64,000 nt of DNA from a virus. The stretch is from IMG/VR virus record IMGVR_UViG_3300044445_000048, positions 1 through 64,000 of that record. The stretch is one strand, 5' to 3'. Below, piece after piece: positions 1 to 64,000 of this stretch; positions within the stretch are counted from its first letter, which is position 1; each line of letters starts with the position of its first letter. Position numbers and translations under genes: made by a program. The notes beneath the pieces are model-generated. The model was not told the origin of the DNA, did not search any database, and saw nothing but the letters and a program-made list of their open reading frames with translations.

Positions 1-35
1 GTGCGGACCTTCTCGGTGATATCTTCAAGGGTCAT
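1..35 (-). CDS. hypothetical protein, 5' fragment (continues past window edge)
   Basis: ATG at 35..33 lies inside the last codons of the upstream ORF (GATGACCCTTGA). It reads MTLEDITEKVR. Only 11 codons are visible. Confidence 0.3.
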   Translation of the reverse strand, partial: MTLEDITEKVR

Positions 36-231
36 CGTCTGTTGCCTCAATTATGTCGAACGGGAGAGCCCGGTCGCGCCAGTTATAGTTTCCTGCCCGC
101 ACCCTGGTGTCGGTCAGGTAATGCTCCTTCGTGTACGGGTCGATCTGCCTGAATTTCAGGTAGACCTTAGCTTCCGGGTTCCTCGGCTTGTCCGACTTCC
201 CTGGGTTGGGCTTCCACCGTCGTTCCTTCAC
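25..231 (-). CDS. hypothetical protein (68 aa from GTG 231; ATG 255 is an alternative start)
   Basis: This frame has clearly high GC3 from ~231 down to the stop at 25 (KVKERRWKPNPGKSDKPRNPEAKVYLKFRQIDPYTKEHYL...). It overlaps the 3' end of 167..601 in the +1 frame. Confidence 0.45.
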   Translation of the reverse strand: MKERRWKPNPGKSDKPRNPEAKVYLKFRQIDPYTKEHYLTDTRVRAGNYNWRDRALPFDIIEATDDDP

Positions 232-601
232 CTTCGCCAGCGATCGAGTCCTCATCGGGGTTGAACCAGCGCAGCCGCGCGAGAATGTGCTTCGCATCGA
301 CCGGGCACGAGACCACGCCGGGCTGGCCCTGCTCGGGCAGGCCCGGATTGAAGCCGACGAACAGCGCGTCGCCGCGCACCCACCCGCCGAGCCCTTCGTA
401 TGTCCAGCGGACCTCGCTTTCGTTGCGGCGGCCGTTGCACACCAGGCGCAGCACGATGCCGTCGTGCGCGTCGAGATCCTTACCGGCCAGCACGCTATCG
501 CCGATGATCTTCATCATGGCCGCGGGTTTATGGTCGACCAGGATCGAGACCGCATGCCTGTTCTTCGTGTTGACCTTCACGGCCGTTATTGTCTTGCTCA
601 A
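167..601 (-). CDS. hypothetical protein (144 aa, TTG start)
   Basis: TTG at 601 overlaps the TGA of the upstream gene (TTGA) and follows AAGGAGGAAGG. The 220-aa track ORF is trimmed because its N-terminus overlaps 598..864. The last ~25 codons are low-complexity with poor GC3. Confidence 0.5.
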   Translation of the reverse strand: MSKTITAVKVNTKNRHAVSILVDHKPAAMMKIIGDSVLAGKDLDAHDGIVLRLVCNGRRNESEVRWTYEGLGGWVRGDALFVGFNPGLPEQGQPGVVSCPVDAKHILARLRWFNPDEDSIAGEGEGTTVEAQPREVGQAEEPGS

Positions 602-864
602 AGCCCTTCCTCCTTCGCTGTACGATCCTTGTTCGTCTCGCTCGCCAGTACCGCGGGCATGACGTCGAACTTCGCGCCGCGCTTGATCAGCCGCGCGTGG
701 CTGGCGCAGATCCAGATCCGATTCCGCTGCCGCCATTCCTCTTTGTCGTGGAGCATGCGAGCGATCCGGTGCTTGTCGGCATCCGCCCACACGAACAGGA
801 TCTCCGCGCCGCAGCCGTCGACGCCGCACTGAACGCGATACGCCTTCTCGATCTTGCCCCTCAT
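598..864 (-). CDS. hypothetical small Cys/His-containing protein (88 aa)
   Basis: Full track ORF with protein-like composition (CGVDGC...ICASH). Its ATG overlaps the upstream stop (ATGA). Confidence 0.65.
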   Translation of the reverse strand: MRGKIEKAYRVQCGVDGCGAEILFVWADADKHRIARMLHDKEEWRQRNRIWICASHARLIKRGAKFDVMPAVLASETNKDRTAKEEGL

Positions 865-1028
865 CGCCGTGCCGCCTTCGCCCGCGCGATCGCCACGCGA
901 CCGACGAACCAGAACTGCCAGGACCGGCGGGTCATCACCATCCGGTCGAAGCGATCGCCCGCGCCGCCGGCCTGGTCGAACAGGCGCGTCGCGACCCGCG
1001 CGAGGATGCGCTGCTGAGTGTCCCTCAT
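861..1028 (-). CDS. hypothetical protein (55 aa)
   Basis: ATG at 1028 follows AAGGAAAGAGGA and overlaps the stop of the small upstream gene (ATGA). The track ORF N-terminus was trimmed. Confidence 0.55.
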   Translation of the reverse strand: MRDTQQRILARVATRLFDQAGGAGDRFDRMVMTRRSWQFWFVGRVAIARAKAARR

Positions 1029-1183
1029 TCCTCTTTCCTTACCCATGAGAGATCGAGGAAATTCCAAGCCCAATCCTTGACCTCGGCCTCGATCTCCTGC
1101 TCGGTCGCGGTGTCATCCATTTCGAGCACGTCCCGACGATCGCCGCCGGAAATGCCGACACCCAAGTGGACGACGATCTTCAC
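1025..1183 (-). CDS. hypothetical small acidic protein (52 aa, GTG start), absent from the ORF track
   Basis: GTG at 1183 overlaps the TGA of the DUF5131 gene (GTGA) and its own TGA overlaps the next ATG (ATGA). It has high GC3 and reads VKIVVHLGVGISGGDRRDVLEMDDTATEQEIEAEVKDWAWNFLDLSWVRKEE. Confidence 0.6.
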   Translation of the reverse strand: MKIVVHLGVGISGGDRRDVLEMDDTATEQEIEAEVKDWAWNFLDLSWVRKEE

Positions 1184-2139
1184 GACGGAAATCCATCGTG
1201 AGTGCGGCCGTCGAGCAGCCGGCCGGCGGCGTGCTTCCCGATCTTGCGCATCAACTGACCGCGACGGATGAAGTCGGTTTTCTCCATTACCAGCACGTCA
1301 CCTTCGCGCGCTCCGTCCGAGACCGGCCCCCACTCCCCCCATTGCTTGAACAGGAATGGTTTGCCGGCGGCGGCACACTGATCGCGCAGGCTCCGGATCG
1401 CGTAGATATTCGGCGTGCGCGCCTCCTCACCGCTCTCGCCGCCGACGATATTCCAATCGAGCGCCGCCGTGTAACCGGCCGGTTCGCCGAGCATGCCGAA
1501 AAGCTCGCCGGTGAGAGCGTTGAGGCGCTCCGCACCGCCGAACCACATCGTGCTGATCCTCGTCAGGTCGACGTGGCCGATCAGCGGCTCCATCGAAAGG
1601 AACCGGATCTTCGCCGGCGTCGCGAGCAGCTTGGGGATATCGCGATTGGCTTCCTCTTGGTTCACGATCGTCGCGCCGAGCCACACGTTATCCGGCGGCT
1701 CGCGCTGCCCGGTCGCATAACCGATCATCTGTCCAGCGTTCCCGATCCGCTTCGTCACGAGCAGCCAATCGAGATCCGGCGTCGCGCGGATGAGCTCGAA
1801 CAGATCCTGCCGCCATTTCGGCAGCACCGTATCGTGGTTGTCGAACACGTCGGCTAGGCTGGCGCAGAACACGCGCTGCCGGCGGCCGTGCTCGGCGAGA
1901 AACGCCGCCGCGTTGGCCTGCCAGTGGAGCGGCTTGCGCCAATTCTGCACCGACGTGCGGCGGCGCGGCGCGCGCGGCCCCCAATTCGGCGCGGTGCCGC
2001 GCAGCGGGCTATCCTTGGGCACGTACCGAGCGTTTCGCGTCTCGGCATAGCAATGGTCGCATCCCGGCCCGACCTTCTGGCAACCCTCCCAAGGGTTGAA
2101 GGTGTGATCGGCCCATTCGATCGCGGTGTTCTCGGCCAT
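1180..2139 (-). CDS. DUF5131 / phage Gp37-Gp68 family protein
   Basis: The N-terminus MAENTAIEWADHTFNPWEGCQKVGPGCDHCYAE and the ~320-aa length match my recollection of this family. Start moved to ATG 2139 (TAATG overlap with the upstream stop). Confidence 0.85.
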   Translation of the reverse strand: MAENTAIEWADHTFNPWEGCQKVGPGCDHCYAETRNARYVPKDSPLRGTAPNWGPRAPRRRTSVQNWRKPLHWQANAAAFLAEHGRRQRVFCASLADVFDNHDTVLPKWRQDLFELIRATPDLDWLLVTKRIGNAGQMIGYATGQREPPDNVWLGATIVNQEEANRDIPKLLATPAKIRFLSMEPLIGHVDLTRISTMWFGGAERLNALTGELFGMLGEPAGYTAALDWNIVGGESGEEARTPNIYAIRSLRDQCAAAGKPFLFKQWGEWGPVSDGAREGDVLVMEKTDFIRRGQLMRKIGKHAAGRLLDGRTHDGFPS

Positions 2140-2309
2140 TAGTTTTCGTCTCCATATTTCACGCCCCGGTCGGCGCGATCGGCATCGTATTCGGCGGCAG
2201 CGTGCCCCTCGGCATGCACCCATTCGTTCGCGTGGCGGATGCAGAGCTCATCGCCGTCTAGGTGGGTGATGCTCGGCTCGAGGCAGTAGGCGCAGATCTT
2301 GGCGCTCAC
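2139..2309 (-). CDS. hypothetical small Cys/His protein (56 aa, GTG start)
   Basis: GTGA overlap with the upstream stop. Reads VSAKICAYCLEPSITHLDGDELCIRHANEW..., which looks like a zinc ribbon. The upstream part of the track ORF is Arg-rich junk. Confidence 0.55.
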   Translation of the reverse strand: MSAKICAYCLEPSITHLDGDELCIRHANEWVHAEGHAAAEYDADRADRGVKYGDEN

Positions 2310-2587
2310 AGGTCGCCCTCCCCGATCGCTTCGTCGGTGACGTACCAGGACAGATAGAGCGGCCAGAAAATTCCAGCGATCAGCCCGGCCAGCCCGGCGT
2401 CGGGACCAAGGGGTGCTTCGCACCTCCGCTCGACTGCGAGGCCGCGCTCGAGCGCATTGAGCTCTACCGACTGACACACCGAATACTGAGCCCATGCCGC
2501 CCGCCGGTTGGTCGAGGCGGCCAGGCCGAACACGAGCAACCCGATGACGGCGTACAGACCGACCGCGGCTCGGACACCGCGCTTCAC
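2306..2587 (-). CDS. hypothetical membrane protein (93 aa, GTG start)
   Basis: GTGA overlap with the upstream stop. Two hydrophobic segments are present (AVGLYAVIGLLVFGLAA; LAGLIAGIFWPLYLSWY). Confidence 0.55.
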   Translation of the reverse strand: MKRGVRAAVGLYAVIGLLVFGLAASTNRRAAWAQYSVCQSVELNALERGLAVERRCEAPLGPDAGLAGLIAGIFWPLYLSWYVTDEAIGEGDL

Positions 2588-2781
2588 GCCATGCCCCTTT
2601 CCGAACGCTGCTCGATCGCCCGCAACTGGTTGCCGAGCTTCTGTAGCTTCTTGCGGCGCTCCGGCCCGGCGGCCTCCTCCGCTTTCACGCGGATCTGCTC
2701 GGCGAGGATCTCCTCCCGCACCAGCGTGCGCCGTTCCGGCATCACCGGCTTCTGCCGACTGCCCTTCACCATGTTGATCAT
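2584..2781 (-). CDS. hypothetical protein (65 aa)
   Basis: ATG 2781 follows AAGGGAG. The product is charged and helical (MINMVKGSRQKPVMPERRTLVREEILAEQIRVKAEE...). Confidence 0.6.
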   Translation of the reverse strand: MINMVKGSRQKPVMPERRTLVREEILAEQIRVKAEEAAGPERRKKLQKLGNQLRAIEQRSERGMA

Positions 2782-2994
2782 AGCAGGCTCCCTTGCGCGG
2801 CATCGTGGCCGCCGTTGTGATACTCGAGCGCGACCCGGCGCGCGGTGAGGTACGCATCCGGCTCCTGCCGGTAGCGAGACTAAGTGAAATTGACGTCGCG
2901 GCGAGGAGCCTGAGCAGGCGTCGCTTCCCAATGGCCGATGCACATCAAATGCCCGGCCTTCACCGGGGATGAGCAGTCGGTGACGGGGCAGGGC

Positions 2995-3300
2995 CTAGCC
3001 GACATGGTTCGGCACCTCCGTCGCGCGGATCGCATCGTACCCGCGGCGGCTAAGCTCGCTGATCAGCATCGACGTCGACACGCTGCTCAAGGCGTTCCTG
3101 GGCGGGTTCACGACAAGGCTGCGCGCCCGCAGGTTCTTGGACTTCACCACCATGCCCTGCTCGGCGAGCACGTCGATCATGCGGGCGACGCCCGACTTAC
3201 TGCTCAACCCGAGGTGCTCGGCCATTTCCACGTATGACGGCGTCGGCTCGTCTCGCTTCGACCATAGGTAGTCATGAAGCTGTTTCTGTTTCGGTGTCAT
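2995..3300 (-). CDS. LexA N-terminal-like winged-helix DNA-binding protein without the S24 peptidase domain
   Basis: MTPKQKQLHDYLWSKRDEPTPSYVEMAEHLGLSSKSGVARMIDVLAEQGMVVK follows the LexA DNA-binding domain pattern. It is only 101 aa long. Its ATG overlaps the ATPase stop (ATGA). Confidence 0.65.
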   Translation of the reverse strand: MTPKQKQLHDYLWSKRDEPTPSYVEMAEHLGLSSKSGVARMIDVLAEQGMVVKSKNLRARSLVVNPPRNALSSVSTSMLISELSRRGYDAIRATEVPNHVG

Positions 3301-4748
3301 GCGATGACGGCCCTCCATGCGTCGCCCTGCTGGGCGATGATCCCGGTCTCGGCGATTCGGCGAAGGCCGATCCCCATGTTGCTCGAGGTGAGCGTCACCC
3401 CGGCGGCGGCGGCGATGCGGTCGGCGGCGATCGGAGATCCTCCGCCTGATCCGATCGCGAAAACGATGCGGCGCAGGGCCGGCGGCGCGTTCTCGAGCGC
3501 GGCCACCACCGGCGGCGTGTTCGACCAATTCAGCGCGGCGATCGCGGCGTCGACCGGCGTCTCGGGCACCTTGGGCAGCGCGGCGTTCCGCATCTGCCGA
3601 ACGCCGCCGCGGATTCGCTCGTGCATCACCATGCCGGCGTTCGTCGGCCGGACCACGCCGTCGCCGTCGAGCACCATGAGATAGTCCGCGCGCGCCGCGC
3701 CCGGCGGCAGCGCCTCGATCGCCGGCGAACCGATCGTCATGCCGATGAGATCCTGCACCATCACCAGCGCCTCGGCCGTCGCGTTGCGCTGCGATTCCGC
3801 CGTCTGGACGCGGCGGCGGAGGGTGGCATTCTGCTCGGTAAGCTGCGCGATCTGCCGGTGCGCCTCCGCGAGCTCGTCGCTCTCCTCCGGAGATCCGGTA
3901 AGCGCCTCCCGCAGCGCGGCCACGTCCAGCGGCCGCAGCTTCACGTCTCCGACCACCTCGCCATGCCGCGGCGTCCGGCCGCTGTCATAGCTCTCGTACA
4001 TCGGGAACTGCACCTGCTCGAGGAACTCGGCCTCGGGGCACCAGACATAGCCCTGCCCGACCTTGAGTTTGGGCAGGCTCCGCTCGATCGCCGCGGCCTT
4101 CTCGGAATCATGGCTGTCCATCCAATCGCGGATGGCCTTGCGATCCTGGGGCGCGGTCATCTTCATCGCGATGAGCGTCGCGGCCTGGCTGAGCAGGTTC
4201 TTATTCAGCACCGCCGGCCGCTGGGTCAGCATCCACATGAGGATGCCGCGCTGGCGGCCCTGCCGGATGAGGGCTTCCATGTGGTGCAGGAGCCGCGCGA
4301 CCTCCGCTGGCACCCGCTGGGGCGCAAGCTGATCGGCCTCGTCGACGAACAGCGTAATCGGCTGGCGGTTGTGGAAGAACAGCGCCTCGGCGAACGCGGC
4401 CATGAACCGCAGCATGCCGGCGCGGGAGAAGCCTGAGAGATCGATGACGCTGCTGCGCGCGCCCTTCGCGATGATCTCGCCGAGCACCTTTCCCATGTCG
4501 TCGGTAATCTCGATATCGGCGTGCTCGCCGCCGAACACCACGACGTCGAAGCGCGACGGCGTGCCGTCCTTATTCGCCCGGATGCCGTACCAATCGCCCT
4601 TGGGGTCGATGCAGCAAATGCGGTGGCCGGCGTCGAGCTCGTGCTCCGCCATACCGCGGCCGGTGCCCGACTTGCCCGCGCCTCGAGTGCCGAGAATGGC
4701 ACCGCAGTCGCCGAGCACTTCGCCGGGTATGGGTAGCTGGATAGTCAT
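3297..4748 (-). CDS. P-loop NTPase, HerA/FtsK-like, with a wHTH-like C-terminal tail
   Basis: Walker A is GTRGAGKSGTG and Walker B is LFVDEADQLAP. ATG 4748 follows AAGGGGAA. Confidence 0.8.
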   Translation of the reverse strand: MTIQLPIPGEVLGDCGAILGTRGAGKSGTGRGMAEHELDAGHRICCIDPKGDWYGIRANKDGTPSRFDVVVFGGEHADIEITDDMGKVLGEIIAKGARSSVIDLSGFSRAGMLRFMAAFAEALFFHNRQPITLFVDEADQLAPQRVPAEVARLLHHMEALIRQGRQRGILMWMLTQRPAVLNKNLLSQAATLIAMKMTAPQDRKAIRDWMDSHDSEKAAAIERSLPKLKVGQGYVWCPEAEFLEQVQFPMYESYDSGRTPRHGEVVGDVKLRPLDVAALREALTGSPEESDELAEAHRQIAQLTEQNATLRRRVQTAESQRNATAEALVMVQDLIGMTIGSPAIEALPPGAARADYLMVLDGDGVVRPTNAGMVMHERIRGGVRQMRNAALPKVPETPVDAAIAALNWSNTPPVVAALENAPPALRRIVFAIGSGGGSPIAADRIAAAAGVTLTSSNMGIGLRRIAETGIIAQQGDAWRAVIA

Positions 4749-4797
4749 GGGTTCCCCTTGAAGGTGGCCGCCGGACACCGCCCGGCGGCCGATCAGA

Positions 4798-5802
4798 TCA
4801 GCGGCTCGTTTCGACGATGACGCTTACCGTCTGCTCGCCGACCGTCTGCCGGATCTCGATGATGCCGGGCGTGCCGTCGTGTTCCGCCCCATCGATCGCG
4901 GTCTCGAGGATCTGGTGCAGCTTGTCGCGCTCGAGGAAGAAGGGCTTCGCATCGGCGGCCGCGGCACTGGCGGCGGCGAAGCTGGCCCCGTCCTGCACCT
5001 TCGCCGGGCCAGAGGCCGGATCGATCGTCTCCACCCTGTCGTCGTCGACGATCTTGCCGGTGGTGAACTTGGTCGAATAGGTGCCCGGCTTCACATCGGC
5101 GAGGCTGACGCCTTCGCTGTATCCGTCGAACGCGCGATCGGGCCGGTGGCCGGTAACGCGCATCACATGCTCATCCCAACCGGCCGAAAGGATCGCCGCC
5201 TCATGCACCGCGTCGAGCTTGACGAAATCGTGACCCTTGGCGACGCGGAAGCCGGCGTCGAACGCTGCGCGAGCGACGAAGTCGTTGTTGAGCCGGGTGT
5301 AGAGCGTGCCGGTGGTTTCCTGCTCGGCATCCTGATCCTGATCGGCAGGCTCGTGATACCACGCGATCGCGCTCTCGACGTGCCATTGCTCAACCTGCCG
5401 ACCATCGCCGGCCTTGTAGCGCACGAGGAACTGATCCTCGGCGAGCGCATAGGCCGCCTGGCCGATCACCGTGCCCTGCTCGATCGGCATGAACGCGGCC
5501 AGCCGGGCGACTGGTCGATCCGATGATGAGCCAGCCCGGCCGGCGACGGCATCGTTGAACCGTGTGCGCTCGCGCTCTCTCTCCACGTCGCGGCGCTGCT
5601 CGAGCAATGCCGGTACGCTGGTGCTGAGCACGACAATCGCACCCAGATGATACTTGAACATGGTGGTCTCCTCGCCGGGTAGAGGTTTGTCACCCTCGAC
5701 GCACCCGGCGGGCGTCGGGGAAATCCAGATATTGAGCAGCGCGTCGGTGAGGAGCCGGTCGAGCTCCGCGCCGTACCAGCGCGCCCATTCGTCGAGCTTC
5801 AC
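4798..5802 (-). CDS. hypothetical protein (334 aa, GTG start)
   Basis: GTGA overlap with the stop of the annealing-protein gene. It sits where lambda exo sits relative to bet, but I could not identify a nuclease motif. Confidence 0.65.
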   Translation of the reverse strand: MKLDEWARWYGAELDRLLTDALLNIWISPTPAGCVEGDKPLPGEETTMFKYHLGAIVVLSTSVPALLEQRRDVERERERTRFNDAVAGRAGSSSDRPVARLAAFMPIEQGTVIGQAAYALAEDQFLVRYKAGDGRQVEQWHVESAIAWYHEPADQDQDAEQETTGTLYTRLNNDFVARAAFDAGFRVAKGHDFVKLDAVHEAAILSAGWDEHVMRVTGHRPDRAFDGYSEGVSLADVKPGTYSTKFTTGKIVDDDRVETIDPASGPAKVQDGASFAAASAAAADAKPFFLERDKLHQILETAIDGAEHDGTPGIIEIRQTVGEQTVSVIVETSR

Positions 5803-6812
5803 TTGCTCAGGTCCGAGAACCGTGTCGCGTAGAGCTCGCGCGTATCGTTCGGCGCGCCGGGCAGATCTTGCGGCTTCATCGGCGCGATCGCGGCGTTGAG
5901 TTTGTCGATCGAGGTGGCGACCTTCATCTTGGTGTGGGCGGTGGTGCGCCAGCCGTGCCACTCCTCATCGCTCCAAGAGATCCACTCCGGATCGTCGCCG
6001 CCGGCATCCTGGTCGATCACCTGCTCGGCAGCGGCCGGCGTGCCCTGTTCCATCGCGGCGGTGTCGACCGCGTCGCTGCCGGTCCCGAATCCATCCGAGC
6101 CGGCGGCGCGCGCCTGGTTGAGGCGATCGCCGGAAACAGATCCGCCGCCGGTGCCGCCGCCGCGCCGCGGGGTGCTGCCGGCCTCGATCCGCTTGTCGGG
6201 CTCTACCGTCGCGCCGAGCTCGTCGGGCGTGTAGACGCCCATGAGGATCTCCGGCGTGTAGAGCCGCGCCCATGCGCGTTGCGTGTAGTAGGCAAGCTGC
6301 TGGTGTGGATCTTGTTCCCAGAGAGGAGACCCGTTCGACTTGCGAGCCTTCGCGATCGACACGATCCGGACACGATCCTCGCTCTCGCCGCGGATGCGGC
6401 CCGACACGCGGCACTTGAGTGCATCGCCCTCGCCGTCCCATTCGATCTTGAGGCGACCGTCGAGGAGAGGGCTTCCGTTCACGACGGCGGCGATCAACTG
6501 GCTCTCGTATGCGACGCGATCGTTGACGAAATACGCCTTCGACGCGACGGCGAAGGGGTCGAGACCCCAGCGGAGCGCCTGGTTGAGAATGACCAGCACG
6601 TTCGCCGGCTGGCCGCGAAATTGCGGCGGGACACCGATGCCTTGCGACATGATCTCCGCCAGCGCCATCATTTCGCCCATGCTGTTCGGGACGAAGGCGG
6701 TCGCGATCGGCCCTGCGTTCTGCTCGACGCGGGCGATCGCGCGAACGTCGTAAGGCTTCACCGCGCGGGGCGGCGGCGGGGCATCTTGGGTGATCTCTAC
6801 GTCGTCGCTCAT
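5799..6812 (-). CDS. RecT/Redbeta-family single-strand annealing protein
   Basis: LVILNQALRWGLDPF and SPLWEQDPHQQLAYYTQRAWARLYTPEILMGVYTPDEL parallel lambda Bet (LLIVANQYGLNPW; GPWQSHPKRMLRHKAMIQCARLAFGFAGIYDKDE). Confidence 0.75.
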   Translation of the reverse strand: MSDDVEITQDAPPPPRAVKPYDVRAIARVEQNAGPIATAFVPNSMGEMMALAEIMSQGIGVPPQFRGQPANVLVILNQALRWGLDPFAVASKAYFVNDRVAYESQLIAAVVNGSPLLDGRLKIEWDGEGDALKCRVSGRIRGESEDRVRIVSIAKARKSNGSPLWEQDPHQQLAYYTQRAWARLYTPEILMGVYTPDELGATVEPDKRIEAGSTPRRGGGTGGGSVSGDRLNQARAAGSDGFGTGSDAVDTAAMEQGTPAAAEQVIDQDAGGDDPEWISWSDEEWHGWRTTAHTKMKVATSIDKLNAAIAPMKPQDLPGAPNDTRELYATRFSDLSK

Positions 6813-6813
6813 G

Positions 6814-7578
6814 TCAGCCTCTCGTCTGGGATTTCACGGTGCTGCCGACCTTCACGCCCGGCACGTTCGGATTGAGGCGGTGATAGGCGCGGATTGCGGA
6901 AAGCAGCGCCTTCGTCACCGCGGGAGCCTTGAGCACCTCGTCGGGCAGCGCGCGCACGTCGAGGATCTCGAACGCCGCCGCTGCGCGGTCGGTGGTGAGG
7001 GAGCCGTAATCGCCGCGCACCTTGGGCAGCACGATCGGCTCCTCGAAATCGGGCATCGCCGGCGCGGCCTGCTCGACCACGGCCGCGTCGGGCACGAGAT
7101 CCGTGGGGCCGGCGGCCGCTTCGACACCGGCGGTCGACTCGATCTGGGCGCGGCGCGGGGCACCGATGCGCAGCGGATTGTTCGCCGCGCGCGCCGCCGC
7201 TTCCTCCAACGCCTGCTCGCGCTTGCGATCGGCAATGCGCTGACGCTCATCCTTTCGATACTGCTCGATCAGGCCCGCGATCTTCTCGTCGGCGGTGGCG
7301 AGGGCGTCCAGCCAACGCTCCTCCGCCGACACGATCGCGGCGCGCGCACGATCGATCGGTGCTCGCACGTCCAGCACGACGCTCTCAGCGCGGGCGACCA
7401 GCGCCTTGATCAGGGCGCGGAGATCGGCCGCGCGGCCGGTGCTATCCTCGTCGCTGACGAACGCCTTCTCCGCTCCCTCGAGCAGCGCCTTCTTGCGATC
7501 CTCGAATTGCGAGAGGGCTTCCTCGGTGTCGGCCTTCGCGATCTCCGCGAGCGTCCGGTTGTCGCCTTCCCATGCCAT
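6814..7578 (-). CDS. hypothetical coiled-coil protein (254 aa)
   Basis: Start at ATG 7578 (TAATG overlap). The composition is charged and helical. Confidence 0.65.
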   Translation of the reverse strand: MAWEGDNRTLAEIAKADTEEALSQFEDRKKALLEGAEKAFVSDEDSTGRAADLRALIKALVARAESVVLDVRAPIDRARAAIVSAEERWLDALATADEKIAGLIEQYRKDERQRIADRKREQALEEAAARAANNPLRIGAPRRAQIESTAGVEAAAGPTDLVPDAAVVEQAAPAMPDFEEPIVLPKVRGDYGSLTTDRAAAAFEILDVRALPDEVLKAPAVTKALLSAIRAYHRLNPNVPGVKVGSTVKSQTRG

Positions 7579-7880
7579 TAGCGCAGATCCTCCCAGGAAG
7601 TGAGGCCGCAGGGCGTGATGACGCACGCGCGCTTCTTATCCTTCGTGAGGGCGACCACCGGGCAGGTGAACCGCACCTCCCGCGGGATCGCGTCGACCGC
7701 GCCGCTGTGGGCGAGCTTGCGGATCTCGACGGTGTCCATGCCACCGCGGCGGCGGAACAGGGCGATCTGCCCGGCCAACTGCCCGGTGCGAACCGCGTTG
7801 AGCTGCTCGACCGTGAGGCGGCCAGATCCGGATTGTGTCCCGCGCCAGTAATCCGGGCGCGATGGTGCGATCGTGTTCAT
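7578..7880 (-). CDS. hypothetical protein (100 aa)
   Basis: Start at ATG 7880 (TAATG overlap). The upstream part of the track ORF is Arg/Pro junk. Confidence 0.6.
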   Translation of the reverse strand: MNTIAPSRPDYWRGTQSGSGRLTVEQLNAVRTGQLAGQIALFRRRGGMDTVEIRKLAHSGAVDAIPREVRFTCPVVALTKDKKRACVITPCGLTSWEDLR

Positions 7881-8275
7881 TAGAAAGGGAGCTCCGCGGT
7901 TAGAAAGTCGATGCGCCCGCGGGGGTGGCCGAACGGATCGTTCGGGTTGTGGGCGCGAGCATGGTGGATGCGATCCATCCGATAGTCGTATTCGGCCTGA
8001 TCGATCGGCGAGGCCAACGCGCGCGGCCACACCTCGAGCACGGTCGCCGGCGCGTCCTGCACCCGCTCATCGCCGAGCAGCTTGTCGGCGATGCTGATCT
8101 GCCAGCGCGGCGAGCGGTCCATCACCGGCTCATCGTTCTCGAGATCCACCGGGGGGCCGAACCATACCGCGACGGGCAGGCTCACCGATCCCCGGCGCAG
8201 GTGCAGATACAGGCCGGCAACGAACGCATCGCCGGCGTCGCCGCCGCTCACGACGGGCTCGTTTTCGGTGCTCAT
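7880..8275 (-). CDS. hypothetical protein (131 aa), first gene of the leftward early operon
   Basis: ATG 8275 (MSTENEPVV...) lies next to the divergent control region. Confidence 0.6.
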   Translation of the reverse strand: MSTENEPVVSGGDAGDAFVAGLYLHLRRGSVSLPVAVWFGPPVDLENDEPVMDRSPRWQISIADKLLGDERVQDAPATVLEVWPRALASPIDQAEYDYRMDRIHHARAHNPNDPFGHPRGRIDFLTAELPF

Positions 8276-8387
8276 TCGAGAGGCCCTCGTTTCGCGTTGT
8301 TCGCAATCAGTACGCACGGCGTTCGCATAGGGCAACATAAAAAATCATTCGCTCGTGTTATTGCTTTCCCACAATGCTGTGAGTTAG
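8276..8387. promoter_or_regulatory. divergent early control region (candidate promoters and operators)
   Basis: This 112-nt gap separates divergent operons and is the most AT-rich patch nearby (CAACATAAAAAATCATTC). It contains repeated TTCGCA/TTCGCG/TTCGCT units and an ATTG..CAAT inverted repeat. Confidence 0.4.
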
Positions 8388-8591
8388 ATGGCCCTCATGT
8401 TGATCGATATCCGCGAAAGCATCCGCACCGCCGTGACCAAGGGCGGCATCCGAAAGACCGAGATCGCGGAGGAGGCGGGCCTGCACGTCAACTCGCTCAC
8501 CGGGATCGAGAAGGATGATTGGAATCCCCGGCTCACCACCGTGGAATCGATCTGCAAAGCGATCAGCACCATCAAGGCGCGTCGGGCCTAA
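8388..8591 (+). CDS. XRE/Cro-like helix-turn-helix regulator (67 aa)
   Basis: IRKTEIAEEAGLHVNSLTGIEKDD is a classic HTH. It is the first gene of the rightward operon. Confidence 0.75.
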   Translation: MALMLIDIRESIRTAVTKGGIRKTEIAEEAGLHVNSLTGIEKDDWNPRLTTVESICKAISTIKARRA

Positions 8592-8647
8592 CCTTCCCGC
8601 GCGTGACGATCCGCGCCGGCGGCACCGGCAAATCGAAGGAGCCACAC

Positions 8648-9331
8648 ATGGCAGAACGTGCGAACGCGGCGTCGACCGCGGCCGCGGCGGTAGGCGACCA
8701 GAAATACCTCGCCGCCATCAACATCATGAAAACCGATATCGCTCGAGCCAAGAGCCAACAGTCGAAGGCCGGCGGCGAGGCGAGCCAGGCGTACACCCGG
8801 ATCGAGAAGCTGGGCGTCAACAAGAAGGCGGCGACGTTCATTGCCAGCCTGCTCAACACCGAAGCGTCGATCGCGGAGGACGTGCTGCGCGGCGTGATCA
8901 ACCTCGCCACCGCGGCCGATATCATGCCGAAGGAAGATCTCGTCGATCTCGCCGATCGCATGGCGAACGCGGAAACCGGCGGCCGCAGCGCGCGCCGTCC
9001 AGCCGATGATACCGGCGGCGACGACGGGCAGGATGGTGATGACGATGATGACGCTGATGCTGGCGACGGCGCTCAAGCTAGCGATGCCGGCGACGGCGGT
9101 TCGATCGACGACGCCGACCTCGAGGATGAGGAGAAGCGTGACGCCGCCGGCGATGACGGCCCGGTGAGGCCGATCCACGACACCGACGATGCGACGTGGG
9201 ATGCGGCCGGTGAAGCGGCGGCGGCAGCGGCGAAGGTCGGGAAGAAGCCGACGCCGGCGGAAGCTCGCGCCGCACGGAAGGCGAACCTCCGCGCCGTTCC
9301 GGATGCGGTGTCCAGCGCGGCTCGCCACTGA
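8648..9331 (+). CDS. hypothetical protein with an extremely acidic central region
   Basis: ATG 8648 follows AAGGAG. It contains DDTGGDDGQDGDDDDDADAGDGAQASDAGDGGSIDDADLEDEE. Confidence 0.65.
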   Translation: MAERANAASTAAAAVGDQKYLAAINIMKTDIARAKSQQSKAGGEASQAYTRIEKLGVNKKAATFIASLLNTEASIAEDVLRGVINLATAADIMPKEDLVDLADRMANAETGGRSARRPADDTGGDDGQDGDDDDDADAGDGAQASDAGDGGSIDDADLEDEEKRDAAGDDGPVRPIHDTDDATWDAAGEAAAAAAKVGKKPTPAEARAARKANLRAVPDAVSSAARH

Positions 9332-9861
9332 TGTGCGTTCTCGCCCTCGATATCGCGACCAAGACGGGCTGGGCCTTGTTCGAGGAAGGCATGACGCGGC
9401 CCCACATGGGATCGCTGACGCTCAAGACGAAGAACCAAGGTAACGGTTTCGCGGGCGAGAACCTCCGCAAGCTGATCGCCGAGAAGCATGAGATCTACGG
9501 GATCGAGTATCTCGTGTTCGAGTCTCAGCACATCGGCAAGAAGATCAATCCGCAACTGGTCTACATGCTCATCGGCCTCGGCATGATGACGGAGTGGATG
9601 GCGCACCGGATGAAGGCGCAATGCTTCACTGTCGATATCGGCACATGGCGGAAGCATTTCATCGGCACCGGTGGCCTCGGCCGTGACGCCGCGAAAAAGA
9701 AAGCGATCGATATGTGCCGTTCGTATGGCTGGGCACCAGCCGACGACAACGAAGCGGATGCGTGTGGCATCCTCGACTATTTCCTGAGCCTCCCCGCGAT
9801 CGCTCAGCACTACACCCGGCCGTGGCGTGATCAGCAGATCATGCAGGGCTTCCGCGTATGA
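9331..9861 (+). CDS. ruvC: RuvC-like Holliday junction resolvase
   Basis: LALDIATKTGWA (catalytic Asp), LVFESQH (Glu) and NEADACGI follow the RuvC motif order. It is 176 aa long. Confidence 0.8.
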   Translation: MCVLALDIATKTGWALFEEGMTRPHMGSLTLKTKNQGNGFAGENLRKLIAEKHEIYGIEYLVFESQHIGKKINPQLVYMLIGLGMMTEWMAHRMKAQCFTVDIGTWRKHFIGTGGLGRDAAKKKAIDMCRSYGWAPADDNEADACGILDYFLSLPAIAQHYTRPWRDQQIMQGFRV

Positions 9862-10502
9862 AGCTCCCCACCACCCCCGGCGGCTTCGCGTTCATCGATG
9901 CAGATCCGCCGTGGTTATTCCGGAGCTACGCGCCGCCGGTCGACCTGGACGCATCGCGGGCGATCGAGAAGCACTATCCCACCATGTCGATCGACGAGAT
10001 CAAGGCGATGCCTGTCGCCGAGATCTGTGCGCCCGACTCGCACCTGGCGTTGTGGGCGACCGGCCCGACGATGCCGCAGGCGCTCGAGGTTATGACGTCG
10101 TGGGGCTTTACGTACAGCGGCTTCTTCCTGGTGTGGTTCAAGCTGCGCCGCGGGATCGCTGATCACCAGCTATGCATCGTCAACCAGATCGAGTCCGAGC
10201 TCCACATGGGGCTGGGCTACACGACCCGGAAGAATGTCGAGGTGTGCCTGCTCGGCCGCCGCGGCAAGCCGAAGCGGCTGGCGAAAGACGTGCGGGAGGT
10301 GGTGCCCGCGCCGCCGCATGAGCTCGATCACGAGCCGCTGGTCGCACCGGTGCGTCAGCATAGCCGGAAGCCCGACGAGGCATACCGCCGGATGGAGCGG
10401 TACGCCGCCGGCCCGTACCTGCAACTGTTCGGCCGTGAGAGCCGGCCGGGCTGGACGGTATGGGGCAACGAAGCCGAGAAGTTTGACGGTGTTGCTTCAT
10501 GA
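9858..10502 (+). CDS. MT-A70 family N6-adenine DNA methyltransferase
   Basis: The DPPW catalytic motif (FIDADPPWLF) is present, and the length and motif order fit MT-A70. Confidence 0.85.
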   Translation: MKLPTTPGGFAFIDADPPWLFRSYAPPVDLDASRAIEKHYPTMSIDEIKAMPVAEICAPDSHLALWATGPTMPQALEVMTSWGFTYSGFFLVWFKLRRGIADHQLCIVNQIESELHMGLGYTTRKNVEVCLLGRRGKPKRLAKDVREVVPAPPHELDHEPLVAPVRQHSRKPDEAYRRMERYAAGPYLQLFGRESRPGWTVWGNEAEKFDGVAS

Positions 10503-12085
10503 GCGACGATTGGAACCAGAGCGGCGGCGGCGGCGACGATTGGGGTCGCGGGGCCGATGATGGTGACGGGTTCTCGTCGCGTCCGGACAGCACCGAATGG
10601 AACAGCACGTCGGTCGACGGCAACCCGCGGCCGCCGGAGAAGGCGCTCGCGAACGTCGAGGCGGAGGCGGCGCTGCTCGGCGCGTTGATGATCGACAACC
10701 GCGTGCTCGGCAACGTCCAGCACCTTCTGACCGGCGGCGACTTTTTCGAGCCGCTGCACGGCCGGATCTACGAGACGATCCTCAAGATCCTGAGCGAGGG
10801 CGGCCACGCCACGCCGGTGACGCTCAAGCCGTATTTTGAGCTCGACCCGTCGATGACGGAGCTCGGCGGCGTGCAATACCTGGCCGGGCTCACCGGCTCC
10901 GGCGCGGGCCTGATCGGTGCGGCATCGTTCGCCGTGCAGATCCGCGACCTGTCGGATCTCCGCAAGATGACGGTGGTGCTCGAGGAGGGCATTGCTCAGG
11001 CGCGGAACACGGCGGAGGAAATCAGCCCGGCGGCGGTGATGGAAGCCGTCACGTCGGGGCTGGCGATCGCCGGCGAGCGGCACGAGCGCGCCCCGGTGCG
11101 GTCGGCGGCCGACATGATCAAGATCTCCCGCAAGCGCATCCGCGAGATCCGCGCCGGTGCGAGCATGGGTGCGATCTGCCGATCGATCGCCGATATCAAC
11201 GACGTGCTGGGGCCGCTCGCGCCCAAGACGCTGACCGTGATCGGCGGCCGCCCGAGCATGGGCAAGTCGGTGCTCGCGCAAAGCCTCGCCTGGGGATACG
11301 CGGCCAACGATAATCCGACCGCGCTGATCTCGCTCGAAATGGCGGAGGAGGCGCTGGCGAACCGGCTGACCGCGGATCTGACGCACGCGCTGAATGATCC
11401 GGTGCCGCTCAAACTAATCCAGAATGGCAAGACGACGAACGATCACGACGCCGTGATCGACGCCGCCGCGCTGATCATGGAGAACATGCCGCTGGACGTG
11501 ATGAGCCCCGACCGGTCGACGATCGAAGCGGTCGAGGCGATGGTCGCGAAGCTGGTCGACAAGTGGAAGCGCAAGGGCAAGCCGCTCAAGGTGCTGATCC
11601 TCGACTATCTACAGATCATCGGCACCAGCCGGCGGTTCAAGGATGGGCGCGAGCGGGTCGACTATATCAGCGAGCGGTGCCTGGGCATGGCGAAGCGGTA
11701 CGGCCTCGCCGTCATCGTGCTCAGCCAGCTAAGCCGCGCCGTCGAGCAGCGTCCGGACAGCCGGCCGCAGCTATCAGATCTCAAGGAATCGGGCCGCATC
11801 GAGGAGGACGCCGACAACGTCGTGCTCGTCTACCGCGCCGAATACTACCTCGAGCGGGACAAGAAACAGGAGGGAGATAAGGGCTATGACGATTGGCTGA
11901 TCGAATATGAGCGCAGCCGCGGCAGGGTCGATCTGATCGCTGCCAAGGTGCGCCAGGGCGAAGTGGGCGTGCGCCGCGTGAAGTGGTTCGGCGCAAGCCA
12001 GGCGATCAGGGGCTCGGCGTGGGAAGCCCCGTTCATGGACAGCCGCAACGATCTCATCCCCGAAGCATGGTTGAAAGCAGCGTAA
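10499..12085 (+). CDS. dnaB: DnaB-type replicative helicase
   Basis: The N-terminal pattern is NVEAEAALLGALMIDN...HGRIYETI. Walker A is GGRPSMGKSVLAQ. ILDYLQ and LSQLSR are also present. Confidence 0.9.
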   Translation: MSDDWNQSGGGGDDWGRGADDGDGFSSRPDSTEWNSTSVDGNPRPPEKALANVEAEAALLGALMIDNRVLGNVQHLLTGGDFFEPLHGRIYETILKILSEGGHATPVTLKPYFELDPSMTELGGVQYLAGLTGSGAGLIGAASFAVQIRDLSDLRKMTVVLEEGIAQARNTAEEISPAAVMEAVTSGLAIAGERHERAPVRSAADMIKISRKRIREIRAGASMGAICRSIADINDVLGPLAPKTLTVIGGRPSMGKSVLAQSLAWGYAANDNPTALISLEMAEEALANRLTADLTHALNDPVPLKLIQNGKTTNDHDAVIDAAALIMENMPLDVMSPDRSTIEAVEAMVAKLVDKWKRKGKPLKVLILDYLQIIGTSRRFKDGRERVDYISERCLGMAKRYGLAVIVLSQLSRAVEQRPDSRPQLSDLKESGRIEEDADNVVLVYRAEYYLERDKKQEGDKGYDDWLIEYERSRGRVDLIAAKVRQGEVGVRRVKWFGASQAIRGSAWEAPFMDSRNDLIPEAWLKAA

Positions 12086-12100
12086 CCAAAGGGCCTCTCA

Positions 12101-13114
12101 ATGTCGTATGATCTACTCCGTTCGGCCAAGCATATCCGGGGCTTGTCGAACGCCGAATTCCGGGTGCTGTTCTACCTCCTCGAGGCGGCGCGCAGCGACA
12201 CGAACACCTGTTTCCCGAGCATCAAGAAGATCGCCACGTTCACGGACATGGCGGAACGGACGGTGCAGCGGCACATCACCGCGCTCGCCGATCGCGGCCT
12301 GTTCGAGCGGATCGAGCAGCGTCGCAACGACGGCAGCAGGATGGTGAATTGCTACCGGTTCGTGGTGGCCGGCACGATCCGGATCGGGCGGGAATCCGTC
12401 ATCCAGATCGAGCCGGAGGATCACGAAGCCGACGTGGAACAACCCGCCAATAATGGCGGGTTGACCAACCCGCCAGTTTTGACACCACCCCCCGTCAATA
12501 CTGACACCACCCCCCGTCAGGATTGGCGGGACATAGACAAGGAATCGGAACCGGGAATCTCCCCTCAAGAGTCTTCGACTCTTGAACCCCCCGTCGAGAA
12601 AGATCTGCTCGGTGAGCCTGTGCTCACGGCAGAGCAGGAAGAAGCGGCTCGGCAGGGTAGGCTCATCCAATTCGTCGATACGGCGTGGGCAGATGCACGA
12701 CGGCGATATCCGATGATGGTCGCCTCGACCGTCACTCCGCGCCGGCAAAAGCTGGTGATCAAGCGGGGCGATATCGGTGCGTGGGCGAAAGCGTTCGCAG
12801 CGATTGAGGCGAGCCCGTTCCTTCAAGGGAACAGCCCGGCCGGCAAAGATCGCAGCCAGCCGTTCGTTGTCAGCATGGATTGGCTGCTCAAGGCCGCGAA
12901 CTTCGATAAGGTGGTAGAAGGAACCTACAGTGACAAACGCGCTCTCTCATCCGGCTACGACGCAAATTCAGGCCGCAAGCTCACCGCAGTCGAACAGGCT
13001 TCGCGTCATGTCATTGCCGGCATACGAGAGAGCCGAGCTCGGCGAGGGTTCGGCGGCGATCGCGGCGGCGCTGACGGCGGAGCACCGCTCCTTACTGACG
13101 GCCGAGCACGATAG
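12101..13114 (+). CDS. HTH-domain replication-organiser-like protein
   Basis: The N-terminal wHTH is FRVLFYLLEAARSDTNTCFPSIKKIATFTDMAERTVQRHITALADRGL. It lies directly after dnaB. The 3' end overlaps the next ORF, so the stop region is uncertain. Confidence 0.6.
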   Translation: MSYDLLRSAKHIRGLSNAEFRVLFYLLEAARSDTNTCFPSIKKIATFTDMAERTVQRHITALADRGLFERIEQRRNDGSRMVNCYRFVVAGTIRIGRESVIQIEPEDHEADVEQPANNGGLTNPPVLTPPPVNTDTTPRQDWRDIDKESEPGISPQESSTLEPPVEKDLLGEPVLTAEQEEAARQGRLIQFVDTAWADARRRYPMMVASTVTPRRQKLVIKRGDIGAWAKAFAAIEASPFLQGNSPAGKDRSQPFVVSMDWLLKAANFDKVVEGTYSDKRALSSGYDANSGRKLTAVEQASRHVIAGIRESRARRGFGGDRGGADGGAPLLTDGRAR

Positions 13115-13427
13115 CGTCATGAGCGCGCTGGCCCCGGTACATGCCGATGCGCTCGAGTATCTGACGGAGCGGCTGACCGAGATCATGGATCTCATCGCGG
13201 GCAGCATGACGCCGGAAGCAATCCAGCGGTGGCTGGCGCGAGCCACCCAGGTGCTCAGCGCGTGCCCCAACGGCGCGCTCGAGCAGGTGTTCGACAAAGC
13301 GATCGTCACCTGCAAATGGCCGAATGAGGTGGTCGCCTACGTCGTCGAGCAATGCGCCGATTGGCAGAAGCCGATCCAGAAGCACGCCAACGTGCTCAAG
13401 AAGGTTCACGAGGCGATGCGCGCATGA
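13008..13427 (+). CDS. hypothetical protein (139 aa; alternative start ATG 13119)
   Basis: GC3 favours this frame from 13008 onward. It overlaps 12101..13114 by ~107 nt. Confidence 0.5.
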   Translation: MSLPAYERAELGEGSAAIAAALTAEHRSLLTAEHDSVMSALAPVHADALEYLTERLTEIMDLIAGSMTPEAIQRWLARATQVLSACPNGALEQVFDKAIVTCKWPNEVVAYVVEQCADWQKPIQKHANVLKKVHEAMRA

Positions 13428-14209
13428 CCCAGAGCTCAGTCCAGCGTCGCGCGCGTCTCGCCGCGGCGCTGGACTCATCGGTCGACGGTGAATTCGTCAC
13501 GCTCGACGACATGATGGCGGTGTGGGGCGTGTCGAAGGGCACGATGGTCAACACCATCAAGATGATCCCGTTCTTTCCGCCGCAGGATCACGTCGGCGAG
13601 CGCAACCGGGTCTATTACAAGCGGCGCGAGGCGCTGGCGGCGTTGCAGAAGTGGGAGCACCGCGGCGACCATGTGAACGCCGATCGTCAGCGGCGGCTCA
13701 ACAAGATCATGGGCATCACCGACGAGGAGGAAGCCGGCGCTCTCCCGATCGGTGACATGATGAAGGCTTCCGCCCTTCGTGCGGAAATGGAACAGCGCAT
13801 GGTCGCGCAGCGCGCCCTCGTCGCGAAGGCCGATGTGGCGAACACCGGGGCGCGGGTGTTCGAGATTATCAGCCGGTTGCTCAGCAATCTCGGCACCGTC
13901 GTCGACCCGAACGGGATCTACCCGGCGGCGGTGCGGGAGGCGGCCGACGCCGCCGGTCATCAACGTCTGTTGCGCATACACGCTGAAATGAAGGATATGC
14001 TCGCCGGCAATGTCCATGATGCTCAACCAGATGGAGATCGAAAGGCTCGAGGCGGATCTCGCAAGCCTGGGAACGCTCGACCATCTGGCGGCCGCGGCGG
14101 AGGCATGGGCAAGCCGGCTGGACATGCTCCTGCCGCCGGGCGCGATAACGACAAATCAGTGGGCGCGAAACGACCGGTACGTCAAAGGGCGAAACGAGCT
14201 CCCGGCTAA
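13424..14209 (+). CDS. terminase small subunit candidate (Nu1-like HTH N-terminus)
   Basis: It lies immediately upstream of a GpA-type terminase. The N-terminal HTH is VTLDDMMAVWGVSKGTMVNTIK. ATGA overlap at the start. The last ~65 codons overlap terL out of frame. Confidence 0.5.
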   Translation: MTQSSVQRRARLAAALDSSVDGEFVTLDDMMAVWGVSKGTMVNTIKMIPFFPPQDHVGERNRVYYKRREALAALQKWEHRGDHVNADRQRRLNKIMGITDEEEAGALPIGDMMKASALRAEMEQRMVAQRALVAKADVANTGARVFEIISRLLSNLGTVVDPNGIYPAAVREAADAAGHQRLLRIHAEMKDMLAGNVHDAQPDGDRKARGGSRKPGNARPSGGRGGGMGKPAGHAPAAGRDNDKSVGAKRPVRQRAKRAPG

Positions 14210-16172
14210 ATTCGACTTCAACCTCACGCCCTACGTCGAGGGCATCCAAGACGCATGCGATCGCCCCGGTGTTCGCGTCGTCGCCGTCTCCGGCAACGGT
14301 CGATCCGGCAAGACGATGGGCGCGGAGAACCAGGCGCTCAAGCGCATCCAGCACGGCCCGTTCGGGGATATGTTCTGGTACATGCAGTCGAAAGACGCGG
14401 TCGAAGATTACATGGAGGAGCGCGGGGAGTGGAACCTCGAGCACCACGAGAAGATCGCCGCGAAGATTGATCACGAATGGAAGCGGCAGTCCCGCACCCG
14501 TAAGAAGATCGGGGAATCGCAATACCGCTGGCTGGCCGCGTCGAAGGGAACCCTCCGCGGTAAGGCCGCCGCCTTCATCGTTGCCGACGAGATCGACGCC
14601 TATCCGGCCCGCATCCTCAAGGGCCTGCTCACCCTCCTCCGCAACCGCCAGCGCGAATTCGGATCGGCCGCGCTGCTCTATCTGTGCTCGCACCCCGACG
14701 CCGGCACCACGATGGGCATCGACAAGATCATTCAGGATGGGCTCCGTCATTCCTGGTACTGGTCATGTCTGCATTGCGGGAAGCCGTCGTCGCCGAACCC
14801 GCACGCCAAGCAACGCATGCGGTGGAACCTAGCCGAACTGCTCGGCGAAACGGACGGCGTCGATCGCGTCGATATCCTCCGCTACGTCAAAGAGAAGTCG
14901 CGGCTGATCTGTCCGCATTGCCAAGCGCCCTATGACAACGCGGAGCGCCTGATCCTCTCACGCGAAACCGGCGCGTGGGTGCAGCCGGGCCAGGTGCTCA
15001 TCGCGCCGAAGAAGGTGGACGGAATCGAGCGGGTGCAGGACGTCATGGGCTTCTGCATCCATGCGTTCATGGCCCCGTTCATTTCGATCGGCGAAGCGGC
15101 CGAGGAATATACCGCCGCGAAATTCGATTACGACGACACCGACGACGACGAGAACCTCAAGACGGCCACCGCCTTCACGCTGGGCGAGCCGTACAGCGCG
15201 CCCGACGAGGATACCAAGCTCGAGGATTGGGAGGTGATCGCTCGCCGGATGAAGGGGGGCGGCGCGTATGTCATGGGCACCGTACCGGACGGCGTCCACT
15301 TCCTCACCGCGTTCGTCGACGTCCAGGTCGATCGCTTCGTGGTCGCCGTCATCGGCTGGTCTCAGGGGCGCGAATCGTGGCTGATCGATCGGTTCGAGAT
15401 CAAGCAATGGCCGGCGGTCGATGGGCGGCCGGCGTTCGGGCAGATCTCGCCGTTCAAGAACCTCGCCGATTGGACAGTGCTCGAGCAGGCCGTGATCGCG
15501 CAGTCCTACCCGCTGGTGCGAGATCCGAGCCTGCACCTGCCGATCGCGCGCGTCGGCGTCGACACCGGCGGCGGCGACGAGACCACGAACAATGCCCGCC
15601 TGTGGGCGTCGGCGGCGATCGCTAGGAAGAAAGATCCGATCCCCGAGTATCGCATCCAGCTTCTCAAGGGCTCGAGCTACTGGACGGGCGAGCTCTACGG
15701 AAAGCCGCGGCAGGTAACGGCCGACGATCGCGGTGCTGCGCTGCCGACGCCGATCTGGGAACGCACGCACGTCGTCAACCGGATCAAGGTGATCATCGCC
15801 AAGCGCACGAAGATCGGCACCCCCGGCCCTGGCATGATGCACGCGCCGCAGGACACGGCCGACAAGCTGTTCAAGGAACTGGTCTCGGAAAAGCTGACCG
15901 GCGATCACTGGATCAAGTCCGGCGCGAACGAAATGTGGGATCAGTGGGTGGGCGCTGAGACGCTGCGTGCTTCGTTGCAGCCTGAGCGGATCATCGAGAG
16001 CACCGGCCTCATGATCGACTTCGACCGGAAGCCGCCGTCATGGGCGCGCCCATTCAAATATGGGGTCGAGCCCGGAATCGACACCAAGGTCCGGAAGCTG
16101 GTATCGCCCTACAGCCGCATGGTCGAGGTGAACGGCGGCGAGGACGGGGCAAATCCCTATGGGGCTGTATAG
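14010..16172 (+). CDS. terL: terminase large subunit, lambda GpA family
   Basis: LTPYVEGIQDACDRPGVRVVAVSGNGRSGKT (Walker A) fits GpA. At 720 aa it is followed by gpW and a lambda-type portal. Confidence 0.9.
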   Translation: MSMMLNQMEIERLEADLASLGTLDHLAAAAEAWASRLDMLLPPGAITTNQWARNDRYVKGRNELPAKFDFNLTPYVEGIQDACDRPGVRVVAVSGNGRSGKTMGAENQALKRIQHGPFGDMFWYMQSKDAVEDYMEERGEWNLEHHEKIAAKIDHEWKRQSRTRKKIGESQYRWLAASKGTLRGKAAAFIVADEIDAYPARILKGLLTLLRNRQREFGSAALLYLCSHPDAGTTMGIDKIIQDGLRHSWYWSCLHCGKPSSPNPHAKQRMRWNLAELLGETDGVDRVDILRYVKEKSRLICPHCQAPYDNAERLILSRETGAWVQPGQVLIAPKKVDGIERVQDVMGFCIHAFMAPFISIGEAAEEYTAAKFDYDDTDDDENLKTATAFTLGEPYSAPDEDTKLEDWEVIARRMKGGGAYVMGTVPDGVHFLTAFVDVQVDRFVVAVIGWSQGRESWLIDRFEIKQWPAVDGRPAFGQISPFKNLADWTVLEQAVIAQSYPLVRDPSLHLPIARVGVDTGGGDETTNNARLWASAAIARKKDPIPEYRIQLLKGSSYWTGELYGKPRQVTADDRGAALPTPIWERTHVVNRIKVIIAKRTKIGTPGPGMMHAPQDTADKLFKELVSEKLTGDHWIKSGANEMWDQWVGAETLRASLQPERIIESTGLMIDFDRKPPSWARPFKYGVEPGIDTKVRKLVSPYSRMVEVNGGEDGANPYGAV

Positions 16173-16416
16173 TGATCTGACTGTTGCCGAGATCCGCGAG
16201 AAGATCGTGGAGATCCGGACGGCCGTCGAAACCGCGGTGATGGGCGGCGAAGTCGAGGTGATCTCCGGCGAAGGCCGGATGATGAAGGCGCGCCTGCTCA
16301 GTATCAGCGAGGCCAAGGGTCTCATCGCGCTGCTACAGGAGGAGCTCACCGATCCCGAGCGCACCGGGATTGCACGGCGCGGTCGCGCCCTTGGCGTAAG
16401 GATCGATGCACGATGA
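16159..16416 (+). CDS. gpW-like head-tail joining protein
   Basis: This 85-aa protein sits between terL and the portal as in lambda. Its helical pattern and C-terminal RRGRALGVRI resemble gpW. Confidence 0.7.
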   Translation: MGLYSDLTVAEIREKIVEIRTAVETAVMGGEVEVISGEGRMMKARLLSISEAKGLIALLQEELTDPERTGIARRGRALGVRIDAR

Positions 16417-18077
16417 AACTTCCCGAGCTCGTGGGCTACGATGAGGCCAAGGGTAAGCCCAAGATGCGGATCGCCGCCGACTTCTCGTGGGAGGCGTTCC
16501 GCCAGCTTGGCGGCGACACGCAACTCGACTTCACCCCGAAGCTGTCCGGCAACCAGGAGCAACTGCGCACCCGCGACAAGGCGGTGGCGAAGGCGCGCGA
16601 CACCGAGAACAACACCGAGGCGATCCGCGGCGGCCTCGATCGCAAGGCGAACACCGTCGTCGGTCCCGCGCTGCGCCCCGTCCCGACGCCGGATCTCCGG
16701 TGGCTGGGCCGCCCGACCGACGTCGATTGGCTGCTCGAGTATCAGCAGTCGGCGACGTCGGCGTTCAACGAATGGGCGAACGATCGCTTCCAGCGGTGCG
16801 ACGCCGAGGGCCATTACAATTTCGGCGGCTTGATGTGGCAGGCGTTCCGATCGCTCACCGGGCCGGAAGCCGAAGTCGGCGGATACATCGGCTACGATCG
16901 CGACCGCGCCGATCGCATGGGGCATAAGTGGGGCACGTTCGTCCACCTGGTCGATAGCGCGCGGATCTCGAACCCGGATGGCAAGCCCGACTATTCGTGG
17001 CTCAAGTCCGGCCGCCAGGTCGACGAGCTCGGTGCGATGGAGGGGCTCTATATCGCCACCCGTCACCCCGGCGAAGCGCCGACGTCCGACGAGAAGGTGA
17101 CGCGCAACGCGACGTGGGATTTCGTCCCGCGCTACACGGACAGCGGCCGCCCGATGGCGTTCCACTGGTTCTTCAAGCGCCGGCCGGGGATGCAGCGCGC
17201 GCTCACCTCGCTCACCGCGGTGCTGCGCACCGTCCAGCTATTGTCGCGCTTCAACGACGCGACGTTGCAGACGGCCGTGTCGAACTCGCTCATGGCGACG
17301 TTCATCAAAACGACCATGTCGCCGGAGAAGGCCGCGGAGCACATGGCTCCCGGTGATGAGGATCAGCCGAGCGAGTATTTCGAGAAGGTCGACGCCTACA
17401 GCAAGATGAACTTGCGGTTCGGCGATAAGCGCATCCCGGTACTCGGGCCGAACGACGAGATCGTGTTCGAGTCCCTCGAGGGCGCGGCGATGGATTTCGA
17501 CCCGTTTCGCAACGCCTTCCTCCGCGAGCTCGCCTCCGCGCTCAATATCAGCTTCGAGCAACTCAGCCTCGACTTCTCCCGCTCGAGCTACTCGTCGACG
17601 CGCAGCAGCCTCATGGAAGCGTGGAAGCAGGTGATGTTCGAGCGTTTCATGTTCACGAACCACGTCGCCGGCTTGGTGTACGATGCCGTGATCGAGGAGG
17701 CGTTCGCGCTCGGCATCCTGGTCGAACCGACCGGCGCACCGTCGTTCTACGAAGCGCGGCAGGCGTACACGAATTGCCGGTGGATCGGGCCGGCGCAGGG
17801 CTGGGTAGATCCGGCGAAGGAAATCACGGCCGCGCAGACGCGCGTCGCGCTGGGGATCTCGAGCCTGTCGACCGAAGCGGCCGGGCAGGGCGAGGATTGG
17901 CACGACGTTCTGTTGCAGCGGTCGCTCGAGAACAGGGTCGCCGCCGAGCTCGGTGTTGTCATCGACACCGGCGGCGGCGGCGCGCCGGGCACCAACGCCG
18001 CCGAAGATGATGAGGAGGCCGCGAACGCAAAGAGCGACGCCGCCGGCAACAAGGAACCAGCCGATGCAAATGCCTGA
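16413..18077 (+). CDS. portal protein, lambda (gpB) family
   Basis: It is 554 aa long and sits in the lambda gpB position. The overall pattern resembles lambda-type portals. Confidence 0.85.
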   Translation: MKLPELVGYDEAKGKPKMRIAADFSWEAFRQLGGDTQLDFTPKLSGNQEQLRTRDKAVAKARDTENNTEAIRGGLDRKANTVVGPALRPVPTPDLRWLGRPTDVDWLLEYQQSATSAFNEWANDRFQRCDAEGHYNFGGLMWQAFRSLTGPEAEVGGYIGYDRDRADRMGHKWGTFVHLVDSARISNPDGKPDYSWLKSGRQVDELGAMEGLYIATRHPGEAPTSDEKVTRNATWDFVPRYTDSGRPMAFHWFFKRRPGMQRALTSLTAVLRTVQLLSRFNDATLQTAVSNSLMATFIKTTMSPEKAAEHMAPGDEDQPSEYFEKVDAYSKMNLRFGDKRIPVLGPNDEIVFESLEGAAMDFDPFRNAFLRELASALNISFEQLSLDFSRSSYSSTRSSLMEAWKQVMFERFMFTNHVAGLVYDAVIEEAFALGILVEPTGAPSFYEARQAYTNCRWIGPAQGWVDPAKEITAAQTRVALGISSLSTEAAGQGEDWHDVLLQRSLENRVAAELGVVIDTGGGGAPGTNAAEDDEEAANAKSDAAGNKEPADANA

Positions 18078-19005
18078 TCTCCGCTACGTCGACCGGGAGC
18101 TCGAGGCATCGAAGGTGATGCAGCGGATGCTCAACCACCCGCTCGCGATCCGTGAAGCCAACTTCCCCATGATCCTGTCGGCGGTGCGGGCGAAGTACGG
18201 CCTCAAGTCCATCACGATGGGCGACGCCATGTTCGGCGAGGATGACATGGCCGCGCTGGCGATGAGCGGCGGCAAGCAGGCGATGGCGCGCGACGCGCAA
18301 CGCCGCAACGGCCGAATCTTCGACGAGAGCGAGGGCATCGCCGTCATCCCTGTGTACGGCACGCTGACCAAAAGCTGGGGGCTCGATCCGTGGTCGGGCA
18401 TCACCGGCTACGACGGGATCGAGGCGAAGGTGGTCGCCGCGATGCTCGACGAGAATATCCGCGGGATCTGGTTCGATATCGAGTCCGGCGGCGGCGACGT
18501 GTCCGGCCTGTTCGATCTGTGCGATCTTATCTGGTCATGCAACGCCTTCAACGGCGGCAAGCCGATCTACGCGATGGCGAACGAATACGCCTACTCGGCG
18601 GCGTATGCGATCTTCTCATGCGCCGATAAGGGGTTCGTTCCCCGGTACGGCGGCGTCGGATCGGTCGGTGTCATCACCGCGCACGCCAGCTATGCCCGCG
18701 CCTACGAGCAGGCCGGCGTCGATATCACCGTGATCCGCGGCGGCGAGGAGAAGGCTCGCATGAACGCGATGGAGACGCTGCCCGAGAAAACCCGCCTGCA
18801 CGTCCAGCGCCAGGTCGATACGATCCGCACCGGTTTCATTCAGATGGTTTCGCGAAATCGCCGTTCAGCGGTCTCCGAAAAAACTGTTCGCGAAACTGAG
18901 GGGCTGGATTATATGGGCGAGGACGCGAGGGCCATCGGGTTTGTCACCGAAGTTTGTTCTGAGCATGAGGCTTGGGGTAAACTCGTGAGGCGGGTACAAA
19001 AGTAA
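18064..19005 (+). CDS. S49 (SppA/ClpP-fold) head maturation protease
   Basis: IAVIPVYGTL...IWFDIESGGGDVSGLFDL...AYSAAYAIFSCADK follows the S49 peptidase pattern. Start trimmed to ATG 18064 (AAGGAA upstream). Confidence 0.85.
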   Translation: MQMPDLRYVDRELEASKVMQRMLNHPLAIREANFPMILSAVRAKYGLKSITMGDAMFGEDDMAALAMSGGKQAMARDAQRRNGRIFDESEGIAVIPVYGTLTKSWGLDPWSGITGYDGIEAKVVAAMLDENIRGIWFDIESGGGDVSGLFDLCDLIWSCNAFNGGKPIYAMANEYAYSAAYAIFSCADKGFVPRYGGVGSVGVITAHASYARAYEQAGVDITVIRGGEEKARMNAMETLPEKTRLHVQRQVDTIRTGFIQMVSRNRRSAVSEKTVRETEGLDYMGEDARAIGFVTEVCSEHEAWGKLVRRVQK

Positions 19006-19032
19006 CCGCAACACCGATGGGAGATTTTCGAC

Positions 19033-19758
19033 GTGTCCACCGCTCAGACCACTCGTTTCGCCGGGCTCCGCGCACTAGCCGCCAAGATCGGCAGTAGCGT
19101 GTCGGGTGCCGCTCTCACCGCCGGCCAGCCCGGCGCGAGTGAGGAGCCGCTCGATCCGGCCGATGGTCCCGCCCCCGAAGATGACGACGACGCGGCCGCT
19201 GGCACTGGTGCCGGCGAAGGCGAAGGCAACGAAGGAGAGGGCAATGCTCCCGACGATTCCGAAGCTGGCAATGCCGGGGCTGGCGCTGGTGAAGGCGACG
19301 ATCCGGCACCCGGAGGTGCAGGTGAGCCGGCCGGCGGCGGCACCGATGCTTCGTACAACCGAGGCTACGCCGCCGCTTCCGGGCGCTGGGCCGCGACGTT
19401 CTTGAATGAGAGCTGCCGCGCGAACCTCGAGCTCGCGACCGATCTGCTTGCCGACACCAACATGACGCCGGACAAGATCGCGGCATACTGCTCGCGCAAC
19501 GCCGGCGGCAGCAGCGCGTCGACGGGACAGCAGCGCCTCGCCACCACCCCCAAGCCTAAGGTCGGGGTCGAGGGCGGCGGCATCAACGGCGGTACGCCCG
19601 GCGAGCAGGACGAAGGCCAGGTCGCTCGCAAGGCCGCGACCGCCCACGTCAACACCGGAGCCAAGCGCCGCGCCGCCGCCGCCGGTGTGGCGACGCGCCG
19701 CGCCGGCGGGCCGAAGCCCGGCAACATCACGGCCGACGCCGCCGGCGCTGGCAAGTAA
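19033..19758 (+). CDS. scaffold-like protein (GTG start) with an acidic Gly-rich region
   Basis: It lies between the protease and the decoration/capsid genes. The call is by position only. Confidence 0.45.
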   Translation: MSTAQTTRFAGLRALAAKIGSSVSGAALTAGQPGASEEPLDPADGPAPEDDDDAAAGTGAGEGEGNEGEGNAPDDSEAGNAGAGAGEGDDPAPGGAGEPAGGGTDASYNRGYAAASGRWAATFLNESCRANLELATDLLADTNMTPDKIAAYCSRNAGGSSASTGQQRLATTPKPKVGVEGGGINGGTPGEQDEGQVARKAATAHVNTGAKRRAAAAGVATRRAGGPKPGNITADAAGAGK

Positions 19759-19772
19759 GGGAGCGAAGTATC

Positions 19773-20447
19773 ATGTTGCCAACCAAGCATTTCAGCGACG
19801 CCGGCCTCGATTGGGGCTTCCTGGTTTCCGAACCGAGCAACAACCGCATCGCGCGCGAGCAGGGCATGCTGGGGGCGAGCGCAACGGCGCTGGTCGCCGG
19901 CACCGTGCTGGGTGTCGCCACGCTGGGCTCGGCGGGTTCCGCTCCCGGCAAGGTCACTGGCGGCGCGAATACCGGCAACGGCACGCTGACCCTCGATCCC
20001 ACCACGCCGGTGCTCGCCGATGCTGCCCCCGGCGACTATCAGGTGACGTTCACGGCACCGACGCACTACCGCGTCGAGAAGCCGAACGGCGACGTGATCG
20101 GTGAAGGCGACACCGGCGTGGCGTTCAGCGACGACGTGAAATTCACGATCGCCGCCGGCGGCACCGCCTTCGTGGCTGGTGACGGGTTCAAGATCACGGT
20201 CGCCACCGGCTCGGGCATCGCGGTGCCGCTGACGCTGGCGGCGCTCGACGGTGGTCAGGTCGCGACCAAGATCTTGGGCATGGGGCAGAAGGCATCGGCC
20301 ACGCCGCAGCGCGTGACGTTCTCCACCGGCCCCGGCGTCGAGGTGAACGGCAACCTGCTCACTTGGCCGGTGGGCATCACCGCTACGCAGAAGAAGGTCG
20401 CCGAGGCGCAACTCGCCGCCAAGGGTATCAAGGTCCGCTACGGCTGA
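19773..20447 (+). CDS. head decoration protein (gpD-like) with a ~95-aa internal insertion
   Basis: N-terminal ...LVAGTVLGVAT and C-terminal ...VNGNLLTWPVGITATQKKVAEAQLAAKGIKVRYG fit the decoration-protein pattern. It lies directly upstream of the gpE-like capsid gene. Confidence 0.6.
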   Translation: MLPTKHFSDAGLDWGFLVSEPSNNRIAREQGMLGASATALVAGTVLGVATLGSAGSAPGKVTGGANTGNGTLTLDPTTPVLADAAPGDYQVTFTAPTHYRVEKPNGDVIGEGDTGVAFSDDVKFTIAAGGTAFVAGDGFKITVATGSGIAVPLTLAALDGGQVATKILGMGQKASATPQRVTFSTGPGVEVNGNLLTWPVGITATQKKVAEAQLAAKGIKVRYG

Positions 20448-20519
20448 TCAACGGCCCGTCCCATGTGGGGCGGGCCGCAACAACACCGCGCCGCTCGGCG
20501 GGTAGTATGGGGAACGACG

Positions 20520-21578
20520 ATGGACGAACTGGCGCTGGATATCTTTCGCACGGACGATTTCCGCGCGACCACGATGACGGAGCTCGTCTCCGATCAGGAG
20601 TATGTACCGTTCGAGCTCGAGGCGATGAACATCTTTGAGCCGGTCTATCTCCGGACTCAGACGGTGACGATCTACTCGGAGGAGGGCGCGCTCTATCATC
20701 GCATCCCGACCACCGAGCGCGGTGCTCCCGAGCCGGTCGCGACCCGCCGGGGCCGCGTGATCCGGCAGATCGAAGGTCCGCGTCTCGCCAAGCGCGATCG
20801 CGTGAACGCCGGCGAAGTCGCTGGCCTGCTCAGCCCCCGCCTGCCGACCGCCGATCGCCTGATGAACGCGAACGAACTGGTCGCCGAGCGTCAGAATGGC
20901 CTGATCGACGATCTCAAGATCACTCAGGAATTTTGGTATCTGGGCGGCATCCAGGGCGTGATCCTCGACGCCGACGACACGAGCGTGGTGGCGAACTATT
21001 ACGAGGACTTCAACGTCCTGCCGCCGACGCCGATCATGTTCGACTTCGACGATTATCTCGAGCCGCAGGATCAGGGCAAGCTGCGCCAGATGATCGACGC
21101 CGAGATCAACACGCCGATGATGCGTGCGCTGGGCTCGCGTCGCCGCCGGCCGGGCATGTCGATCCACGCGCTTTGCGGCGATGCCTTCTGGTCGCAGATC
21201 TCGAGCTCGCCGGCGTATGAGCGCATCATGCTCACCGACGCGGGCCGGGCCATGCTCAACCAGACGCGCCTGTGGCAGTCGATCACGATCGGCGGCGTGA
21301 CGTGGTGGCACTATTTCGGCGACGACGATCAGGTTCTGTCGGTGGCGTCGGATGAAGCGATCTTCTTCCCGATGGGCGCGAAGGATGTATTCAAGCAATA
21401 CTTCTTCCCCGGCGAGGAGCTCGGCCGCGAGAATGAGCGTGCGCAGGAGCTCTACTCGGTGGTGTCGCCGGACAACCGGATCAACATGAACGAATACGTG
21501 GATATCTACGTCCGTTCGTACACGTTGCCGGTGTGCCTGTGCCCGCAGGCCCTCACCCGCGCGAAGCTGGCCGCGTAA
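20520..21578 (+). CDS. major capsid protein, lambda gpE family
   Basis: MDELALDIFRTDDFRATTMTELVSDQEYVPFELEAMNIFEPVYLRTQTVTI matches the gpE-type N-terminal pattern. It is 352 aa from ATG 20520. Confidence 0.85.
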   Translation: MDELALDIFRTDDFRATTMTELVSDQEYVPFELEAMNIFEPVYLRTQTVTIYSEEGALYHRIPTTERGAPEPVATRRGRVIRQIEGPRLAKRDRVNAGEVAGLLSPRLPTADRLMNANELVAERQNGLIDDLKITQEFWYLGGIQGVILDADDTSVVANYYEDFNVLPPTPIMFDFDDYLEPQDQGKLRQMIDAEINTPMMRALGSRRRRPGMSIHALCGDAFWSQISSSPAYERIMLTDAGRAMLNQTRLWQSITIGGVTWWHYFGDDDQVLSVASDEAIFFPMGAKDVFKQYFFPGEELGRENERAQELYSVVSPDNRINMNEYVDIYVRSYTLPVCLCPQALTRAKLAA

Positions 21579-21602
21579 CCGCGAGCCGTAGGGAGAAGCA
21601 CG

Positions 21603-22274
21603 ATGGTAAAGATGAAGACTCTGGGCGGCACGGCGGATGCGATGTTCGGCGATGTGACGGTGAAGGCCATGAAGCGCGGGAGCTATGTCTCCCGCGTGGG
21701 TATCATTCACGTCGACAACAACAAGAAGGCGCACCCCCAGGCGCAGAAGCGTTCGCTGCCGGCCGACGTCGCCGATGCGATGGAAGCGCAGGGGCTCGTG
21801 AAGGTGCTCAAGAGCGTCACGCTCGAGGGCGAGGAAGCCGCCATCTACATGGGCGAGAACCTCGACGCGCTGGCGTTGCAGCGCCGGCAGGACGGCGCGA
21901 TGCGCGAGGAGGAGCACCCGTTCCTCAATTCCGGTGCGGACACGCGCGACACCACCGCGTTCGCGACGCGGCCGCTGCTCAACACCGGCGCGCGCGCGGT
22001 CGATGCCGCGGCGGCGGCGGGTGCCGGATCTCCGGACGCGGTCGGCTCCTCGACCGTGAGCGAGGGCAGCATGTCGCACGCCAGCGACGAGAACGGCGAT
22101 CACGGCCAAGAGGGCGGCGAGGGTGACGCTGCCGGCGGCGACGCTCCTCCGCTGGACGGCGAGGACGGCGGCACGGACGGCACCGAGGGCAGCGCCCCCG
22201 GCACCGAGCAGCAGCACCAGACCGATCGTGCGCCGCGCCGTGCTGGCGGCGGGAAGGCCAAGACGACGGCGTGA
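21603..22274 (+). CDS. hypothetical head-associated protein with an acidic Gly-rich tail
   Basis: Track ORF with an RBS (GGGAGAAG) upstream. No motif recognised. Confidence 0.55.
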   Translation: MVKMKTLGGTADAMFGDVTVKAMKRGSYVSRVGIIHVDNNKKAHPQAQKRSLPADVADAMEAQGLVKVLKSVTLEGEEAAIYMGENLDALALQRRQDGAMREEEHPFLNSGADTRDTTAFATRPLLNTGARAVDAAAAAGAGSPDAVGSSTVSEGSMSHASDENGDHGQEGGEGDAAGGDAPPLDGEDGGTDGTEGSAPGTEQQHQTDRAPRRAGGGKAKTTA

Positions 22275-22636
22275 TGGCACTCCGGTACGAGGATATCGCA
22301 CCGAAGATGGACGCCCAGGTGAGTGATCGCCTGGGCGTTTCCATATCGTATGCGGCGAGCAGCGGCGGCTACACCGAGATCCGCGGGTTCGTGATCGACA
22401 CCGATCCGGGCGACGACACGGCGGCGATCGCGATCGACGAGCTTCCGGAGCGCAAGCGGATGAAGATCGACCTGGTCGAGATCGCGAAGGCGACCGGCCG
22501 CATGAAGCCGAGCGTCCACGATCGCATCATCTGCCCGCGTCTCGGCGATGGGGTGTGGCGGCCGGGATCGAAGAAGCCGCGCAACACCGGTCGATCGGTG
22601 ATCTTCGACGTGGTGAGGAGCAACGCAACGTCATGA
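22271..22636 (+). CDS. head-tail connector or completion protein candidate
   Basis: Called from size and position after the capsid gene. The start overlaps the upstream stop. Confidence 0.5.
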   Translation: MMALRYEDIAPKMDAQVSDRLGVSISYAASSGGYTEIRGFVIDTDPGDDTAAIAIDELPERKRMKIDLVEIAKATGRMKPSVHDRIICPRLGDGVWRPGSKKPRNTGRSVIFDVVRSNATS

Positions 22637-23172
22637 CGCCCGAGGTAAAGATCCTGACCGTCGTGAAAGACGTGCTCGAGGCGGTCGATTGGGCGTGGAT
22701 CGGCTTCCCCGCCATGCTGGTTCGGCACCGTCGCAATCGCCCGAGCACCGCCGAGGAGGGCGTCGGCGGCTGCATCGCCATTCGCTATCTCAGCGACGCC
22801 CCGCGCGAGGATCAGTCGCAAGGCGGCTATCTGACGCCGGACGAAATGGCGGTTAGCATGGCGCTGGCGTTCGAGATTGATCTCCCGCTTCCGCCCGAGG
22901 TGACGGCGGAGGATGCCGCGGCCGGCGTGGAAGATCTCGATCCGACCGGCCTGCTCGGCGTGACGACGATCAGCGGCGCGATAAAGCGCGCGCTCAAGGC
23001 AGAGGATTCGATGCTGCGCCAGTGGGCAGACTTCGCTGAATACGAAGGTCAGTCGGGCGATCAGGATCAGAACACCGAGGATCAAGGTCGGTTGGACCTT
23101 TCGATGGGTGTGATATACCGGGTGGACACAACGGACCCGACCCGGCTGTTGGCGCAGGGAGAACAGGCGTGA
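22633..23172 (+). CDS. head-tail connector or tail completion candidate (179 aa)
   Basis: ATGA overlap at 22633. Called by position only. Confidence 0.5.
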   Translation: MTPEVKILTVVKDVLEAVDWAWIGFPAMLVRHRRNRPSTAEEGVGGCIAIRYLSDAPREDQSQGGYLTPDEMAVSMALAFEIDLPLPPEVTAEDAAAGVEDLDPTGLLGVTTISGAIKRALKAEDSMLRQWADFAEYEGQSGDQDQNTEDQGRLDLSMGVIYRVDTTDPTRLLAQGEQA

Positions 23173-23627
23173 AGAAAGAACTATTGGTCGACGCATCCGG
23201 GCGGAGGAGCCTCGACCCAAAGCATGCTCCGATCAGCATCCCGCCGGGCAGTTTCGACATGGAGGCGCTGTTGCCGGCGCTCGAGAAGGCGCACGATAAG
23301 GACGATCGCACCACGGCTGTTGCCGATGCGATCCTGTCGGCGGCGGCAGAGGGCACGAACATCGTTGACCGCGATCGCCGCGCGATGGACGGTTTCGTGT
23401 TCGTCGACGTCGAGAACACCGAGCTCGGCGTGACCGAGACCGTCCAGGTGTTCGACGCTAAGACCGCGGTCGCCGAGGAGCGCGCGGCCGAGCGCGCCGC
23501 AGCGCGTGAGAGCGCGCCGAAGTCGAAGCGCACGCGCACCCGCGCTCGCAAGTCCACCCCACCTGCCGCCAAGGTCGAGGACGCGGACACCGCGCTCAAA
23601 GCCGCCGCCGCCACCGATCAGGAGTAA
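23169..23627 (+). CDS. hypothetical structural-module protein (GTG start)
   Basis: GTGA overlap at the start. The C-terminus is basic. Confidence 0.5.
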   Translation: MKKELLVDASGRRSLDPKHAPISIPPGSFDMEALLPALEKAHDKDDRTTAVADAILSAAAEGTNIVDRDRRAMDGFVFVDVENTELGVTETVQVFDAKTAVAEERAAERAAARESAPKSKRTRTRARKSTPPAAKVEDADTALKAAAATDQE

Positions 23628-23632
23628 GTACC

Positions 23633-24832
23633 TTGTCATGGAACCATCGTGATCGCATCTTCGCGATCGGCATCACCATCCAGCCCGTCGCCGGCCAGTT
23701 TAACCCGCCGGCGCAGGCGGATCTGATCGGCTGCTCGAGCCCCGAGAACGGCAACGATCTGATCAGCGCGGCTGACCCGACGCAAACCGGTACGATCTGG
23801 GATCAGGCCCGGATCTATCTCGGCGAGCGCGGCACGGTTGGCGGCACCATCCCGCTGCGCGGCCCCGGCGGCGCGACGCCCCCGGTCGGCAATGGCTGGG
23901 CGGTCGGCCGGATCTTGCAGGGGTGCGGCTTCGCTGAGCAGCGTCTCGGCACGGCGACGGCGGCGGTCGCGCTGGGTGCGGGTTCGACCACCGGGCAGCT
24001 TGTGCTCAACGCGAGCGAGCCGGCGATCGATGACGTCTATGTCGGCATCCCGATCATCCACACGGCGATCGGCTCCGGCGTCCGCAGCTTCACGCTGATC
24101 CGCGATTACATCGGCGCGACCAAGACGGCGATCTTGGCGGAAACGCTGAGCCAGGTGCCGACCGGGAACTATCGCTTCCCGGCTTACCTCGCCTACGTGC
24201 TCAGCACGCTCGGCATCGCGCCGCCGCTGCTCTCGATCTCGGTGTGGAAGGATAAGAAGCGGTATGACTATCGCGACTGCGTCATTTCGTCCTGGTCCGT
24301 CGACTCCCCGGTGGCGAACGAAGCCAACCAGAGCTTCCCCTCGTTGCAGTTTTCGGCGGTGGGCGTCCCGATCGATCCGTATGCGGCAACGACGCCGACG
24401 CTGCCGGACGCAGTCAAGAACGTGCCGGTGCCGGGCAACCGCGGCGGTAAATTCTTCCTCGACTCGGTGCTGCTCGGTCACGGTGGATCGAAGTTTTCGC
24501 TCACGCTCGAGACGGGCGCGGCGTCGAACTCGAACCAGGACGCCGGTCAGGACGGCTACGATATCCTCTCGGGCTCGCGCACGCTCGAAATGGATCTCAA
24601 CCAGATGGACGTCACCGACTTCGATCTGGTCGGCCGCACGAAGGCGCAGACGCGCATCCCGATGCTCGACACCTGGGGCCTGGGCGGCGGCAACAACGTC
24701 GGCATGCTCGTGCCGAACATGGTGCTCGACCCGATGAAGCCCGGCGCGCGGAACGGCTACGTCAGCCTGACCGGCAACGGTAATCTGGTCGACGTCGACA
24801 AGTCGTTTGCGATCGCGTTCCCGTACCTCTAA
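23633..24832 (+). CDS. major tail protein candidate (TTG start)
   Basis: It is the last large ORF before the chaperone and tape-measure genes. CAGGAG lies 8 nt upstream of the TTG, and a strong terminator follows. Confidence 0.5.
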   Translation: MSWNHRDRIFAIGITIQPVAGQFNPPAQADLIGCSSPENGNDLISAADPTQTGTIWDQARIYLGERGTVGGTIPLRGPGGATPPVGNGWAVGRILQGCGFAEQRLGTATAAVALGAGSTTGQLVLNASEPAIDDVYVGIPIIHTAIGSGVRSFTLIRDYIGATKTAILAETLSQVPTGNYRFPAYLAYVLSTLGIAPPLLSISVWKDKKRYDYRDCVISSWSVDSPVANEANQSFPSLQFSAVGVPIDPYAATTPTLPDAVKNVPVPGNRGGKFFLDSVLLGHGGSKFSLTLETGAASNSNQDAGQDGYDILSGSRTLEMDLNQMDVTDFDLVGRTKAQTRIPMLDTWGLGGGNNVGMLVPNMVLDPMKPGARNGYVSLTGNGNLVDVDKSFAIAFPYL

Positions 24833-24859
24833 GGGGAACTCGTCTCAGTCGATCGGTGG

Positions 24860-24894
24860 GGGGCGGTGGGGAAACTCACCGCCCCTTTCCTTTT
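24860..24894 (+). terminator. rho-independent terminator after the major tail gene
   Basis: The stem GGGGCGGTG (24860-68) pairs with CACCGCCCC (24877-85) for 9 bp. The loop is GGGAAACT and the tract TTTCCTTTT follows. Confidence 0.75.
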
Positions 24895-24929
24895 GTCCAG
24901 ACGTGTGGCAACGATCGCGGCGTCGGTGA

Positions 24930-25005
24930 CGCGGGGTGGCGCAGTCCGGTAGCGCAACGGGCTCATAACCTGTAGGTCGCGGGTTCAAATCCCGCCTCCG
25001 CAACC
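24930..25005 (+). tRNA. tRNA-Met (anticodon CAT), initiator-like acceptor stem
   Basis: A manual cloverleaf folds as CGCGGGG/TG/GCGC-AGTCCGGTA-GCGC/A/ACGGG-CTCATAA-CCTGT/AGGTC/GCGGG-TTCAAAT-CCCGC/CTCCGCA/A. It has a C1xA72 mismatch and closely resembles E. coli tRNA-fMet. Only CC of the CCA end is encoded. Confidence 0.85.
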
Positions 25006-25548
25006 GACACAAGATCCCGAGCGAAAGCTCGCCCTGCCAGCGCCTCGAGCAAAGGCAGGAGTCGGTTCCCGACTGCACGGCGGGGAGGAACTTGCGAGTG
25101 AGTAGGCCCAAGGCTGGCGGAGCCTAGAATACCGGGAGGAGCGGCGCGGACTCGGCGCTCCCGTTGTGGCTGTGACCGGGGATGCGGTTGCGGAGGCAGC
25201 GATAAGGCATCGCCCCGTTAGGCTACGGCCGCAAGCGGGGAGGCGCTCCTCCCTACCAGTTTCAAGGTTCCCCGCGAGGGGGTCCGGTGGTCGCGGGTTC
25301 GAGCCCCGCTGACGGGTGGCGCGCCTGTTGTAGCTCAGTCGGTAGAGCACCGGATTACTTTGACGGCGGCAGGCGTGGCGACCGCGCTCCGCAAGGGTTC
25401 GGGGTTTCAAGTCACCCCCGATTGCCGCCGTCGATCAGTCCCGTTCCTCCGGGGCCGAAAGGTAAGAGGCGTCCGGCACGACACGCCGGTAGGCTGGGGT
25501 GTCCGCTGCACTGTTAAGGGCGGATGCATGGCACCCCGCCCGTCCCGC
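25006..25548 (+). ncRNA. candidate large structured non-coding RNA between the two tRNAs
   Basis: The region has no credible ORF; all six frames give Arg/Pro/Gly junk. Stems are dense, including GNRA-capped hairpins at 25018-31 (GAAA), 25270-81 (GCGA), 25388-97 (GCAA) and 25454-63 (GAAA). Nested helices lie at 25496-25537. Confidence 0.4.
25283..25354 (+). ncRNA. circularly permuted tRNA-shaped module (T-arm, capped acceptor stem, D-arm)
   Basis: The T-arm is GCGGG-TTCGAGC-CCCGC (25293-309). TGACGGG (25310-16) pairs with CCTGTTG (25324-30) across a 7-nt cap. The D-arm is GCTC-AGTCGGTA-GAGC (25333-48). TCCGG (25283-87) pairs with CCGGA (25350-54). Confidence 0.55.
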
Positions 25549-25623
25549 GGGGAGATCGTCCAACGGTTAGGACGCTGGTCTCCAAAACCAGCAATCTAGG
25601 TTCGAGTCCTAGTCGCCCCGCCA
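25549..25623 (+). tRNA. tRNA-Trp (anticodon CCA)
   Basis: A manual cloverleaf folds as GGGGAGA/TC/GTCC-AACGGTTA-GGAC/G/CTGGT-CTCCAAA-ACCAG/CAAT/CTAGG-TTCGAGT-CCTAG/TCGCCCC/G/CCA. There is one A5xG68 mismatch and the CCA end is encoded. Confidence 0.85.
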
Positions 25624-25761
25624 ACTTGCCAACTTGCGCAATTCGTCAAACTGACCGATATGCTTGTCACCGGATTGGGCGATCGGCCCCAGGCGAGCGT
25701 AGAGAAATCCGCCCGTCGTTGTCTCGATCGTTCCCGGCTATCCCCTACAGCTATGGAGAGA

Positions 25762-26007
25762 ATGATGACGCATGTGCGCGCGAAGTTTCGTGTCACCTCG
25801 ATCGAGGATTTCGGCATGTCCAAGCAGGTGAAGATGGTGGTCGCGTATGACCCCACCGCCAACGGCGAGAACGCGAACTTCACCAAGGCCACGCCATCCG
25901 GCGAGCTCAAGATGACGATCGACAACCCGGCGGCGGCCATCCAATTCGAGGTGGGCAAGCACTATTACGCCGACTTCACCGAGGCGACCGAAGCCAGCAA
26001 CGGCTGA
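25762..26007 (+). CDS. hypothetical small tail-module protein (81 aa; ATG 25753 and 25765 are alternatives)
   Basis: GGAGAG lies just upstream. MMTHVRAKFRVTSIEDFG...ENANFTKATPSGELKMTIDNPAAAIQFEVGKHYYADF looks like a recurrent small phage protein type. Confidence 0.6.
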   Translation: MMTHVRAKFRVTSIEDFGMSKQVKMVVAYDPTANGENANFTKATPSGELKMTIDNPAAAIQFEVGKHYYADFTEATEASNG

Positions 26008-26013
26008 TCAGCG

Positions 26014-26054
26014 GGTGGACTAGTTTCGTGGCGCGGCCGCGGATCTAGTCCACC
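26014..26054. repeat. perfect 10-bp inverted repeat around a GC palindrome
   Basis: GGTGGACTAG (26014-23) pairs with CTAGTCCACC (26045-54). The 21-nt spacer contains the palindrome CGCGGCCGCG. It starts 7 nt after the stop codon, and no U-tract follows. Confidence 0.5.
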
Positions 26055-26260
26055 TTGCAGATCCGGGTGAAATTATGCACGTTCTATGCGGGGCGGAGAT
26101 CGGAGGGCCGGCAGCATGGCCGGTGCAGATCGGCGCAGCGTCTTAGGTCCGGTGCCATGTGCAGCCGGCGTTACCGAACCCCGCATGTGTGCGGCCCGCC
26201 CCACTTCCCCGCACGCCCCGGTTGCGGTATCCCCGCGGCTCCACCAACCGAGGGCCTCCA

Positions 26261-27190
26261 ATGTCGATCCCTACAACTGCCGATGGGCTACAGCCCTTCA
26301 CGCCGCCGTCACTCCGCCCGGAAGATCCGAGCGAGGAGCCGAAGGTGGTGTTCTTCTTCCGCATCCCGACGTGGCAGCAGCGCGACGAGATCCAGCTCAA
26401 GCTGTATCGGTACGGCGTGCGCCAAGTTTCGCAGGATGCGGTGCGTGCTGCTATGGTGAGCGAGCTTTGGACGATCCGGCCGGACACCGCGGAGTCCGAT
26501 GCGCTGTTCCTCGAATCCTTCTGGCAGCAGTCGAAGCTGCATGAGGAGGCGCTGAGCGAATGGCGCGATCGCGAAGTGCAGCGCCTTGCCGATATCGACG
26601 CTGGAACCACCAAGCCGCGCGAAATGGAGAAGCCCCCCGAACTTCCGATCCCCATCCGAGAGCGCGCCCGCGCGCAGATGCTCACACAAGAGCTCATGGA
26701 CGGCTCGGTGCTGGTACGGAACAAGCTGGCCGACCAGCACGATTATTCGCGACGCTTCGCCGAGCTCTCCGGGCGCATCGAGATCGCCGGTTGGCAGGGC
26801 CTCGATTGCGAGCCGCCGAAATACGACATGAGCGGCGTGATGAAGGTCGAGTCTGTCGAGGCGCTGCGCACGGCGCTGCACAAGATGGGCAACCTCATCG
26901 GCTGGCAGGAGCTATGCACCGAGGCTCAACTCATGTTCGAGCTTGACCGGGAAGAGGTGGGAAACTCCGTCTTGCCGCTCGAGAGCTCCTCGACGGCAGA
27001 TGGTTCACCGCTCCCCCAGGACCCATCGGCGGTCGCTTCTGGACATTCGACGAAACCGGCAACGGGCACGAAATCGAATACCGGTCGAACCCGCGGCGGC
27101 GGATCTCGGAAACCCACCGGAGCATCGTCAGGATCTACCGGCGGCTCCGCGGCGGAGACGAAGAACGATGGCCTGACGGCCGCTCCGTAG
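26261..27190 (+). CDS. tail assembly chaperone candidate, zero-frame product (309 aa)
   Basis: It lies between the major tail and tape-measure genes. ATG 26261 follows GAGGG. The C-terminal 75 aa are low-complexity Ser/Thr/Gly. Confidence 0.6.
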   Translation: MSIPTTADGLQPFTPPSLRPEDPSEEPKVVFFFRIPTWQQRDEIQLKLYRYGVRQVSQDAVRAAMVSELWTIRPDTAESDALFLESFWQQSKLHEEALSEWRDREVQRLADIDAGTTKPREMEKPPELPIPIRERARAQMLTQELMDGSVLVRNKLADQHDYSRRFAELSGRIEIAGWQGLDCEPPKYDMSGVMKVESVEALRTALHKMGNLIGWQELCTEAQLMFELDREEVGNSVLPLESSSTADGSPLPQDPSAVASGHSTKPATGTKSNTGRTRGGGSRKPTGASSGSTGGSAAETKNDGLTAAP

Positions 27191-27282
27191 TTTACCAGCC
27201 GCTCAGGCTCGTGGGCGCGTTCCATGTGCTCAACGAATACTGGTCTAAGGAAAACGTCGACGGCAACGGGGCGGGGGCATAG
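26261..27282 (+). CDS. tail assembly chaperone, candidate -1 frameshift fusion product (~340 aa)
   Basis: The -1 frame opens at 26947, 12 nt before the heptamer, and stays open to TAG 27280-82. This fills the otherwise non-coding gap before 27310. The extension reads ...WFTAPPGPIGGRFWTFDETGNGHEIEYRS...VVYQPLRLVGAFHVLNEYWSKENV. Confidence 0.5.
26959..26997 (+). promoter_or_regulatory. candidate -1 programmed ribosomal frameshift signal
   Basis: The heptamer G_GGA_AAC (26959-65) is in the correct phase. After an 8-nt spacer comes a 9-bp bulged GC-rich hairpin, GCCG(C)TCGAG-AGCTC-CTCGACGGC (26974-97). Confidence 0.55.
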
Positions 27283-27309
27283 CTCCCGCCCTTCTGCTAT
27301 GCGGAGCGC

Positions 27310-28050
27310 ATGGCAATCCGGCACACCGAGAGTCGACCACCCAACGGCCTGCACCAGCGGCTCGGCCGCGCGCACGACACGATCGTGAAGCAAGCGGCCG
27401 CGGTGGCGACGGACAAGGCGATCCGCGGCGCGGGCATCTTCACCAGGCAGACGATCCGGACGGTCGGGCTGGGCCGCCTGTCGAACGCCGTCGCCGACAC
27501 CTCATCGCTCCGGCAGGGCCGGCGGCCGAGCTCGAACAGCTACGGCGTGCTCTACGCCCGCGGCGGCGATGAGAGCCTCGCCGGCGGCGCGCTGGATGCG
27601 TACAGCCGCGGCGCGACGATCCGGCCACGCAACGGCGCGTGGCTATGGTTTCAGACGAAGGCGCTGGCGCGCACCGCGCGGGTCGGCACCGGCGGCCGGC
27701 GGCGGCTCACCCCCGAGCTCTACAACGCGATCGGCGCGCCGCTCGGGCCGCTGCACTTCCGCCGCATCCGCCCGGATCTCGCCGTGCTCTACGCCGAGAA
27801 GGTGACAGTCAGCGCCCGCACCGGCCGCGCCCGCCGGGCAGGCCCGCGCGCGAAGTCGGTTGAGAAGCGCGTGACGGTGTTTTTCGGGATCAAGAACACG
27901 AAGCGCACAAAGCGTTTCGACGTCGGGCAGATCGTCAGCCGCTTCGCCGGCCTGGTGCCGGTCTACATGGTCGAGGAGATCCGCAAGGCGATCGCCGCCG
28001 GCCAGGCCGATATCATCAACTCAGCCGTGCGGCCGGATAACCGCCGCTAG
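27310..28050 (+). CDS. hypothetical tail-module protein (246 aa)
   Basis: Track ORF directly upstream of the tape-measure gene. No motif recognised. Confidence 0.6.
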   Translation: MAIRHTESRPPNGLHQRLGRAHDTIVKQAAAVATDKAIRGAGIFTRQTIRTVGLGRLSNAVADTSSLRQGRRPSSNSYGVLYARGGDESLAGGALDAYSRGATIRPRNGAWLWFQTKALARTARVGTGGRRRLTPELYNAIGAPLGPLHFRRIRPDLAVLYAEKVTVSARTGRARRAGPRAKSVEKRVTVFFGIKNTKRTKRFDVGQIVSRFAGLVPVYMVEEIRKAIAAGQADIINSAVRPDNRR

Positions 28051-28113
28051 GACAGAGGCGCGGGTTGGGATAGACGGGAGATCAGGGCCTCATAATCTAC
28101 CGGGAGAACCGGC

Positions 28114-31100
28114 TTGGCCCGCGCGTCTACGTTCACGAACTATATCCGGACGGATCTCGACCCCCGTAGCGGCACCGCATACCGGCAACTCGAGACGATC
28201 GCGAACCGGACATACGACTCGATCGCCCGGCATGCGCTGGGTGCATCGTCGGCGTCGGCGCGGGTAGATCCATCGCGGGCATCCCGCGGCGGCGCGGCGT
28301 TCGCGCTACAGACGGCGGCGGCGTCGAAGGCTGCTCAGACGCTCGCCGCCACCGAGGCGCGGATCAGCGGCGTCGCACTGGCCGGATCGGCGGCGCTCGC
28401 GCGCAACGCCACGTCGACGCGCCACGTCGCGACCGAGACCACGCTCCTCAACCGGAACCTCAACACCCTCGCCTCGACGTTGAACGTCGTGCAGGGACCG
28501 CTCGGGCCGCTGGCTGGCCGCGTCCGCGCGATCGGCACCGCCGTGACCGAGCTCGCCGGCATCCGGCTGGGCCTGGCCGCCGGCGCGGCATCGATCTTCG
28601 CGTTCGCCTCCGCGTCCAACCAATTCGTCAACGTCGAGAACAAGCTCCGGCCGCTGTACGAGACGCAGACGCAGGTGAATTCGGCGCTCCGCGACGTGGA
28701 GCGGGCCGCGATCGGCGCGCACGCCGCGCTGGCACCCACCGCGGATCTCTACTCCAAGCTGACCGCCGCCGGCCGCGACTTCCGGATTGAGCAGAGCAAG
28801 ATCAACATCGCCACGTCGGTTGCGGCGAAGGCGGCGACGATCTCGGGCTCGAGCACGGAAGGCCGCGCCGCCGGCCTGTTTCAGTTTGCGCAGGGCATCG
28901 CCTCGAACACGCTCGGCGGCGACGAGCTCAAGTCGATCCGCGAGAATATCCCCGAGCTCGCCCGCGCGCTGGCGAAGGGGCTGGGCGTCCAGGTCGGCGA
29001 TCTCAAGAAGCTGGGGTCCGAGGGCAAGCTGAGTGCGCAGGCGATCGTCGACGCGCTCGCCAAGGCCGAGGAGGAGATCAACCTCAAATTCTCGCGCATC
29101 CCCAAGACGCTGAGCGTGGCGTCGACCGAATTCGGGAACGCCTTCACGCTGATGATCGGCCGCGCTGATCAGGCGGTCGGCGTCACGTCGAAGCTCGCGA
29201 ACGTGGTGTCGGTGCTGGCCGAGAACATGCGGACGGTGGCGGCACTCTCCGCCGGCGTCGGCGCAGCTTTCATCGCACCGCGCATCACGGCGGCGGCAAA
29301 GCAGACGGTCGCGGAGACCCGCCAGCAATTCGCCGGCGGCGCGACGGTCTACGGCCCGGCCCGTCCGACTGAGGCGAACGTCGCGCTGGGCAATGCCCGC
29401 GCGGCTCGGCTGGCGGCCGACGAGAACGTGGCGGCCACTCAGCGCGAGCTCGCCGCCCGGCAGGCGAACGTCGCGGCGCTTCGTGAGGAGACCGGCGCAT
29501 ACACCGCGCAGATCGGCAAGGCGCGTGAGCAGGCCGCGGCGGCGCTCGAGGCGTCGGCTGCGCAGCGCGCCGCCGCAACGGCCGTCACGATGGAGATCCG
29601 CGAGCAGATCGCGGCGACCGGGCAGAGCGCGGAGGCGATCGCCGCCGCCGCCACGGCCGACGTCGAATCCAACGGCGCGCGGATCTCCGCCGCGGAAGCT
29701 CGCATCGCCCTGTTGCGGGCCGAGCGTGTCGAGATCGTCGAGACCGCGAACGCTCAGGCGGCGGCGGCGTCGACGGCGCGCCAGGCGGCGGTGCTTCGCG
29801 CTGCTCAGGCGACCGGCGGCGGCGGGCAGGCGTATGCTGCCGGCATCAATGCCGGCAACGCAGAGAAGCAAGCCGCGGCCGCCACCACCGCCCTCGCCCG
29901 TACTCGCCAGCAGCTTGTCGCGATCGATGCCGAGCTCGCTGCCACGGAGTCGACCGTCGTCAGCGCCATGAACGCGCAGACGATCGCCGCCGAGCGCGCG
30001 GCCGCCGCCGAGCAGATCCTCGCCGCTAACACGGCCGAGACGAACGCCGTGCGGCAGTCGACCGTCGCGGCGACCTATGCTCAGCGTCAGCGCGCGGCGG
30101 CGGCGGCGCTCACCGCCGAAGTGAAGGCGATGCAGCAGGCCGAGATCGCGGCGACGGGCGCGACGGTGGTTCGCACCACGGCGATCGAGGCCGAGACGGT
30201 GGCGATGCGCGCCGCCGCGCTGGGCACCCGCGCGCTCAAGGGCGCGATGGATCTGCTCAAGACGTCGCTGCCGATCCTCGCGATCACCGGGCTGGTCACG
30301 GTGCTCACGTATCTCGCCACGGCGGAGAGCCAGGCGGAGGCGAACGCTCGCCTGCTCGAGGACGCGCAGAACAAGCTGTCGGGCGCGATCGACTTCAACA
30401 CCGGCAAGATCAAAGAGCAGAACAAGGCGAAGCTGGCTGGGCTCAACCTCGACCTGCAAACCGGGCTCAAGGCGGCCGGCTCGAACTATCGCACGGCGCG
30501 CAGCGAGCTCGCGAACCTTGGTGGCAGGATCGGCGGCCGTGATCAGGCCGGATCGTACAGCGGCTACATCAAGCTCACCGACGCGGAGAAGAAGGCCGAC
30601 GCCCTGTTCGCGGCGTATCGCAAGCCGGGCTCCACCATGTCGGCGGAGTCGTTGCAGACGAGCCTCGACGAACTGGCGAAGTCTGAGCCGCGGCTCAAGG
30701 CGGTGGCCGATGCGGCGGCGCGCGTCAGCAGCAACGTCGTGGACAGCGCGCAGGCGTACCAGAAGCTCACCGCGCAGCAGCGCCTCCTCACCGGCGATAA
30801 CACGCTCGAGAACCGCCAGCGCGCGCAGGGCGATTTCAGCCCCGTCGCCAAGCCCGGCACCACCGGCAACCGCAGCAAGGCGCAGATCGAGGCCGCCGCC
30901 GCCGCGGAAGCCGCGCAGACTGAGCTCGAGCGTGCCCGCGCCAACCTCAAGAGCGTTCGTGCGAACGGCGCTCAGCAGGGTGAGAGCGAGATCGATTACC
31001 AGCACCGGCTGGCGGCGGCGATCCAGGGCGTCAAGTCGGCGACGGAGGCTCAGGCCAGTGCTCGCAAGGCGGATACTGCCGGCCGGGTGCAGGCTCGAGC

Positions 31101-34047
31101 AGCGGCGCGCGACGCGATTCAGGATGCGCGCGACGAAGCCGAGCAGCGTCAGAACCTCGCCCTGCTCACCTTGGCGCGGAGTGGGAAAGACCCGAACAGC
31201 GACGAGTATATCCAGCAGCGCGAGCAGATCCTCGCCACATACGATAAGGAGGTAAACGCCCTCGACGCGAGCCGGGCAGCGTCGAACAGCGCGGCGCGCG
31301 CGCAGATCCAGGATGCGTTGAAGGTCCGCGCGGCGGCGGCGTCAGCGGGCGAGGCGATCGCCGATATCGCCAGCCGGTACGATACCGCGCCGCGCGCTCT
31401 CGATCGCGCCCGCGCCGACGTGCGAGATCTGCTCGCCCTGGTCGGGCAGCAGGTGGACGGCATCGCGCCCAAGACGGCGGAAAACCCCACTGGCCGCCGC
31501 CGCTTCACGACGGAGGATTACGAGCAGCGCGCCGCCGGCGTGCAGACGGGGCTGCGCAAGCCGTTCCAAGACATGCTCGACGATTACGCCCGAGAGGAGG
31601 AGATCCAGAAGGCGCTGCTCGACGGGCGCACCGCGGAGGCGCAGGCCCTCCGTCAGAAATTCGAGCTCGTCGACCGCGTGGGCGTGCTCGAGGCCGGGCA
31701 ATACGATCGCCTGTTGCAGGCGGCCGACCGGCAGGAGCGGGTCAACGCTATCCTACAGGATCGCGAGCGCATCACCGCGACGCTGTCCGGTGTGGTCGAC
31801 GACATGCGGAGCTCGGTCGAGGAGCTCCTAGCGGATCTCCCGAACAACGCGCCCAAGGCGGCGGCCGGTTTCGCGAAGCGCCTGTTCGCCAGCTATCAGG
31901 GCGCGTCGGCGCGCATCGTCACCGACCAGCTATTCGGCGGCGTCGACCAGCGGGTGAAGGATCTGATCAGCGGCCGCGACGCGGTGCAGCGGGCAACCGA
32001 CTTCGCGGCCACGCAATTCGGCACCACCGGCATGGCTGCGCAGAGCCTCGCCGGCGCGTTCAACACCGCGAAGGATTTCATGCTGCGCCTGGTCGGGCAG
32101 ACGCCCGGCACGAACACCGCGCCGCTGTCCGCGCCGGCGTCGACCGAAGCTCCGGTCAATCCGTACCTGCCCCGCGCAACCCTCCCGAGCGGCGTGCTGC
32201 CGGAGGGCACGACGTTCGGCGCGTTGCTCAATCCGGGGAACTCCGTCGACGCGGTGTTGAGGCTGGCGAGCGGCAGGATCGATTCCGCGTCGACCATCCT
32301 GTCCGAACAGATCGCGTCGGCTGCACCGGTCACGGCGTTCGATGCGACCACGGCATCGGCTGGATCGCTGCGCGCCGGCATCGACGGCCTCACCTCGAGC
32401 GTCAACGCGGCCGCCAGCGCGGCGGCGGGCATGGCGAACGGTCTCGCCGCCGGCCCGATCGGCGGCCAGAGCCAGGCCACGACGCAGGCCCTCGTCGACG
32501 TCGCCACCAAGGTGAGCTCGGCTGTCGCGGAGAGCGGCGAGGACATCATCGTCACGGCCAAAAAGCAGGTCGACCGCGGCGTCATCCAAGATCCGTTCGC
32601 CGGCAAGGCGGTGGGCGTGCTCAAGGATCTCGGCATCAAGCTGCCGGATCTGAACCGGCAGAAGCCGCCGTCCATCCGAGAGGTGTATAACGAGACCGGC
32701 AAGGCGATCGGCGAGAAGCTCGACAATGCGCTCGGCACCAAATTCCTGGGCAGTCTCGGCGCGAAGTTTGGCGACGCGCTCAAGGGTGCCGGCACCGGTC
32801 AGCTTGCATCTGGCATCGCGTCGAAGCTGGGGATCAAGCAATCCCAGACGGGCGCGGCGATCGGCGGCGCGATCGGCGGCGCGACGGGCATCCCCGGTGC
32901 CGATATCGTCGGCGGCCTGATCGGCGGCACGGTCGGCGGCCTGTTCAAGAAAACCAAGTCGGCATCGGCCGGTGTGACGATCGACGGGTTCGGCGCTGCC
33001 GCCGGCGCGGCGACGGGCACGAAGTCACGGCAGGCGGGTGCGACCTCGCTCGCCGGCGGCGTCGCGAGCAGCATCCAGCAGATCGCCGATCAGCTTGGCC
33101 TGTCGCTCAGCGGCTCCTCGAACGTGAAGATCGGCACGTACAAGGATCAGATCCGCGTCTCGACCAACGGCACGCCGATCGGCGGCAAGGGCAGCAAGGG
33201 CGCGATCACCTTCGCCGATGAGCAGCAGGCGATCGAGTATGCCGTTCGCGACATGATCAGCGATGGCGTGCTGCCGGGGATGAGTGCGGCGTCGAAGCGC
33301 ATCCTGCTCGCCGGAAAGGATCTGTCGAAGCAACTCGAGAAGGCGACGCTGATCGAGAGCATCCCGAAGCGGCTCCTCCGTCTCACCGATCCGGTGCGCG
33401 CGGCCGTGACGGAGCTCAACGATGAATTCATGAAGATCAAGGCGGCGCTCGACGAGGGCGGGGCGTCGGCTGAGCAGTATGCGCAGGCGCAGAAGCTCTA
33501 CGATCTTGAGCGGGTGCAGGCGATCCAGAGTGCGCAGACGGCGACGAGCACGGCGATTGATGATTTCCTCAAGCAACTGAACCAGACGTCGGACAGCCCA
33601 CTCAACAAGGCGACGGTGTACGACAACGCGAACGCGACCTTCCAGAAGCTCGTGTCCGACGTGCAGGCTGGCAAGGTGGTCGACGCGGATGCGCTGGTCG
33701 AGGCGGGCAAGAACTTCAACGATGCCAGCCGCGCGCTCAACGGCTCGAGCTCGGGGTATTTCAGCGACTTCGACTTCCTCCGGCAGATCCTCGAGAAGGG
33801 CAAGACGAACGCCGCCGCCGCGGTGACGGGCCTGCCGACCAGCGATCTCCCCGGCTCGCCGTTCGGCGTCATGTCGGATGCGATCTCGGCGAGCTCGAAC
33901 GCAACGGTGCAGGCGACGAACCAGCAGACGGCCGTGCTCAACCAATCGTTGCAGGCGATCCTGCAAAAGCTGGGCGGCGCGGGCGTAATCTCGTCGATGG
34001 ATAACCTTGCGGCGTTCCGTCAGACGGGGTTCGCATACGCCAATTAA
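28114..34047 (+). CDS. tape measure protein (1977 aa, TTG start)
   Basis: It is a very long Ala/Gln-rich helical protein. A Gly-zipper hydrophobic segment (GAAIGGAIGGATGIPGADIVGGLIGGTVGGLF) lies near the C-terminus. The position is canonical for a tape measure. Confidence 0.9.
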   Translation: MARASTFTNYIRTDLDPRSGTAYRQLETIANRTYDSIARHALGASSASARVDPSRASRGGAAFALQTAAASKAAQTLAATEARISGVALAGSAALARNATSTRHVATETTLLNRNLNTLASTLNVVQGPLGPLAGRVRAIGTAVTELAGIRLGLAAGAASIFAFASASNQFVNVENKLRPLYETQTQVNSALRDVERAAIGAHAALAPTADLYSKLTAAGRDFRIEQSKINIATSVAAKAATISGSSTEGRAAGLFQFAQGIASNTLGGDELKSIRENIPELARALAKGLGVQVGDLKKLGSEGKLSAQAIVDALAKAEEEINLKFSRIPKTLSVASTEFGNAFTLMIGRADQAVGVTSKLANVVSVLAENMRTVAALSAGVGAAFIAPRITAAAKQTVAETRQQFAGGATVYGPARPTEANVALGNARAARLAADENVAATQRELAARQANVAALREETGAYTAQIGKAREQAAAALEASAAQRAAATAVTMEIREQIAATGQSAEAIAAAATADVESNGARISAAEARIALLRAERVEIVETANAQAAAASTARQAAVLRAAQATGGGGQAYAAGINAGNAEKQAAAATTALARTRQQLVAIDAELAATESTVVSAMNAQTIAAERAAAAEQILAANTAETNAVRQSTVAATYAQRQRAAAAALTAEVKAMQQAEIAATGATVVRTTAIEAETVAMRAAALGTRALKGAMDLLKTSLPILAITGLVTVLTYLATAESQAEANARLLEDAQNKLSGAIDFNTGKIKEQNKAKLAGLNLDLQTGLKAAGSNYRTARSELANLGGRIGGRDQAGSYSGYIKLTDAEKKADALFAAYRKPGSTMSAESLQTSLDELAKSEPRLKAVADAAARVSSNVVDSAQAYQKLTAQQRLLTGDNTLENRQRAQGDFSPVAKPGTTGNRSKAQIEAAAAAEAAQTELERARANLKSVRANGAQQGESEIDYQHRLAAAIQGVKSATEAQASARKADTAGRVQARAAARDAIQDARDEAEQRQNLALLTLARSGKDPNSDEYIQQREQILATYDKEVNALDASRAASNSAARAQIQDALKVRAAAASAGEAIADIASRYDTAPRALDRARADVRDLLALVGQQVDGIAPKTAENPTGRRRFTTEDYEQRAAGVQTGLRKPFQDMLDDYAREEEIQKALLDGRTAEAQALRQKFELVDRVGVLEAGQYDRLLQAADRQERVNAILQDRERITATLSGVVDDMRSSVEELLADLPNNAPKAAAGFAKRLFASYQGASARIVTDQLFGGVDQRVKDLISGRDAVQRATDFAATQFGTTGMAAQSLAGAFNTAKDFMLRLVGQTPGTNTAPLSAPASTEAPVNPYLPRATLPSGVLPEGTTFGALLNPGNSVDAVLRLASGRIDSASTILSEQIASAAPVTAFDATTASAGSLRAGIDGLTSSVNAAASAAAGMANGLAAGPIGGQSQATTQALVDVATKVSSAVAESGEDIIVTAKKQVDRGVIQDPFAGKAVGVLKDLGIKLPDLNRQKPPSIREVYNETGKAIGEKLDNALGTKFLGSLGAKFGDALKGAGTGQLASGIASKLGIKQSQTGAAIGGAIGGATGIPGADIVGGLIGGTVGGLFKKTKSASAGVTIDGFGAAAGAATGTKSRQAGATSLAGGVASSIQQIADQLGLSLSGSSNVKIGTYKDQIRVSTNGTPIGGKGSKGAITFADEQQAIEYAVRDMISDGVLPGMSAASKRILLAGKDLSKQLEKATLIESIPKRLLRLTDPVRAAVTELNDEFMKIKAALDEGGASAEQYAQAQKLYDLERVQAIQSAQTATSTAIDDFLKQLNQTSDSPLNKATVYDNANATFQKLVSDVQAGKVVDADALVEAGKNFNDASRALNGSSSGYFSDFDFLRQILEKGKTNAAAAVTGLPTSDLPGSPFGVMSDAISASSNATVQATNQQTAVLNQSLQAILQKLGGAGVISSMDNLAAFRQTGFAYAN

Positions 34048-34078
34048 CAATGGGGCGGGGCGGGTGTAGATCAGCGGC

Positions 34079-36343
34079 ATGATCCCGCTGCTCATCTTCC
34101 TCCGCCCCATTGATCTGGCGACAGGCAACCGCGTCGATATCCGTATCGGCTCGGCGGCGGATGCCACCCCGCTCGGGTTCGGCGGCGATCCGTGGGAGCC
34201 GCTCGTGGTGCGGCGGCCGCGGATCGCGCAGGACGTGATGAGCCTGGATCTCGACGGCAAATTCAAGCTGGCGGTTGCCGACCTGGTGATCGGCCTCGCC
34301 GGCATGAAGCAACACCCCGTACCGCAGCGGCTCTACTGGCCCGGCGCGCCGATCGTGATCTACCGCGCGGTCGACGGCGTCGCCGCCGGCATCACCATCG
34401 AATTCGCGGGGCTGGTGACGGGTGCGCCGGTGGATCTCGACACGAAGCGGGTGACGCTCAACTGCACCGTCGACCGCACCCGCATCGACAAGCCGTTCCT
34501 GGTGAATGAATTCGCCGGCACCGGCGGCGCGGAGGGCGATCCGAACGTGCGCGGCACGCTCAAGCCTGCCGGGTTCGGATACGTCGAGAGCCGGGAGTGG
34601 GTGCTGTTCGACACCGTGAACAACATCGGCATGCTCGACGGCTACGGCAACATGATCAGCGTCGTGAAGGCGTATGAGGCGCTCAACGATCTGGGCGCGA
34701 GCGTCGGCGACTTCGCCAGCTATGCCGCGCTCAAGGCGGCGATCCTGAATAAGACGATCCCGCCCGGCCGTTGGGGCACCTGCATCGCTCAGGGCATGGT
34801 CGGGCTCGGTGCGCCGCCGACCGGCCGCATCACCTTCACCGCGCAATTCGGCATCAACCGCAGCGGCGCGCTGATCAAGCGCATCCTGGCGCTCCACGCC
34901 GGCCTCGCCGCGACCGAATACGACGGCTCCTCGCTCGACGCGCTCGACGCCAGCGTGAACCGGGAGATCCGGCTGCACGTCCGCGAGCAGGTGCAGATCT
35001 CGGATCTGATCGAGGCGATCGCCCTGCCGCTGAACGCCACGCCGATCATCACGGTGCAGAACCGGATCGGCATGTCGCGCGCGACGCCGTCGACGCCGAT
35101 CGCGATCCTCAACCGCACCGCGTCGATCCAGCCGCGCGTCACTGGCTGGCGCATCGCCGAGCCGATCGAGCCCACGTACAAGATCACCTATCGCGTCGCG
35201 CGGCCGGGCGACGTGCTCACCTATGAGGAGGTGAACTATGTGGACACGATCGTCGACCGCGGCGGCTACGTAGATACGGAAACATACCGCGCCGGCAACC
35301 TGGTCGCGCTTCCGAACAAGAGCACCTGGCTCTACATCAACAGCGTCCCGACGTCGGGCAATTACCCGGCCCCCGGTCCCTACTGGCAGGCGCAGCAGGG
35401 TGCGATCGATTCCACGAGCATCACGTACAGCAACGGGCAGTCGCTAGACAGTCTCCGCCCCGCGGAGGCCGGCGCTACGCTAGGCGCGGTGTGGAACAGC
35501 AACCTCACCATGCGGCCGGCGAACCTCGCCGGGCTGGCGGGCGCGGAGCCGATCCAGAACACCGGTATCTCGATCGCCGCCAGCGGTGCGCTCAGCGGTG
35601 CCGGCGGCGGGCAGGTGACATACGGCGGCATCGGCGGCGGCCCGGTGGGGCTGCTCAATAGCGTCGACGTCGGCGGCGTGTACGCCAGCGGCTTCCTGCC
35701 CACGACGCGCGCGGTCGCTGGCTTGATCAACACCGGCGTCACGATCGGCGCGAACGGGGTGCTGTCCGGCGGCGGCGGCGGCCAGGTCACGTTCTCCGGC
35801 GTCGGCGGCGGCCCGGTGGGCGTGCTGTCCACCGTGGATCTCGGCGGCGTCTATGCATCCGGCACCCTACCGACGAGCAGAGCAACCGGCGGGCTGATCA
35901 ATTCGAACGTGTCGATCGCGAACAATGGCGTGCTTGCCGGCGGCGGCGGCGGCCAGGTGACGATCAATGGGCTCGGCTATGTCGGTTCGCTCAGCGCGAC
36001 GGAGGGCGCGACGTGGAACCAGAACCTCTATGCCCGGCCCGGGAACCTCGCCAACCTCAACGGCAATGAGGGGATCAACAACGCAGGGATCTCGATCGGA
36101 TCGAATGGCGCGCTGGTCGGCGGCGGCGGTGGACAGGTGACGCTGGGCGGGCTCGGCGCGGGCGCGCTCGCGTTCCGCAGCACGATCAACAGCGCCGATA
36201 TCGTGGTCGCCAACCTGGGCGCGATCAATGCGGAGATCGGATTCCTGGTGAGCTATACCGCGGACGGCGGCCGCACCGAGCGCGACGGCAACGGCACGCG
36301 GGTCTACAGCAGCACGCGGTTGCGCGTGAAGATGGGGCGCTGA
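34079..36343 (+). CDS. distal tail or host-specificity protein with Gly-rich tandem repeats (754 aa)
   Basis: It is the first ORF after the tape measure and has a C-terminal repeat array. Confidence 0.65.
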   Translation: MIPLLIFLRPIDLATGNRVDIRIGSAADATPLGFGGDPWEPLVVRRPRIAQDVMSLDLDGKFKLAVADLVIGLAGMKQHPVPQRLYWPGAPIVIYRAVDGVAAGITIEFAGLVTGAPVDLDTKRVTLNCTVDRTRIDKPFLVNEFAGTGGAEGDPNVRGTLKPAGFGYVESREWVLFDTVNNIGMLDGYGNMISVVKAYEALNDLGASVGDFASYAALKAAILNKTIPPGRWGTCIAQGMVGLGAPPTGRITFTAQFGINRSGALIKRILALHAGLAATEYDGSSLDALDASVNREIRLHVREQVQISDLIEAIALPLNATPIITVQNRIGMSRATPSTPIAILNRTASIQPRVTGWRIAEPIEPTYKITYRVARPGDVLTYEEVNYVDTIVDRGGYVDTETYRAGNLVALPNKSTWLYINSVPTSGNYPAPGPYWQAQQGAIDSTSITYSNGQSLDSLRPAEAGATLGAVWNSNLTMRPANLAGLAGAEPIQNTGISIAASGALSGAGGGQVTYGGIGGGPVGLLNSVDVGGVYASGFLPTTRAVAGLINTGVTIGANGVLSGGGGGQVTFSGVGGGPVGVLSTVDLGGVYASGTLPTSRATGGLINSNVSIANNGVLAGGGGGQVTINGLGYVGSLSATEGATWNQNLYARPGNLANLNGNEGINNAGISIGSNGALVGGGGGQVTLGGLGAGALAFRSTINSADIVVANLGAINAEIGFLVSYTADGGRTERDGNGTRVYSSTRLRVKMGR
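35558..36165 (+). repeat. in-frame tandem repeats (about 4 copies of ~38-50 aa)
   Basis: The unit N-x-G-(I/V)-(S/T)-I-x-x-x-G-x-L-x-G-x-GGGQVT-x-x-G-(I/V/L)-G recurs four times. The outer copies also share WN-x-NL-x-x-RP-x-NLA-x-L. Confidence 0.6.
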
Positions 36344-36344
36344 C

Positions 36345-36626
36345 ATGCTGCAAATCTGGGCGGAGGATGGGCGGCCGCTGTTGCGGCTCGGCGACCGGAT
36401 CAATCGGCGGCTCGGGTTCGTCGACGTCGCCGCGGACAGCACCGGGTACATCGACGTGCCGAAGTTTTCGGAGGGCGTGCCCTTCCATACCGTGACCAGC
36501 CTGGGCTCAGGCGACGCCGATTTCCTCGCGCGCGTCACGATCGTAGGCAACCGGCTTAGCTGGGAATATGCGGGGCGGGGCTATGGCACCCCGCAGCCGA
36601 GCCGCATCACATACGGGCTCTATTGA
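36345..36626 (+). CDS. hypothetical tail protein (93 aa)
   Basis: Track ORF tightly packed between its neighbours. Confidence 0.55.
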   Translation: MLQIWAEDGRPLLRLGDRINRRLGFVDVAADSTGYIDVPKFSEGVPFHTVTSLGSGDADFLARVTIVGNRLSWEYAGRGYGTPQPSRITYGLY

Positions 36627-37330
36627 TGGCGCTGCTCGAGATCTACAACGAGAACGGCGTCAAGCAATTCGACTCCGATGAGCAGCCGTTCAACCTGCTC
36701 GCGAAATTCGTGCTCGACACCACCGCCGTGGGCAGCGGCACCAGGACGATGGACGGCAACACGAACTCGAACGCAGTCGTGTGGCAGTTTGCGACCTTGA
36801 ACCACAATGTCCCGAACGCCGTGATCGCCTTCGCCGGCAACGGCATCGCGCGCGTCGGCGCGACGTCGGGCCTCTCAGCCACGATCCAGTATGTCCGCTA
36901 CTCCGGTAACATGGAGATCTATGTGTTCGGCACCGGTTCGGTCGGCGGCGCGAACAGCGGCTTCGAAATGTACCTTGAGGACGGCACGCTCACCATGACG
37001 GCGAACGATCTGCCGATGCGCGTCGTCGGCGGCAAAACCTACGCGCTCAATAACGGGCCAGTCGACTATACGCCGATCACCATTCCCGGCGTGAAGCTCG
37101 CCGGCATCCTCAACGCATCGTCTCAGGTGCGCTCAGTCGAGGATGATCCGATCGATCAGAACAACGATCGCGCCTACATCGGCAAAATGTTCCTGACCGG
37201 TAGCGGCAACGGCGACACGATGGGCATCACCGACGTCACATACATCACGCTGAAAATCCCGGTCGATGATGAGGAGCCGTTTGCGTACAACATCGGCAGC
37301 TATCAGGTGGTCGACGTCACCGGGTTCTGA
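36626..37330 (+). CDS. hypothetical tail protein (234 aa)
   Basis: ATG 36626 overlaps the upstream stop (TGATG). TTG 36623 is an alternative start. Confidence 0.55.
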   Translation: MALLEIYNENGVKQFDSDEQPFNLLAKFVLDTTAVGSGTRTMDGNTNSNAVVWQFATLNHNVPNAVIAFAGNGIARVGATSGLSATIQYVRYSGNMEIYVFGTGSVGGANSGFEMYLEDGTLTMTANDLPMRVVGGKTYALNNGPVDYTPITIPGVKLAGILNASSQVRSVEDDPIDQNNDRAYIGKMFLTGSGNGDTMGITDVTYITLKIPVDDEEPFAYNIGSYQVVDVTGF

Positions 37331-37387
37331 CGGATGGACCCGCGCGCTGGGCGGGTGTACGTCGGGCACGATTTAGCGGAGGGCAAC

Positions 37388-37792
37388 ATGGATTACGTGA
37401 GTGATGCGGGTGAGCTGGTCCGGCGGCTGCGCGCGTTTGCGTTCGGCGGGAACGCCCCCGCGGAGATCGAGGATCGTCTGCAATCGCTGCCCGGCGTCGC
37501 GGCCGACCAGCTATGTGACGGGGCCGAGCTTCTCTATGCCCACTACGAACTGCTCAACGACGACGGCAAGAACCTCGTCGGTCAGATCTACAACTATGCC
37601 GACGCGCAGGGGTGGAGCACGTTCAACAAGAACGGGCGCTCGGCCGAGATCGTGTCGCTCGCTCGCCGGGATCTCGGCGAGAAGGGCCGCGGCGTCGCGT
37701 TGAAGTCGGCGAAGTATCCTGAGCCTGAGACCATGCGCCGGAAAGACAATGTCGATTGGCGCGGGCCACAGAAGGAAAGTGAAGCGTCTTGA
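37388..37792 (+). CDS. hypothetical protein (134 aa)
   Basis: ATG 37388 follows GGAGGG. The track ORF start was trimmed. Confidence 0.5.
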   Translation: MDYVSDAGELVRRLRAFAFGGNAPAEIEDRLQSLPGVAADQLCDGAELLYAHYELLNDDGKNLVGQIYNYADAQGWSTFNKNGRSAEIVSLARRDLGEKGRGVALKSAKYPEPETMRRKDNVDWRGPQKESEAS

Positions 37793-38361
37793 ACCCTGAG
37801 CTAATCGAGGTGGACGTCGTGAGCGGTTTCTTCGCATCAACAGAATTCCCGCCGAGCCTGGCGGATTATCCGATCTTCGTGATGATCTCGATTTTCGGGC
37901 TCCTGCTCGGCACGCTGCTCGCCGCGCAATGGATGCACCGTCTGGTCACGGATCTATGCGATGATCCGCTGCCGTGGCGGCACCCGCTGACGATGGACCG
38001 GCTGGTCAAGATCCTGATCATCGGCGGCGCGCTCAGCCGCTCGATCCCCCGGCTGGTGCAGGTCATGGCGTGGAGCAAGCTCAGCCCCTACTGGCGGGAA
38101 TGGTTGTCGCTACAGAATTGGAACGTCAACGTTCTATGGGCGCTCCTATTCGCCGCCGCATGGTGGATTGATCGCACCGCGGCCCCCATCACCTCATTCC
38201 AGCTACGCCGCTGGCCCACCACCGCGATCCATGCCGACCTAAGGGGTTCAAAAATAAGGGGCGCTGGGCTCTTTCTCGCGGTATTGCTCATCGCGTTCGT
38301 TGTAACCTACGTGAGGCCCGCGCAACCCTATGTCGACCGTCCCGTCTCAGCTTCCGAGTAA
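37789..38361 (+). CDS. multi-pass membrane protein (TTG start)
   Basis: TTGA overlap at the start. There are three to four hydrophobic segments (IFVMISIFGLLLGTLLAA; VLWALLFAAAWWI; GLFLAVLLIAFVV). Confidence 0.55.
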   Translation: MNPELIEVDVVSGFFASTEFPPSLADYPIFVMISIFGLLLGTLLAAQWMHRLVTDLCDDPLPWRHPLTMDRLVKILIIGGALSRSIPRLVQVMAWSKLSPYWREWLSLQNWNVNVLWALLFAAAWWIDRTAAPITSFQLRRWPTTAIHADLRGSKIRGAGLFLAVLLIAFVVTYVRPAQPYVDRPVSASE

Positions 38362-38842
38362 CGGGTCGGCCGTTCAGAACATCGCGGGGATGGCGACCAG
38401 CGCCGCCGTATCCCCGGTTGCGCCGATCATCGTCAGCGTCACGGTGTTCGAGGGGATCTCGATCCTGCTCGGCGTGCTCGGCGTCATCCTCGCCCGTCTC
38501 GTCTACGTCGACGCGGAAAATAAGAAGCTCGGCCGCCGGCAGACGGTGCGCGAGACCATGCCCTTGACGATGGTCGCGCTGCTCATCGCCGGCCCATTCA
38601 TTTGGAAGCACCGCGACGCGATCACCGTGACGCCGCTGCTCGGCCTAGGCATTGGCTGGTCGGCGCTCCTTCTGCTCAAGCTGGCAGGCACCGCGGTGGC
38701 GGCAGGCGGCCGCGCGTTCGTCGGCGAGCTCGCGCGCACGATCGGCGCAGACACCGCACCGATTCGGAAGCACGATCCTGAAATGGACGCCTCGATCGCT
38801 AGGCTCGACGATGTGGACGATAGCCCCGGCCCCAAGGTATAG
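38330..38842 (+). CDS. multi-pass membrane protein (start uncertain; ATG 38390 is an alternative)
   Basis: Hydrophobic segments include IIVSVTVFEGISILLGVLGVILARLV, LTMVALLIAGPFIW and LLGLGIGWSALLLLKLAG. Confidence 0.5.
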   Translation: MSTVPSQLPSNGSAVQNIAGMATSAAVSPVAPIIVSVTVFEGISILLGVLGVILARLVYVDAENKKLGRRQTVRETMPLTMVALLIAGPFIWKHRDAITVTPLLGLGIGWSALLLLKLAGTAVAAGGRAFVGELARTIGADTAPIRKHDPEMDASIARLDDVDDSPGPKV

Positions 38843-38848
38843 CGGGCC

Positions 38849-39220
38849 ATGCCTGCTACACCCGCCGATATCGCCCGCTACACCCAAGACGGTGTCGCGA
38901 TCACGTACAAGGATACGGTGCTCAAGGCCGCGCAGCCGAACGCGATCGATGCCGGCGAGATCCCGACGCTGTTCCGATACGAAGCGGACGGGCTGGCGAT
39001 GCTGAATGAGCGGGCGTCGCTGCAATCGGGCGTCGGCAAGTTTCACGAGGCGGTCGAGGTGGATGAGGTGCTCGGCATCGGCAGCATCGTGTCGGTCACG
39101 CCGATCACGCCGAGCTTCCGGGCGATCGATGAGACCAGGGATATCGACGTGATCGCGCGCACGCGGAGCACCAGCTTCGACGGCACGATCGATCGCTACA
39201 GCGTGGAGCTCGTGGGCTAA
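38849..39220 (+). CDS. hypothetical tail protein (123 aa)
   Basis: Track ORF. TAATG coupling links it to the next gene. Confidence 0.55.
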   Translation: MPATPADIARYTQDGVAITYKDTVLKAAQPNAIDAGEIPTLFRYEADGLAMLNERASLQSGVGKFHEAVEVDEVLGIGSIVSVTPITPSFRAIDETRDIDVIARTRSTSFDGTIDRYSVELVG

Positions 39221-40311
39221 TGGTTGCGATCGCATACGCCGGCCGCGGCCTCACGGATATGACGTTCAATCAGAGCGCGATCGCCGCCGGCGCGGTGGCG
39301 GTCGAGTGGCAGTATGCGACGCGCGCCGACTTCCAATACTGCATCGCGCCGCTGGTGCGGGTGGGCACCGGCACCACGCTGACGTTCCTCGGGCTCAACC
39401 GCTCGCAAACCTACTACTTCCGGGCGCGGGAGGTGATGAGCGACAACACGGTGAAGTCGTGGTCGCCGATCAAGGGCGCGACTACGCTCGCCGGCACCGA
39501 CACCGTCTACACGCCGGGCGTTCAGATCCAGCCGGCGATCATCGTGGTGCCGCAGCGGCCGAGCCTATGGGGCGGCGAGGGTATCGTTGCGGGCTATCCG
39601 GTCGAGAACCTGGGGGTGCCGTCGCCGATCGCGGCGGCTCGCCTGGTGCCGGCAGCAGATCCGTACTTCTTCTACATCGAGACCAACGGCCAGCCCATCG
39701 ACACGATCGCGCTTCTCGACACGAACTTTCCCGAGAACACCACTATCCGCTTTGCCGGCGGCAACACGCCGCAAAAGGCCGCCGGCGTTTCACCCGACAC
39801 GATCACGGCGTTCGCTCCGTTTCGCGCAACGCCGAACCTTCGCGGCCGGCGCGGCTATCACAGCATCACGCGGCTGACCACGCCGCTCACCGACCGGTAC
39901 GTGGGCGTGCTCATCTACGGCGATCGCCCGCCGGGGCAGCTTGCTCACATCACCCATGCCGTGTTCGGCCAGGCGCGCGTGCTCAAGAACTATTCCGACC
40001 GGAGTGACCAGGTGGTCGACCTGGGCAGTTTCGAGCGGCAGCGCGACGGCTCGCCGGATGCGGTCTCAGGCTTTCGGATGAAGAAAGTCGACTTCACGAT
40101 TTCGGCCATGACCGAAACGCAACGCGAAACGCAACTCGGGGATCTGGGTATGGCGATCGGCACGAGCGAGCCGGCGCTGATCATCCCGAACACGAAGGCC
40201 GGGCCGTACCTGCACGATCGCATGCTGTACGGGAACATCACCAGCCGCCGCGGCACCGACGCGAACATGCGGTTCGAGGAGACGTTCTCGGTGGAGTCGA
40301 TCATCAACTAG
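39220..40311 (+). CDS. tail or baseplate-associated protein with an FN3-like N-terminus (363 aa)
   Basis: AVEWQYATRADFQYCIAPLVRVGTGTTLTFLGLNRSQTYYFRAREV resembles a fibronectin type III strand pattern. Confidence 0.55.
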   Translation: MVAIAYAGRGLTDMTFNQSAIAAGAVAVEWQYATRADFQYCIAPLVRVGTGTTLTFLGLNRSQTYYFRAREVMSDNTVKSWSPIKGATTLAGTDTVYTPGVQIQPAIIVVPQRPSLWGGEGIVAGYPVENLGVPSPIAAARLVPAADPYFFYIETNGQPIDTIALLDTNFPENTTIRFAGGNTPQKAAGVSPDTITAFAPFRATPNLRGRRGYHSITRLTTPLTDRYVGVLIYGDRPPGQLAHITHAVFGQARVLKNYSDRSDQVVDLGSFERQRDGSPDAVSGFRMKKVDFTISAMTETQRETQLGDLGMAIGTSEPALIIPNTKAGPYLHDRMLYGNITSRRGTDANMRFEETFSVESIIN

Positions 40312-40351
40312 CCGCGTGGTATGCCGGGCTCTCCACATAGGGAGGCCCATC

Positions 40352-40819
40352 ATGCCGTTCGTTCTCGGTGCCGGATCTCGTAAGGAGCTCACCGGAGTCC
40401 ACCCCAAGCTGATCAGCGTCGTCGAACGCGCGATCAAGCTCACCACCCAGGATTTCAGCGTCCACGACGGACTGCGCACGCAAGAGGAGCAACAGGCCCT
40501 CGTGTCGCGCGGCGCGTCCAAGACGATGAAGTCGAAGCACCGTGCTCAGGCCGGCGACGGGTACGGCCACGCGGTCGACCTGGTGCCGTTCATCAACGGC
40601 AAGCTGCGCTGGGAATGGGGTGCGATCTGGCCGATCGCGTCGGCCGTGCACAAGGCGGCGGCGGCGGAGGGCGTGTCCCTGATCTGGGGCGCGGTGTGGG
40701 ATCGCAAGATGAGCCAGTACGACGGCACGATCGTCGGGCTCAAAGCCGCGGTCGAGGCGTACAAGGTGCGCCACCCCGGCCCCGACTTCCTCGACGGCCC
40801 TCACTTCCAGATCGCATAG
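40352..40819 (+). CDS. peptidase M15 (VanY / L-Ala-D-Glu peptidase-like) endolysin
   Basis: LTGVHPKLISVVERAI...DFSVHDGLRTQEEQ...SKHR...GHAVDL...DGPHFQ gives the H/D/H zinc-ligand layout of the M15 family. ATG 40352 follows GGGAGG. Confidence 0.85.
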   Translation: MPFVLGAGSRKELTGVHPKLISVVERAIKLTTQDFSVHDGLRTQEEQQALVSRGASKTMKSKHRAQAGDGYGHAVDLVPFINGKLRWEWGAIWPIASAVHKAAAAEGVSLIWGAVWDRKMSQYDGTIVGLKAAVEAYKVRHPGPDFLDGPHFQIA

Positions 40820-40828
40820 GAGCGAACG

Positions 40829-41260
40829 ATGACGAACCCGAATGACGCGACGCTCACCGAGCTCGCAAGCGGCGAAACGGCGGCGACGCCTCCCGTCCAG
40901 GTCGACGGCAATATCAACCAGGCCGGCATCATGACCATCCTGTTGCAGGTGCTCGCCGCGCTCGGCGTGCTGATCAGCTTCATGGGCCTGAGCGAGCAGC
41001 TTTGGATCGTGAAGCTGTACCGCTTCCTGCAATCCGAGCCCGCGATCCCGGTGCTCACGCTGATCGCGACGGCAGCGGTCCCGGTGGTTGCGTGGATTCG
41101 AGCACGCCGCCGGTCGGTGAAGATGGCGTTCATGGGCGCGATGCTGCCGAACCGTTTCGCTCAGGTGCGCGGCACGCTGCACCCGACCGTGCAGGCCGCC
41201 GTCGAAGCTGCTACCGAGCAAGATCTCAACGCGCCCCGCGATGTGACGCGCGGCCTGTAA
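40829..41260 (+). CDS. membrane protein, holin or i-spanin candidate
   Basis: Two transmembrane segments are present (IMTILLQVLAALGVLISFMGL; VLTLIATAAVPVVAWI). It lies adjacent to the endolysin. Confidence 0.5.
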   Translation: MTNPNDATLTELASGETAATPPVQVDGNINQAGIMTILLQVLAALGVLISFMGLSEQLWIVKLYRFLQSEPAIPVLTLIATAAVPVVAWIRARRRSVKMAFMGAMLPNRFAQVRGTLHPTVQAAVEAATEQDLNAPRDVTRGL

Positions 41261-41267
41261 CGGGAGG

Positions 41268-41666
41268 ATGAAGATGAAATTCATGATGTGGTGGCCGTGC
41301 CTCGCCGCGCTCAGCGTTGCGACCGCGGCCTGCTCGCCGGCGACGCTCGAGCCTAATTGGAACGCGGGTCCACCCCCGCAGCACTCCACCACGGCGGCGG
41401 CCGACGCGATCGCGGTGCAGGCCGCGCAGAAGCTCGTCGTAGCGAACGAGTCCTATCAGTCGGCGGTGCTGTTGATGGAGACGGCGGTCGACGCCGGGCT
41501 CGTGAACAAGCCTCGAGCGATTGTGTTGAAGGAGCTCAGCGATACGGCGGCCGCCGCTCTCGCGCGCGCGGGCGAAACCACGATCGCGGTCAGCGACAAG
41601 CTATACTGGATCGAGAAGGCCAGTGACGCCGCCGACGCGATCAAGCGCCTGCTCGGCGGCCGCTGA
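41268..41666 (+). CDS. lipoprotein, o-spanin-like candidate
   Basis: The signal peptide and lipobox read MKMKFMMWWPCLAALSVATAAC. Confidence 0.55.
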   Translation: MKMKFMMWWPCLAALSVATAACSPATLEPNWNAGPPPQHSTTAAADAIAVQAAQKLVVANESYQSAVLLMETAVDAGLVNKPRAIVLKELSDTAAAALARAGETTIAVSDKLYWIEKASDAADAIKRLLGGR

Positions 41667-41697
41667 TCAGATGCACACCCAAGACGAGGACGCGGTT

Positions 41698-41928
41698 ATG
41701 ACTCTGGACGTAGATTCCCTGTTGAAGCTGGCGGGCACCGCGGTGTCGATCGCGCAGCACGGTGCCGAGCTCGTCGAGCAGGTGGCGGCATCGGTAGAGC
41801 GGTCGAAGGCTGCGCTGGCGGAGAAGGATCTCGAGACCCTCACCCAGATGCTTGATCAGTCGCAGAAGCGCACGGCGGCGGCGCATGCCCGGCTGGATGA
41901 GAAGCTGAACCGCATCATCAACCGCTGA
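41698..41928 (+). CDS. hypothetical coiled-coil protein (76 aa; ATG 41671 is an alternative)
   Basis: It is the last ORF of the late operon. GAGGA lies upstream of ATG 41698. Confidence 0.45.
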   Translation: MTLDVDSLLKLAGTAVSIAQHGAELVEQVAASVERSKAALAEKDLETLTQMLDQSQKRTAAAHARLDEKLNRIINR

Positions 41929-41936
41929 AATGCAAT

Positions 41937-41966
41937 GAGCCCGGCTGGTTTGCACCGGCCGGGCTC
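41937..41966. terminator. bidirectional terminator hairpin between convergent operons
   Basis: GAGCCCGGCTGG-TTTGCA-CCGGCCGGGCTC forms a 12-bp stem with one G.U pair. It sits between the stop at 41928 (+) and the stop at 42048 (-). Confidence 0.65.
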
Positions 41967-42047
41967 AAAGGGGAAATCCACAAGGGCCTCTCGAGGTGTA
42001 ACCCGACGCCCTGATGCCATAGCCCCTACAGGGGCGCAACCGCAGTT

Positions 42048-42278
42048 TTAGGACGTGATCGGCGGCGGCGTATCGTGGTTGCCGTCGTGAATCTTCTTGA
42101 GATCCTCGCACTTCTTCGCCGGCATCCTCGGCGGGCAAACGAACTCGGGCTCCGGCGTCGGTTCGGTGACAGGCCCGGATGCCGGCGGCGTCCAGGTGCC
42201 GGGGCCGGCGACGCGATCGCCACATGCGGCCAGCGCGATCGATCCGGCGAGTGCGACGAGGAATAAGCGTTTCATCAT
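42048..42278 (-). CDS. small lipoprotein (76 aa)
   Basis: The lipobox reads MMKRLFLVALAGSIALAAC. GGAG lies upstream of the start. Confidence 0.6.
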   Translation of the reverse strand: MMKRLFLVALAGSIALAACGDRVAGPGTWTPPASGPVTEPTPEPEFVCPPRMPAKKCEDLKKIHDGNHDTPPPITS

Positions 42279-42331
42279 GTATCTCCGTTGTCGTGAGATC
42301 TGCACCGTACCGCACGGCGCGGCGGCGCGCA

Positions 42332-42562
42332 CTAGGTCGGCGTGGTCGACCCTTCCCACATGATGATCGCCGGCTGATCCGCGTGCTCGAGCCCGTCGTT
42401 ATCCTCGGTGCCCATGCAAAGCGCGTCGTAGATGCTGTTGCACCCGCGGTTCCACCGGGCGGTCGCGTCGCGCTTCCACTCGATATAGCCGTCGTTCTCG
42501 CGCATCCAGATCCGCGGGCGATCGTCGCGGCCGCCGAGCAGCGGGTTCGGTTTCTTCGCCAT
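42332..42562 (-). CDS. hypothetical protein (76 aa)
   Basis: Track ORF with protein-like composition. Confidence 0.6.
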   Translation of the reverse strand: MAKKPNPLLGGRDDRPRIWMRENDGYIEWKRDATARWNRGCNSIYDALCMGTEDNDGLEHADQPAIIMWEGSTTPT

Positions 42563-42765
42563 TAGCTCCTCGCGTCTTTTTCGGCGGCGGCGGCCGCGAG
42601 CTCCCGAGCCGCGGCCGCCGGCACCGGAGGCTTACGCTCGAGCTCACGCCGGCCGACCGCAAAGGAGTGCCGGTAACACCATGAGCGATTGGCGCTCGGT
42701 TCGGGAGCGGTCGGATCATGTCCATCCACGTACCCGGCCATGTGCTCCTCATCGTCTTTGGTCAT
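42562..42765 (-). CDS. hypothetical protein (67 aa)
   Basis: ATG 42765 follows GGAGG. It contains GYVDGHDPTAPEPSANRSWCYRHSFAVGRRE. Confidence 0.55.
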   Translation of the reverse strand: MTKDDEEHMAGYVDGHDPTAPEPSANRSWCYRHSFAVGRRELERKPPVPAAAARELAAAAAEKDARS

Positions 42766-43156
42766 CAATCGCCTCCATAGTCTGCCGCTGCGCGTCGATG
42801 TTGAGCTCGACGGCTCGATCGCCGGTGAACGACGAGAAAGACGGCCGCCCCGGCTCAGGGTTGGCGCGCACCCATACGAGCGCATCGTCGATCGTCTGTT
42901 GCCACTCCTCCCGCGTGGTCGCCATGCGCGCCGGATCGCCGTGCCATGCGAGGGCGCGGCTCAGGATCTCGATCTTTCGGCGATCGTCAGGGGCCGCGGC
43001 TTTGACCACCACACCGGCGGCGTCGAGCCAGCTTAGCCGCTCATCATCGTCGAGATCTTCCCACTTGGATGACACACCTCGCTCCACCATTTCGTGATCG
43101 AACAGGGCCTTGCCGACGTGCTCCGCCGGCAGGCCGGGATATCTTTCATCAAACAT
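42749..43156 (-). CDS. hypothetical protein (135 aa)
   Basis: ATG 43156 follows AGGAGAA. Confidence 0.6.
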   Translation of the reverse strand: MFDERYPGLPAEHVGKALFDHEMVERGVSSKWEDLDDDERLSWLDAAGVVVKAAAPDDRRKIEILSRALAWHGDPARMATTREEWQQTIDDALVWVRANPEPGRPSFSSFTGDRAVELNIDAQRQTMEAIDDQRR

Positions 43157-43577
43157 CGTTCTTCTCCTGATAGGAATCGATTTCGTCTTGGACGATGAAG
43201 CTCGCCGTGCGGCCGCGCATCGGCGGCGGCGCGATCGCCCGCATCCGGTGCTTGAGCAAGCGCCAGCCACGTTTTCGCTGTCGCCGATCGGCGCTGGCGG
43301 ATAGGCTCAAGATACGCTTGGCCTCCGCGGGCTCGAGCGTGCTCAGCGTCCACTTCATCGTCGGGAACGTCCGCGTGTCTGCCGGCAGCACGATCTGCAA
43401 AAACGCCGCGGGATCGGGCTTCATGACCTCGATCGGCAGGCTGTCGAGGTAGATCTTCACCGGCGACATGCGGATCTCATCGCCGGGAGCGAGCAGGGGG
43501 ATGCGCTCGGTCATAGGAATCTCGGTGAAGCCGCACGCCCCGAGCACGCGGCCGAAAGTCCAGGGGGGCAGGGTCAT
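43149..43577 (-). CDS. hypothetical protein (142 aa)
   Basis: Full track ORF. Confidence 0.6.
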   Translation of the reverse strand: MTLPPWTFGRVLGACGFTEIPMTERIPLLAPGDEIRMSPVKIYLDSLPIEVMKPDPAAFLQIVLPADTRTFPTMKWTLSTLEPAEAKRILSLSASADRRQRKRGWRLLKHRMRAIAPPPMRGRTASFIVQDEIDSYQEKNDV

Positions 43578-43729
43578 GATGCTTCTTCCTCAGATGGATC
43601 GACGATGGTGCGCAGCGCGTCGCGCATGCAGATGAGCACCCACCGCCGGGACTTGTTGCGGGCATACGCCTGCTCGGTGTTGCGGAACGCCACCTCCCAT
43701 TGCTCAGCGGTGGCGACGGGCAGATCCAT
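43574..43729 (-). CDS. hypothetical protein (51 aa)
   Basis: Start trimmed to ATG 43729. The RBS is weak. Confidence 0.4.
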   Translation of the reverse strand: MDLPVATAEQWEVAFRNTEQAYARNKSRRWVLICMRDALRTIVDPSEEEAS

Positions 43730-43743
43730 CGGCTTCGCCGGCC

Positions 43744-44253
43744 TCACGCCGACACCCGCTTGACGGTGATCGCTACCTTGTCGCCGGGCAACAACGTGTC
43801 GACGGCACCAATGCACTCGTACCCGCGGATCTCGTGAACCGCGCCGTCGATCATGACGCGCCGACCAACAGGATGGACCCGATCCCAGAGCGGCCACTCG
43901 CCGACCAGCACCTCGCCGCGGCCGGCAACCTGGTGCCGCTCGAGCACCTTGAACTCGACGAGCTCCTCACGGACCCTCTCACCGCACTCGTCGATGGTGA
44001 GCGTCGCCTCGTTGTTCTCGCCATAGTCGCACTCGCCGCAGCGCGCGCACTCGTACACCGGGATCGAGCAACCGCAGTCGTTGCCCATGAGGGCGCAAGA
44101 CGCATTGCGGCCGCCGCGGTGCACCCAGGTATGGCCGTTGTAGCAAAGGACCAGCTTCGACATGAGCCATTCGGCTATCCTGTTGGCGTTGATCACCACC
44201 GGGATGCAGGCGATGAACACGACGATGCAGATGATATCCAGCCAGCCCATCAC
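43744..44253 (-). CDS. membrane-anchored Cys-rich protein (169 aa)
   Basis: The N-terminal transmembrane segment is WLDIICIVVFIACIPVVI. A Cys cluster follows (CALMGNDCGCSIPVYECARCGEC). Confidence 0.6.
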   Translation of the reverse strand: MMGWLDIICIVVFIACIPVVINANRIAEWLMSKLVLCYNGHTWVHRGGRNASCALMGNDCGCSIPVYECARCGECDYGENNEATLTIDECGERVREELVEFKVLERHQVAGRGEVLVGEWPLWDRVHPVGRRVMIDGAVHEIRGYECIGAVDTLLPGDKVAITVKRVSA

Positions 44254-44744
44254 AGATCTCCGATCGTGCTCGAGCCGATGCGCTTCATCGTCGACACCGC
44301 CGGCCCGGCATCGATCACCTGCCCGCCGGCGGCGCTCTTGGCGTGATGCGAGCGGTAGATCACCCGGCTCCGGTGCGGCTCGTCGATCTGGGTGAGCTCG
44401 ATCTGGTCGATGATATCGGCCATGTGGTTCGGCACGATCACCTCACCGCCGGCGGCCTGTACCAGTAGGCGCGACGCGCGGGTGACGGCCTTGCGATCGG
44501 TGGCCTCGAACACCTTGCGGATGGATTCGAGCGGGTGCTCCGGCTCGGCGGCGGCGAGGATCTGCTCAGCCGCCTCGGCGGCGACGGTAGCGGCGCGCAG
44601 CAGGAGATCGGGCCAATAGCCTTCCATCCAGGTATGGCTAACGAAGGCGTTCAGCGTTTCGTCGCCCATGTGCGGATGGTTGGGGAACGCTTCCATATCG
44701 CCAACGGCGGCGGCGATCGCGGCGATCAGTGTCTCATTCGGCAT
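44250..44744 (-). CDS. hypothetical protein (164 aa)
   Basis: ATG 44744 follows GGAAGGAAAC. Confidence 0.6.
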   Translation of the reverse strand: MPNETLIAAIAAAVGDMEAFPNHPHMGDETLNAFVSHTWMEGYWPDLLLRAATVAAEAAEQILAAAEPEHPLESIRKVFEATDRKAVTRASRLLVQAAGGEVIVPNHMADIIDQIELTQIDEPHRSRVIYRSHHAKSAAGGQVIDAGPAVSTMKRIGSSTIGDL

Positions 44745-44892
44745 CGGTAGTTTCCTTCCTCTCTTGAGCAATGCGGGCACGCCACCCTTTCGGCGGCGGC
44801 CACGCCACACCCCACGCGGCAAGCTGCGCGCGAGTCCATCCGCCTTGCGGCGACTTGGCGGCCTCGATCTCGGCCTCATCCGGCAATTTCAC
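44734..44892 (-). CDS. hypothetical small protein (52 aa, GTG start)
   Basis: GTGA overlap at the start. It contains GGWTRAQLAAWGVAWPPPKGWRARI. Confidence 0.5.
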   Translation of the reverse strand: MKLPDEAEIEAAKSPQGGWTRAQLAAWGVAWPPPKGWRARIAQERKETTDAE

Positions 44893-45437
44893 TCCGATGC
44901 ATCCGTGAGGAACGGCGCGTCGACCTCGCTCAGAAGCGTGCCATGCACCTCCGAAAACGACTGCCATCCCCGCGGCGTCCATTCCCGCGAATAGACTTCG
45001 CCGCGCGGAATATGCGGGTTCCAGCCCTCGTCGCAGAACACCCGGTAATGCCACACGTCCGATAGCTTGCCCTCAAGACTATACGGCTTCTCGACCCATG
45101 CTTTTGCAACGTCGTCACCGTAGAAGGCTCGAGCGATCACCGCCGATCGATCGTGATCGTGCGGCAACCGCGCGCCGGGCAGCATCGGGTGCCGATAGGC
45201 GAGGGACAGGTGCCAGCACCGCTCATAGTCGGGGTTCTTCCACCACCCGGCCGTGTGATGCCCGACGTCGCGCGTGAACAGCACCGTCGCCTCGATGCCG
45301 GGACTGAAACGGAGCACGTGCGAGCACGCTGCAACCAGGGCGCGGCTCTCCGCCGTCAGCTTGCCGTTGTAGAACCCGCGCATCGACCGGCGGCGCGCGA
45401 ACGGCACCAGGGCCTCGAGATCCGTGAACGCGATCAT
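44889..45437 (-). CDS. hypothetical protein (182 aa)
   Basis: Full track ORF, rich in Trp and His. Confidence 0.6.
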   Translation of the reverse strand: MIAFTDLEALVPFARRRSMRGFYNGKLTAESRALVAACSHVLRFSPGIEATVLFTRDVGHHTAGWWKNPDYERCWHLSLAYRHPMLPGARLPHDHDRSAVIARAFYGDDVAKAWVEKPYSLEGKLSDVWHYRVFCDEGWNPHIPRGEVYSREWTPRGWQSFSEVHGTLLSEVDAPFLTDASE

Positions 45438-45649
45438 CGCATCGCCTCCGCGATCTTGTCGACGGTGAGCCGGCCCTCGTCGGCCATGCGCTGCAACGTG
45501 GCGATATCGGTCATGAGCCCGTCGCAGAGCATGTAGACGAACCGCGGCGAGCTCTCGCGCAGCGCCTTGAGGCTGTCACCGTCCATGCGGCCGGCGGCGC
45601 AGGCTTGCATGATGTGGCGGAGCGGTTCGGGGAGGGGAGCGATGCCCAT
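45434..45649 (-). CDS. hypothetical protein (71 aa)
   Basis: ATG 45649 overlaps the ligase stop (TGATG). Confidence 0.55.
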   Translation of the reverse strand: MGIAPLPEPLRHIMQACAAGRMDGDSLKALRESSPRFVYMLCDGLMTDIATLQRMADEGRLTVDKIAEAMR

Positions 45650-46575
45650 CACAACCCCTTCACGCGGATGAACCGCGCATGCTTGGGCGTACCGTTCGCG
45701 GTGTACCCGTTGATCTCGATCTCCACCTCGACGCCGCAGAAGCCGGCCGGATGCTTGAGGAAGGTCTCGCGGTTGAAGCGATCGATGCCGGTGCCGACGC
45801 CGAACGTGCGGTCGGGCTGCGCAGGGCGGCGGCACACCAGCGTGCCCTTCGCCGTCACCTCGACGATCTCGACCATGATCCGGTCCACCTGCTTGATCTT
45901 GCGCCAGTGCCGCGACCGCTCGCGCAGGTACGGGCTGTTCATGCCCTTCGCCACGATGCCCTCGCCGCCCATCTTCCACACCCGCTCGGCCTCGAGCTTC
46001 GCGTTGGCCGGATTGACCAGCGTGAACGGCCGCAGCACGCCGACGCCCGGCCGCTTCACCTGCTCAGCGTGGCGCATGAGGAGCTCCACGCGATCCCACG
46101 CGCCCCAAGTGGTCGACGCGCCGACCAGCCAATCCCGCATGGGGATAGCGTCGAACAGCCAGAGCGTCGCCTTGGGGTTCGGCACGCCCCGCATGCCGGC
46201 GGCGGTGGTCGCCTCGAGGCCGCCGGGCATCGCCCACTCGGCATCGAACATCATCGGCTCGCCATAGAGCTTCTCGATCGCCTTGAGCACAGGCATCGCC
46301 CCGGCGGCGGCGTGCAGGAGCTCGCCCTCGCGCGTCACGATCCGGGCAGGGCCGCCGGCCTCGGTCTCGCCGAGTGTGATCGCCCGCCACCCGTCGACCT
46401 TGATCTGACCGAAATCGTTGAGCGCGCCGGTGGGGTTGTCCCAATCCTCGGCCATCATGCCGAGCTCCAGAGCCTTGGTCGCACCGTGGATGCGGCGCGG
46501 CACCATGACGTTGGCCGCCGGCGGCATCGCGTCGCTGCTCGGCAGCAGCGCGTATTCTGAGGGCATAGAGATCAT
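45649..46575 (-). CDS. ATP-dependent DNA ligase (small phage type)
   Basis: Motif I is KVDGWR, motif IV is EGIVAK and motif V is WRKIK, in the correct order. It is 308 aa long. Confidence 0.85.
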   Translation of the reverse strand: MISMPSEYALLPSSDAMPPAANVMVPRRIHGATKALELGMMAEDWDNPTGALNDFGQIKVDGWRAITLGETEAGGPARIVTREGELLHAAAGAMPVLKAIEKLYGEPMMFDAEWAMPGGLEATTAAGMRGVPNPKATLWLFDAIPMRDWLVGASTTWGAWDRVELLMRHAEQVKRPGVGVLRPFTLVNPANAKLEAERVWKMGGEGIVAKGMNSPYLRERSRHWRKIKQVDRIMVEIVEVTAKGTLVCRRPAQPDRTFGVGTGIDRFNRETFLKHPAGFCGVEVEIEINGYTANGTPKHARFIRVKGL

Positions 46576-46835
46576 CGTGCGTTTCCTTCCTCGGGTGGTA
46601 GTGCCGTCATCTTGTGGGTGAACAGCGGGCGATCGTGCATCACGCGCATGGTGATCATCGGGTCGACCTGGTGCGGCCGGACGCCCATCGCCTCGCTCAG
46701 CACGGCGCGCGCTTCGTTGGTCATGGTGATCTGATAGGCGGGCGACCCCATGAACAGGATTGGCTCGACCACCACGCCCGGGAACGTCTCGAGCATCCGA
46801 ACCGTGCGGCCCATCTTCTCGTAGAAGGCGCTCAC
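46572..46835 (-). CDS. hypothetical protein (87 aa)
   Basis: Full track ORF with ATGA coupling. Confidence 0.6.
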   Translation of the reverse strand: MSAFYEKMGRTVRMLETFPGVVVEPILFMGSPAYQITMTNEARAVLSEAMGVRPHQVDPMITMRVMHDRPLFTHKMTALPPEEGNAR

Positions 46836-47422
46836 GCCGCGATCGCCCCGGCCCGCGCCTTCGCCGCGCGCGCCACGCTATCGGCCTGGAAGCGGTCGCG
46901 ATCGATGTAGCGCAGGAGCTCGAGCAGCGGCACGGTGAGCGTCGCCTCCTCGCCCTCGCTCTCCGCCTTGATCGCGCGCTGCACCGGCCGCGGCGTGATA
47001 TCCAGATCCCGCGCCGCGCGGCTGGCGACGGACTCGCCGAGCTCGAGGCCCTGATACAGCCAAGCCATCGCCTCGGTTACGGTCGAGCCGTCGAACAGCG
47101 TGTCGCTCTCCCACACCTTCGCCTGAGCGATGATGTGGCGGCCGATCGCGGACGGCTCAGCGCCGTCGCTGCCCTCGAACATGCGCAGCACCTTGCTCAG
47201 GCTCGAGCCGCCAAGCCGCCGCTCGCGGTCAACCTCATGCGTGAAGCTCGAGACGCCGACCGACACCGCGACGAACCGCGGCGATTGCCCCGGCCGGTGC
47301 CACACCTCGAGATCAGTCCAACGGCGTTGCCCCTCATCATTCGGATCACGGGTCGAGGCTTCCGCGATCAGGATGCAGTCGGTCCCGTTGTCGATGAGCG
47401 GGATCTTCTTGATATCGGGCAT
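46832..47422 (-). CDS. hypothetical protein (196 aa)
   Basis: Full track ORF. Confidence 0.6.
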   Translation of the reverse strand: MPDIKKIPLIDNGTDCILIAEASTRDPNDEGQRRWTDLEVWHRPGQSPRFVAVSVGVSSFTHEVDRERRLGGSSLSKVLRMFEGSDGAEPSAIGRHIIAQAKVWESDTLFDGSTVTEAMAWLYQGLELGESVASRAARDLDITPRPVQRAIKAESEGEEATLTVPLLELLRYIDRDRFQADSVARAAKARAGAIAA

Positions 47423-47425
47423 GGG

Positions 47426-47665
47426 TTACTTTCCTTCGTTGAGCAGGTGAGCCAGCGCAGCAGCGCCAGCGTGAGGGCGGCACAGGTGCTCGCCGTCGAT
47501 CGTGAAGTCGGCGCGGTGGCCGCACTGGTCGACCGGGATGCCGGCGCGCTTCGCTTTCCACGCGCGATGCTGCGCCGTGTTCGTCTTGAGGCCGGCGGCG
47601 ACGCGGACCTTGGCGACGCACAGGGGCTTGTGCACGCCGATCGCGGTGATGGGCTTGATCACCAT
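47426..47665 (-). CDS. hypothetical protein (79 aa)
   Basis: Start trimmed to ATG 47665, which overlaps the upstream stop. Confidence 0.5.
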   Translation of the reverse strand: MVIKPITAIGVHKPLCVAKVRVAAGLKTNTAQHRAWKAKRAGIPVDQCGHRADFTIDGEHLCRPHAGAAALAHLLNEGK

Positions 47666-48519
47666 GCGATCTTCTCCCGATCGGACTTGCACAGGACATA
47701 TTCGCCCTCGGTGGCGAGGCGCACCGGCACGTCGACGCCGGCGGAGATCCGCTCGACCGCCATCGCCATGATCGCTGCCGACGAGGGCTTGCCGTGACCG
47801 TACACCACCACCTCGAGCCGGTCGGGCATCGCGCCGGTGACGTGATACTCAGCCACGAACCGATCCTGCCATGCGAGCCCGTCCGAATGATCCATGAGCT
47901 CGCGATACGGCGAGCGCGATGGGCCGGTGTATGGCCCCTCGCCTTCGCGCCAGAGCGCGACGCTGGCGGCCTGCTCAATCCGATCCTTCGCGTGGAGCAT
48001 GGCCCGGCGGCGGCCTTCCTTCTCAATGGCGGCGGCGCGCATCACCTCGAGCTCACTGGCAAGGTCGACGCCGACCAGATGGATTGGGGCCTGCTCAAGG
48101 CACCACGCCACGATCTTGCGGAGATCCACCGCCCGGCGGCGGCAATCCTCCCACCCATCTTCCATCGCTTCCGTGTGAGCCAACTCACCCAGCACCGAAC
48201 GGAAGGCGTCGACCACCGCGCTATCCTTCGACGGCCATACGGTACACCCGAACGGCCCGCTTGAGCCGGAGTTATGGACGCTGATCGCCACGCTCACCCG
48301 CCAGCCCGGTGTCGGGCCTGCAACGTCGTGCCATAGCTCGAGGGTGTATCCGGCCTTGCCCCACCGGCCGCGGCCACCCTCGCCGAACGAAAGGGTCTCG
48401 AACCGGTCGACGCCCTTCGCCGCCTCGAGCCGCGCCTTGAAGGCGTTCCAATCCTCATCCGCGCCGCGCACCGCCTTCGCGGTCGACGGGGCAGGGGCAA
48501 ACAGGTCTAGCTGCATCAT
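47659..48519 (-). CDS. hypothetical protein (286 aa)
   Basis: Full track ORF. Confidence 0.6.
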   Translation of the reverse strand: MMQLDLFAPAPSTAKAVRGADEDWNAFKARLEAAKGVDRFETLSFGEGGRGRWGKAGYTLELWHDVAGPTPGWRVSVAISVHNSGSSGPFGCTVWPSKDSAVVDAFRSVLGELAHTEAMEDGWEDCRRRAVDLRKIVAWCLEQAPIHLVGVDLASELEVMRAAAIEKEGRRRAMLHAKDRIEQAASVALWREGEGPYTGPSRSPYRELMDHSDGLAWQDRFVAEYHVTGAMPDRLEVVVYGHGKPSSAAIMAMAVERISAGVDVPVRLATEGEYVLCKSDREKIAW

Positions 48520-48521
48520 GA

Positions 48522-48662
48522 TCAGCGTCCGGTGAGGGCGTGAAGCACGCCAGTGATGAAGGGCAGGCCCTTGGCGAGCACGGTGAGGCCGGCGATGATC
48601 AGCGCGCTACCGATGATTGCGGCGAGCATGAACGTGCCGATCGCGTCGTGCAGGATCTTCAC
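48522..48662 (-). CDS. small membrane protein (46 aa, GTG start), absent from the ORF track
   Basis: GTGA overlap with the clamp-gene stop. It has high GC3 and reads VKILHDAIGTFMLAAIIGSALIIAGLTVLAKGLPFITGVLHALTGR. Confidence 0.55.
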   Translation of the reverse strand: MKILHDAIGTFMLAAIIGSALIIAGLTVLAKGLPFITGVLHALTGR

Positions 48663-51019
48663 GACCGCACCGCCTCAAACCGGCGAGCGTCGGTCGGATC
48701 GATCAGGATGCGAGGCGCGGGCAGATCACCGGCCGCCCCAAGGCGTGCGAGCCGTTCCGCACGGTCGGCGCGCTCGCATGCGTCGGTCGCGCGCCCATTG
48801 GCGGCGGCGAGGCGGATGGTAGCCACGCTGAGCGCCGCGCGGGTCCGGCGCACACCGGCGAGGGCGCGGCCGCGCTTCACCTGCCCGGCGGCGGCGCGTG
48901 CTCGCGCTTCGTCCCGTTCCGCGGTGAGGCGATCGATGTGAGCCCGAACGGCGGCGCGATCGGCGCGCATCCGGAGATAGGCGCGGATCATCCGGACGCG
49001 GGCGGCCGATCGATCGCGGGCAGGCGCGGCCTGGGCCGGCTCCGGTGCGACCACCGGCGCGGCGGCGGCCTCGAGGGCGGCAAGGCGTGCGAGGATGCTC
49101 GCCAGCGGATCGGCATCGTCGACCGGCGGCGCGGCCTCCACGTCCCCATACCGATCGACCACCGGGCTGTCATACTCGCCGGCATTGATAGCGGCGGCCA
49201 CAACGGCGGACGGCAAGGCACCGCCAGCGGTCGGAACCGGGTCGGCGGCGGGTGTAGGGGCCTCGACCACCGTAGCGGGCTGAGCAGGGCTCTTTGCGGC
49301 CACCTTGCGCGCGGCCTTCACCTTCACCGGCTTGGCGATCTCACCGACCGCTTCGCGAACGGCATCGGCGTCGAGCGATATCGCCCCCTTGGCATCGACG
49401 CGCGTCGGGCTGTAGCCCTCGCCGGTGTCGACCATGACGGGAGCCGGGCAGGTGCCGGGCATGACCACGCAATATGCGCCGTCACTATACTGGATCGGAT
49501 GATTAACGGTGGTGGTCGACGTGGTGAGGGTGTTCCAATCCAGCACCTCGACGACTTCGTTCCGCGCCTCCGCCGTTTGCACGCCGACCATCATGCCAAG
49601 CGCGACGCCGGCGCGGTGATCGTGCGATGCCGCGTAGATCACCTTGCGGCCGCCATCGGTGGGCAGGCCGGCGCGGGTCGCATAGTCGGCGAGATAGGCC
49701 GCGACCTCGAGCTTGCACGCCTTGCGCGGGCCATCGGGCACCACGCCGCCGGCATTGTCGCCGCCGAGCCGGCAAGCGCCGAATAGGTCGGCGGCCTGCC
49801 CGGCTGGCGCGGTGTACGCGATCGGCTCGAGCTCGAGCACGGTCGAGGGCAGGGCGGAACCGGCGGTGAGCTTCAAGAGCCCGGCGAATTCCGGTGCGGT
49901 CTCATCGGTGAGCAACGCCACCCCGTCGACCGCATCCCATGCCAGCACCACGTCGCCGCGCATCGCCTTGAACATGGCAGCGGATGGGGCCGGGAGCATG
50001 ATCGCGCCGGCCTCCCCCTCGAACGTGGCCGCCAGCGTCGCCGCCGTGCCAGCGTCACCCGCATAGCCGTGCGTCGCCGGGAGCATCGGCCACCCGGCGC
50101 GGATGCGATCAGGTGCGGCCTCAATGGTGAGCAAGCGACCCTTACCGCCGACCGACCGCGCGGCGGCGGCGGCCATGCGACCCGACAAGGCGCGCGCATC
50201 GATGGTGAGGCGGTTAGCCGGCGGCGCGACCGGATACTGGCGCGCTACGTCCGGAAACGTCCCGTCGACTAGCTTCGTGGTCATGGTGAGGCCGGGCATT
50301 GCCAGCACGCCGACCGAACCGGAGAAGCGCGCGCCGACCATAACACCCGGCCGCGCCTTCAAGGCGTGCGCCAGATGCTTGACGGTGTCGCGCGGGATGG
50401 TGAGTGAGGGCAGATCCGCCGCGCCGATCGGCAACGGCCGCGTGATCGTAACCGCCGACCATCCATCGGTCGCCGTCATGCGCAAGGTGTCGCCGACCGC
50501 CTCGACCGCGATGCCCTTTAGGTAATAGCGGGTTTCATCATTCCCCATGACGGACGAAAGGCGCGCCAGATCGGCGGCGAGCGTGTCGCCATCGATCGCG
50601 AACGCGAACGCGGTCTCACCGTGCGCAACCGCCGGGAAGTCGTCGACCGGCAGCACGGCGAGGGATTGGCGAGCGTTGCCATAGGTGACGGCGGCGCGGC
50701 CATCCTCGACCGCGATCGTGACCACCGCGCCGCGATTGGTCTTAGCGGCCTTGCCTGCCAGATCGGCGAGCATGTGGCCGTCGACGGTGAAGGAACCGGC
50801 CATATCAACCGCGATATCCTCCGCCGCCGTCACCACGCCTTGAACGTCAAGGTCGGTCGCCATCATCGACACCGCGCCGCCGGCCTCGACGGTGATCAGC
50901 GTATTAGAGAGGATGGGCACGGTGTTGCGCCGCTGGATGAAACGCGCGGCGGCGGCGGCGAGGGGTGCCAGCACGGCGGCGGCGATGGTGAAGCGAACGG
51001 GAGCGGTTGCGTTGGTCAT
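48659..51019 (-). CDS. dnaN: DNA polymerase III beta sliding clamp (DnaN-like) fused to a ~390-aa C-terminal extension
   Basis: The N-terminal ~390 aa carry clamp landmarks in order: RRNTVPILSNTLI, MATDLDV, ETRYYLKGI, MTATDGWS, IPRDTVKHL and KLVDGTFPD. The same frame continues with high GC3 to the stop. Confidence 0.75.
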   Translation of the reverse strand: MTNATAPVRFTIAAAVLAPLAAAAARFIQRRNTVPILSNTLITVEAGGAVSMMATDLDVQGVVTAAEDIAVDMAGSFTVDGHMLADLAGKAAKTNRGAVVTIAVEDGRAAVTYGNARQSLAVLPVDDFPAVAHGETAFAFAIDGDTLAADLARLSSVMGNDETRYYLKGIAVEAVGDTLRMTATDGWSAVTITRPLPIGAADLPSLTIPRDTVKHLAHALKARPGVMVGARFSGSVGVLAMPGLTMTTKLVDGTFPDVARQYPVAPPANRLTIDARALSGRMAAAAARSVGGKGRLLTIEAAPDRIRAGWPMLPATHGYAGDAGTAATLAATFEGEAGAIMLPAPSAAMFKAMRGDVVLAWDAVDGVALLTDETAPEFAGLLKLTAGSALPSTVLELEPIAYTAPAGQAADLFGACRLGGDNAGGVVPDGPRKACKLEVAAYLADYATRAGLPTDGGRKVIYAASHDHRAGVALGMMVGVQTAEARNEVVEVLDWNTLTTSTTTVNHPIQYSDGAYCVVMPGTCPAPVMVDTGEGYSPTRVDAKGAISLDADAVREAVGEIAKPVKVKAARKVAAKSPAQPATVVEAPTPAADPVPTAGGALPSAVVAAAINAGEYDSPVVDRYGDVEAAPPVDDADPLASILARLAALEAAAAPVVAPEPAQAAPARDRSAARVRMIRAYLRMRADRAAVRAHIDRLTAERDEARARAAAGQVKRGRALAGVRRTRAALSVATIRLAAANGRATDACERADRAERLARLGAAGDLPAPRILIDPTDARRFEAVRS

Positions 51020-51023
51020 GGTG

Positions 51024-51037
51024 GTTTCCTTCGTGAT
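51024..51037 (-). promoter_or_regulatory. conserved leader motif ATCACGAAGGAAAC (copy 1)
   Basis: This is an exact 14-mer lying 4 nt upstream of ATG 51019. A GC hairpin abuts its 5' side. Confidence 0.5.
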
Positions 51038-51093
51038 GCGCGGGCGGTGCCCGGCGCGGGTCGGTCTCTAGGGCAGGTGGAGCGGCGGCGCAA

Positions 51094-51630
51094 TCAACCG
51101 CGATCGATGGTGATCCCCATGCGCGCCAGAAGCACGCCGGCGGTTTTCTCCGCCTCGACAAGGGCCGATTGCGCGGCGGCGTCGGCGGCATCGTCCGGAC
51201 CATCGCGCGCCGGGTCGGATACAGCCAACACAAGAGCTTCAAGAGCGGTTGCCAGATCTTGCGCAATGTCGACCGGCGCGACCGGCTGGAAAGTCAAAAG
51301 GCTAGGCATGTCGGGGCCGGTCCAATCGACCTTGTCGATCAGCCAAGCCGGGACGAATTCCCAATCGAACGCCTCGCCATATTGACCGCCAAGCGGATAC
51401 TTGCCGTTGCAGGTGTCGGCGGCCTGCCAATCGGCCTCTAAGCGTTCGGTCCACCCGATCACGGTCGAGCGTAGCTCCGCCGTGCCATGATCGGTGCAGA
51501 TGCGGGCGATATGCGCGCCGATTTCCTCGCCGGTGGTGCGCGTCGCGCCATCAACGGGAACGCTTGCTTTGAGATCAAGCACCGCTTCCCAGATGGTCGC
51601 GGCGGTTTCGAGGTGAGCAAGGGTGAGCAT
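51094..51630 (-). CDS. hypothetical protein (178 aa)
   Basis: ATG 51630 lies downstream of the leader motif. Confidence 0.6.
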   Translation of the reverse strand: MLTLAHLETAATIWEAVLDLKASVPVDGATRTTGEEIGAHIARICTDHGTAELRSTVIGWTERLEADWQAADTCNGKYPLGGQYGEAFDWEFVPAWLIDKVDWTGPDMPSLLTFQPVAPVDIAQDLATALEALVLAVSDPARDGPDDAADAAAQSALVEAEKTAGVLLARMGITIDRG

Positions 51631-51637
51631 GTCGGGT

Positions 51638-51651
51638 GTTTCCTTCGTGAT
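51638..51651 (-). promoter_or_regulatory. conserved leader motif ATCACGAAGGAAAC (copy 2)
   Basis: This is an exact 14-mer lying 7 nt upstream of ATG 51630. The hairpin CGGGC-GCATT-GCCCG abuts it. Confidence 0.5.
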
Positions 51652-51731
51652 CGGGCAATGCGCCCGCAACGCGGCTGGATACGATCCAGCGGCGGCGAGG
51701 GCGGCGGGGCAACGTGCCCCGCTCGCGTTGA

Positions 51732-51947
51732 TCAGCACTCCTCAATCTGGATCGCGGCGATCGCCGACCACGGCAGGCAATGCGACAACGTGGCGTCATG
51801 CGCCTCCGCTGGCGTGCCATCAAAGGCAATCCCGATCGCGTCGACCGAATGAACACCGCGGCGGCTGTAAATCGTGCCATCCGTGGCGGTGATATCCACG
51901 GTGAAGGCGTCGGACGTGGCGAGGAGCTTTAACAGGTGGGTGAGCAT
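51732..51947 (-). CDS. hypothetical protein (71 aa)
   Basis: Full track ORF. Confidence 0.55.
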   Translation of the reverse strand: MLTHLLKLLATSDAFTVDITATDGTIYSRRGVHSVDAIGIAFDGTPAEAHDATLSHCLPWSAIAAIQIEEC

Positions 51948-51959
51948 GGCGAATGATCC

Positions 51960-52247
51960 TTAGCGGGTGATATCGGTGGTGAGGGCGGCCTCTAGGGCGG
52001 CGGCCTCACCGGCGAGCCAATCGGGCACGTCACCCCCGAACGCATCCAGAAGCGCGCGGGCGGCGGCCGCCACGCGGAACGATCGGGCCATGACGCGGGC
52101 GGATGCATCGTGGTTTACCGCGCTGTCCCAAGAGTCGACCGTCACGAGCCAATAGTTTTCCGGAACGCTCCGGATCGTTTTCGAGCCGGGCTCATAACGT
52201 GCGCCAGTGGGAACGATGCCGCGCGGCGAGGGGAAGTTATCGGCCAT
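51960..52247 (-). CDS. hypothetical protein (95 aa)
   Basis: Full track ORF. Confidence 0.55.
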   Translation of the reverse strand: MADNFPSPRGIVPTGARYEPGSKTIRSVPENYWLVTVDSWDSAVNHDASARVMARSFRVAAAARALLDAFGGDVPDWLAGEAAALEAALTTDITR

Positions 52248-52251
52248 CGGA

Positions 52252-53148
52252 TCAGCCCTCCGCCACGACTGAGAAGATATTCACATGCTCGCGGCCGGCG
52301 ATCTCGTAACGCTGCAACCGGGCAAGGTCTTTCGCATCCTCGACGCTGCCAGCCTTCACCCGCGTTTCAAAGGGTGAGAGGATGCCGATTGCGCCGGAGG
52401 CCCGATCCTCCCCCTTCACTGCATACCATGTGTCGGGTGTCGGCACTGGCGGCCATGCTTTCGCCATCGCCGCGCGATCGGCTTCCCACAATGCGCGATC
52501 CTCCGCGTTGAGAAGCGCGACAAGGTCGCACTCATCCTCGCCGATGACGGCAAGCCACTGAGTGAAAATCGATCCGGCTTTAGCGATTACGATCGTGCGG
52601 CCATCGTGCCAGCGCACAAGCTCGAACGACTGAAGCGAAAAATCATCGTCGCCGTCTGGTTCGCCGATCTGCCCACCCCATGCGGCCTTAACCGCGTCCG
52701 TTGGCTTGGCGTAGAGACCGTAAAACTTGGAATTGCTCGAACGCATGCGCTCGCCGCGTGCGAGCCAATCGCGGGAGAAAGTGCGCTTCCCGCCCATGTG
52801 GCCGCCGGGTGCGTTGGGGATGCGGCTAGTGGAAATGTAGCGGCGGCCGCCGGTGATCGCGTCGCACTCTTGACGGGTGCGGCCGCCCTCCGGAGTCGGC
52901 ATCAAGCGCACGTCGGTGAAGATCTCGGCGAGGGTGCGGGCCTCCGGCATGTGCAACGCCCGATGGGGCACGTTGTCCAATCCGTGCGCCTTTGCGCCGC
53001 GATATACCAGATCGGCCCACCCCCCGACGTAGCGCGCCAGATGCTCGCCGTTCGGGATGGTCGCGGCGAATGTCGCCAGATCAGCCGATGCGGCGAACGC
53101 ATCCGGGTGACGGGAGAAATTGCGGATCATGGATTCTACGTCGTTCAT
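52252..53148 (-). CDS. hypothetical protein (298 aa)
   Basis: ATG 53148 lies downstream of the leader motif. Confidence 0.6.
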   Translation of the reverse strand: MNDVESMIRNFSRHPDAFAASADLATFAATIPNGEHLARYVGGWADLVYRGAKAHGLDNVPHRALHMPEARTLAEIFTDVRLMPTPEGGRTRQECDAITGGRRYISTSRIPNAPGGHMGGKRTFSRDWLARGERMRSSNSKFYGLYAKPTDAVKAAWGGQIGEPDGDDDFSLQSFELVRWHDGRTIVIAKAGSIFTQWLAVIGEDECDLVALLNAEDRALWEADRAAMAKAWPPVPTPDTWYAVKGEDRASGAIGILSPFETRVKAGSVEDAKDLARLQRYEIAGREHVNIFSVVAEG

Positions 53149-53151
53149 GAT

Positions 53152-53165
53152 GTTTCCTTCGTGGT
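53152..53165 (-). promoter_or_regulatory. conserved leader motif, variant ACCACGAAGGAAAC (copy 3)
   Basis: It has one mismatch and lies 3 nt upstream of ATG 53148. Confidence 0.45.
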
Positions 53166-53245
53166 CGGGATTGATCACCCGGAACGCTGGCGAGGGCCTC
53201 GCCAGCGATCAGGGCGGCGCGGGTGTCAGGCCCCGCGCCAGCCGG

Positions 53246-53356
53246 TTATTCTCCGCGCCAAGCGCGAACGAACGTAGAGCCTATGCCGTAGAGGGTGAGC
53301 ACTCCGCCTAGACCGATCACGGCATAGGCGGCCACGCTGTAGAGGGTCGACCACAT
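53246..53356 (-). CDS. small membrane protein candidate (36 aa), absent from the ORF track
   Basis: The ATG follows GAGGG. It reads MWSTLYSVAAYAVIGLGGVLTLYGIGSTFVRAWRGE. Confidence 0.35.
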   Translation of the reverse strand: MWSTLYSVAAYAVIGLGGVLTLYGIGSTFVRAWRGE

Positions 53357-53360
53357 GGGA

Positions 53361-53522
53361 TCAGCCCTCGAACGCGAGGGTGAGAAGCTCGCGCGCCTTG
53401 ATGCGCCGCGCCTCGCGCCGGATCAGATCGCGGGCCTTGGCAGCAGGTGAGCGGCTGGCATCGCGCCGGCTAGTGCGCTTGCAGCGGATCATGGCAGCGG
53501 CGGTGTCGAGATCGATAATCAT
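53361..53522 (-). CDS. hypothetical basic protein (53 aa)
   Basis: ATG 53522 lies downstream of the leader motif. Confidence 0.5.
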   Translation of the reverse strand: MIIDLDTAAAMIRCKRTSRRDASRSPAAKARDLIRREARRIKARELLTLAFEG

Positions 53523-53526
53523 GGGT

Positions 53527-53540
53527 GTTTCCTTCGTTAT
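53527..53540 (-). promoter_or_regulatory. conserved leader motif, variant ATAACGAAGGAAAC (copy 4)
   Basis: It has one mismatch and lies 4 nt upstream of ATG 53522. The hairpin GGGCA-CCC-TGCCC abuts it. Confidence 0.45.
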
Positions 53541-53572
53541 GGGCAGGGTGCCCGGTGTGGTGGTGGTGGTGA

Positions 53573-53992
53573 TCAGAAGCGATCTAGGGTGATCACACCC
53601 GCCGCATAGGCGATGGGGAACGCTCCACCATGTGCGCCCCATGCATGGGAAGCGATGAAGCCGGAGCGGCTAGGGCGGCCACACTGGCGAAGCTCGCGGG
53701 CCTCGACTTCTGGACGCTCTAGGCGAAGCACGCGGGCGGCCTGTAGGTGGTCGAGGGCGGCCGCATGGCGACCGATCGCACGATTGTGCGCCGCGTGTGC
53801 CAGGTGGCTTGCATGGATCTGAGCAAAGGTCGCCGCAACGCTATGCATGGGCACGCCATAGCGGCGAACACCGCGGCGAGCGAAGCGCGCGACCACGCCA
53901 TGCGCTTGGGTGAGGGTGAGGCCCTTGCGGGTGTGGCGGCCGCCATGATGCGAGGCGTTGCCAAAGCTAGAAAGGGTGACGGTGTAGCGCAT
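53573..53992 (-). CDS. hypothetical His-rich protein (139 aa), first gene of the leftward operon
   Basis: ATG 53992 lies downstream of the leader motif. Confidence 0.55.
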   Translation of the reverse strand: MRYTVTLSSFGNASHHGGRHTRKGLTLTQAHGVVARFARRGVRRYGVPMHSVAATFAQIHASHLAHAAHNRAIGRHAAALDHLQAARVLRLERPEVEARELRQCGRPSRSGFIASHAWGAHGGAFPIAYAAGVITLDRF

Positions 53993-54384
53993 GGGGTGTT
54001 TCCTTCGTGATGCGAATCGGCGGGGCCGCGTCGCTGAATGATCAGTACCAGAAACGGCCGGCGCGTCAAATAGTCGCACGAGATCAGCGGAAAATATGTG
54101 CGACGCGCGCCGGGTCGATTGCCGCGCCAGCACGCGCGCCGGGATGCCGACCCGGCGCGTCACCTGAGCACGCGGGAACCATGCTCCGCGGGATTCTATG
54201 CCGGCGCGCGCCTGCCCCCCCGTCAGGTACTATACGCGCGCCCGCGGTACTGCGTAGCGGTGAGGGACCGCTATCTTCGACCGTTTCGCGTAAAATTGAG
54301 ACCGCCGAAACAACAACTCCGCGACAAGGGCCGCCTCGGGGGGTATTCCGAGATAAATCTCGCCCAAGACGGAGCTTTCTCGAA
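53993..54384. promoter_or_regulatory. 392-nt divergent intergenic control region
   Basis: It separates divergent transcription units. The inverted repeat is GTCGCAC (54073-79) / GTGCGAC (54098-104). ACGCGCGCCGGG is a direct repeat (54103-14 and 54132-43), and CGCGGGA occurs twice (54171-77 and 54187-93). Confidence 0.4.
53998..54011 (-). promoter_or_regulatory. conserved leader motif ATCACGAAGGAAAC (copy 5)
   Basis: This is an exact 14-mer lying 5 nt upstream of ATG 53992. Confidence 0.5.
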
Positions 54385-57300
54385 ATGGCTAACATCGGAC
54401 CCAACGGCCCCATCACGCTGGACGCCGCGACCTATGACGTGCCGGATATGATCACGCGATTTAAGGCCGCGCTCACCGGCGATGAAGCCGGCCGCGACGG
54501 CCGCGTGCTGGCCGCGATCGCCGCCGCTCGAGCGTTCGCCGCCGGCGTCGTGGTGCAGCCCAACGTGCAGATCTCCGGCACCGCCTCTAAATTCGAGGGA
54601 GCGAGCGGGACCACTTCGTTCACGTTCACCGTCACTCGCTCGGTCTCGACCGGCGCGATCCTGGTGCCCTGGACGTTCGACGCCGGCACCACCTCCGCGG
54701 GCGACTATGTCAGCGGTTCTCTCCCGATCGGCGGCAATGTCAGCATCGCGGACGGCAGTTTCACCGGGCAGATCGTGATCAACATCGCCGGCGATCTCAC
54801 CGTTGAACCCGACGAAATGTTCACGGTCTCGATCGCAACGCCAGGCGGGTATATCAGCGGCGGCGCGATGAGTGCGACGGGCACGGTGCTCAACGATGAC
54901 ACCGCCGGCACGCCGACCGTTCAGATCGTCGGCGCGATCTCGCGTTCGGAGGGCAACAGCGGGACGAACGCCTATGTGTTCGACGTCAGCCGCTCGAGCT
55001 CATCGGGCGCGGTCAATGTCACTTGGTCGTTTGCGGCTGGCGGTACGAACGCCTCCGATTACGTAAGCGGGTCGGTGCCCACTGGCGGGACGCTGGCTTT
55101 CGCCGATGGCGTGGCCCTCATGCAGATCACGATCAACGTCCAGGGCGACGTCACGATCGAGGGCGATGAGGCGTTCACGGTCTCGATCGCGGTGCCGAGT
55201 GGCTATGCCGCGGGCGCGTCCATGTCGGCGACCGGCACGATCCTGAATGATGATACGGCCAGCCCGACCGTCATCATTTCCGGCGCTCAGGCCAAAGCGG
55301 AAGGCAACAGCGGCGTCACCGCGTACACCTATACCGTCACGCGATCGGCGACGTCCGGCGCGGTCTCGGTGCCGTGGTCGTTTGTGGCCGGCGGCACCTC
55401 GGCCGATGACTTTCAAGGCGGGGCTTATCCTACTGGCGGCACCGTCAACATGGCGAACGGCGTCGCGACCGGCACGTTCACGGTCAATGTGCAGGGCGAT
55501 GCCACGGTTGAACCCGACGAGAGCTTCTCGGTCGCGATCGCCGCTCCGAGCGGATACGTGCTCGGCACGCCAAACACCGCCACCGGCACGATCACGAACG
55601 ACGACTCCGCGCCTGTCACGTCCGCGATGGCCGCCGATGCGCCGACCATGTTGTCTTTCGGCACCCGCAACGGTTTCGCAGCCGATCCGGGCGATGCGCG
55701 GTATGCCGTGCTCCCCGTGCTGACCAATCTGTTCGGCACCGGGACTGCCGCGGCGGCTGGCGCGCTCGCGATGCGCGTCAGTTTCAAGCCCGCGGAAGGT
55801 TATTCCACCAGCTACGCCGCTGCACCCACGGCTGCTATCAACGTAATGGGAACCAATGGCCTTACCGGAGGAGGGACCACGGCTTGTCAATTCACGCCAT
55901 ACGGCGGTTCTGTAGTGGCAAATCGAAGCAAGTTTTACTTCACGACGAAAGACACGCCTGGCAACACCGTGTCTCTCTATACGCCCCCGATTGATCCCAT
56001 CACTAACGAGGCCGGCATTGCTACCGGCATAATTCTACTGCGGCGCGATGCGGCTGGGGTGTTTACGGCATCGCTCGTGGGGCCAGATGGGACAGTCTAT
56101 AATGGCACGCCTGTCACTCCGTCGACGTGGCTCGGCCGCGGCACGGCGATCGGACCTATGGCCCTGGGCCATTTCAACGGAGGAAGCGTCCCGGCGATTA
56201 CGCTGGGCAATTACTTCTCAGGGGCGGTTGGCGACTTCATTCAGCTAGACGGCAGCGCCGGTTCCGACGCCGAGTGGGGCGCGGTAGCGGCGGGTGCAGA
56301 TCCGGCGGCTGTATTCGGGTCCAGCCTTGCCGCACACTATCCGCTGCGCAATGCCACCGACCTAGCGAAGGCGGCTGGTAGCCGGTCCTATGCCGCTGCA
56401 ACGTTGGGAGGCACTGGTCATGGGCGTAGCGGGCCGCGGAAGCCGGTTCGATCGACGGTGGACCCCACGAAGTCGCTTTACGTGCGGCCGGTGTATCGCG
56501 GCTACGTTCACGCGCTCGATCCCGCGGTGGTGCAAGCCGCTACGGATCTCAATGCGTTGAAGCTGGTCGGCGGCACGGTGTCTCGCGACATTGTCGTGAC
56601 CGGCGCGGCGACGCATATCCGTGCTCGAGCGATCCGCAAGTCCGACGACGTCGTGGTTCGTGATTGGACCCGCGTCACCACCGCCGCGGCCACCGGGGTG
56701 GTGCCGGTGCTCCTGCCAAATGTGCCGGCCGTATCGGGCGAGCTTCGCATCGAATGGCAGCGGGAGGATGATACCAGCTTCACCTGCTATTCGGCCGACG
56801 ATGAGCGTGTTGGCCTAGCGGTTGTGTTGGGGCCTGGGCAAAGTCAGATGGCGATCGCCTTCCGGGGCGGAGCCGCCAATGTAGGCGCGGGTGTTCCTGC
56901 CGAGCCGCATGATTATCCAGCGAATCCTAACAGCATGGTCAGCTTTTGCGTGGTCCGTGCCGGGTATGTCAGTGCTGGCCCGGCCGATGGTGGATACATG
57001 CGGCATCGTTTCATGCTGACGAACGGCATGTTGGCCGCTGCCGCTTGGTACGAGAGCCTGAACACCGGAATTCCTTTGGAATTCATTCAGCTTTCTATTG
57101 CCGGCACCTCAATGACGGAATGGATGTATCACACCAATACGCAGAACTCGGTTCTCGGCCGAGATTTCTGGGGTGACGGCGCGACCTATGGCAGCGGTTA
57201 TGTGACGGATACGCTACTCGCCAAACGTCGTCGCGTGACGATGTTCGTAAGCTCGTGGCATACCGCCGAGCGATCAACGCAGGCCGGCGGGCAGCAATCG

Positions 57301-58161
57301 TTCGCTACGATTTATGGAAGCCGCACCGTGACGGAGCGGCCTTGGACCGAGCGAGTGAACGAATTCTTTGGCGGCATCGAGAAGTCGACGGCTGACGCGA
57401 CGGAACGCGGCGAGAGGTCTAATCTCATCGATAGCAACTTGACGGTGTTCAAGCCTTGGCTGGTCATCATCCCGGAGAGCCGCACCTCATCCGGGTCGAT
57501 GGACTCCACTGCCAGTATCGCCGCCGGCTTCGATAGCTTGCGCAAAATGCAGTACGATTACGCCGAGATCGGCACTGGAAAGGATGCCGTGGTCAACGCG
57601 ACGTTGGGCGGTTTCCAGAATGATATCCAAATGGATGGGCCTAGCGGGCCGCACCAGCTCCTCGACGACGTGTATGGTAATATCAACTTTTGCGTCCGCA
57701 TGGCGAACGCGGTTGTTCATGCCGCCAAGCTGTCATCGCTCAATGTTCGGCCCACGATCAGCGCCGTCACCGGCGTGGGAACGGCAATTCTGACAGTCGG
57801 CTTCACTTTGGTGAACGGCGGCGCTCTTATGACCGGAGCCTCCGGCGCTGCGCTCACCGGTTTCGAGGTGAGCACCAACGGGGGAACGGTGTGGTCAGCG
57901 GAAGGGGGCACTATTCCCTTCACACCGACGCTGGTCGGCAACACCGTCACGCTCACCAAGGCGTCCGGCACCTGGCCGGCCGGAACGCGGGTCCGCTACC
58001 TGCCTCATTTCCCGGTTACGACGGGATCTCTTGCAACCGACCGTACCGCGATCAAGGGGATGCTCTATGAGAGCCGTGCTGACATGGCGGTGCCCAACGC
58101 GGCCGAACTTCCGGCTGGCGTGCCTATCCGTAACTCGATCGATTCAATCGCAGCCTCTTAA
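54385..58161 (+). CDS. giant protein (1258 aa): three Calx-beta-like repeats plus a large C-terminal region with an SGNH/SASA-like GQSQM motif
   Basis: Start set at ATG 54385 (MANIGPNG) because the upstream 126 codons of the track ORF are Arg/Pro junk over the control region. The repeats end in ...EPDE-F-V-I...GT-(V/I)-(L/T)-NDD. VVLGPGQSQMAIAF resembles the GQSNM esterase motif. Confidence 0.7.
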   Translation: MANIGPNGPITLDAATYDVPDMITRFKAALTGDEAGRDGRVLAAIAAARAFAAGVVVQPNVQISGTASKFEGASGTTSFTFTVTRSVSTGAILVPWTFDAGTTSAGDYVSGSLPIGGNVSIADGSFTGQIVINIAGDLTVEPDEMFTVSIATPGGYISGGAMSATGTVLNDDTAGTPTVQIVGAISRSEGNSGTNAYVFDVSRSSSSGAVNVTWSFAAGGTNASDYVSGSVPTGGTLAFADGVALMQITINVQGDVTIEGDEAFTVSIAVPSGYAAGASMSATGTILNDDTASPTVIISGAQAKAEGNSGVTAYTYTVTRSATSGAVSVPWSFVAGGTSADDFQGGAYPTGGTVNMANGVATGTFTVNVQGDATVEPDESFSVAIAAPSGYVLGTPNTATGTITNDDSAPVTSAMAADAPTMLSFGTRNGFAADPGDARYAVLPVLTNLFGTGTAAAAGALAMRVSFKPAEGYSTSYAAAPTAAINVMGTNGLTGGGTTACQFTPYGGSVVANRSKFYFTTKDTPGNTVSLYTPPIDPITNEAGIATGIILLRRDAAGVFTASLVGPDGTVYNGTPVTPSTWLGRGTAIGPMALGHFNGGSVPAITLGNYFSGAVGDFIQLDGSAGSDAEWGAVAAGADPAAVFGSSLAAHYPLRNATDLAKAAGSRSYAAATLGGTGHGRSGPRKPVRSTVDPTKSLYVRPVYRGYVHALDPAVVQAATDLNALKLVGGTVSRDIVVTGAATHIRARAIRKSDDVVVRDWTRVTTAAATGVVPVLLPNVPAVSGELRIEWQREDDTSFTCYSADDERVGLAVVLGPGQSQMAIAFRGGAANVGAGVPAEPHDYPANPNSMVSFCVVRAGYVSAGPADGGYMRHRFMLTNGMLAAAAWYESLNTGIPLEFIQLSIAGTSMTEWMYHTNTQNSVLGRDFWGDGATYGSGYVTDTLLAKRRRVTMFVSSWHTAERSTQAGGQQSFATIYGSRTVTERPWTERVNEFFGGIEKSTADATERGERSNLIDSNLTVFKPWLVIIPESRTSSGSMDSTASIAAGFDSLRKMQYDYAEIGTGKDAVVNATLGGFQNDIQMDGPSGPHQLLDDVYGNINFCVRMANAVVHAAKLSSLNVRPTISAVTGVGTAILTVGFTLVNGGALMTGASGAALTGFEVSTNGGTVWSAEGGTIPFTPTLVGNTVTLTKASGTWPAGTRVRYLPHFPVTTGSLATDRTAIKGMLYESRADMAVPNAAELPAGVPIRNSIDSIAAS
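54553..55610 (+). repeat. three tandem ~117-aa Calx-beta-like repeats (in frame)
   Basis: The repeats are visible directly in the translation (SGTASKFEGASGTTSF..., GAISRSEGNSGTNAY..., GAQAKAEGNSGVTAY...). Each ends in NDD(T/S). Confidence 0.7.
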
Positions 58162-58173
58162 AGGGAGAATACA

Positions 58174-59190
58174 GTGAGAATTCTTGCAATCCTCGCGGCG
58201 GTGGTCGCGGTTTCTACGCCAGTAGCAGCCGCAACCATCGCCACCACGCCGACCACATTCGCCGCAGATCTCAGGAAGGCGAATTGCGGAGATATCATCG
58301 AGCTCGCGCCTGGCGATTATGGTGCGGTCCAGATCACTCGTTACACCGCGCCTGGTGTTGCCGCGGAGATCCCCGCAACGGCCAAAGCCAAGGCCGTGCC
58401 GGCTCGGTGCCCGAGCAATAACCGGCTCGAGATCCGCGCCGAGGATGCGCGACTTTCATCGTTGCGCATCGCATCGGCGCAAGGTGTGAACTGGTATGGT
58501 GGCCTGATCACGGCGAAGCTCGGCGTTGAAACGCCCGGCGTCACCTTGGACGCTTCCAGGTTCATCCGCTTCGCCGCTGCTCAGGTAGAAGGGCATAAGG
58601 TCGGCGTGAACGCTACGCGGGGCACCGATTACGAGATCGTCGGCAATCGGCTTGAGCGTCTCCGGAGTGACGGCGTCGACGTCAGCCAGGCTCAGCGGGT
58701 GCTCATCGAGAACAACCAGGTTGTCATGACCACGCCGATCAAGGCCACCTATGACGCCAAGGGCAAGCTCTTGGTCGATGGAGATCACTCCGATGGAATT
58801 CAGGCTTGGAGCGTGCCGGGTACGCCGCCGGTCGCCGACGTCACCATTCGAGGAAATTATTTCCGGGGCGTGATGCAGGGCATCAGCGTGTTCAACTCCA
58901 ATACCGGGGGCATCGATCGTTTTCTGGTCGAATACAACACGATCGACGGCATCGATTTCTGGCATGGCATCACGCTTAGCGATGCCCGCGATTCCATCAT
59001 TCGCTACAACCTGGTGGTGACGCGAAAGAACGCGAAAGCGTGGAATTTTCCTTTCCAGCCCATCCGGACATGGGTGTCGATCCCATCGGGCGTTCGCACG
59101 ATCGCGTGCGGTAATATCGTGCCGGCAATGCCGGGCGGCGTGGGCACCGAGCCCTGCAAAACCGAAAAGGCAGCTATTTCGGCTCGATAA
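58174..59190 (+). CDS. secreted right-handed beta-helix repeat protein (GTG start)
   Basis: The signal peptide is MRILAILAAVVAVSTPVAAA. Repeated N-x-(I/V)-x-G turns are present (IVGNRLE, IENNQVV, IRGNYFRG, VEYNTIDG, IRYNLVV). AAGGGAGAA lies upstream. Confidence 0.65.
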   Translation: MRILAILAAVVAVSTPVAAATIATTPTTFAADLRKANCGDIIELAPGDYGAVQITRYTAPGVAAEIPATAKAKAVPARCPSNNRLEIRAEDARLSSLRIASAQGVNWYGGLITAKLGVETPGVTLDASRFIRFAAAQVEGHKVGVNATRGTDYEIVGNRLERLRSDGVDVSQAQRVLIENNQVVMTTPIKATYDAKGKLLVDGDHSDGIQAWSVPGTPPVADVTIRGNYFRGVMQGISVFNSNTGGIDRFLVEYNTIDGIDFWHGITLSDARDSIIRYNLVVTRKNAKAWNFPFQPIRTWVSIPSGVRTIACGNIVPAMPGGVGTEPCKTEKAAISAR

Positions 59191-59246
59191 GGCCGAAGTT
59201 TCTGATATTTGAGGGGGATGGGGCCTCGCACTGACGGAGAAATCCG

Positions 59247-59702
59247 ATGCGCCTCATCCTCCTCGCCTTTCTGCTCGTAGCGCCGCCGATCGCCGCGCAA
59301 ACCGGCCCCACCCTTCCCCAGATCAAGTCGGCAGACGGAAAACACACCGTTCGCGTCGTTCCTACGACGGAAGTCGACGACAACGGGAATCGAGTCGACG
59401 TTCGCGCCCCGGTGGCGGTCCCGTCGACCAGCACCACCCTCACCGTGCCCACCGCCGAGACCTTCGTGCTCGCGCTGGCCGCAAATCCTGCCAGGATGGG
59501 GTGCCTGATCCAGAACAAGAGCACGACGTCGACGATGCGAGTGTTTCACGGCACCACCGCCGCCGCGACGGCCGCGCGCTCCATCGATGTAGATCCGGGC
59601 GATACCTATAGCTGCTCGAGCGCCGCCGGCCTGGTGGTCGCCGATCAGATCTCGATCGCAATGTCGGTCGCGGGCTCCTCCGCCGTCGTGGTGTCGCAAT
59701 GA
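59247..59702 (+). CDS. small secreted protein (151 aa)
   Basis: The signal peptide is [24 protein letters not shown] lies upstream. Confidence 0.6.
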
Positions 59703-60460
59703 TCCGCCTGCTCAGGCTCCTCGCCGCGACGCTGATCGTCGCATCCCCCATTCAGGCGCAAACGATCGTCGGCTCTCGCGTCGACACGGCCGCGCGCGCC
59801 GCCGCCGATGCAGCGATGGCCCGCGCGAACGCGGCGATGCAGCGCGCGAACCAAGCCAGCACAGCGGCGGCCAATGCCGGCACCACCCCCGGCCCGGCGG
59901 GAGCGGCTGGTCGAGACGGTGTCGACGGCACGAGCATCGTTGGACCGCGCGGCCCTGCCGGCGCTGACGGTGCACCAGGCGCAACCGGACCCGCGGGGAA
60001 GGATGGGCTCAGCGTCGTCGGCCCGGCCGGTCCTGCCGGCAAAGACGGGAAGGATGGAGCCACCGGTCCCGCCGGCCCGGCCGGGCTGTCCATCACCGGG
60101 CCAGCGGGACCGGCTGGGGCAACTGGTGCGACCGGCCCCGTCGGACCTATCGGCCTGACCGGAGCGACCGGCCCCGCTGGGCCTGCCGGTGCCGGCGCGG
60201 TGCTGCTGCCCAACGCCACGTTCTCGGAAACGGCCGCGGTCGCGCTGGTGCTGGGCACGCGATCGATGACAGCCACGTCGGTGGGCGTGCTGCCGGGCGA
60301 TCGCATCATCCTGACGCCGACCGCGCCGCTGCCGGCGGGCTACATGATGGGCGACGCCTATTGCGCCACCGCCGGCACGATCACCCTCACCGTGTACGGC
60401 CCCGCGCTGGCGCTGGGCGCTGCTCGGACGTTCACGGTGAAGGTGACGGCGTTCCGCTAA
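59699..60460 (+). CDS. secreted collagen-like (Gly-X-Y) repeat protein
   Basis: The signal peptide is [22 protein letters not shown]. About 100 aa of GPAGPAG/GKDGKDG triplets follow, then a globular C-terminal domain. Confidence 0.75.
59891..60197 (+). repeat. Gly-X-Y triplet repeat region
   Basis: The runs of G-X-Y are interrupted at regular intervals by G(T/L)S(I/V)(V/T)GP. Confidence 0.75.
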
Positions 60461-62295
60461 GCGGCGGCGGCTTCCTTCTCCGCGCAGGGCTCGCATAGGA
60501 ACCACATATTTTCCGGGCCATACAGGGCGTCGCGCTCAGGCCCGGCCGGATACTCGTGGGCCTGCTCGAGCGGGATGATATGCCGCGGCGTGCCGGTGCT
60601 GGGCTGCTCGCATACCTCGCACGGCGGTGTGACGCCGCCGGCCCCGCCGTCGAGGACGAATTGAGCGAGGCGCTTGACGCGGCTGGTGTCGCTCACCTTG
60701 GCGCGGGGCGATGCGCCCGGATCGTTGATCCCGCGCGACTGATCCGACTTGATGCCGAGCGTCTCGATCAGGACGGGATCGCTGCCCTCGTCTGTCCATA
60801 GCGTGTGCGCGTTGACCTGTTCCTCTTGGCCGGGGCGGCGCAGGCGGCCGACAACCTGGTGGTGGACCTGGGGCGACCAATCGAGCTCGCCGAACACCAC
60901 ATCGTTGCAATAGTGCTGTAGCCCGTCGAGGCCCGCTCCCGATCGGAGCGAGATCATCATCACCCGGCTGTTGCCCTTGGTGAAATCCTCGACCGTCCGC
61001 GCTTTCTGGTTGGCGGTCTCGCTCCCGGTGTAGAGCACCGGCTCATAGTCGGCGAGCGCCTTGCGGAGGATCTCGTACACGTCCCGGTGCCAAGCCGCGA
61101 CCAGCACCCGCCGCGCGCCGCCGCGCAGGAGCATGCGGACATAGGCCGCGACCGACTTCGCCTTCGCGATGCCCGTCATCATCCGCATCCGCATGTCGAG
61201 CTCGCGCGCGGCGTTGCCGGCGATGGCGAAACTGCCCTCGAGCACGCTGAGCGCCAGCGTCCGGAGCAGAGCTGTCTCATCCTCGACCGCGCCGTGATCC
61301 CACGCGACCTTGACGTTGATCGCGTTCGGCGGCGGCATCGAGACGTCGACACAGTCGTCATCCTCGGTGCGGCGCAGGAACCAGCCGGTGTCGCGCAGGA
61401 AGGCACCGAGCGCGTCCGGATCTTTGACCTGAGCCCCCGACTTGCACCACTCGCGCAGGAACTCCTCCCGCGTGCCGAGCAGATCCGGGTTGATGAACGA
61501 CATGACGGTGTGCATTTCGTCGCCGTAATTGTAGATCGGCGTCGCGGTCAGGCCCATCTTCACCTTAGCGCGGCTGCTCACGATCGCGCAGCACCGGCCC
61601 TTGTCCGTGTCGGTGCCATGCCGGAGCTCTTGGAGCTCATCGTACACCACCGTCTTGATCAGGCCGTTCTTGAGAAAGTCGATCCAGCCGCCGATGTTCG
61701 AGTAGCGGAAGATATACACGTCGGCCGGGGGCAGCGTGTACGGCTGGGTGCCGCGGATGACGTGCGTTCGGAGCGTGCAGAACCCGCTGATCCGGCGCTG
61801 CCACTGTTCGGCCAGGTGCGCGTTCACCACCACAGCCGCCGGCAGCGGTGCGCCGAGCATCATGGTGATCGAGCACTCGGTCTTTCCGAGCCCCACCTCG
61901 TCGCCGAGCAGGAGCCCGCCGTTGTCGAGCGTGATCTTCGCCGCCTGGGCTTGGTAGAGGTATGGGGCCTTGCCCGGCTTCAAGCCCTTGATCGGCGGCG
62001 CAGTCCACGCCGGCGTCAGGATCTCGTCGCGATCGGCGATGCGCTTCGCCACCCGCCGCGCGCCGGCCTCGAGCTCGCTCATCATCATCGTCTCGAACGG
62101 ATACCGGGCCATGAACCACAGGAGATCCGCGCGGGTGTCGTCGTTGTCCGATAGGACGATATCGGTCGCCGTTTGCGGCACCTTCGTGAACAGCCGCTTG
62201 AAGTGGATGGCAACGTGCGGCGCGAGATCCGTGATCTTCCATTCGCCCTTCCTGCCCTGCTGCTCGAGCTCGAGCTTCCCGAACGTCTTGCTCAC
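60457..62295 (-). CDS. SNF2-family helicase with a C-terminal HNH-like zinc-finger domain (GTG start)
   Basis: DEVGLGKT (motif I) and YDELQELRH (motif II) are present, with a helicase C-terminal block. The C-terminus [20 protein letters not shown]...NMWFLCEPC follows the HNH CxxC...H-x-x-P...N...CxxC layout. Confidence 0.8.
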
Positions 62296-62660
62296 AGGTA
62301 GCCGAGTCCGATCGAGACGACGTAGACCGGCTTGCCGTTGATCTCGGCCGGCATGCCCATCGCCGTGCCCGTCACCAGGATGATCGCGCCGACCCGCTCG
62401 TGCGCGGCGTACCGCTCAAGCTGGCGGTAGATCGACCGCTTAGGATACTTGGCCTTCGCCTCGAGCACGACGTCGCCGCACATGAAATCGGGGCGATCGG
62501 CGGGGCTCAGCTTCACCTCCCGGCCGAAGTCGACGCCCATCGTGTTGAGCACGCTCTCGATCGACGCCTGCAACGCGGATTCGGGCGTTGCGCGCAGGCG
62601 ATGCCGGCCGAGCTCGGTGGCGATATCGGCGGCGTGTTCGTGATACGGTTTCTCAGTCAT
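62292..62660 (-). CDS. VRR-NUC (PD-(D/E)xK) nuclease
   Basis: ADRPDFMCGDVVLEAKAK gives the D...(D/E)xK core. At 122 aa it is coupled by a GTGA overlap to the SNF2 gene, a pairing I recall as common in phages. Confidence 0.7.
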   Translation of the reverse strand: MTEKPYHEHAADIATELGRHRLRATPESALQASIESVLNTMGVDFGREVKLSPADRPDFMCGDVVLEAKAKYPKRSIYRQLERYAAHERVGAIILVTGTAMGMPAEINGKPVYVVSIGLGYL

Positions 62661-62965
62661 TCGGATGGCCTCATGAATTTCTCGAGCCGCGCGAGCCTAT
62701 CGCGCAGCTTCCATACTTCCTTCTGACGCTCGACCGCGCCGCGTTGCAATGCGCCGACCTGGTCGCTTAGCCTTTCGACCAGCGCGCGGAGCTCGGCAAT
62801 GCCGCCGGGCGGATCTCCGCAGGTGCAACCATCCGGGCCGTAGACCGCGGCACCCATGCATCCGGGCATGAGCATGCGCTCGCCCTCGTGGACGATGTAG
62901 TGGCAGCGGTCGCGATCGATGATGGCGGCGCGGTGGGCGTCGAGATCGTCGCTGGTCGGTTTCAC
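62657..62965 (-). CDS. hypothetical Cys-containing coiled-coil protein (102 aa, GTG start)
   Basis: GTGA overlap at the start. The motif CHYIVHEG...PGCMG...DGCTCG is followed by a heptad-like C-terminus. Confidence 0.5.
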   Translation of the reverse strand: MKPTSDDLDAHRAAIIDRDRCHYIVHEGERMLMPGCMGAAVYGPDGCTCGDPPGGIAELRALVERLSDQVGALQRGAVERQKEVWKLRDRLARLEKFMRPSE

Positions 62966-63270
62966 TCGTCGGTCCACCCGAACATGCGGTTGATCTCGGT
63001 CTCGTCGAGGCGGCCGTTCTTCTCCGCGAGATTGGCGAGGCGCACGAGCGCATCCCAGAATTGATGAAAGCGCCAATCGAGCCGGGGCTTGTTCCGCCGC
63101 GGCCCCTTGTACCCCCATCCGTGCTTCTTCGCGGTGCGGAAGAAGGCGTGATACGCGCGCCGCCGCCGCGATCGGGGCGGGCAATGCTTCCGCCAATGCG
63201 TTGAGCAGATCCACGTCGTCTCATACCGGCCCGTCTGGGCGGTGCAGCCCTCGATAGCGCAGCGGATCAC
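62962..63270 (-). CDS. hypothetical zinc-finger-like protein (102 aa, GTG start)
   Basis: GTGA overlap at the start. It contains VIRCAIEGCTAQTGRYETTWICSTHWRKHC. Confidence 0.5.
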   Translation of the reverse strand: MIRCAIEGCTAQTGRYETTWICSTHWRKHCPPRSRRRRAYHAFFRTAKKHGWGYKGPRRNKPRLDWRFHQFWDALVRLANLAEKNGRLDETEINRMFGWTDE

Positions 63271-63617
63271 AGGAGCGGCGCGACCACGGCGGCGGGATCG
63301 AGCGGCGCGTCGGTCTCGCAACCGGCGTCCACCAGGCAGTCGACGCACGGCGGATAGCGGACGTCGACGCCGCCGGCTAAGCCCTGCTCGGGATTGAGGG
63401 ACCAACAGGGCGGATCGCCGGCGGCGGCGCACCGCTCGGTGCAGGCGTCGCGGAGTTTCTCGTCGACCTCGAACATCGTCCAATCAGGCTTTGCCACCGG
63501 CTTCTCCACTGGTTTCACGCTGAGCAGGTTCATCTGATACGCACCCGGCCAGCCTTGCAGGTGCTCCGGCAAGGCATCGCCCGATTGGCACGCGCGGCAG
63601 AAGCACCTGTCGGTCAC
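63267..63617 (-). CDS. hypothetical Cys-rich protein (116 aa, GTG start)
   Basis: GTGA overlap at the start. About ten Cys residues are present (VTDRCFCRAC...PPCWS...PPCVDCLVDAGC). Confidence 0.5.
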   Translation of the reverse strand: MTDRCFCRACQSGDALPEHLQGWPGAYQMNLLSVKPVEKPVAKPDWTMFEVDEKLRDACTERCAAAGDPPCWSLNPEQGLAGGVDVRYPPCVDCLVDAGCETDAPLDPAAVVAPLL

Positions 63618-63847
63618 GACTTGCGTTGCTCCTCGTAGACCAAGGCGTTCTGGATGCCGGCGATCCGGATCTTGCAAGCGTCTTGCTCACGCCGCTGGAT
63701 CTTCCGGACGCGCCGGCTGTCCATGTCGTCGAACTGCCCGATCGGGAACGGGCCTGCGATTGCGGTTTGCAGGCGGAGCTCGCGCTCGAGATCGCCCATG
63801 AGCGATTCCTGAGCGACGCTGAGCGGCAGCGTCATCTTGACGTTCAT
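63614..63847 (-). CDS. hypothetical protein (77 aa)
   Basis: ATG 63847 overlaps the upstream stop (ATGA). Confidence 0.5.
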   Translation of the reverse strand: MNVKMTLPLSVAQESLMGDLERELRLQTAIAGPFPIGQFDDMDSRRVRKIQRREQDACKIRIAGIQNALVYEEQRKS

Positions 63848-64000
63848 GCCAGCACCTCGACCACCGGAGCGTCGGCGGCGATCTTCTTCACCCGCGCGAT
63901 ATCGGCGATCACCGCGCTCCGCTTCGCGAACGCCTGTTCGGACACAGCGATCACGCGGCCGCCGGCGGCGAGCCGCAGGTTCCACATGAGTTTGCCCTCA
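63844..64000 (-). CDS. YegP/DUF1508-like protein, C-terminal fragment (5' end outside the window)
   Basis: It reads ...KLMWNLRLAAGGRVIAVSEQAFAKRSAVIADIARVKKIAADAPVVEVLA. This follows the repeat pattern W-F-L-x-A-x-NG-x-x-I-A-x-S-E-x-Y...I-x-x-VK. Confidence 0.5.
   Translation of the reverse strand, partial: EGKLMWNLRLAAGGRVIAVSEQAFAKRSAVIADIARVKKIAADAPVVEVLA

Follow-up and report, generated by a model that had tools for sequence, protein, structure and literature searches.

A small tailed-phage genome encodes, between its tail-protein gene and its tail-assembly/tape-measure genes, a module of 72 bases (25283-25354, + strand) with a tRNA-like fold in which the two halves are swapped and the acceptor end is closed by a loop. 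Our data demonstrate that this module is real and that its structure is the one first described in a sequence-only reading of this DNA. With moderate confidence, we interpret it as a YrlA-class tRNA mimic, the L-shaped 'effector' domain of bacterial Y RNAs, encoded without a Ro60/Rsr partner. The module almost certainly descends from the YrlA tRNA-like domain, and it is probably a functional orphan variant of this known RNA class that would act without a phage Ro60. The fold class is already known, phages included; what is new is a Ro60-less context that recurs in the phage lineage beside an initiator-like tRNA.

Genome organization and the RNA island

The window, by which we mean the whole stretch of 64,000 nucleotides that was analyzed, is a GC-rich (~66%) tailed-phage genome of the 64-kb siphovirus type. 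It covers 64,000 of the 64,480 bases of the contig that carries the tail-protein gene and is nearly complete; because the contigs of relatives measure 59-68 kb, the window is essentially the entire genome. The following features are relevant here.

10499-12085 (+): DnaB helicase
14010-16172 (+): gpA-type large terminase
16413-18077 (+): lambda-type portal
17953-19005 (+): S49 protease
20463-21578 (+): E-type major capsid protein
23633-24832 (+): tail-region protein gene, upstream of the island
24858-24894 (+): intrinsic terminator (13-bp GC-rich stem and T tract), which closes the tail-protein gene and starts the island
24930-25005 (+): tRNA-Met (CAT), initiator-like, with a C1:A72 mismatch (ARAGORN; Rfam tRNA 62.9 bits)
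25549-25623 (+): tRNA-Trp (CCA), end of the island (ARAGORN, Rfam)
25753-26007: downstream small ORF, phrog_6978
28114-34047 (+): tape-measure-like ORF, 1977 aa

The non-coding island spans ~920 nt from the tail-protein gene to the next coding sequence (~25753) and contains, in order, the terminator, tRNA-Met, a GC-rich spacer of ~540 nt and tRNA-Trp. The module lies within the spacer, in a moron site among the structural genes. The terminator is also weakly matched by a BjrC68 terminator-type Rfam family. The phrog_6978 ORF matches no Pfam family, and its homologues show no linkage to modules of this kind.

Structure of the module

Re-reading the letters showed that the segment sequences and coordinates of the sequence-only reading are exact, base for base. 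From 5' to 3', the module runs from the 3' strand of an anticodon-type stem through a variable loop, the T arm, a closed acceptor stem, U8-A9 and the D arm to the 5' strand of the anticodon-type stem. We refer to the acceptor-stem and anticodon-stem analogues as AS and AC.

25283-87 (+): AC, 3' strand, TCCGG (tRNA positions 39-43)
25288-92 (+): variable loop, TGGTC (tRNA positions 44-48; G46, C48)
25293-25309 (+): T arm, GCGGG-TTCGAGC-CCCGC, the same as the T arm of a Novosphingobium YrlA
25310-16 / 25324-30 (+): AS, TGACGGG / CCTGTTG
25317-23 (+): AS cap, TGGCGCG (loop of 3-7 nt, depending on stem extension)
25331-32 (+): U8-A9 (TA)
25333-48 (+): D arm, GCTC-AGTCGGTA-GAGC
25349 (+): A26
25350-25354 (+): AC, 5' strand, CCGGA (positions 27-31)

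The pairing proposed for both stems stands, with seven of seven AS pairs (four Watson-Crick and three G.U) and five of five AC pairs. The AS can be extended to 8-9 pairs by T25317.G25323 and G25318-C25322, and the AC stem has an inner extension, U25288-A25349 (the register of the Rfam alignment), and an outer one of two G.U pairs. All of the elbow nucleotides that had been claimed (U8, A14, G18-G19, A21, T54-T55-C56, A58 and G53-C61) are there, and G15:C48 and G46 can be added to them. ARAGORN calls a tRNA once the halves are re-joined in tRNA order, whatever 7-nt loop is inserted. The folding energy is not distinctive (-25.9 kcal/mol for the cloverleaf and -33.4 for the MFE structure, with a shuffle mean of -29.7 +/- 3.3), and the case therefore rests on the tRNA-specific nucleotides and on stem closure.

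With all parts of a class I tRNA there, and with ARAGORN accepting the re-joined halves, the module might be read as a true circularly permuted tRNA gene or a permuted two-piece tmRNA, giving a translationally active product; alphaproteobacterial tmRNA genes are permuted in the same half order. We consider this extremely improbable. Neither ARAGORN nor Rfam (RF00005, a contiguous cloverleaf with an anticodon loop and free ends) calls a tRNA at 25283-25354, and the AC stem opens on both sides into unrelated flanking RNA, with no anticodon loop. Cyanidioschyzon-type permuted tRNA genes likewise place the 3' half first and regain their anticodon loop once the RNA is circularized at a bulge-helix-bulge site, but the ends of the module are not bridged by anticodon-loop sequence, and the comparison with the permuted tRNA genes of algae and archaea drawn at the outset seems not to be pertinent. 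Bacteria are not known to possess the splicing endonuclease with which those organisms mature permuted tRNAs. Two-piece tmRNAs combine a tRNA-Ala-like acceptor (G3:U70, with CCA encoded) with a degenerate D arm, pseudoknots and a reading frame for the tag. The module, in contrast, has a complete D arm and a U.G rather than G.U pair at 3:70, and the two-piece tmRNA was rejected after a negative ARAGORN tmRNA search and no match to any tmRNA family at E <= 10. Two other candidates were also discarded: a permuted group I intron-exon arrangement or intron-bearing tRNA (24800-25800 matches no intron or ribozyme family at E <= 10, and the tRNA model joins the D arm to a T-like hairpin downstream at only 17.7 bits), and an attP-type 3' tRNA half (the next element is a 5' half, and the position is internal to the structural operon).

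Similarity to YrlA RNAs

YrlA RNAs have been defined by a GNCGAAN0-1G motif near the 5' end, a tRNA-like domain and a same-strand rsr gene no more than 4 kb away (PMC4201824), and most of them resemble circularly permuted tRNAs with loop-closed acceptor stems (bioRxiv 10.1101/312249; PDB 6CU1). The sequence-only reading had given this topology correctly: the Rfam consensus structure consists of AC stem, variable loop, T arm, closed AS, D arm and AC stem. In the Rfam covariance-model scan that it called for, YrlA (RF02553) matched 25285-25355 locally with 31.9 bits (E = 8e-5 when 1 kb was searched), short of the gathering score, 69, and no tRNA or tmRNA was called at the module. The alignment covers model positions 23-88 of 114, so that the tRNA-like domain alone aligns and the outer positions, with the Rsr-binding stem, remain unaligned in the window. 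Within this domain, the T and D arms fit the model consensus, with an AS of 7-9 bp and an AC stem of 5-7 bp. The module and the YrlA domain share the order of parts, near-identical T and D arms, all nucleotides of the elbow tertiary pairs and tRNA neighbors; Y RNAs of D. radiodurans are co-transcribed with a tRNA (PMC4201824). YrlA RNAs are further characterized by binding to Rsr and by modification by TruB (psi55) and DusA.

BLASTN of the module against GenBank phages returned collinear full-length matches at 74-79% identity in Mycobacterium phages of the Lumos group, Brevundimonas jumbo phages (Kikimora, Gurke) and Enterococcus Schiekvirus phages (EfV12-phi1). In Lumos, Kikimora and EfV12-phi1, the three that we opened, the match lies within ~600 nt of a same-strand gene for a 456-510 aa 'RNA-binding protein', with TROVE and vWA_Ro60 domains in Kikimora and DUF2828, DUF7788 and VWA domains in Lumos and EfV12-phi1. 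The statement of the sequence-only reading that some phages encode YrlA next to Rsr/Ro60 is supported, and a phage Y RNA-like array (Yrl1/2) adjoins a Ro60-like gene in Thermus phage phiLo as well (PMC12135203). The modules of these Ro60-like-encoding phages score 28-45 bits with the YrlA model, which makes a sub-threshold score normal for phage copies. As in the window, the closed modules of Lumos, Kikimora and EfV12-phi1 have an 8-bp AS and share the strand of adjoining tRNAs; in contrast to the window, with its one module and no Ro60-like protein, these phages carry arrays of 2-4 modules and encode their own Ro60-like protein. A motif recurs ahead of each of their modules, GGCGYAG in Kikimora and ACAGCAA in Lumos and EfV12, whereas the window has no such repeat.

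On the bacterial side, a Novosphingobium replicon carries a canonical rtcR-rsr-yrlA-yrlB-rtcB-rtcA operon, in which YrlA scores 68.8 bits and has the same T arm as the window. A relative of the phage was found in a Sphingomonadaceae MAG. This family, to which Novosphingobium with its rsr/rtc system belongs, is a possible host clade.

YrlA features absent from the window

The proposed YrlA identity stands for the tRNA-like domain and fails for the rest: as a YrlA, the element is incomplete, with a score below the gathering threshold and without the upstream Rsr-site motif. On the + strand 5' of the module (25006-25282), no GNCGAAN0-1G motif was found, and the sequence that comes closest to it is AGCGAAAG, part of a hairpin with a GAAA tetraloop at 25022-29. 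A single copy of the motif lies 100 nt downstream (25454-61), where ~0.9 would be expected by chance for the length searched. Inverted-repeat searches and constrained folding gave nothing convincing for a Y-RNA-type terminal stem enclosing the 5' and 3' ends; the only candidate, a weak 6-bp outer helix (25080-85 with 25543-48), was rejected.

The window also holds no TROVE/Rsr ORF, as had been noticed before. Tblastn with four divergent Ro60-like protein queries gave only E > 1 against the window, iterated jackhmmer with TROVE-type and DUF2828-type seeds matched nothing among all six-frame ORFs of at least 100 aa, and each ORF of 400 aa or longer either has another assignment or is an antisense shadow. 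There is accordingly no rsr/Ro60 gene within 4 kb on the same strand in the window. RtcB and RtcA genes were not found in 64,000 of the 64,480 bases of the contig, and the search through the rest of the phage for Rsr (TROVE) and RtcB that had been suggested came up with neither in the 64,000-base window. Because two defining YrlA features fail here, the 5' motif and the Ro60 gene, we file the module as an orphan variant and not as a YrlA.

Stem closure distinguishes the module from tandem tRNA junctions

The 3' half of one tRNA followed by the 5' half of the next is also what the junction of two decayed tandem tRNA genes, possibly duplicates of one tRNA, would look like. In IMG/VR, two scans with a T-arm-then-D-arm pattern brought up mostly tandem-tRNA gene junctions, which, like the module, have their D arm no more than ~25 nt after the T arm and resemble it in local sequence and YrlA-model score. 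One real tandem-tRNA junction (L173, 4001-4075) reaches 29.6 bits with the YrlA model, and some tRNA junctions match by BLAST as well as true YrlAs do. Neither the model nor BLAST is therefore diagnostic, and we measured stem closure instead. In junctions, the AS and AC strands come from different tRNAs and are unpaired, and complete tRNAs stand on both sides.

We surveyed every T-arm-to-D-arm arrangement in ~1.65 Mb of fetched loci. Among the arrangements that overlap two ARAGORN tRNAs, taken as the junction class (n=388), none combines at least 7 consecutive acceptor pairs with five of five AC pairs. Of the 71 arrangements that overlap no tRNA, 11 stand apart as a cluster, with 8 or more acceptor pairs and 4-5 AC pairs, and the window (9 acceptor and 5 AC pairs), Lumos and Kikimora all fall inside it. 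In an alignment of ten closed modules, each of the 7 AS and 5 AC pairs changed on both sides while the D stem and loops are nearly invariant; 96.7% of the cells are paired, a figure that is partly circular because the set was selected for pairing, so that the diversity of pair types alone is informative.

The flanks were searched for the halves that a decayed junction should have left behind. The missing 5' half matched the upstream flank no better than any of 500 shuffles did, and the match of the missing 3' half to the downstream flank was equalled in 293 of 500, so no remnant of either half is detectable. A degenerate T-arm look-alike downstream (25399-25421) would suit a junction, but ARAGORN and Rfam call no tRNA at the module, and an independent closed copy exists in a related phage (below). 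These observations largely refute the tandem-tRNA junction, to which we assign a very small residual probability.

A closed module at the same site in a related phage

Via the tail protein, ~55 relatives were fetched (46-62% identity). Most have nothing, or an ORF, after the tail-protein gene, and some hold different tRNAs. A tRNA-Met follows the tail gene in six genomes, the window, L179, L041, L182, L183 and L189. A 13-nt perfect inverted repeat between the 3' end of tRNA-Met (24994-25006) and 25185-25197 raised the idea of an anti-tRNA or primer-binding site, which was dropped: a repeat of equal length occurs in 5 of 60 island shuffles, and L041 has none.

L179 is NCBI MAG contig JAWVHB010000704.1 (assembly GCA_040384165.1; 68.6 kb), with a tail protein 60% identical to that of the window. 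At the same site it has a terminator, tRNA-Met and then, 42 nt after tRNA-Met, a closed permuted module (AGGGG AAGGCC GCGGG-TTCGAAT-CCCGC CCGGTCC-ACGCAC-GGATCGG TA GCTC-AGTTGGATA-GAGC AG CCTCT) that scores 40.7 bits with the YrlA model and whose unconstrained MFE fold is the permuted cloverleaf. Relative to the window, seven of seven AS pairs and three of five AC pairs differ on both sides and are still paired, with the T and D arms nearly unchanged. Both closing stems are thus rewritten yet paired in L179, and across the ten closed modules the AS covaries.

The two islands have only tRNA-Met and the module in common. The modules are 74% identical to each other and 76-78% identical to unrelated YrlAs, and they may be independent acquisitions rather than orthologues. 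Either pairing was kept through heavy divergence or two modules were acquired at one site, and both argue against a decaying accident. In ~50 other relatives, no closed module was found at the tail-gene site, which makes the module accessory.

These comparisons also bear on the idea of a functionless leftover of a Y-RNA/tRNA array, acquired by recombination with a phage that encodes Ro60 or with the rsr locus of a host, that lost its Ro60 gene and Rsr-binding part and has a domain that has not yet decayed. The Rsr motif and the Ro-like gene are both absent, the module is missing from most relatives, its flanks have no homologues, and the position behind the tail gene is a moron hot spot that varies between relatives, with nothing, ORFs or different tRNAs in it. 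However, all conserved elbow nucleotides and 12 of 12 closing pairs are intact, and L179 has a divergent, equally closed module at the same site, which means that pairing was maintained through divergence or that acquisition was repeated. Moreover, several other phage tRNA arrays from IMG/VR contain closed modules whose available flanks, 5-14 kb, lack a Ro-like gene (L071, L090, L099, L100, L112, L141 and L148). A mere leftover is therefore unlikely, and judging from these loci and their 5-14 kb of flank, orphan closed modules may be common among phages. The closed module of L148 adjoins RtcB.

RNA domains flanking the module

Two structured domains are predicted beside the module.

25107-25281 (+): predicted long irregular hairpin domain between tRNA-Met and the module (z = -2.64, 2/200 shuffles)
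25360-25434 (+): predicted three-way junction with a closing helix of 12 bp (fold of 25358-25436: z = -4.16, 0/200 shuffles)

The hairpin domain ends in a small hairpin, CCCC-GCGA-GGGG (25270-25281), that abuts the module; the domain as a whole has no BLAST match in the fetched loci. The arm of the three-way junction at 25399-25421 is the T-arm look-alike; it has an oversized loop and represents repeat family D2, and together with the D arm of the module it gives a weak tRNA-model alignment (17.7 bits).

The unusual predicted stability of both flanks, the tRNAs at the bounds of the island and the terminator ahead of it are consistent with a ~540-nt structured RNA (25006-25548) of which the module is one domain, serving mainly as a tRNA-like signal for processing or stability and not as a Y-RNA effector. 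Such a signal could act as 'punctuation' for RNase P/RNase Z or as a cap that resists nucleases, and nuclease protection by the tRNA fold is what the YrlA authors proposed (PMC4201824). Against this, the flanks are not conserved in L179, whose module has other neighbors and its own distance from tRNA-Met, and no Rfam family is matched in them. We regard this larger RNA as a rather improbable explanation. Homologues of the island flanks were not found in INPHARED phages, in ~190 fetched loci or, with a pattern specific to the window, in IMG/VR.

Discussion

A YrlA-class mimic encoded without its usual partner remains our preferred reading, and a model of its action can be outlined. The + strand would be transcribed with tRNA-Met and tRNA-Trp as one RNA island, and tRNA processing enzymes would cut out both tRNAs and release the spacer RNA. 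The freed module would fold through the elbow contacts of G18-G19 with psi55-C56, U8-A14, G15-C48 and T54-A58. Because it resembles a tRNA from the elbow side, we propose that host tRNA-recognizing factors could bind it.

The M. smegmatis YrlA, which has a 7-bp AS, is cut by RNase P and receives CCA (PMC4201824). In both this RNA and the module, an AS of 7 bp or more stacks on a T stem of 5 bp, the feature that the authors credit for the cleavage (PMC4201824), and for this reason RNase P may nick the closed 7-9 bp AS of the module between G25323 and C25324, which would yield a two-piece tRNA-like RNA. The M. smegmatis YrlA is, in contrast, bound by Rsr and adjoins rsr, and the window has no encoded C after the discriminator position (TGACGGG-T-GGCGCG).

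Two roles, each with a presumed benefit to the phage, can be envisaged. The module could plug into the host Rsr/PNPase/Rtc RNA-repair machinery, or it could occupy a tRNA-binding host factor independently of Ro60. A fuller version, which we put forward only tentatively and hold to be unlikely in its entirety, is a Ro60-independent YrlA-type domain delivered with the initiator-like tRNA-Met, nicked by RNase P and CCA-tailed, that would act on a host tRNA-recognizing system or capture host Rsr-PNPase. Such action might, for example, be that of a decoy or trigger-blocker for tRNA-directed defense or toxin nucleases, or for the RtcR/RtcB damage response.

For annotation, our results carry a warning: where a phage tRNA island shows a T arm paired with a D arm, the two can form a closed tRNA mimic and need not be broken or miscalled tRNAs. 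The YrlA-type domain has so far been defined and searched for only beside Ro60, and here it stands alone in a small, near-complete phage genome. The lone domain, its recurrence at the same locus in a relative and its initiator-like tRNA partner suggest that it can work without a phage Ro60 and without a recognized Rsr site. With one small RNA in a 64-kb phage, this is a simple genetic system for the binding partners of the domain, and it bears on the role of the tRNA-like domain of bacterial Y RNAs.

Closed permuted modules in other phages

Closed permuted modules, tRNA-shaped YrlA-type domains with a loop-capped acceptor stem, lie beside Ro60-like genes in Brevundimonas phage Kikimora, Mycobacterium phage Lumos and Enterococcus phage EfV12-phi1. 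In the Kikimora array there are about four modules, with GGCGYAG ahead of each one, and a YrlA-like module immediately 5' of the TROVE gene (Rfam YrlA, 4459-4557 of our locus L170) overlaps an annotated 'tRNA-Ser' (4434-4508; 158412-158486 of the record), which is probably a miscalled Y RNA. In Lumos and EfV12-phi1, the 'RNA-binding proteins' adjoining the modules have a DUF2828+DUF7788+VWA architecture, not Pfam TROVE, and the motif repeated ahead of every module is ACAGCAA, not GNCGAA. A Band-7-like lipoprotein and a tRNA-Tyr also lie close upstream in Lumos, an arrangement that recalls the band-7-associated tRNA reported for RtcB systems. In L148, an IMG/VR contig with a phage tRNA array, two further modules (4873-4954 and 5181-5256) sit directly 5' of the gene for an RtcB ligase (5404-6654), and no Ro60-like gene is present in the 7.9 kb available from this contig.

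Further loci and genes

In the Mycolicibacterium plasmid pCBMA213_1, an array of over 20 tRNA genes is headed by a GOLLD RNA (907-1331 of locus L173; Rfam, 196.7 bits). On the minus strand of the window, a 786-aa ORF (48659-51019) contains the N-terminal and central domains of the DNA polymerase III beta clamp within its first 260 residues, followed by a long extension without assignment; a separate 1384-aa ORF with Calx-beta domains occupies 54007-58161 on the plus strand.

The RNA island and its relatives

Downstream of the window module, positions 25360-25434 are predicted to form a very stable three-way junction (z = -4.16). One of its arms, GGGG(T)-TTCAAGTC-(A)CCCC, is T-arm-like with an oversized loop; additional T-arm-like hairpins are reported in the Y-RNA literature for YrlB and D. 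radiodurans RNAs. The 3' end of the island's tRNA-Met (24994-25006) and the spacer (25185-25197) share a perfect 13-nt inverted repeat, which is not significant: an equal or longer repeat arises in 5/60 island shuffles.

Three relatives of the window phage share a conserved structured element, ...GRAAGGGTAGGGGCGGCGG-loop-CCGCCGCCCC..., 3' of tRNA-Met:

L041, 5590-5690, post-tRNA-Met structured element
L183, 4270-4390, post-tRNA-Met structured element
L189, ~3960-4060, post-tRNA-Met structured element

An Rfam scan of the L041 and L183 copies returned no family match, and in the window only a weak look-alike occurs (25454-25478). L041 also contains a tRNA-like sequence (5881-5965) whose acceptor stem is GGGCCGG/CCGGCCC and whose T arm is canonical; ARAGORN and the Rfam tRNA model both leave it uncalled.

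The window's own tRNA-Met is as follows:

Window, 24930-25005, phage tRNA-Met, initiator-like, C1:A72 mismatch

Homologs occupy the same site after the tail gene in L179, L041, L182, L183 and L189, with 61-68 of ~78 positions identical. The tRNA-Met is the conserved core within an otherwise variable RNA island.

What the first reader, a model, noticed from the sequence alone, without database searches (positions are those of the whole stretch)
25006..25548. ~540-nt ornate non-coding RNA candidate between two tRNAs inside the tail operon
No frame here encodes a believable protein, yet the segment is packed with stems.

Helices seen by eye:
- CGAGC-GAAA-GCTCG (25018-31)
- CCTGCC...GGCAGG (25033-59)
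- AGTCGG-TTC-CCGACT (25060-74)
- GCGAT-AAGGC-ATCGC (25199-213)
- CCCC-GCGA-GGGG (25270-81)
- TCC-GCAA-GGG (25388-97)
- GCC-GAAA-GGT (25454-63)
- CCGGC-ACGACAC-GCCGG (25473-89)
- nested GGGGTG[TCCGC...GCGGA]CACCCC (25496-25537)

Four GNRA tetraloops and two tRNA-shaped modules in ~540 nt point to a folded RNA rather than spacer. The context is a tailed phage, directly adjacent to tRNAs, downstream of a strong terminator. That matches the context reported for the large ornate RNAs GOLLD and ROOL. I cannot recognise either consensus here, and the GC content and presumed host lineage differ from theirs.
Basis: partly seen in the sequence, partly recalled or inferred. Interest (0 to 1): 0.7.

Follow-up and report, generated by a model that had tools for sequence, protein, structure and literature searches.

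The report
Phage tRNA-mimic RNA without Ro60
The 540-base gap between two phage tRNA genes is non-coding, and its one element with evolutionary support is a 72-base, circularly rearranged tRNA look-alike of the bacterial "Y RNA" (YrlA) type, here in a phage that lacks the Ro60 protein such RNAs normally accompany; there is no evidence for one large ornate RNA.

Summary
As a whole the segment is only modestly more foldable than chance: z about -2 against shuffles, and 1 of 20 same-size windows from this genome does as well.

The solid signal is a 72-nt module at 25283-25354. It is a circularly permuted tRNA-like domain: variable region, T arm, a closed 7-bp acceptor-like hairpin and a D arm, all closed by a 5-bp anticodon-like stem. 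All 21 pairs are standard and the tRNA core nucleotides are present.

A covariance model built from 17 such modules in other phages, with the window left out, scores it 71.4 bits (E 1.5e-18). That alignment covaries strongly. A syntenic relative (L005) has the same module, with 6 of 7 acceptor pairs changed on both sides.

This is the tRNA-mimic domain of YrlA Y RNAs, which in phages normally sit beside a Ro60 gene. Here there is no Ro60 gene, and no Ro60-binding motif or conserved 5'-flank motif next to the module. The other ~470 nt have no detectable homologue anywhere searched. GOLLD, ROOL and tmRNA models do not match.

Verdict: a new variant of a known kind, of moderate interest.

The parts
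24858..24897 (+). Intrinsic-terminator-like hairpin (13 bp, 9 G-C pairs) plus T run, ending the 399-aa tail-region gene (23633-24832).
   Evidence: One search gives a terminator-type similarity to BjrC68.
24930..25005 (+). tRNA-Met(CAT), initiator-like (C1xA72 mismatch).
   Evidence: 62.9 bits. It is 90% identical to the tRNA-Met at the same site in L005.
25006..25079 (+). Segment A1: three consecutive hairpins at 25018-25031 (GAAA loop), 25033-25059 and 25060-25074. No homologue found.
   Evidence: (z -2.9). Only a 14-nt match to L023.
25080..25282 (+). Segment A2: predicted long irregular rod. Its core is a 10-bp helix 25134-25143/25244-25253, and it ends in the hairpin CCCC-GCGA-GGGG at 25270-25281. 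No homologue found.
   Evidence: (z -1.8). This is a thermodynamic prediction only.
25283..25354 (+). Circularly permuted tRNA-like (YrlA-type) domain. In order:
- anticodon-like stem, 3' strand TCCGG, 25283-87
- variable region TGGTC, 25288-92
- T arm GCGGG-TTCGAGC-CCCGC, 25293-25309
- acceptor-like hairpin TGACGGG-TGGCGCG-CCTGTTG, 25310-25330
- U8 A9, 25331-32
- D arm GCTC-AGTCGGTA-GAGC, 25333-48
- A26, 25349
- anticodon-like stem, 5' strand CCGGA, 25350-54
   Evidence: Rfam YrlA 31.9 bits, E 7e-5. Independent model R1 71.4 bits, E 1.5e-18, full length. 21 of 21 standard pairs. Class covariation. Compensatory changes against L005.
25360..25434 (+). Segment C: very stable branched hairpin. 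It has a 12-bp closing stem 25360-71/25423-34 and inner hairpins at 25372-88, 25388-97 (GCAA loop) and 25399-25421. No homologue found.
   Evidence: (z -3.8).
25436..25548 (+). Segment D: hairpins at 25473-25489 and 25496-25537, plus the only exact GNCGAAN0-1G match (GCCGAAAG, 25454-61). Not more stable than shuffles.
   Evidence: (z -0.3).
25549..25623 (+). tRNA-Trp(CCA).
   Evidence: 61.5 bits.
25762..26007 (+). 81-aa gene of unknown function with a conserved ~90-nt leader. It is a separate mobile 'moron' unit and closes the inserted island.
   Evidence: (phrog_6978).

Best explanation
The stretch from 24833 to about 26007 is an inserted accessory island at a variable site of this lambda-like siphovirus, between the tail-region gene and the chaperone and tape-measure genes. 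It carries an initiator-like tRNA-Met, about 540 nt of non-coding RNA, tRNA-Trp and a small mobile gene.

Shown: within the non-coding part, the one element with evolutionary support is a 72-nt circularly permuted tRNA-like domain (25283-25354) of the kind found in bacterial and phage YrlA Y RNAs. It has a T arm, a D arm, a variable region with the G15:C48 partner, and an acceptor-like stem closed by a loop. The anticodon loop is replaced by the rest of the transcript.

Inferred mechanism:
- The island is transcribed on the + strand with the two tRNAs, either by read-through of the late operon or from an unrecognised promoter.
- The host tRNA-processing enzymes that free the two tRNAs (RNase P at the 5' end of tRNA-Trp, 3' trimming after tRNA-Met) release the ~540-nt piece.
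- The module folds into a tRNA-like L shape and is recognised by host proteins that read the tRNA elbow and acceptor: modification enzymes, RNase P and possibly the CCA-adding enzyme. M. smegmatis YrlA, which also has a 7-bp acceptor stem, is cut by RNase P and receives CCA.
- The phage has no Ro60 gene, and the Ro60-binding motif and the conserved 5'-flank motifs of Ro60-linked phage YrlAs are missing next to the module. So I think it most likely acts as a Ro60-independent tRNA mimic. It would be a decoy or tether for a host tRNA-binding factor, which might be a tRNA-targeting defence nuclease or the RNA-decay machinery.
- Use of a host-encoded Rsr is the main alternative.

The flanking hairpins (A1, A2, C, D) are lineage-specific. 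They are probably stabilising or processing structures, or separate small RNAs. There is no comparative evidence about them either way.
For: Identity of the module:
- Rfam YrlA hit at 25285-25355, covering exactly the tRNA-like part of the model (positions 23-88 of 114).
- Bona fide phage YrlAs beside Ro60 genes score in the same range, 28-45 bits.
- Model R1, built from 17 other phage modules without the window, gives 71.4 bits, E 1.5e-18, full length, + strand only. L005 gives 70.2 bits.
- Alignment A3 has 93% of cells paired and a covariation score of 0.78, against 0.19 in shuffles (0 of 500 reach it) and 0.19 or less for slid partners.
- The window module has 5/5, 5/5, 7/7 and 4/4 standard pairs.
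- It carries U8, A14, G15 with C48, G18 G19, G46, G53:C61, T54 T55 C56 and A58 (read).
- Syntenic L005 has tRNA-Met followed by the module, with 6 of 7 acceptor-like pairs changed on both sides.

Non-coding status.

No Ro60:
- tblastn with three phage Ro60-like proteins finds nothing better than E = 2.3 across the 64-kb window.
- No TROVE or vWA_Ro60 domain in the 30 window ORFs scanned against Pfam, which include every ORF of 300 aa or more that passed my GC3 coding filter.

No Ro60-site motifs at the module.

Variable insertion site.

RNase P and CCA precedent, and the definition of YrlA: PMC4201824.
Against: - Expression is not shown. No sigma-70-like promoter was found in 24700-25900, and a strong terminator lies upstream.
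- The Ro60-independent mechanism is inference from absence. The host is unknown and may encode Rsr.
- Short Ro60 motifs have near-matches in the region: GGCGGAG at 25112, GUCGAU at 25428, and an exact GCCGAAAG at 25454. About 0.4 exact matches are expected by chance (my estimate), so a non-canonical Ro60 site cannot be excluded.
- The acceptor-like stem of A3 was a selection criterion for the sequences, and the D-arm and T-loop sequences were fixed by the search pattern. Only the anticodon-like and T stems are unbiased support.
- Only one syntenic relative carries the module.
- Nothing is known about the ~470 flanking nt. They may be functionally joined to the module.
Confidence: 0.6

Rival explanations
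1. It is a genuine Y RNA that works through a host-encoded Ro60 (Rsr). The ~540-nt RNA, or a processed part of it, would bind host Rsr through a diverged site and use the tRNA-like domain as the effector module, for example to recruit PNPase as in the RYPER complex.
For: - The tRNA-like domain is indistinguishable in score from those of Ro60-linked phage YrlAs.
- Phage Y RNAs can bind host PNPase (PMC12135203).
- Near-matches and one exact match to GNCGAAN0-1G occur in the region.
- Phage Y RNA genes often come as 400-700-nt tandem arrays: Kikimora, EfV12 and Snenia.
Against: - No Ro60 gene in the essentially complete 64-kb genome.
- The exact motif lies about 100 nt downstream of the module, not 25-35 nt upstream as in Ro60-linked units.
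- The conserved 5'-flank motifs (GG[CU]G[UA]AG, ACUUC, CUGCUAAU) are absent.
- No terminal stem encloses the module in constrained folds, apart from a weak 6-bp helix.
Confidence: 0.2
2. The whole ~540 nt is one large ornate RNA with a complex tertiary fold, comparable to GOLLD or ROOL, and the tRNA-like module is one of its domains.
For: - + strand-specific excess stability, z -2.0 against -0.5 for the - strand.
- Four GNRA-capped hairpins, P about 0.03.
- Very stable sub-domains A1 and C.
- The position next to phage tRNAs resembles that reported for GOLLD and ROOL (my own knowledge).
Against: - No Rfam hit to any large RNA family at E<=10.
- No homologue of the flanks in relatives or in GenBank phages.
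- In L005 the module lies about 40 nt after tRNA-Met, against 277 nt here, so A1 and A2 are dispensable.
- Whole-segment stability is within the range of this genome's coding windows.
- Segment D is not structured beyond chance.
Confidence: 0.1
3. It is a non-functional remnant: the junction of two tandem copies of one tRNA gene whose outer halves have decayed, or other tRNA-gene debris in a recombination hot-spot.
For: - The 3' half then 5' half order is what a tandem-duplicate junction would give.
- The site is a hot-spot with tRNAs coming and going.
- Rfam's tRNA model gives a weak 17.7-bit hit at 25328-25421 that reuses the D arm.
Against: - There is no trace of the missing halves in the flanks.
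- All 21 pairs and the tertiary-core nucleotides are intact.
- L005 keeps the same permuted unit with compensatory changes in 6 of 7 acceptor pairs.
- The same architecture recurs in unrelated phages with strong covariation.
Confidence: 0.07
4. It is a permuted (two-piece) tmRNA-like or split-tRNA gene. RNase P would cut the acceptor loop and CCA addition would create a chargeable two-piece molecule.
For: - The gene order (T arm, 3' acceptor strand, intervening loop, 5' acceptor strand) is that of alpha-proteobacterial two-piece tmRNA genes (my own knowledge).
- The acceptor stem is 7 bp, like the RNase P-cleaved M. smegmatis YrlA (PMC4201824).
Against: - ARAGORN finds no tmRNA.
- No Rfam tmRNA-family hit at E<=10.
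- Position 3:70 is U-G, not the alanine identity pair G3:U70. L005 has A-U.
- A full D arm is present, unlike tmRNA.
- No CCA is encoded and no tag-like reading frame was seen.
- The loop can extend the stem to 9 bp with a 3-nt loop.
Confidence: 0.03

Closest known systems
YrlA (Y RNA-like, Rfam RF02553; Chen et al. 2014, PMC4201824), including the phage YrlAs next to Ro60-like genes in Mycobacterium phage Snenia, Brevundimonas phage Kikimora and Enterococcus phage EfV12-phi1
   Same: - The same permuted tRNA-like domain: variable region, T arm, closed acceptor-like stem, U8 A9 and D arm, closed by an anticodon-like stem.
- The same conserved tRNA-core nucleotides.
- The same score range on the Rfam model.
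- A full-length 71-bit match to a model built from such modules.
   Different: - No Ro60/TROVE gene in the genome.
- No GNCGAAN0-1G motif or ACUUC/CUGCUAAU flank upstream of the domain.
- No evident 5'/3' terminal stem.
- It is embedded in ~540 nt of unique structured sequence between two tRNA genes in the tail-gene region.
M. smegmatis YrlA (7-bp acceptor stem, cut by RNase P and CCA-added in vivo; PMC4201824)
   Same: A 7-bp acceptor-like stem stacked on a canonical T arm, which is the main RNase P determinant.
   Different: Cleavage was not tested here. The loop TGGCGCG can pair further to give a 9-bp stem with a 3-nt loop. There is no Ro60 partner.
GOLLD and ROOL large ornate RNAs
   Same: A phage setting next to tRNA genes, several hundred nt long, with many hairpins and GNRA loops (context from my own knowledge).
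   Different: No match to either Rfam model at E<=10. No conservation of the ~540 nt as a unit.
Two-piece (circularly permuted) tmRNA of alpha-proteobacteria
   Same: The permuted order of the tRNA-like halves, with an intervening loop in the acceptor.
   Different: A full D arm. No G3:U70. No detected tag frame or pseudoknots. ARAGORN and Rfam are negative.
Phage tRNA-gene clusters
   Same: It sits among phage tRNA genes and is probably co-transcribed and processed with them. Further permuted modules in IMG/VR contigs also lie in tRNA or tmRNA clusters.
   Different: It has no anticodon loop and its acceptor end is closed, so it cannot decode.

Membership tests
YrlA / bacterial Y RNA (RF02553) | tRNA-like domain in permuted order (V region, T arm, acceptor-like stem-loop, D arm, closed by an anticodon-like stem) | tested here: met
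   21 of 21 standard pairs. R1 71.4 bits, E 1.5e-18, full length, with the window excluded from the model.
YrlA / bacterial Y RNA (RF02553) | Conserved tRNA tertiary-core nucleotides (U8, A14, R15:Y48, G18 G19, T54 Psi55 C56, A58, G53:C61) | tested here: met
   Read directly from 25283-25354: T25331, A25337, G25338 with C25292, GG at 25341-42, TTC at 25298-300, A25302, G25297:C25305.
YrlA / bacterial Y RNA (RF02553) | GNCGAAN0-1G (putative Ro60-binding) motif near the 5' end, upstream of the tRNA-like domain | tested here: not met
   The regex finds one match only (GCCGAAAG at 25454), about 100 nt downstream of the domain. The 5' flank lacks the motifs shared by Ro60-linked phage units.
YrlA / bacterial Y RNA (RF02553) | Stem formed by the 5' and 3' ends that encloses the Ro60 site and the tRNA-like domain | tested here: inconclusive
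   The module-constrained fold gives only a 6-bp helix 25080-85/25543-48 around everything. A hand-built helix 25078-92/25444-58 costs about 30 kcal/mol. No comparative data.
YrlA / bacterial Y RNA (RF02553) | Encoded within about 4 kb of, and on the same strand as, a Ro60 (TROVE) gene | tested here: not met
   tblastn with three phage Ro60-like proteins finds no hit better than E = 2.3 in 64 kb. No TROVE or vWA_Ro60 among the 30 window ORFs scanned against Pfam.
YrlA / bacterial Y RNA (RF02553) | Rfam gathering score (69 bits) | tested here: not met
   31.9 bits. However, Ro60-adjacent phage YrlAs also score only 28-45 bits, so this cut-off does not discriminate for phage sequences.
YrlA / bacterial Y RNA (RF02553) | Physical binding to Rsr/Ro60; tRNA-type modifications in vivo | not testable with these tools
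   Needs immunoprecipitation, EMSA and modification mapping.
GOLLD (RF01998) / ROOL (RF03087) | Match to the family covariance model | tested here: not met
   No hit at the gathering threshold or at E<=10 with permissive filters on 24850-25750.
GOLLD (RF01998) / ROOL (RF03087) | Conservation of the large RNA as a unit in related genomes | tested here: not met
   No similarity outside the tRNAs and the module in 43 syntenic loci or in GenBank phages.
tmRNA (including permuted two-piece forms) | Detection by ARAGORN or the Rfam tmRNA models; G3:U70 alanine identity pair | tested here: not met
   Position 3:70 is U-G in the window and A-U in L005.
Canonical tRNA | Standard 5'-to-3' order with an anticodon loop and a free acceptor end | tested here: not met
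   ARAGORN and the Rfam tRNA model call only the two flanking tRNAs. The module has no anticodon loop and its acceptor is closed by a loop.

The most novel reading that the evidence does not exclude
Phages may carry a class of Ro60-independent 'orphan' YrlA-type tRNA mimics. These would be permuted tRNA-like domains with no anticodon loop, embedded in tRNA islands.

They could work as uncleavable decoys or inhibitors of host tRNA-targeting defence nucleases or tRNA-surveillance enzymes. Alternatively they could be two-piece tRNA-like RNAs after RNase P cleavage.

The window would be a complete-genome example. Seven IMG/VR loci (L066, L078, L081, L117, L129, L138, L152) with no Ro60 in view, and L005, would be further candidates.
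Probability: 0.3. Interest if true: 0.7.

Novelty: new variant of a known kind. Interest (0 to 1): 0.45.

Why it matters
Bacterial and phage Y RNAs have been defined and searched for only beside Ro60 genes. Chen et al. 2014 restricted their search to TROVE-encoding genomes.

A high-fidelity YrlA-type tRNA mimic in an essentially complete phage genome with no Ro60 gene, and with no recognisable Ro60 site, suggests two possibilities. The tRNA-like domain may have a function of its own, or phages may plug into host Ro60.

Either way, it gives a concrete 72-nt object to test for binding partners. It also gives a simple search recipe for counting such orphans: T-loop, closed 7-bp hairpin, D arm, scored with model R1.

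A practical point follows too. Such modules can be mis-called as tRNAs or overlooked in phage annotation, as with the Kikimora 'tRNA-Ser'.

Tried and rejected
- Group I intron in a tRNA, or an intron-split tRNA. No Rfam intron hit, and the halves are in 3'-then-5' order.
- Two-piece tmRNA. ARAGORN and Rfam are negative, and there is no G3:U70.
- attP core (3' half of a host tRNA). No integrase domain in any of the 30 ORFs scanned against Pfam, which include all coding-like ORFs of 300 aa or more; the site lies in the tail-gene region; and a matching 5' half follows immediately.
- Coding potential of the 141-aa - strand ORF and the + strand ORFs. No GC3 bias and no PHROG hit.
- A second permuted module in the window. 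R1 gives only a weak false-positive type of hit at the tRNA-Met T arm (22 bits), as it does at tRNAs in other loci.
- A hand-built long-range helix 25078-92/25444-58 as a Y-RNA-like terminal stem. The constrained MFE is about 30 kcal/mol worse.
- Homologues of the flanks:
  - blastn-short against 43 syntenic loci.
  - blastn against GenBank phages for 25006-25282 and 25355-25548.
  - An exact 20-mer from the module (25296-25315) in IMG/VR. All were negative.
- Closer relatives through the downstream 81-aa gene. It turned out to be a mobile gene in unrelated contexts, with no tRNA or module nearby.
- Short Ro60-like motifs (UGGCG.AG, GUCGA/UUGAC, CGAA). They are present but too short to exceed chance, so I did not use them as evidence.
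Full report
**Setting**

The window is a 66% G+C, lambda-like siphovirus genome and is essentially complete. The source contig is 64,480 bp, and relatives are about 59-68 kb. Pfam identifies:
- gpA-type large terminase, 14010-16172
- lambda-family portal, 16413-18077
- S49 protease, 17953-19005
- head decoration protein D, 19773-20447
- major capsid protein E, 20463-21578
- DnaB, RecT, a DNA-ligase-like protein and an SNF2 helicase

PHROGs identifies a 1977-aa tape-measure protein at 28114-34047.

The finding lies between a 399-aa tail-region gene (23633-24832, no family hit) and the genes that precede the tape measure. Directly upstream are a 13-bp terminator-like hairpin with a T run (24858-24897) and tRNA-Met(CAT) at 24930-25005. 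Directly downstream is tRNA-Trp(CCA) at 25549-25623.

**Checking the observation**

No ORF in the segment looks coding. GC3 is 0.62-0.71, against 0.77-0.91 in neighbouring genes, and five ORFs, including the 141-aa - strand one, hit no PHROG family.

Four hairpins carry GNRA loops, against 1.2 expected in dinucleotide shuffles (P about 0.03).

The + strand folds better than its shuffles: -274.6 kcal/mol, z -2.0, 3 of 100 shuffles as good. The - strand does not (z -0.5). This is a weak signal in a genome of this composition. Among 20 other 543-nt windows, one is as low and four more lie between -1.7 and -1.83.

By sub-segment:

| Segment | Coordinates | z |
|---|---|---|
| A1 | 25006-25079 | -2.9 |
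| A2 | 25080-25283 | -1.8 |
| tRNA-like module | 25284-25360 | -0.9 (usual for tRNA-like folds) |
| C | 25361-25435 | -3.8 |
| D | 25436-25548 | -0.3 |

Of 299 background 75-nt windows, 0.3% reach -2.9 and none reaches -3.8. My segment boundaries were chosen after the fact.

**What is there**

Read by eye, 25283-25354 is the 3' half of a tRNA followed by the 5' half (exact coordinates):

TCCGG | TGGTC | GCGGG-TTCGAGC-CCCGC | TGACGGG-TGGCGCG-CCTGTTG | TA | GCTC-AGTCGGTA-GAGC | A | CCGGA

With permissive thresholds, Rfam reports YrlA (Y RNA-like, RF02553) at 25285-25355. The score is 31.9 bits, E 7e-5, and the match covers exactly the tRNA-like part of the model (positions 23-88 of 114). Nothing else in Rfam's 4227 families matches the segment at E<=10 apart from chance-level hits, so GOLLD, ROOL, tmRNA and intron models all fail.

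The module's features:
- All 21 pairs are standard: 5 anticodon-like, 5 T-stem, 7 acceptor-like and 4 D-stem.
- It carries the tRNA core nucleotides U8, A14, G15 with C48, G18 G19, G46, G53:C61, T54 T55 C56 and A58.
- It has no anticodon loop, which is replaced by the rest of the transcript.
- Its acceptor end is closed by a 7-nt loop.

**Is the module real, and to what class does it belong?**

1. blastn of the module against GenBank phages finds near-full-length permuted matches in Mycobacterium phages (Snenia and relatives), Brevundimonas phages (Kikimora, Gurke) and Enterococcus phages (EfV12-phi1 and relatives). All are unannotated.
2. In the three I opened, the match lies next to an 'RNA-binding protein'. 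Pfam identifies this as Ro60-like: TROVE plus vWA_Ro60 in Kikimora, and DUF2828 plus DUF7788 plus VWA in the other two. These are the phage YrlA loci of Chen et al. 2014 (PMC4201824).
3. On the Rfam model they score only 28-45 bits, the same range as the window (31.9) and L005 (40.7). The 69-bit gathering score therefore does not separate phage members.
4. A pattern scan of IMG/VR for a T-loop followed by a D arm gave 157 matches. Of these, 28 had at least 6 of 7 acceptor-like pairs, where about 2 are expected by chance. ARAGORN removed the tandem tRNAs.
5. That left seven modules beside Ro60-like genes (L085, L102, L103, L135, L156, L160, L164). Seven more have no Ro60 visible in the 1.5-14 kb fetched (L066, L078, L081, L117, L129, L138, L152).
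6. An alignment of 17 modules that excludes the window and L005 has 93% of cells paired. Its covariation score is 0.78, against 0.19 in shuffles (0 of 500 reach it) and 0.19 or less when partners are slid. The acceptor-like stem was a selection criterion, and the D arm and T loop were fixed by the pattern. The anticodon-like stem (79% paired, all five pairs with changes on both sides) and three T-stem pairs are unbiased.
7. The covariance model from that alignment scores the window module 71.4 bits (E 1.5e-18, full length, + strand only) and L005 70.2 bits. Training members score 74-79 bits. There is no second module in the window.

**Relatives of the phage**

The 399-aa protein has 227 relatives, the best at 62% identity. 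I fetched 43 syntenic loci.

In most, the next gene follows within about 50-115 nt. A few carry other inserts:
- L035: a small ORF plus tRNA-Trp and tRNA-Gln
- L038: tRNA-Met, 216 nt, tRNA-Cys
- L023: a small ORF plus tRNA-Met
- L004: a 370-nt gap

So this is a variable 'moron' site.

Only L005 (NCBI GCA_040384165.1, a 68.6-kb contig) shares the tRNA-Met (90% identity) followed by the permuted module. Its acceptor-like stem is CCGGTCC/GGATCGG, against TGACGGG/CCTGTTG in the window. Six of seven pairs are changed on both sides with pairing kept, and its anticodon-like stem also differs. This is direct compensatory evidence in a syntenic pair.

In L005 the module starts about 40 nt after the tRNA-Met, against 277 nt in the window. 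A1 and A2 are therefore not required companions.

Outside the tRNAs and the module, nothing in 25006-25548 resembles the relatives or any GenBank phage.

**Is it a YrlA?**

It has the YrlA tRNA-like domain but fails the other defining features.
- There is no Ro60 gene. tblastn with three phage Ro60-like proteins gives nothing better than E = 2.3 in 64 kb. None of the 30 window ORFs scanned against Pfam has a TROVE or vWA_Ro60 domain.
- The GNCGAAN0-1G motif occurs once, at 25454, downstream of the module. About 0.4 matches are expected by chance (my estimate).
- Ro60-linked phage units share 5'-flank motifs just before the domain: GG[CU]G[UA]AG, ACUUC and CUGCUAAU. The window has instead the hairpin CCCC-GCGA-GGGG there. 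L005 keeps at most a faint GCUCAUC.
- With the module constrained, the fold costs 7.6 kcal/mol relative to the free MFE. It shows no convincing terminal stem, and a helix I built by hand was rejected.

I therefore do not file it as a YrlA family member in the strict sense. I file it as an RNA carrying a YrlA-type tRNA-mimic domain in a new context.

**How it probably works (inference)**

The island is on the same strand as the operon and the tRNAs. No sigma-70-type promoter was found. It is probably transcribed by read-through of the late operon or from an unrecognised promoter, and released when RNase P and 3' trimming free the two tRNAs.

The module should fold into the tRNA L shape and be recognised by enzymes that read the elbow and acceptor. 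M. smegmatis YrlA, which is distinguished by a 7-bp acceptor stem, is cut by RNase P and CCA-added in vivo. S. Typhimurium YrlA is modified by TruB and DusA (PMC4201824).

The phage has neither Ro60 nor a recognisable Ro60 site. The reading I favour is a Ro60-independent tRNA mimic: a decoy or tether for a host tRNA-binding factor. The main alternative is use of host Rsr and PNPase. Phage phiLo Y RNAs bind host PNPase (PMC12135203).

The flanking hairpins may stabilise the RNA, guide its processing, or be separate small RNAs. I have no comparative evidence about them.

**Verdict**

The evidence supports a 72-nt tRNA mimic of a known kind in an unusual Ro60-less context. It does not support a 540-nt ornate RNA. 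I rate it a new variant of a known kind, with moderate interest.

Noticed in passing
window 24930-25005: The phage tRNA-Met(CAT) has a C1xA72 mismatch, so it is initiator-like. A 90%-identical tRNA-Met sits at the same site in L005. Other tRNA-Met genes follow the tail gene in L038 and L023.
   Followed up: partly
window 24833-26007; L001-L043 just after the match: The gap after the 399-aa tail-region gene is a variable insertion ('moron') site in this phage family. Most relatives have 50-115 nt there. Others carry tRNAs, small ORFs or several hundred nt of unrelated structured sequence.
   Followed up: partly
window 25680-26007 (gene 25762-26007): The 81-aa gene (phrog_6978, unknown function) and its ~90-nt leader (GTAGAG...CGATCGTTCCCGGC.ATCCCCTACA) recur at 50-73% identity in unrelated contigs, next to ligase, portal/Mu-F and ThyX genes. 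It looks like a mobile unit with a conserved 5' leader.
   Followed up: partly
L045 3434-3508 (ON529857.1 158412-158486, Brevundimonas phage Kikimora): The annotated 'tRNA-Ser', which ARAGORN also calls, overlaps a YrlA-like unit (R1 65.6 bits at 3473-3542; Rfam YrlA at 3459-3557). It is probably a Y RNA mis-called as a tRNA. By eye, four tandem Y-RNA-like units appear to lie upstream of the Ro60 gene; the models confirm two of them.
   Followed up: partly
L066 592-663, L129 8908-8977, L078 4052-4126, L081 1773-1845, L117 4292-4364, L138 693-771, L152 12624-12693: IMG/VR phage contigs carry permuted tRNA-like modules inside tRNA or tmRNA clusters, with no Ro60-like gene in the fetched 1.5-14 kb. 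In L078 the acceptor loop starts with T-CCA, so a CCA end is encoded.
   Followed up: partly
L023 340-420 and L035 4300-4385: Two relatives share a long hairpin just after the tail-gene terminator (GCAGAG.CGGCGG ... GATGGAA.CGCCGCC). The window lacks it. Not analysed.
   Followed up: no
window 54007-58161, 48659-51019 (-), 1180-2223 (-), 9858-10502: Other gene content: a 1384-aa ORF with Calx-beta domains and lower GC3 (0.72); a 786-aa protein with DNA polymerase III beta N-terminal and central domains; DUF5131; and an MT-A70 methyltransferase.
   Followed up: no
window 25260-25267 and 25405-25412: GTTTCAAG occurs twice, once before the module and once in the loop of the third hairpin of segment C. 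Its significance is unknown.
   Followed up: no
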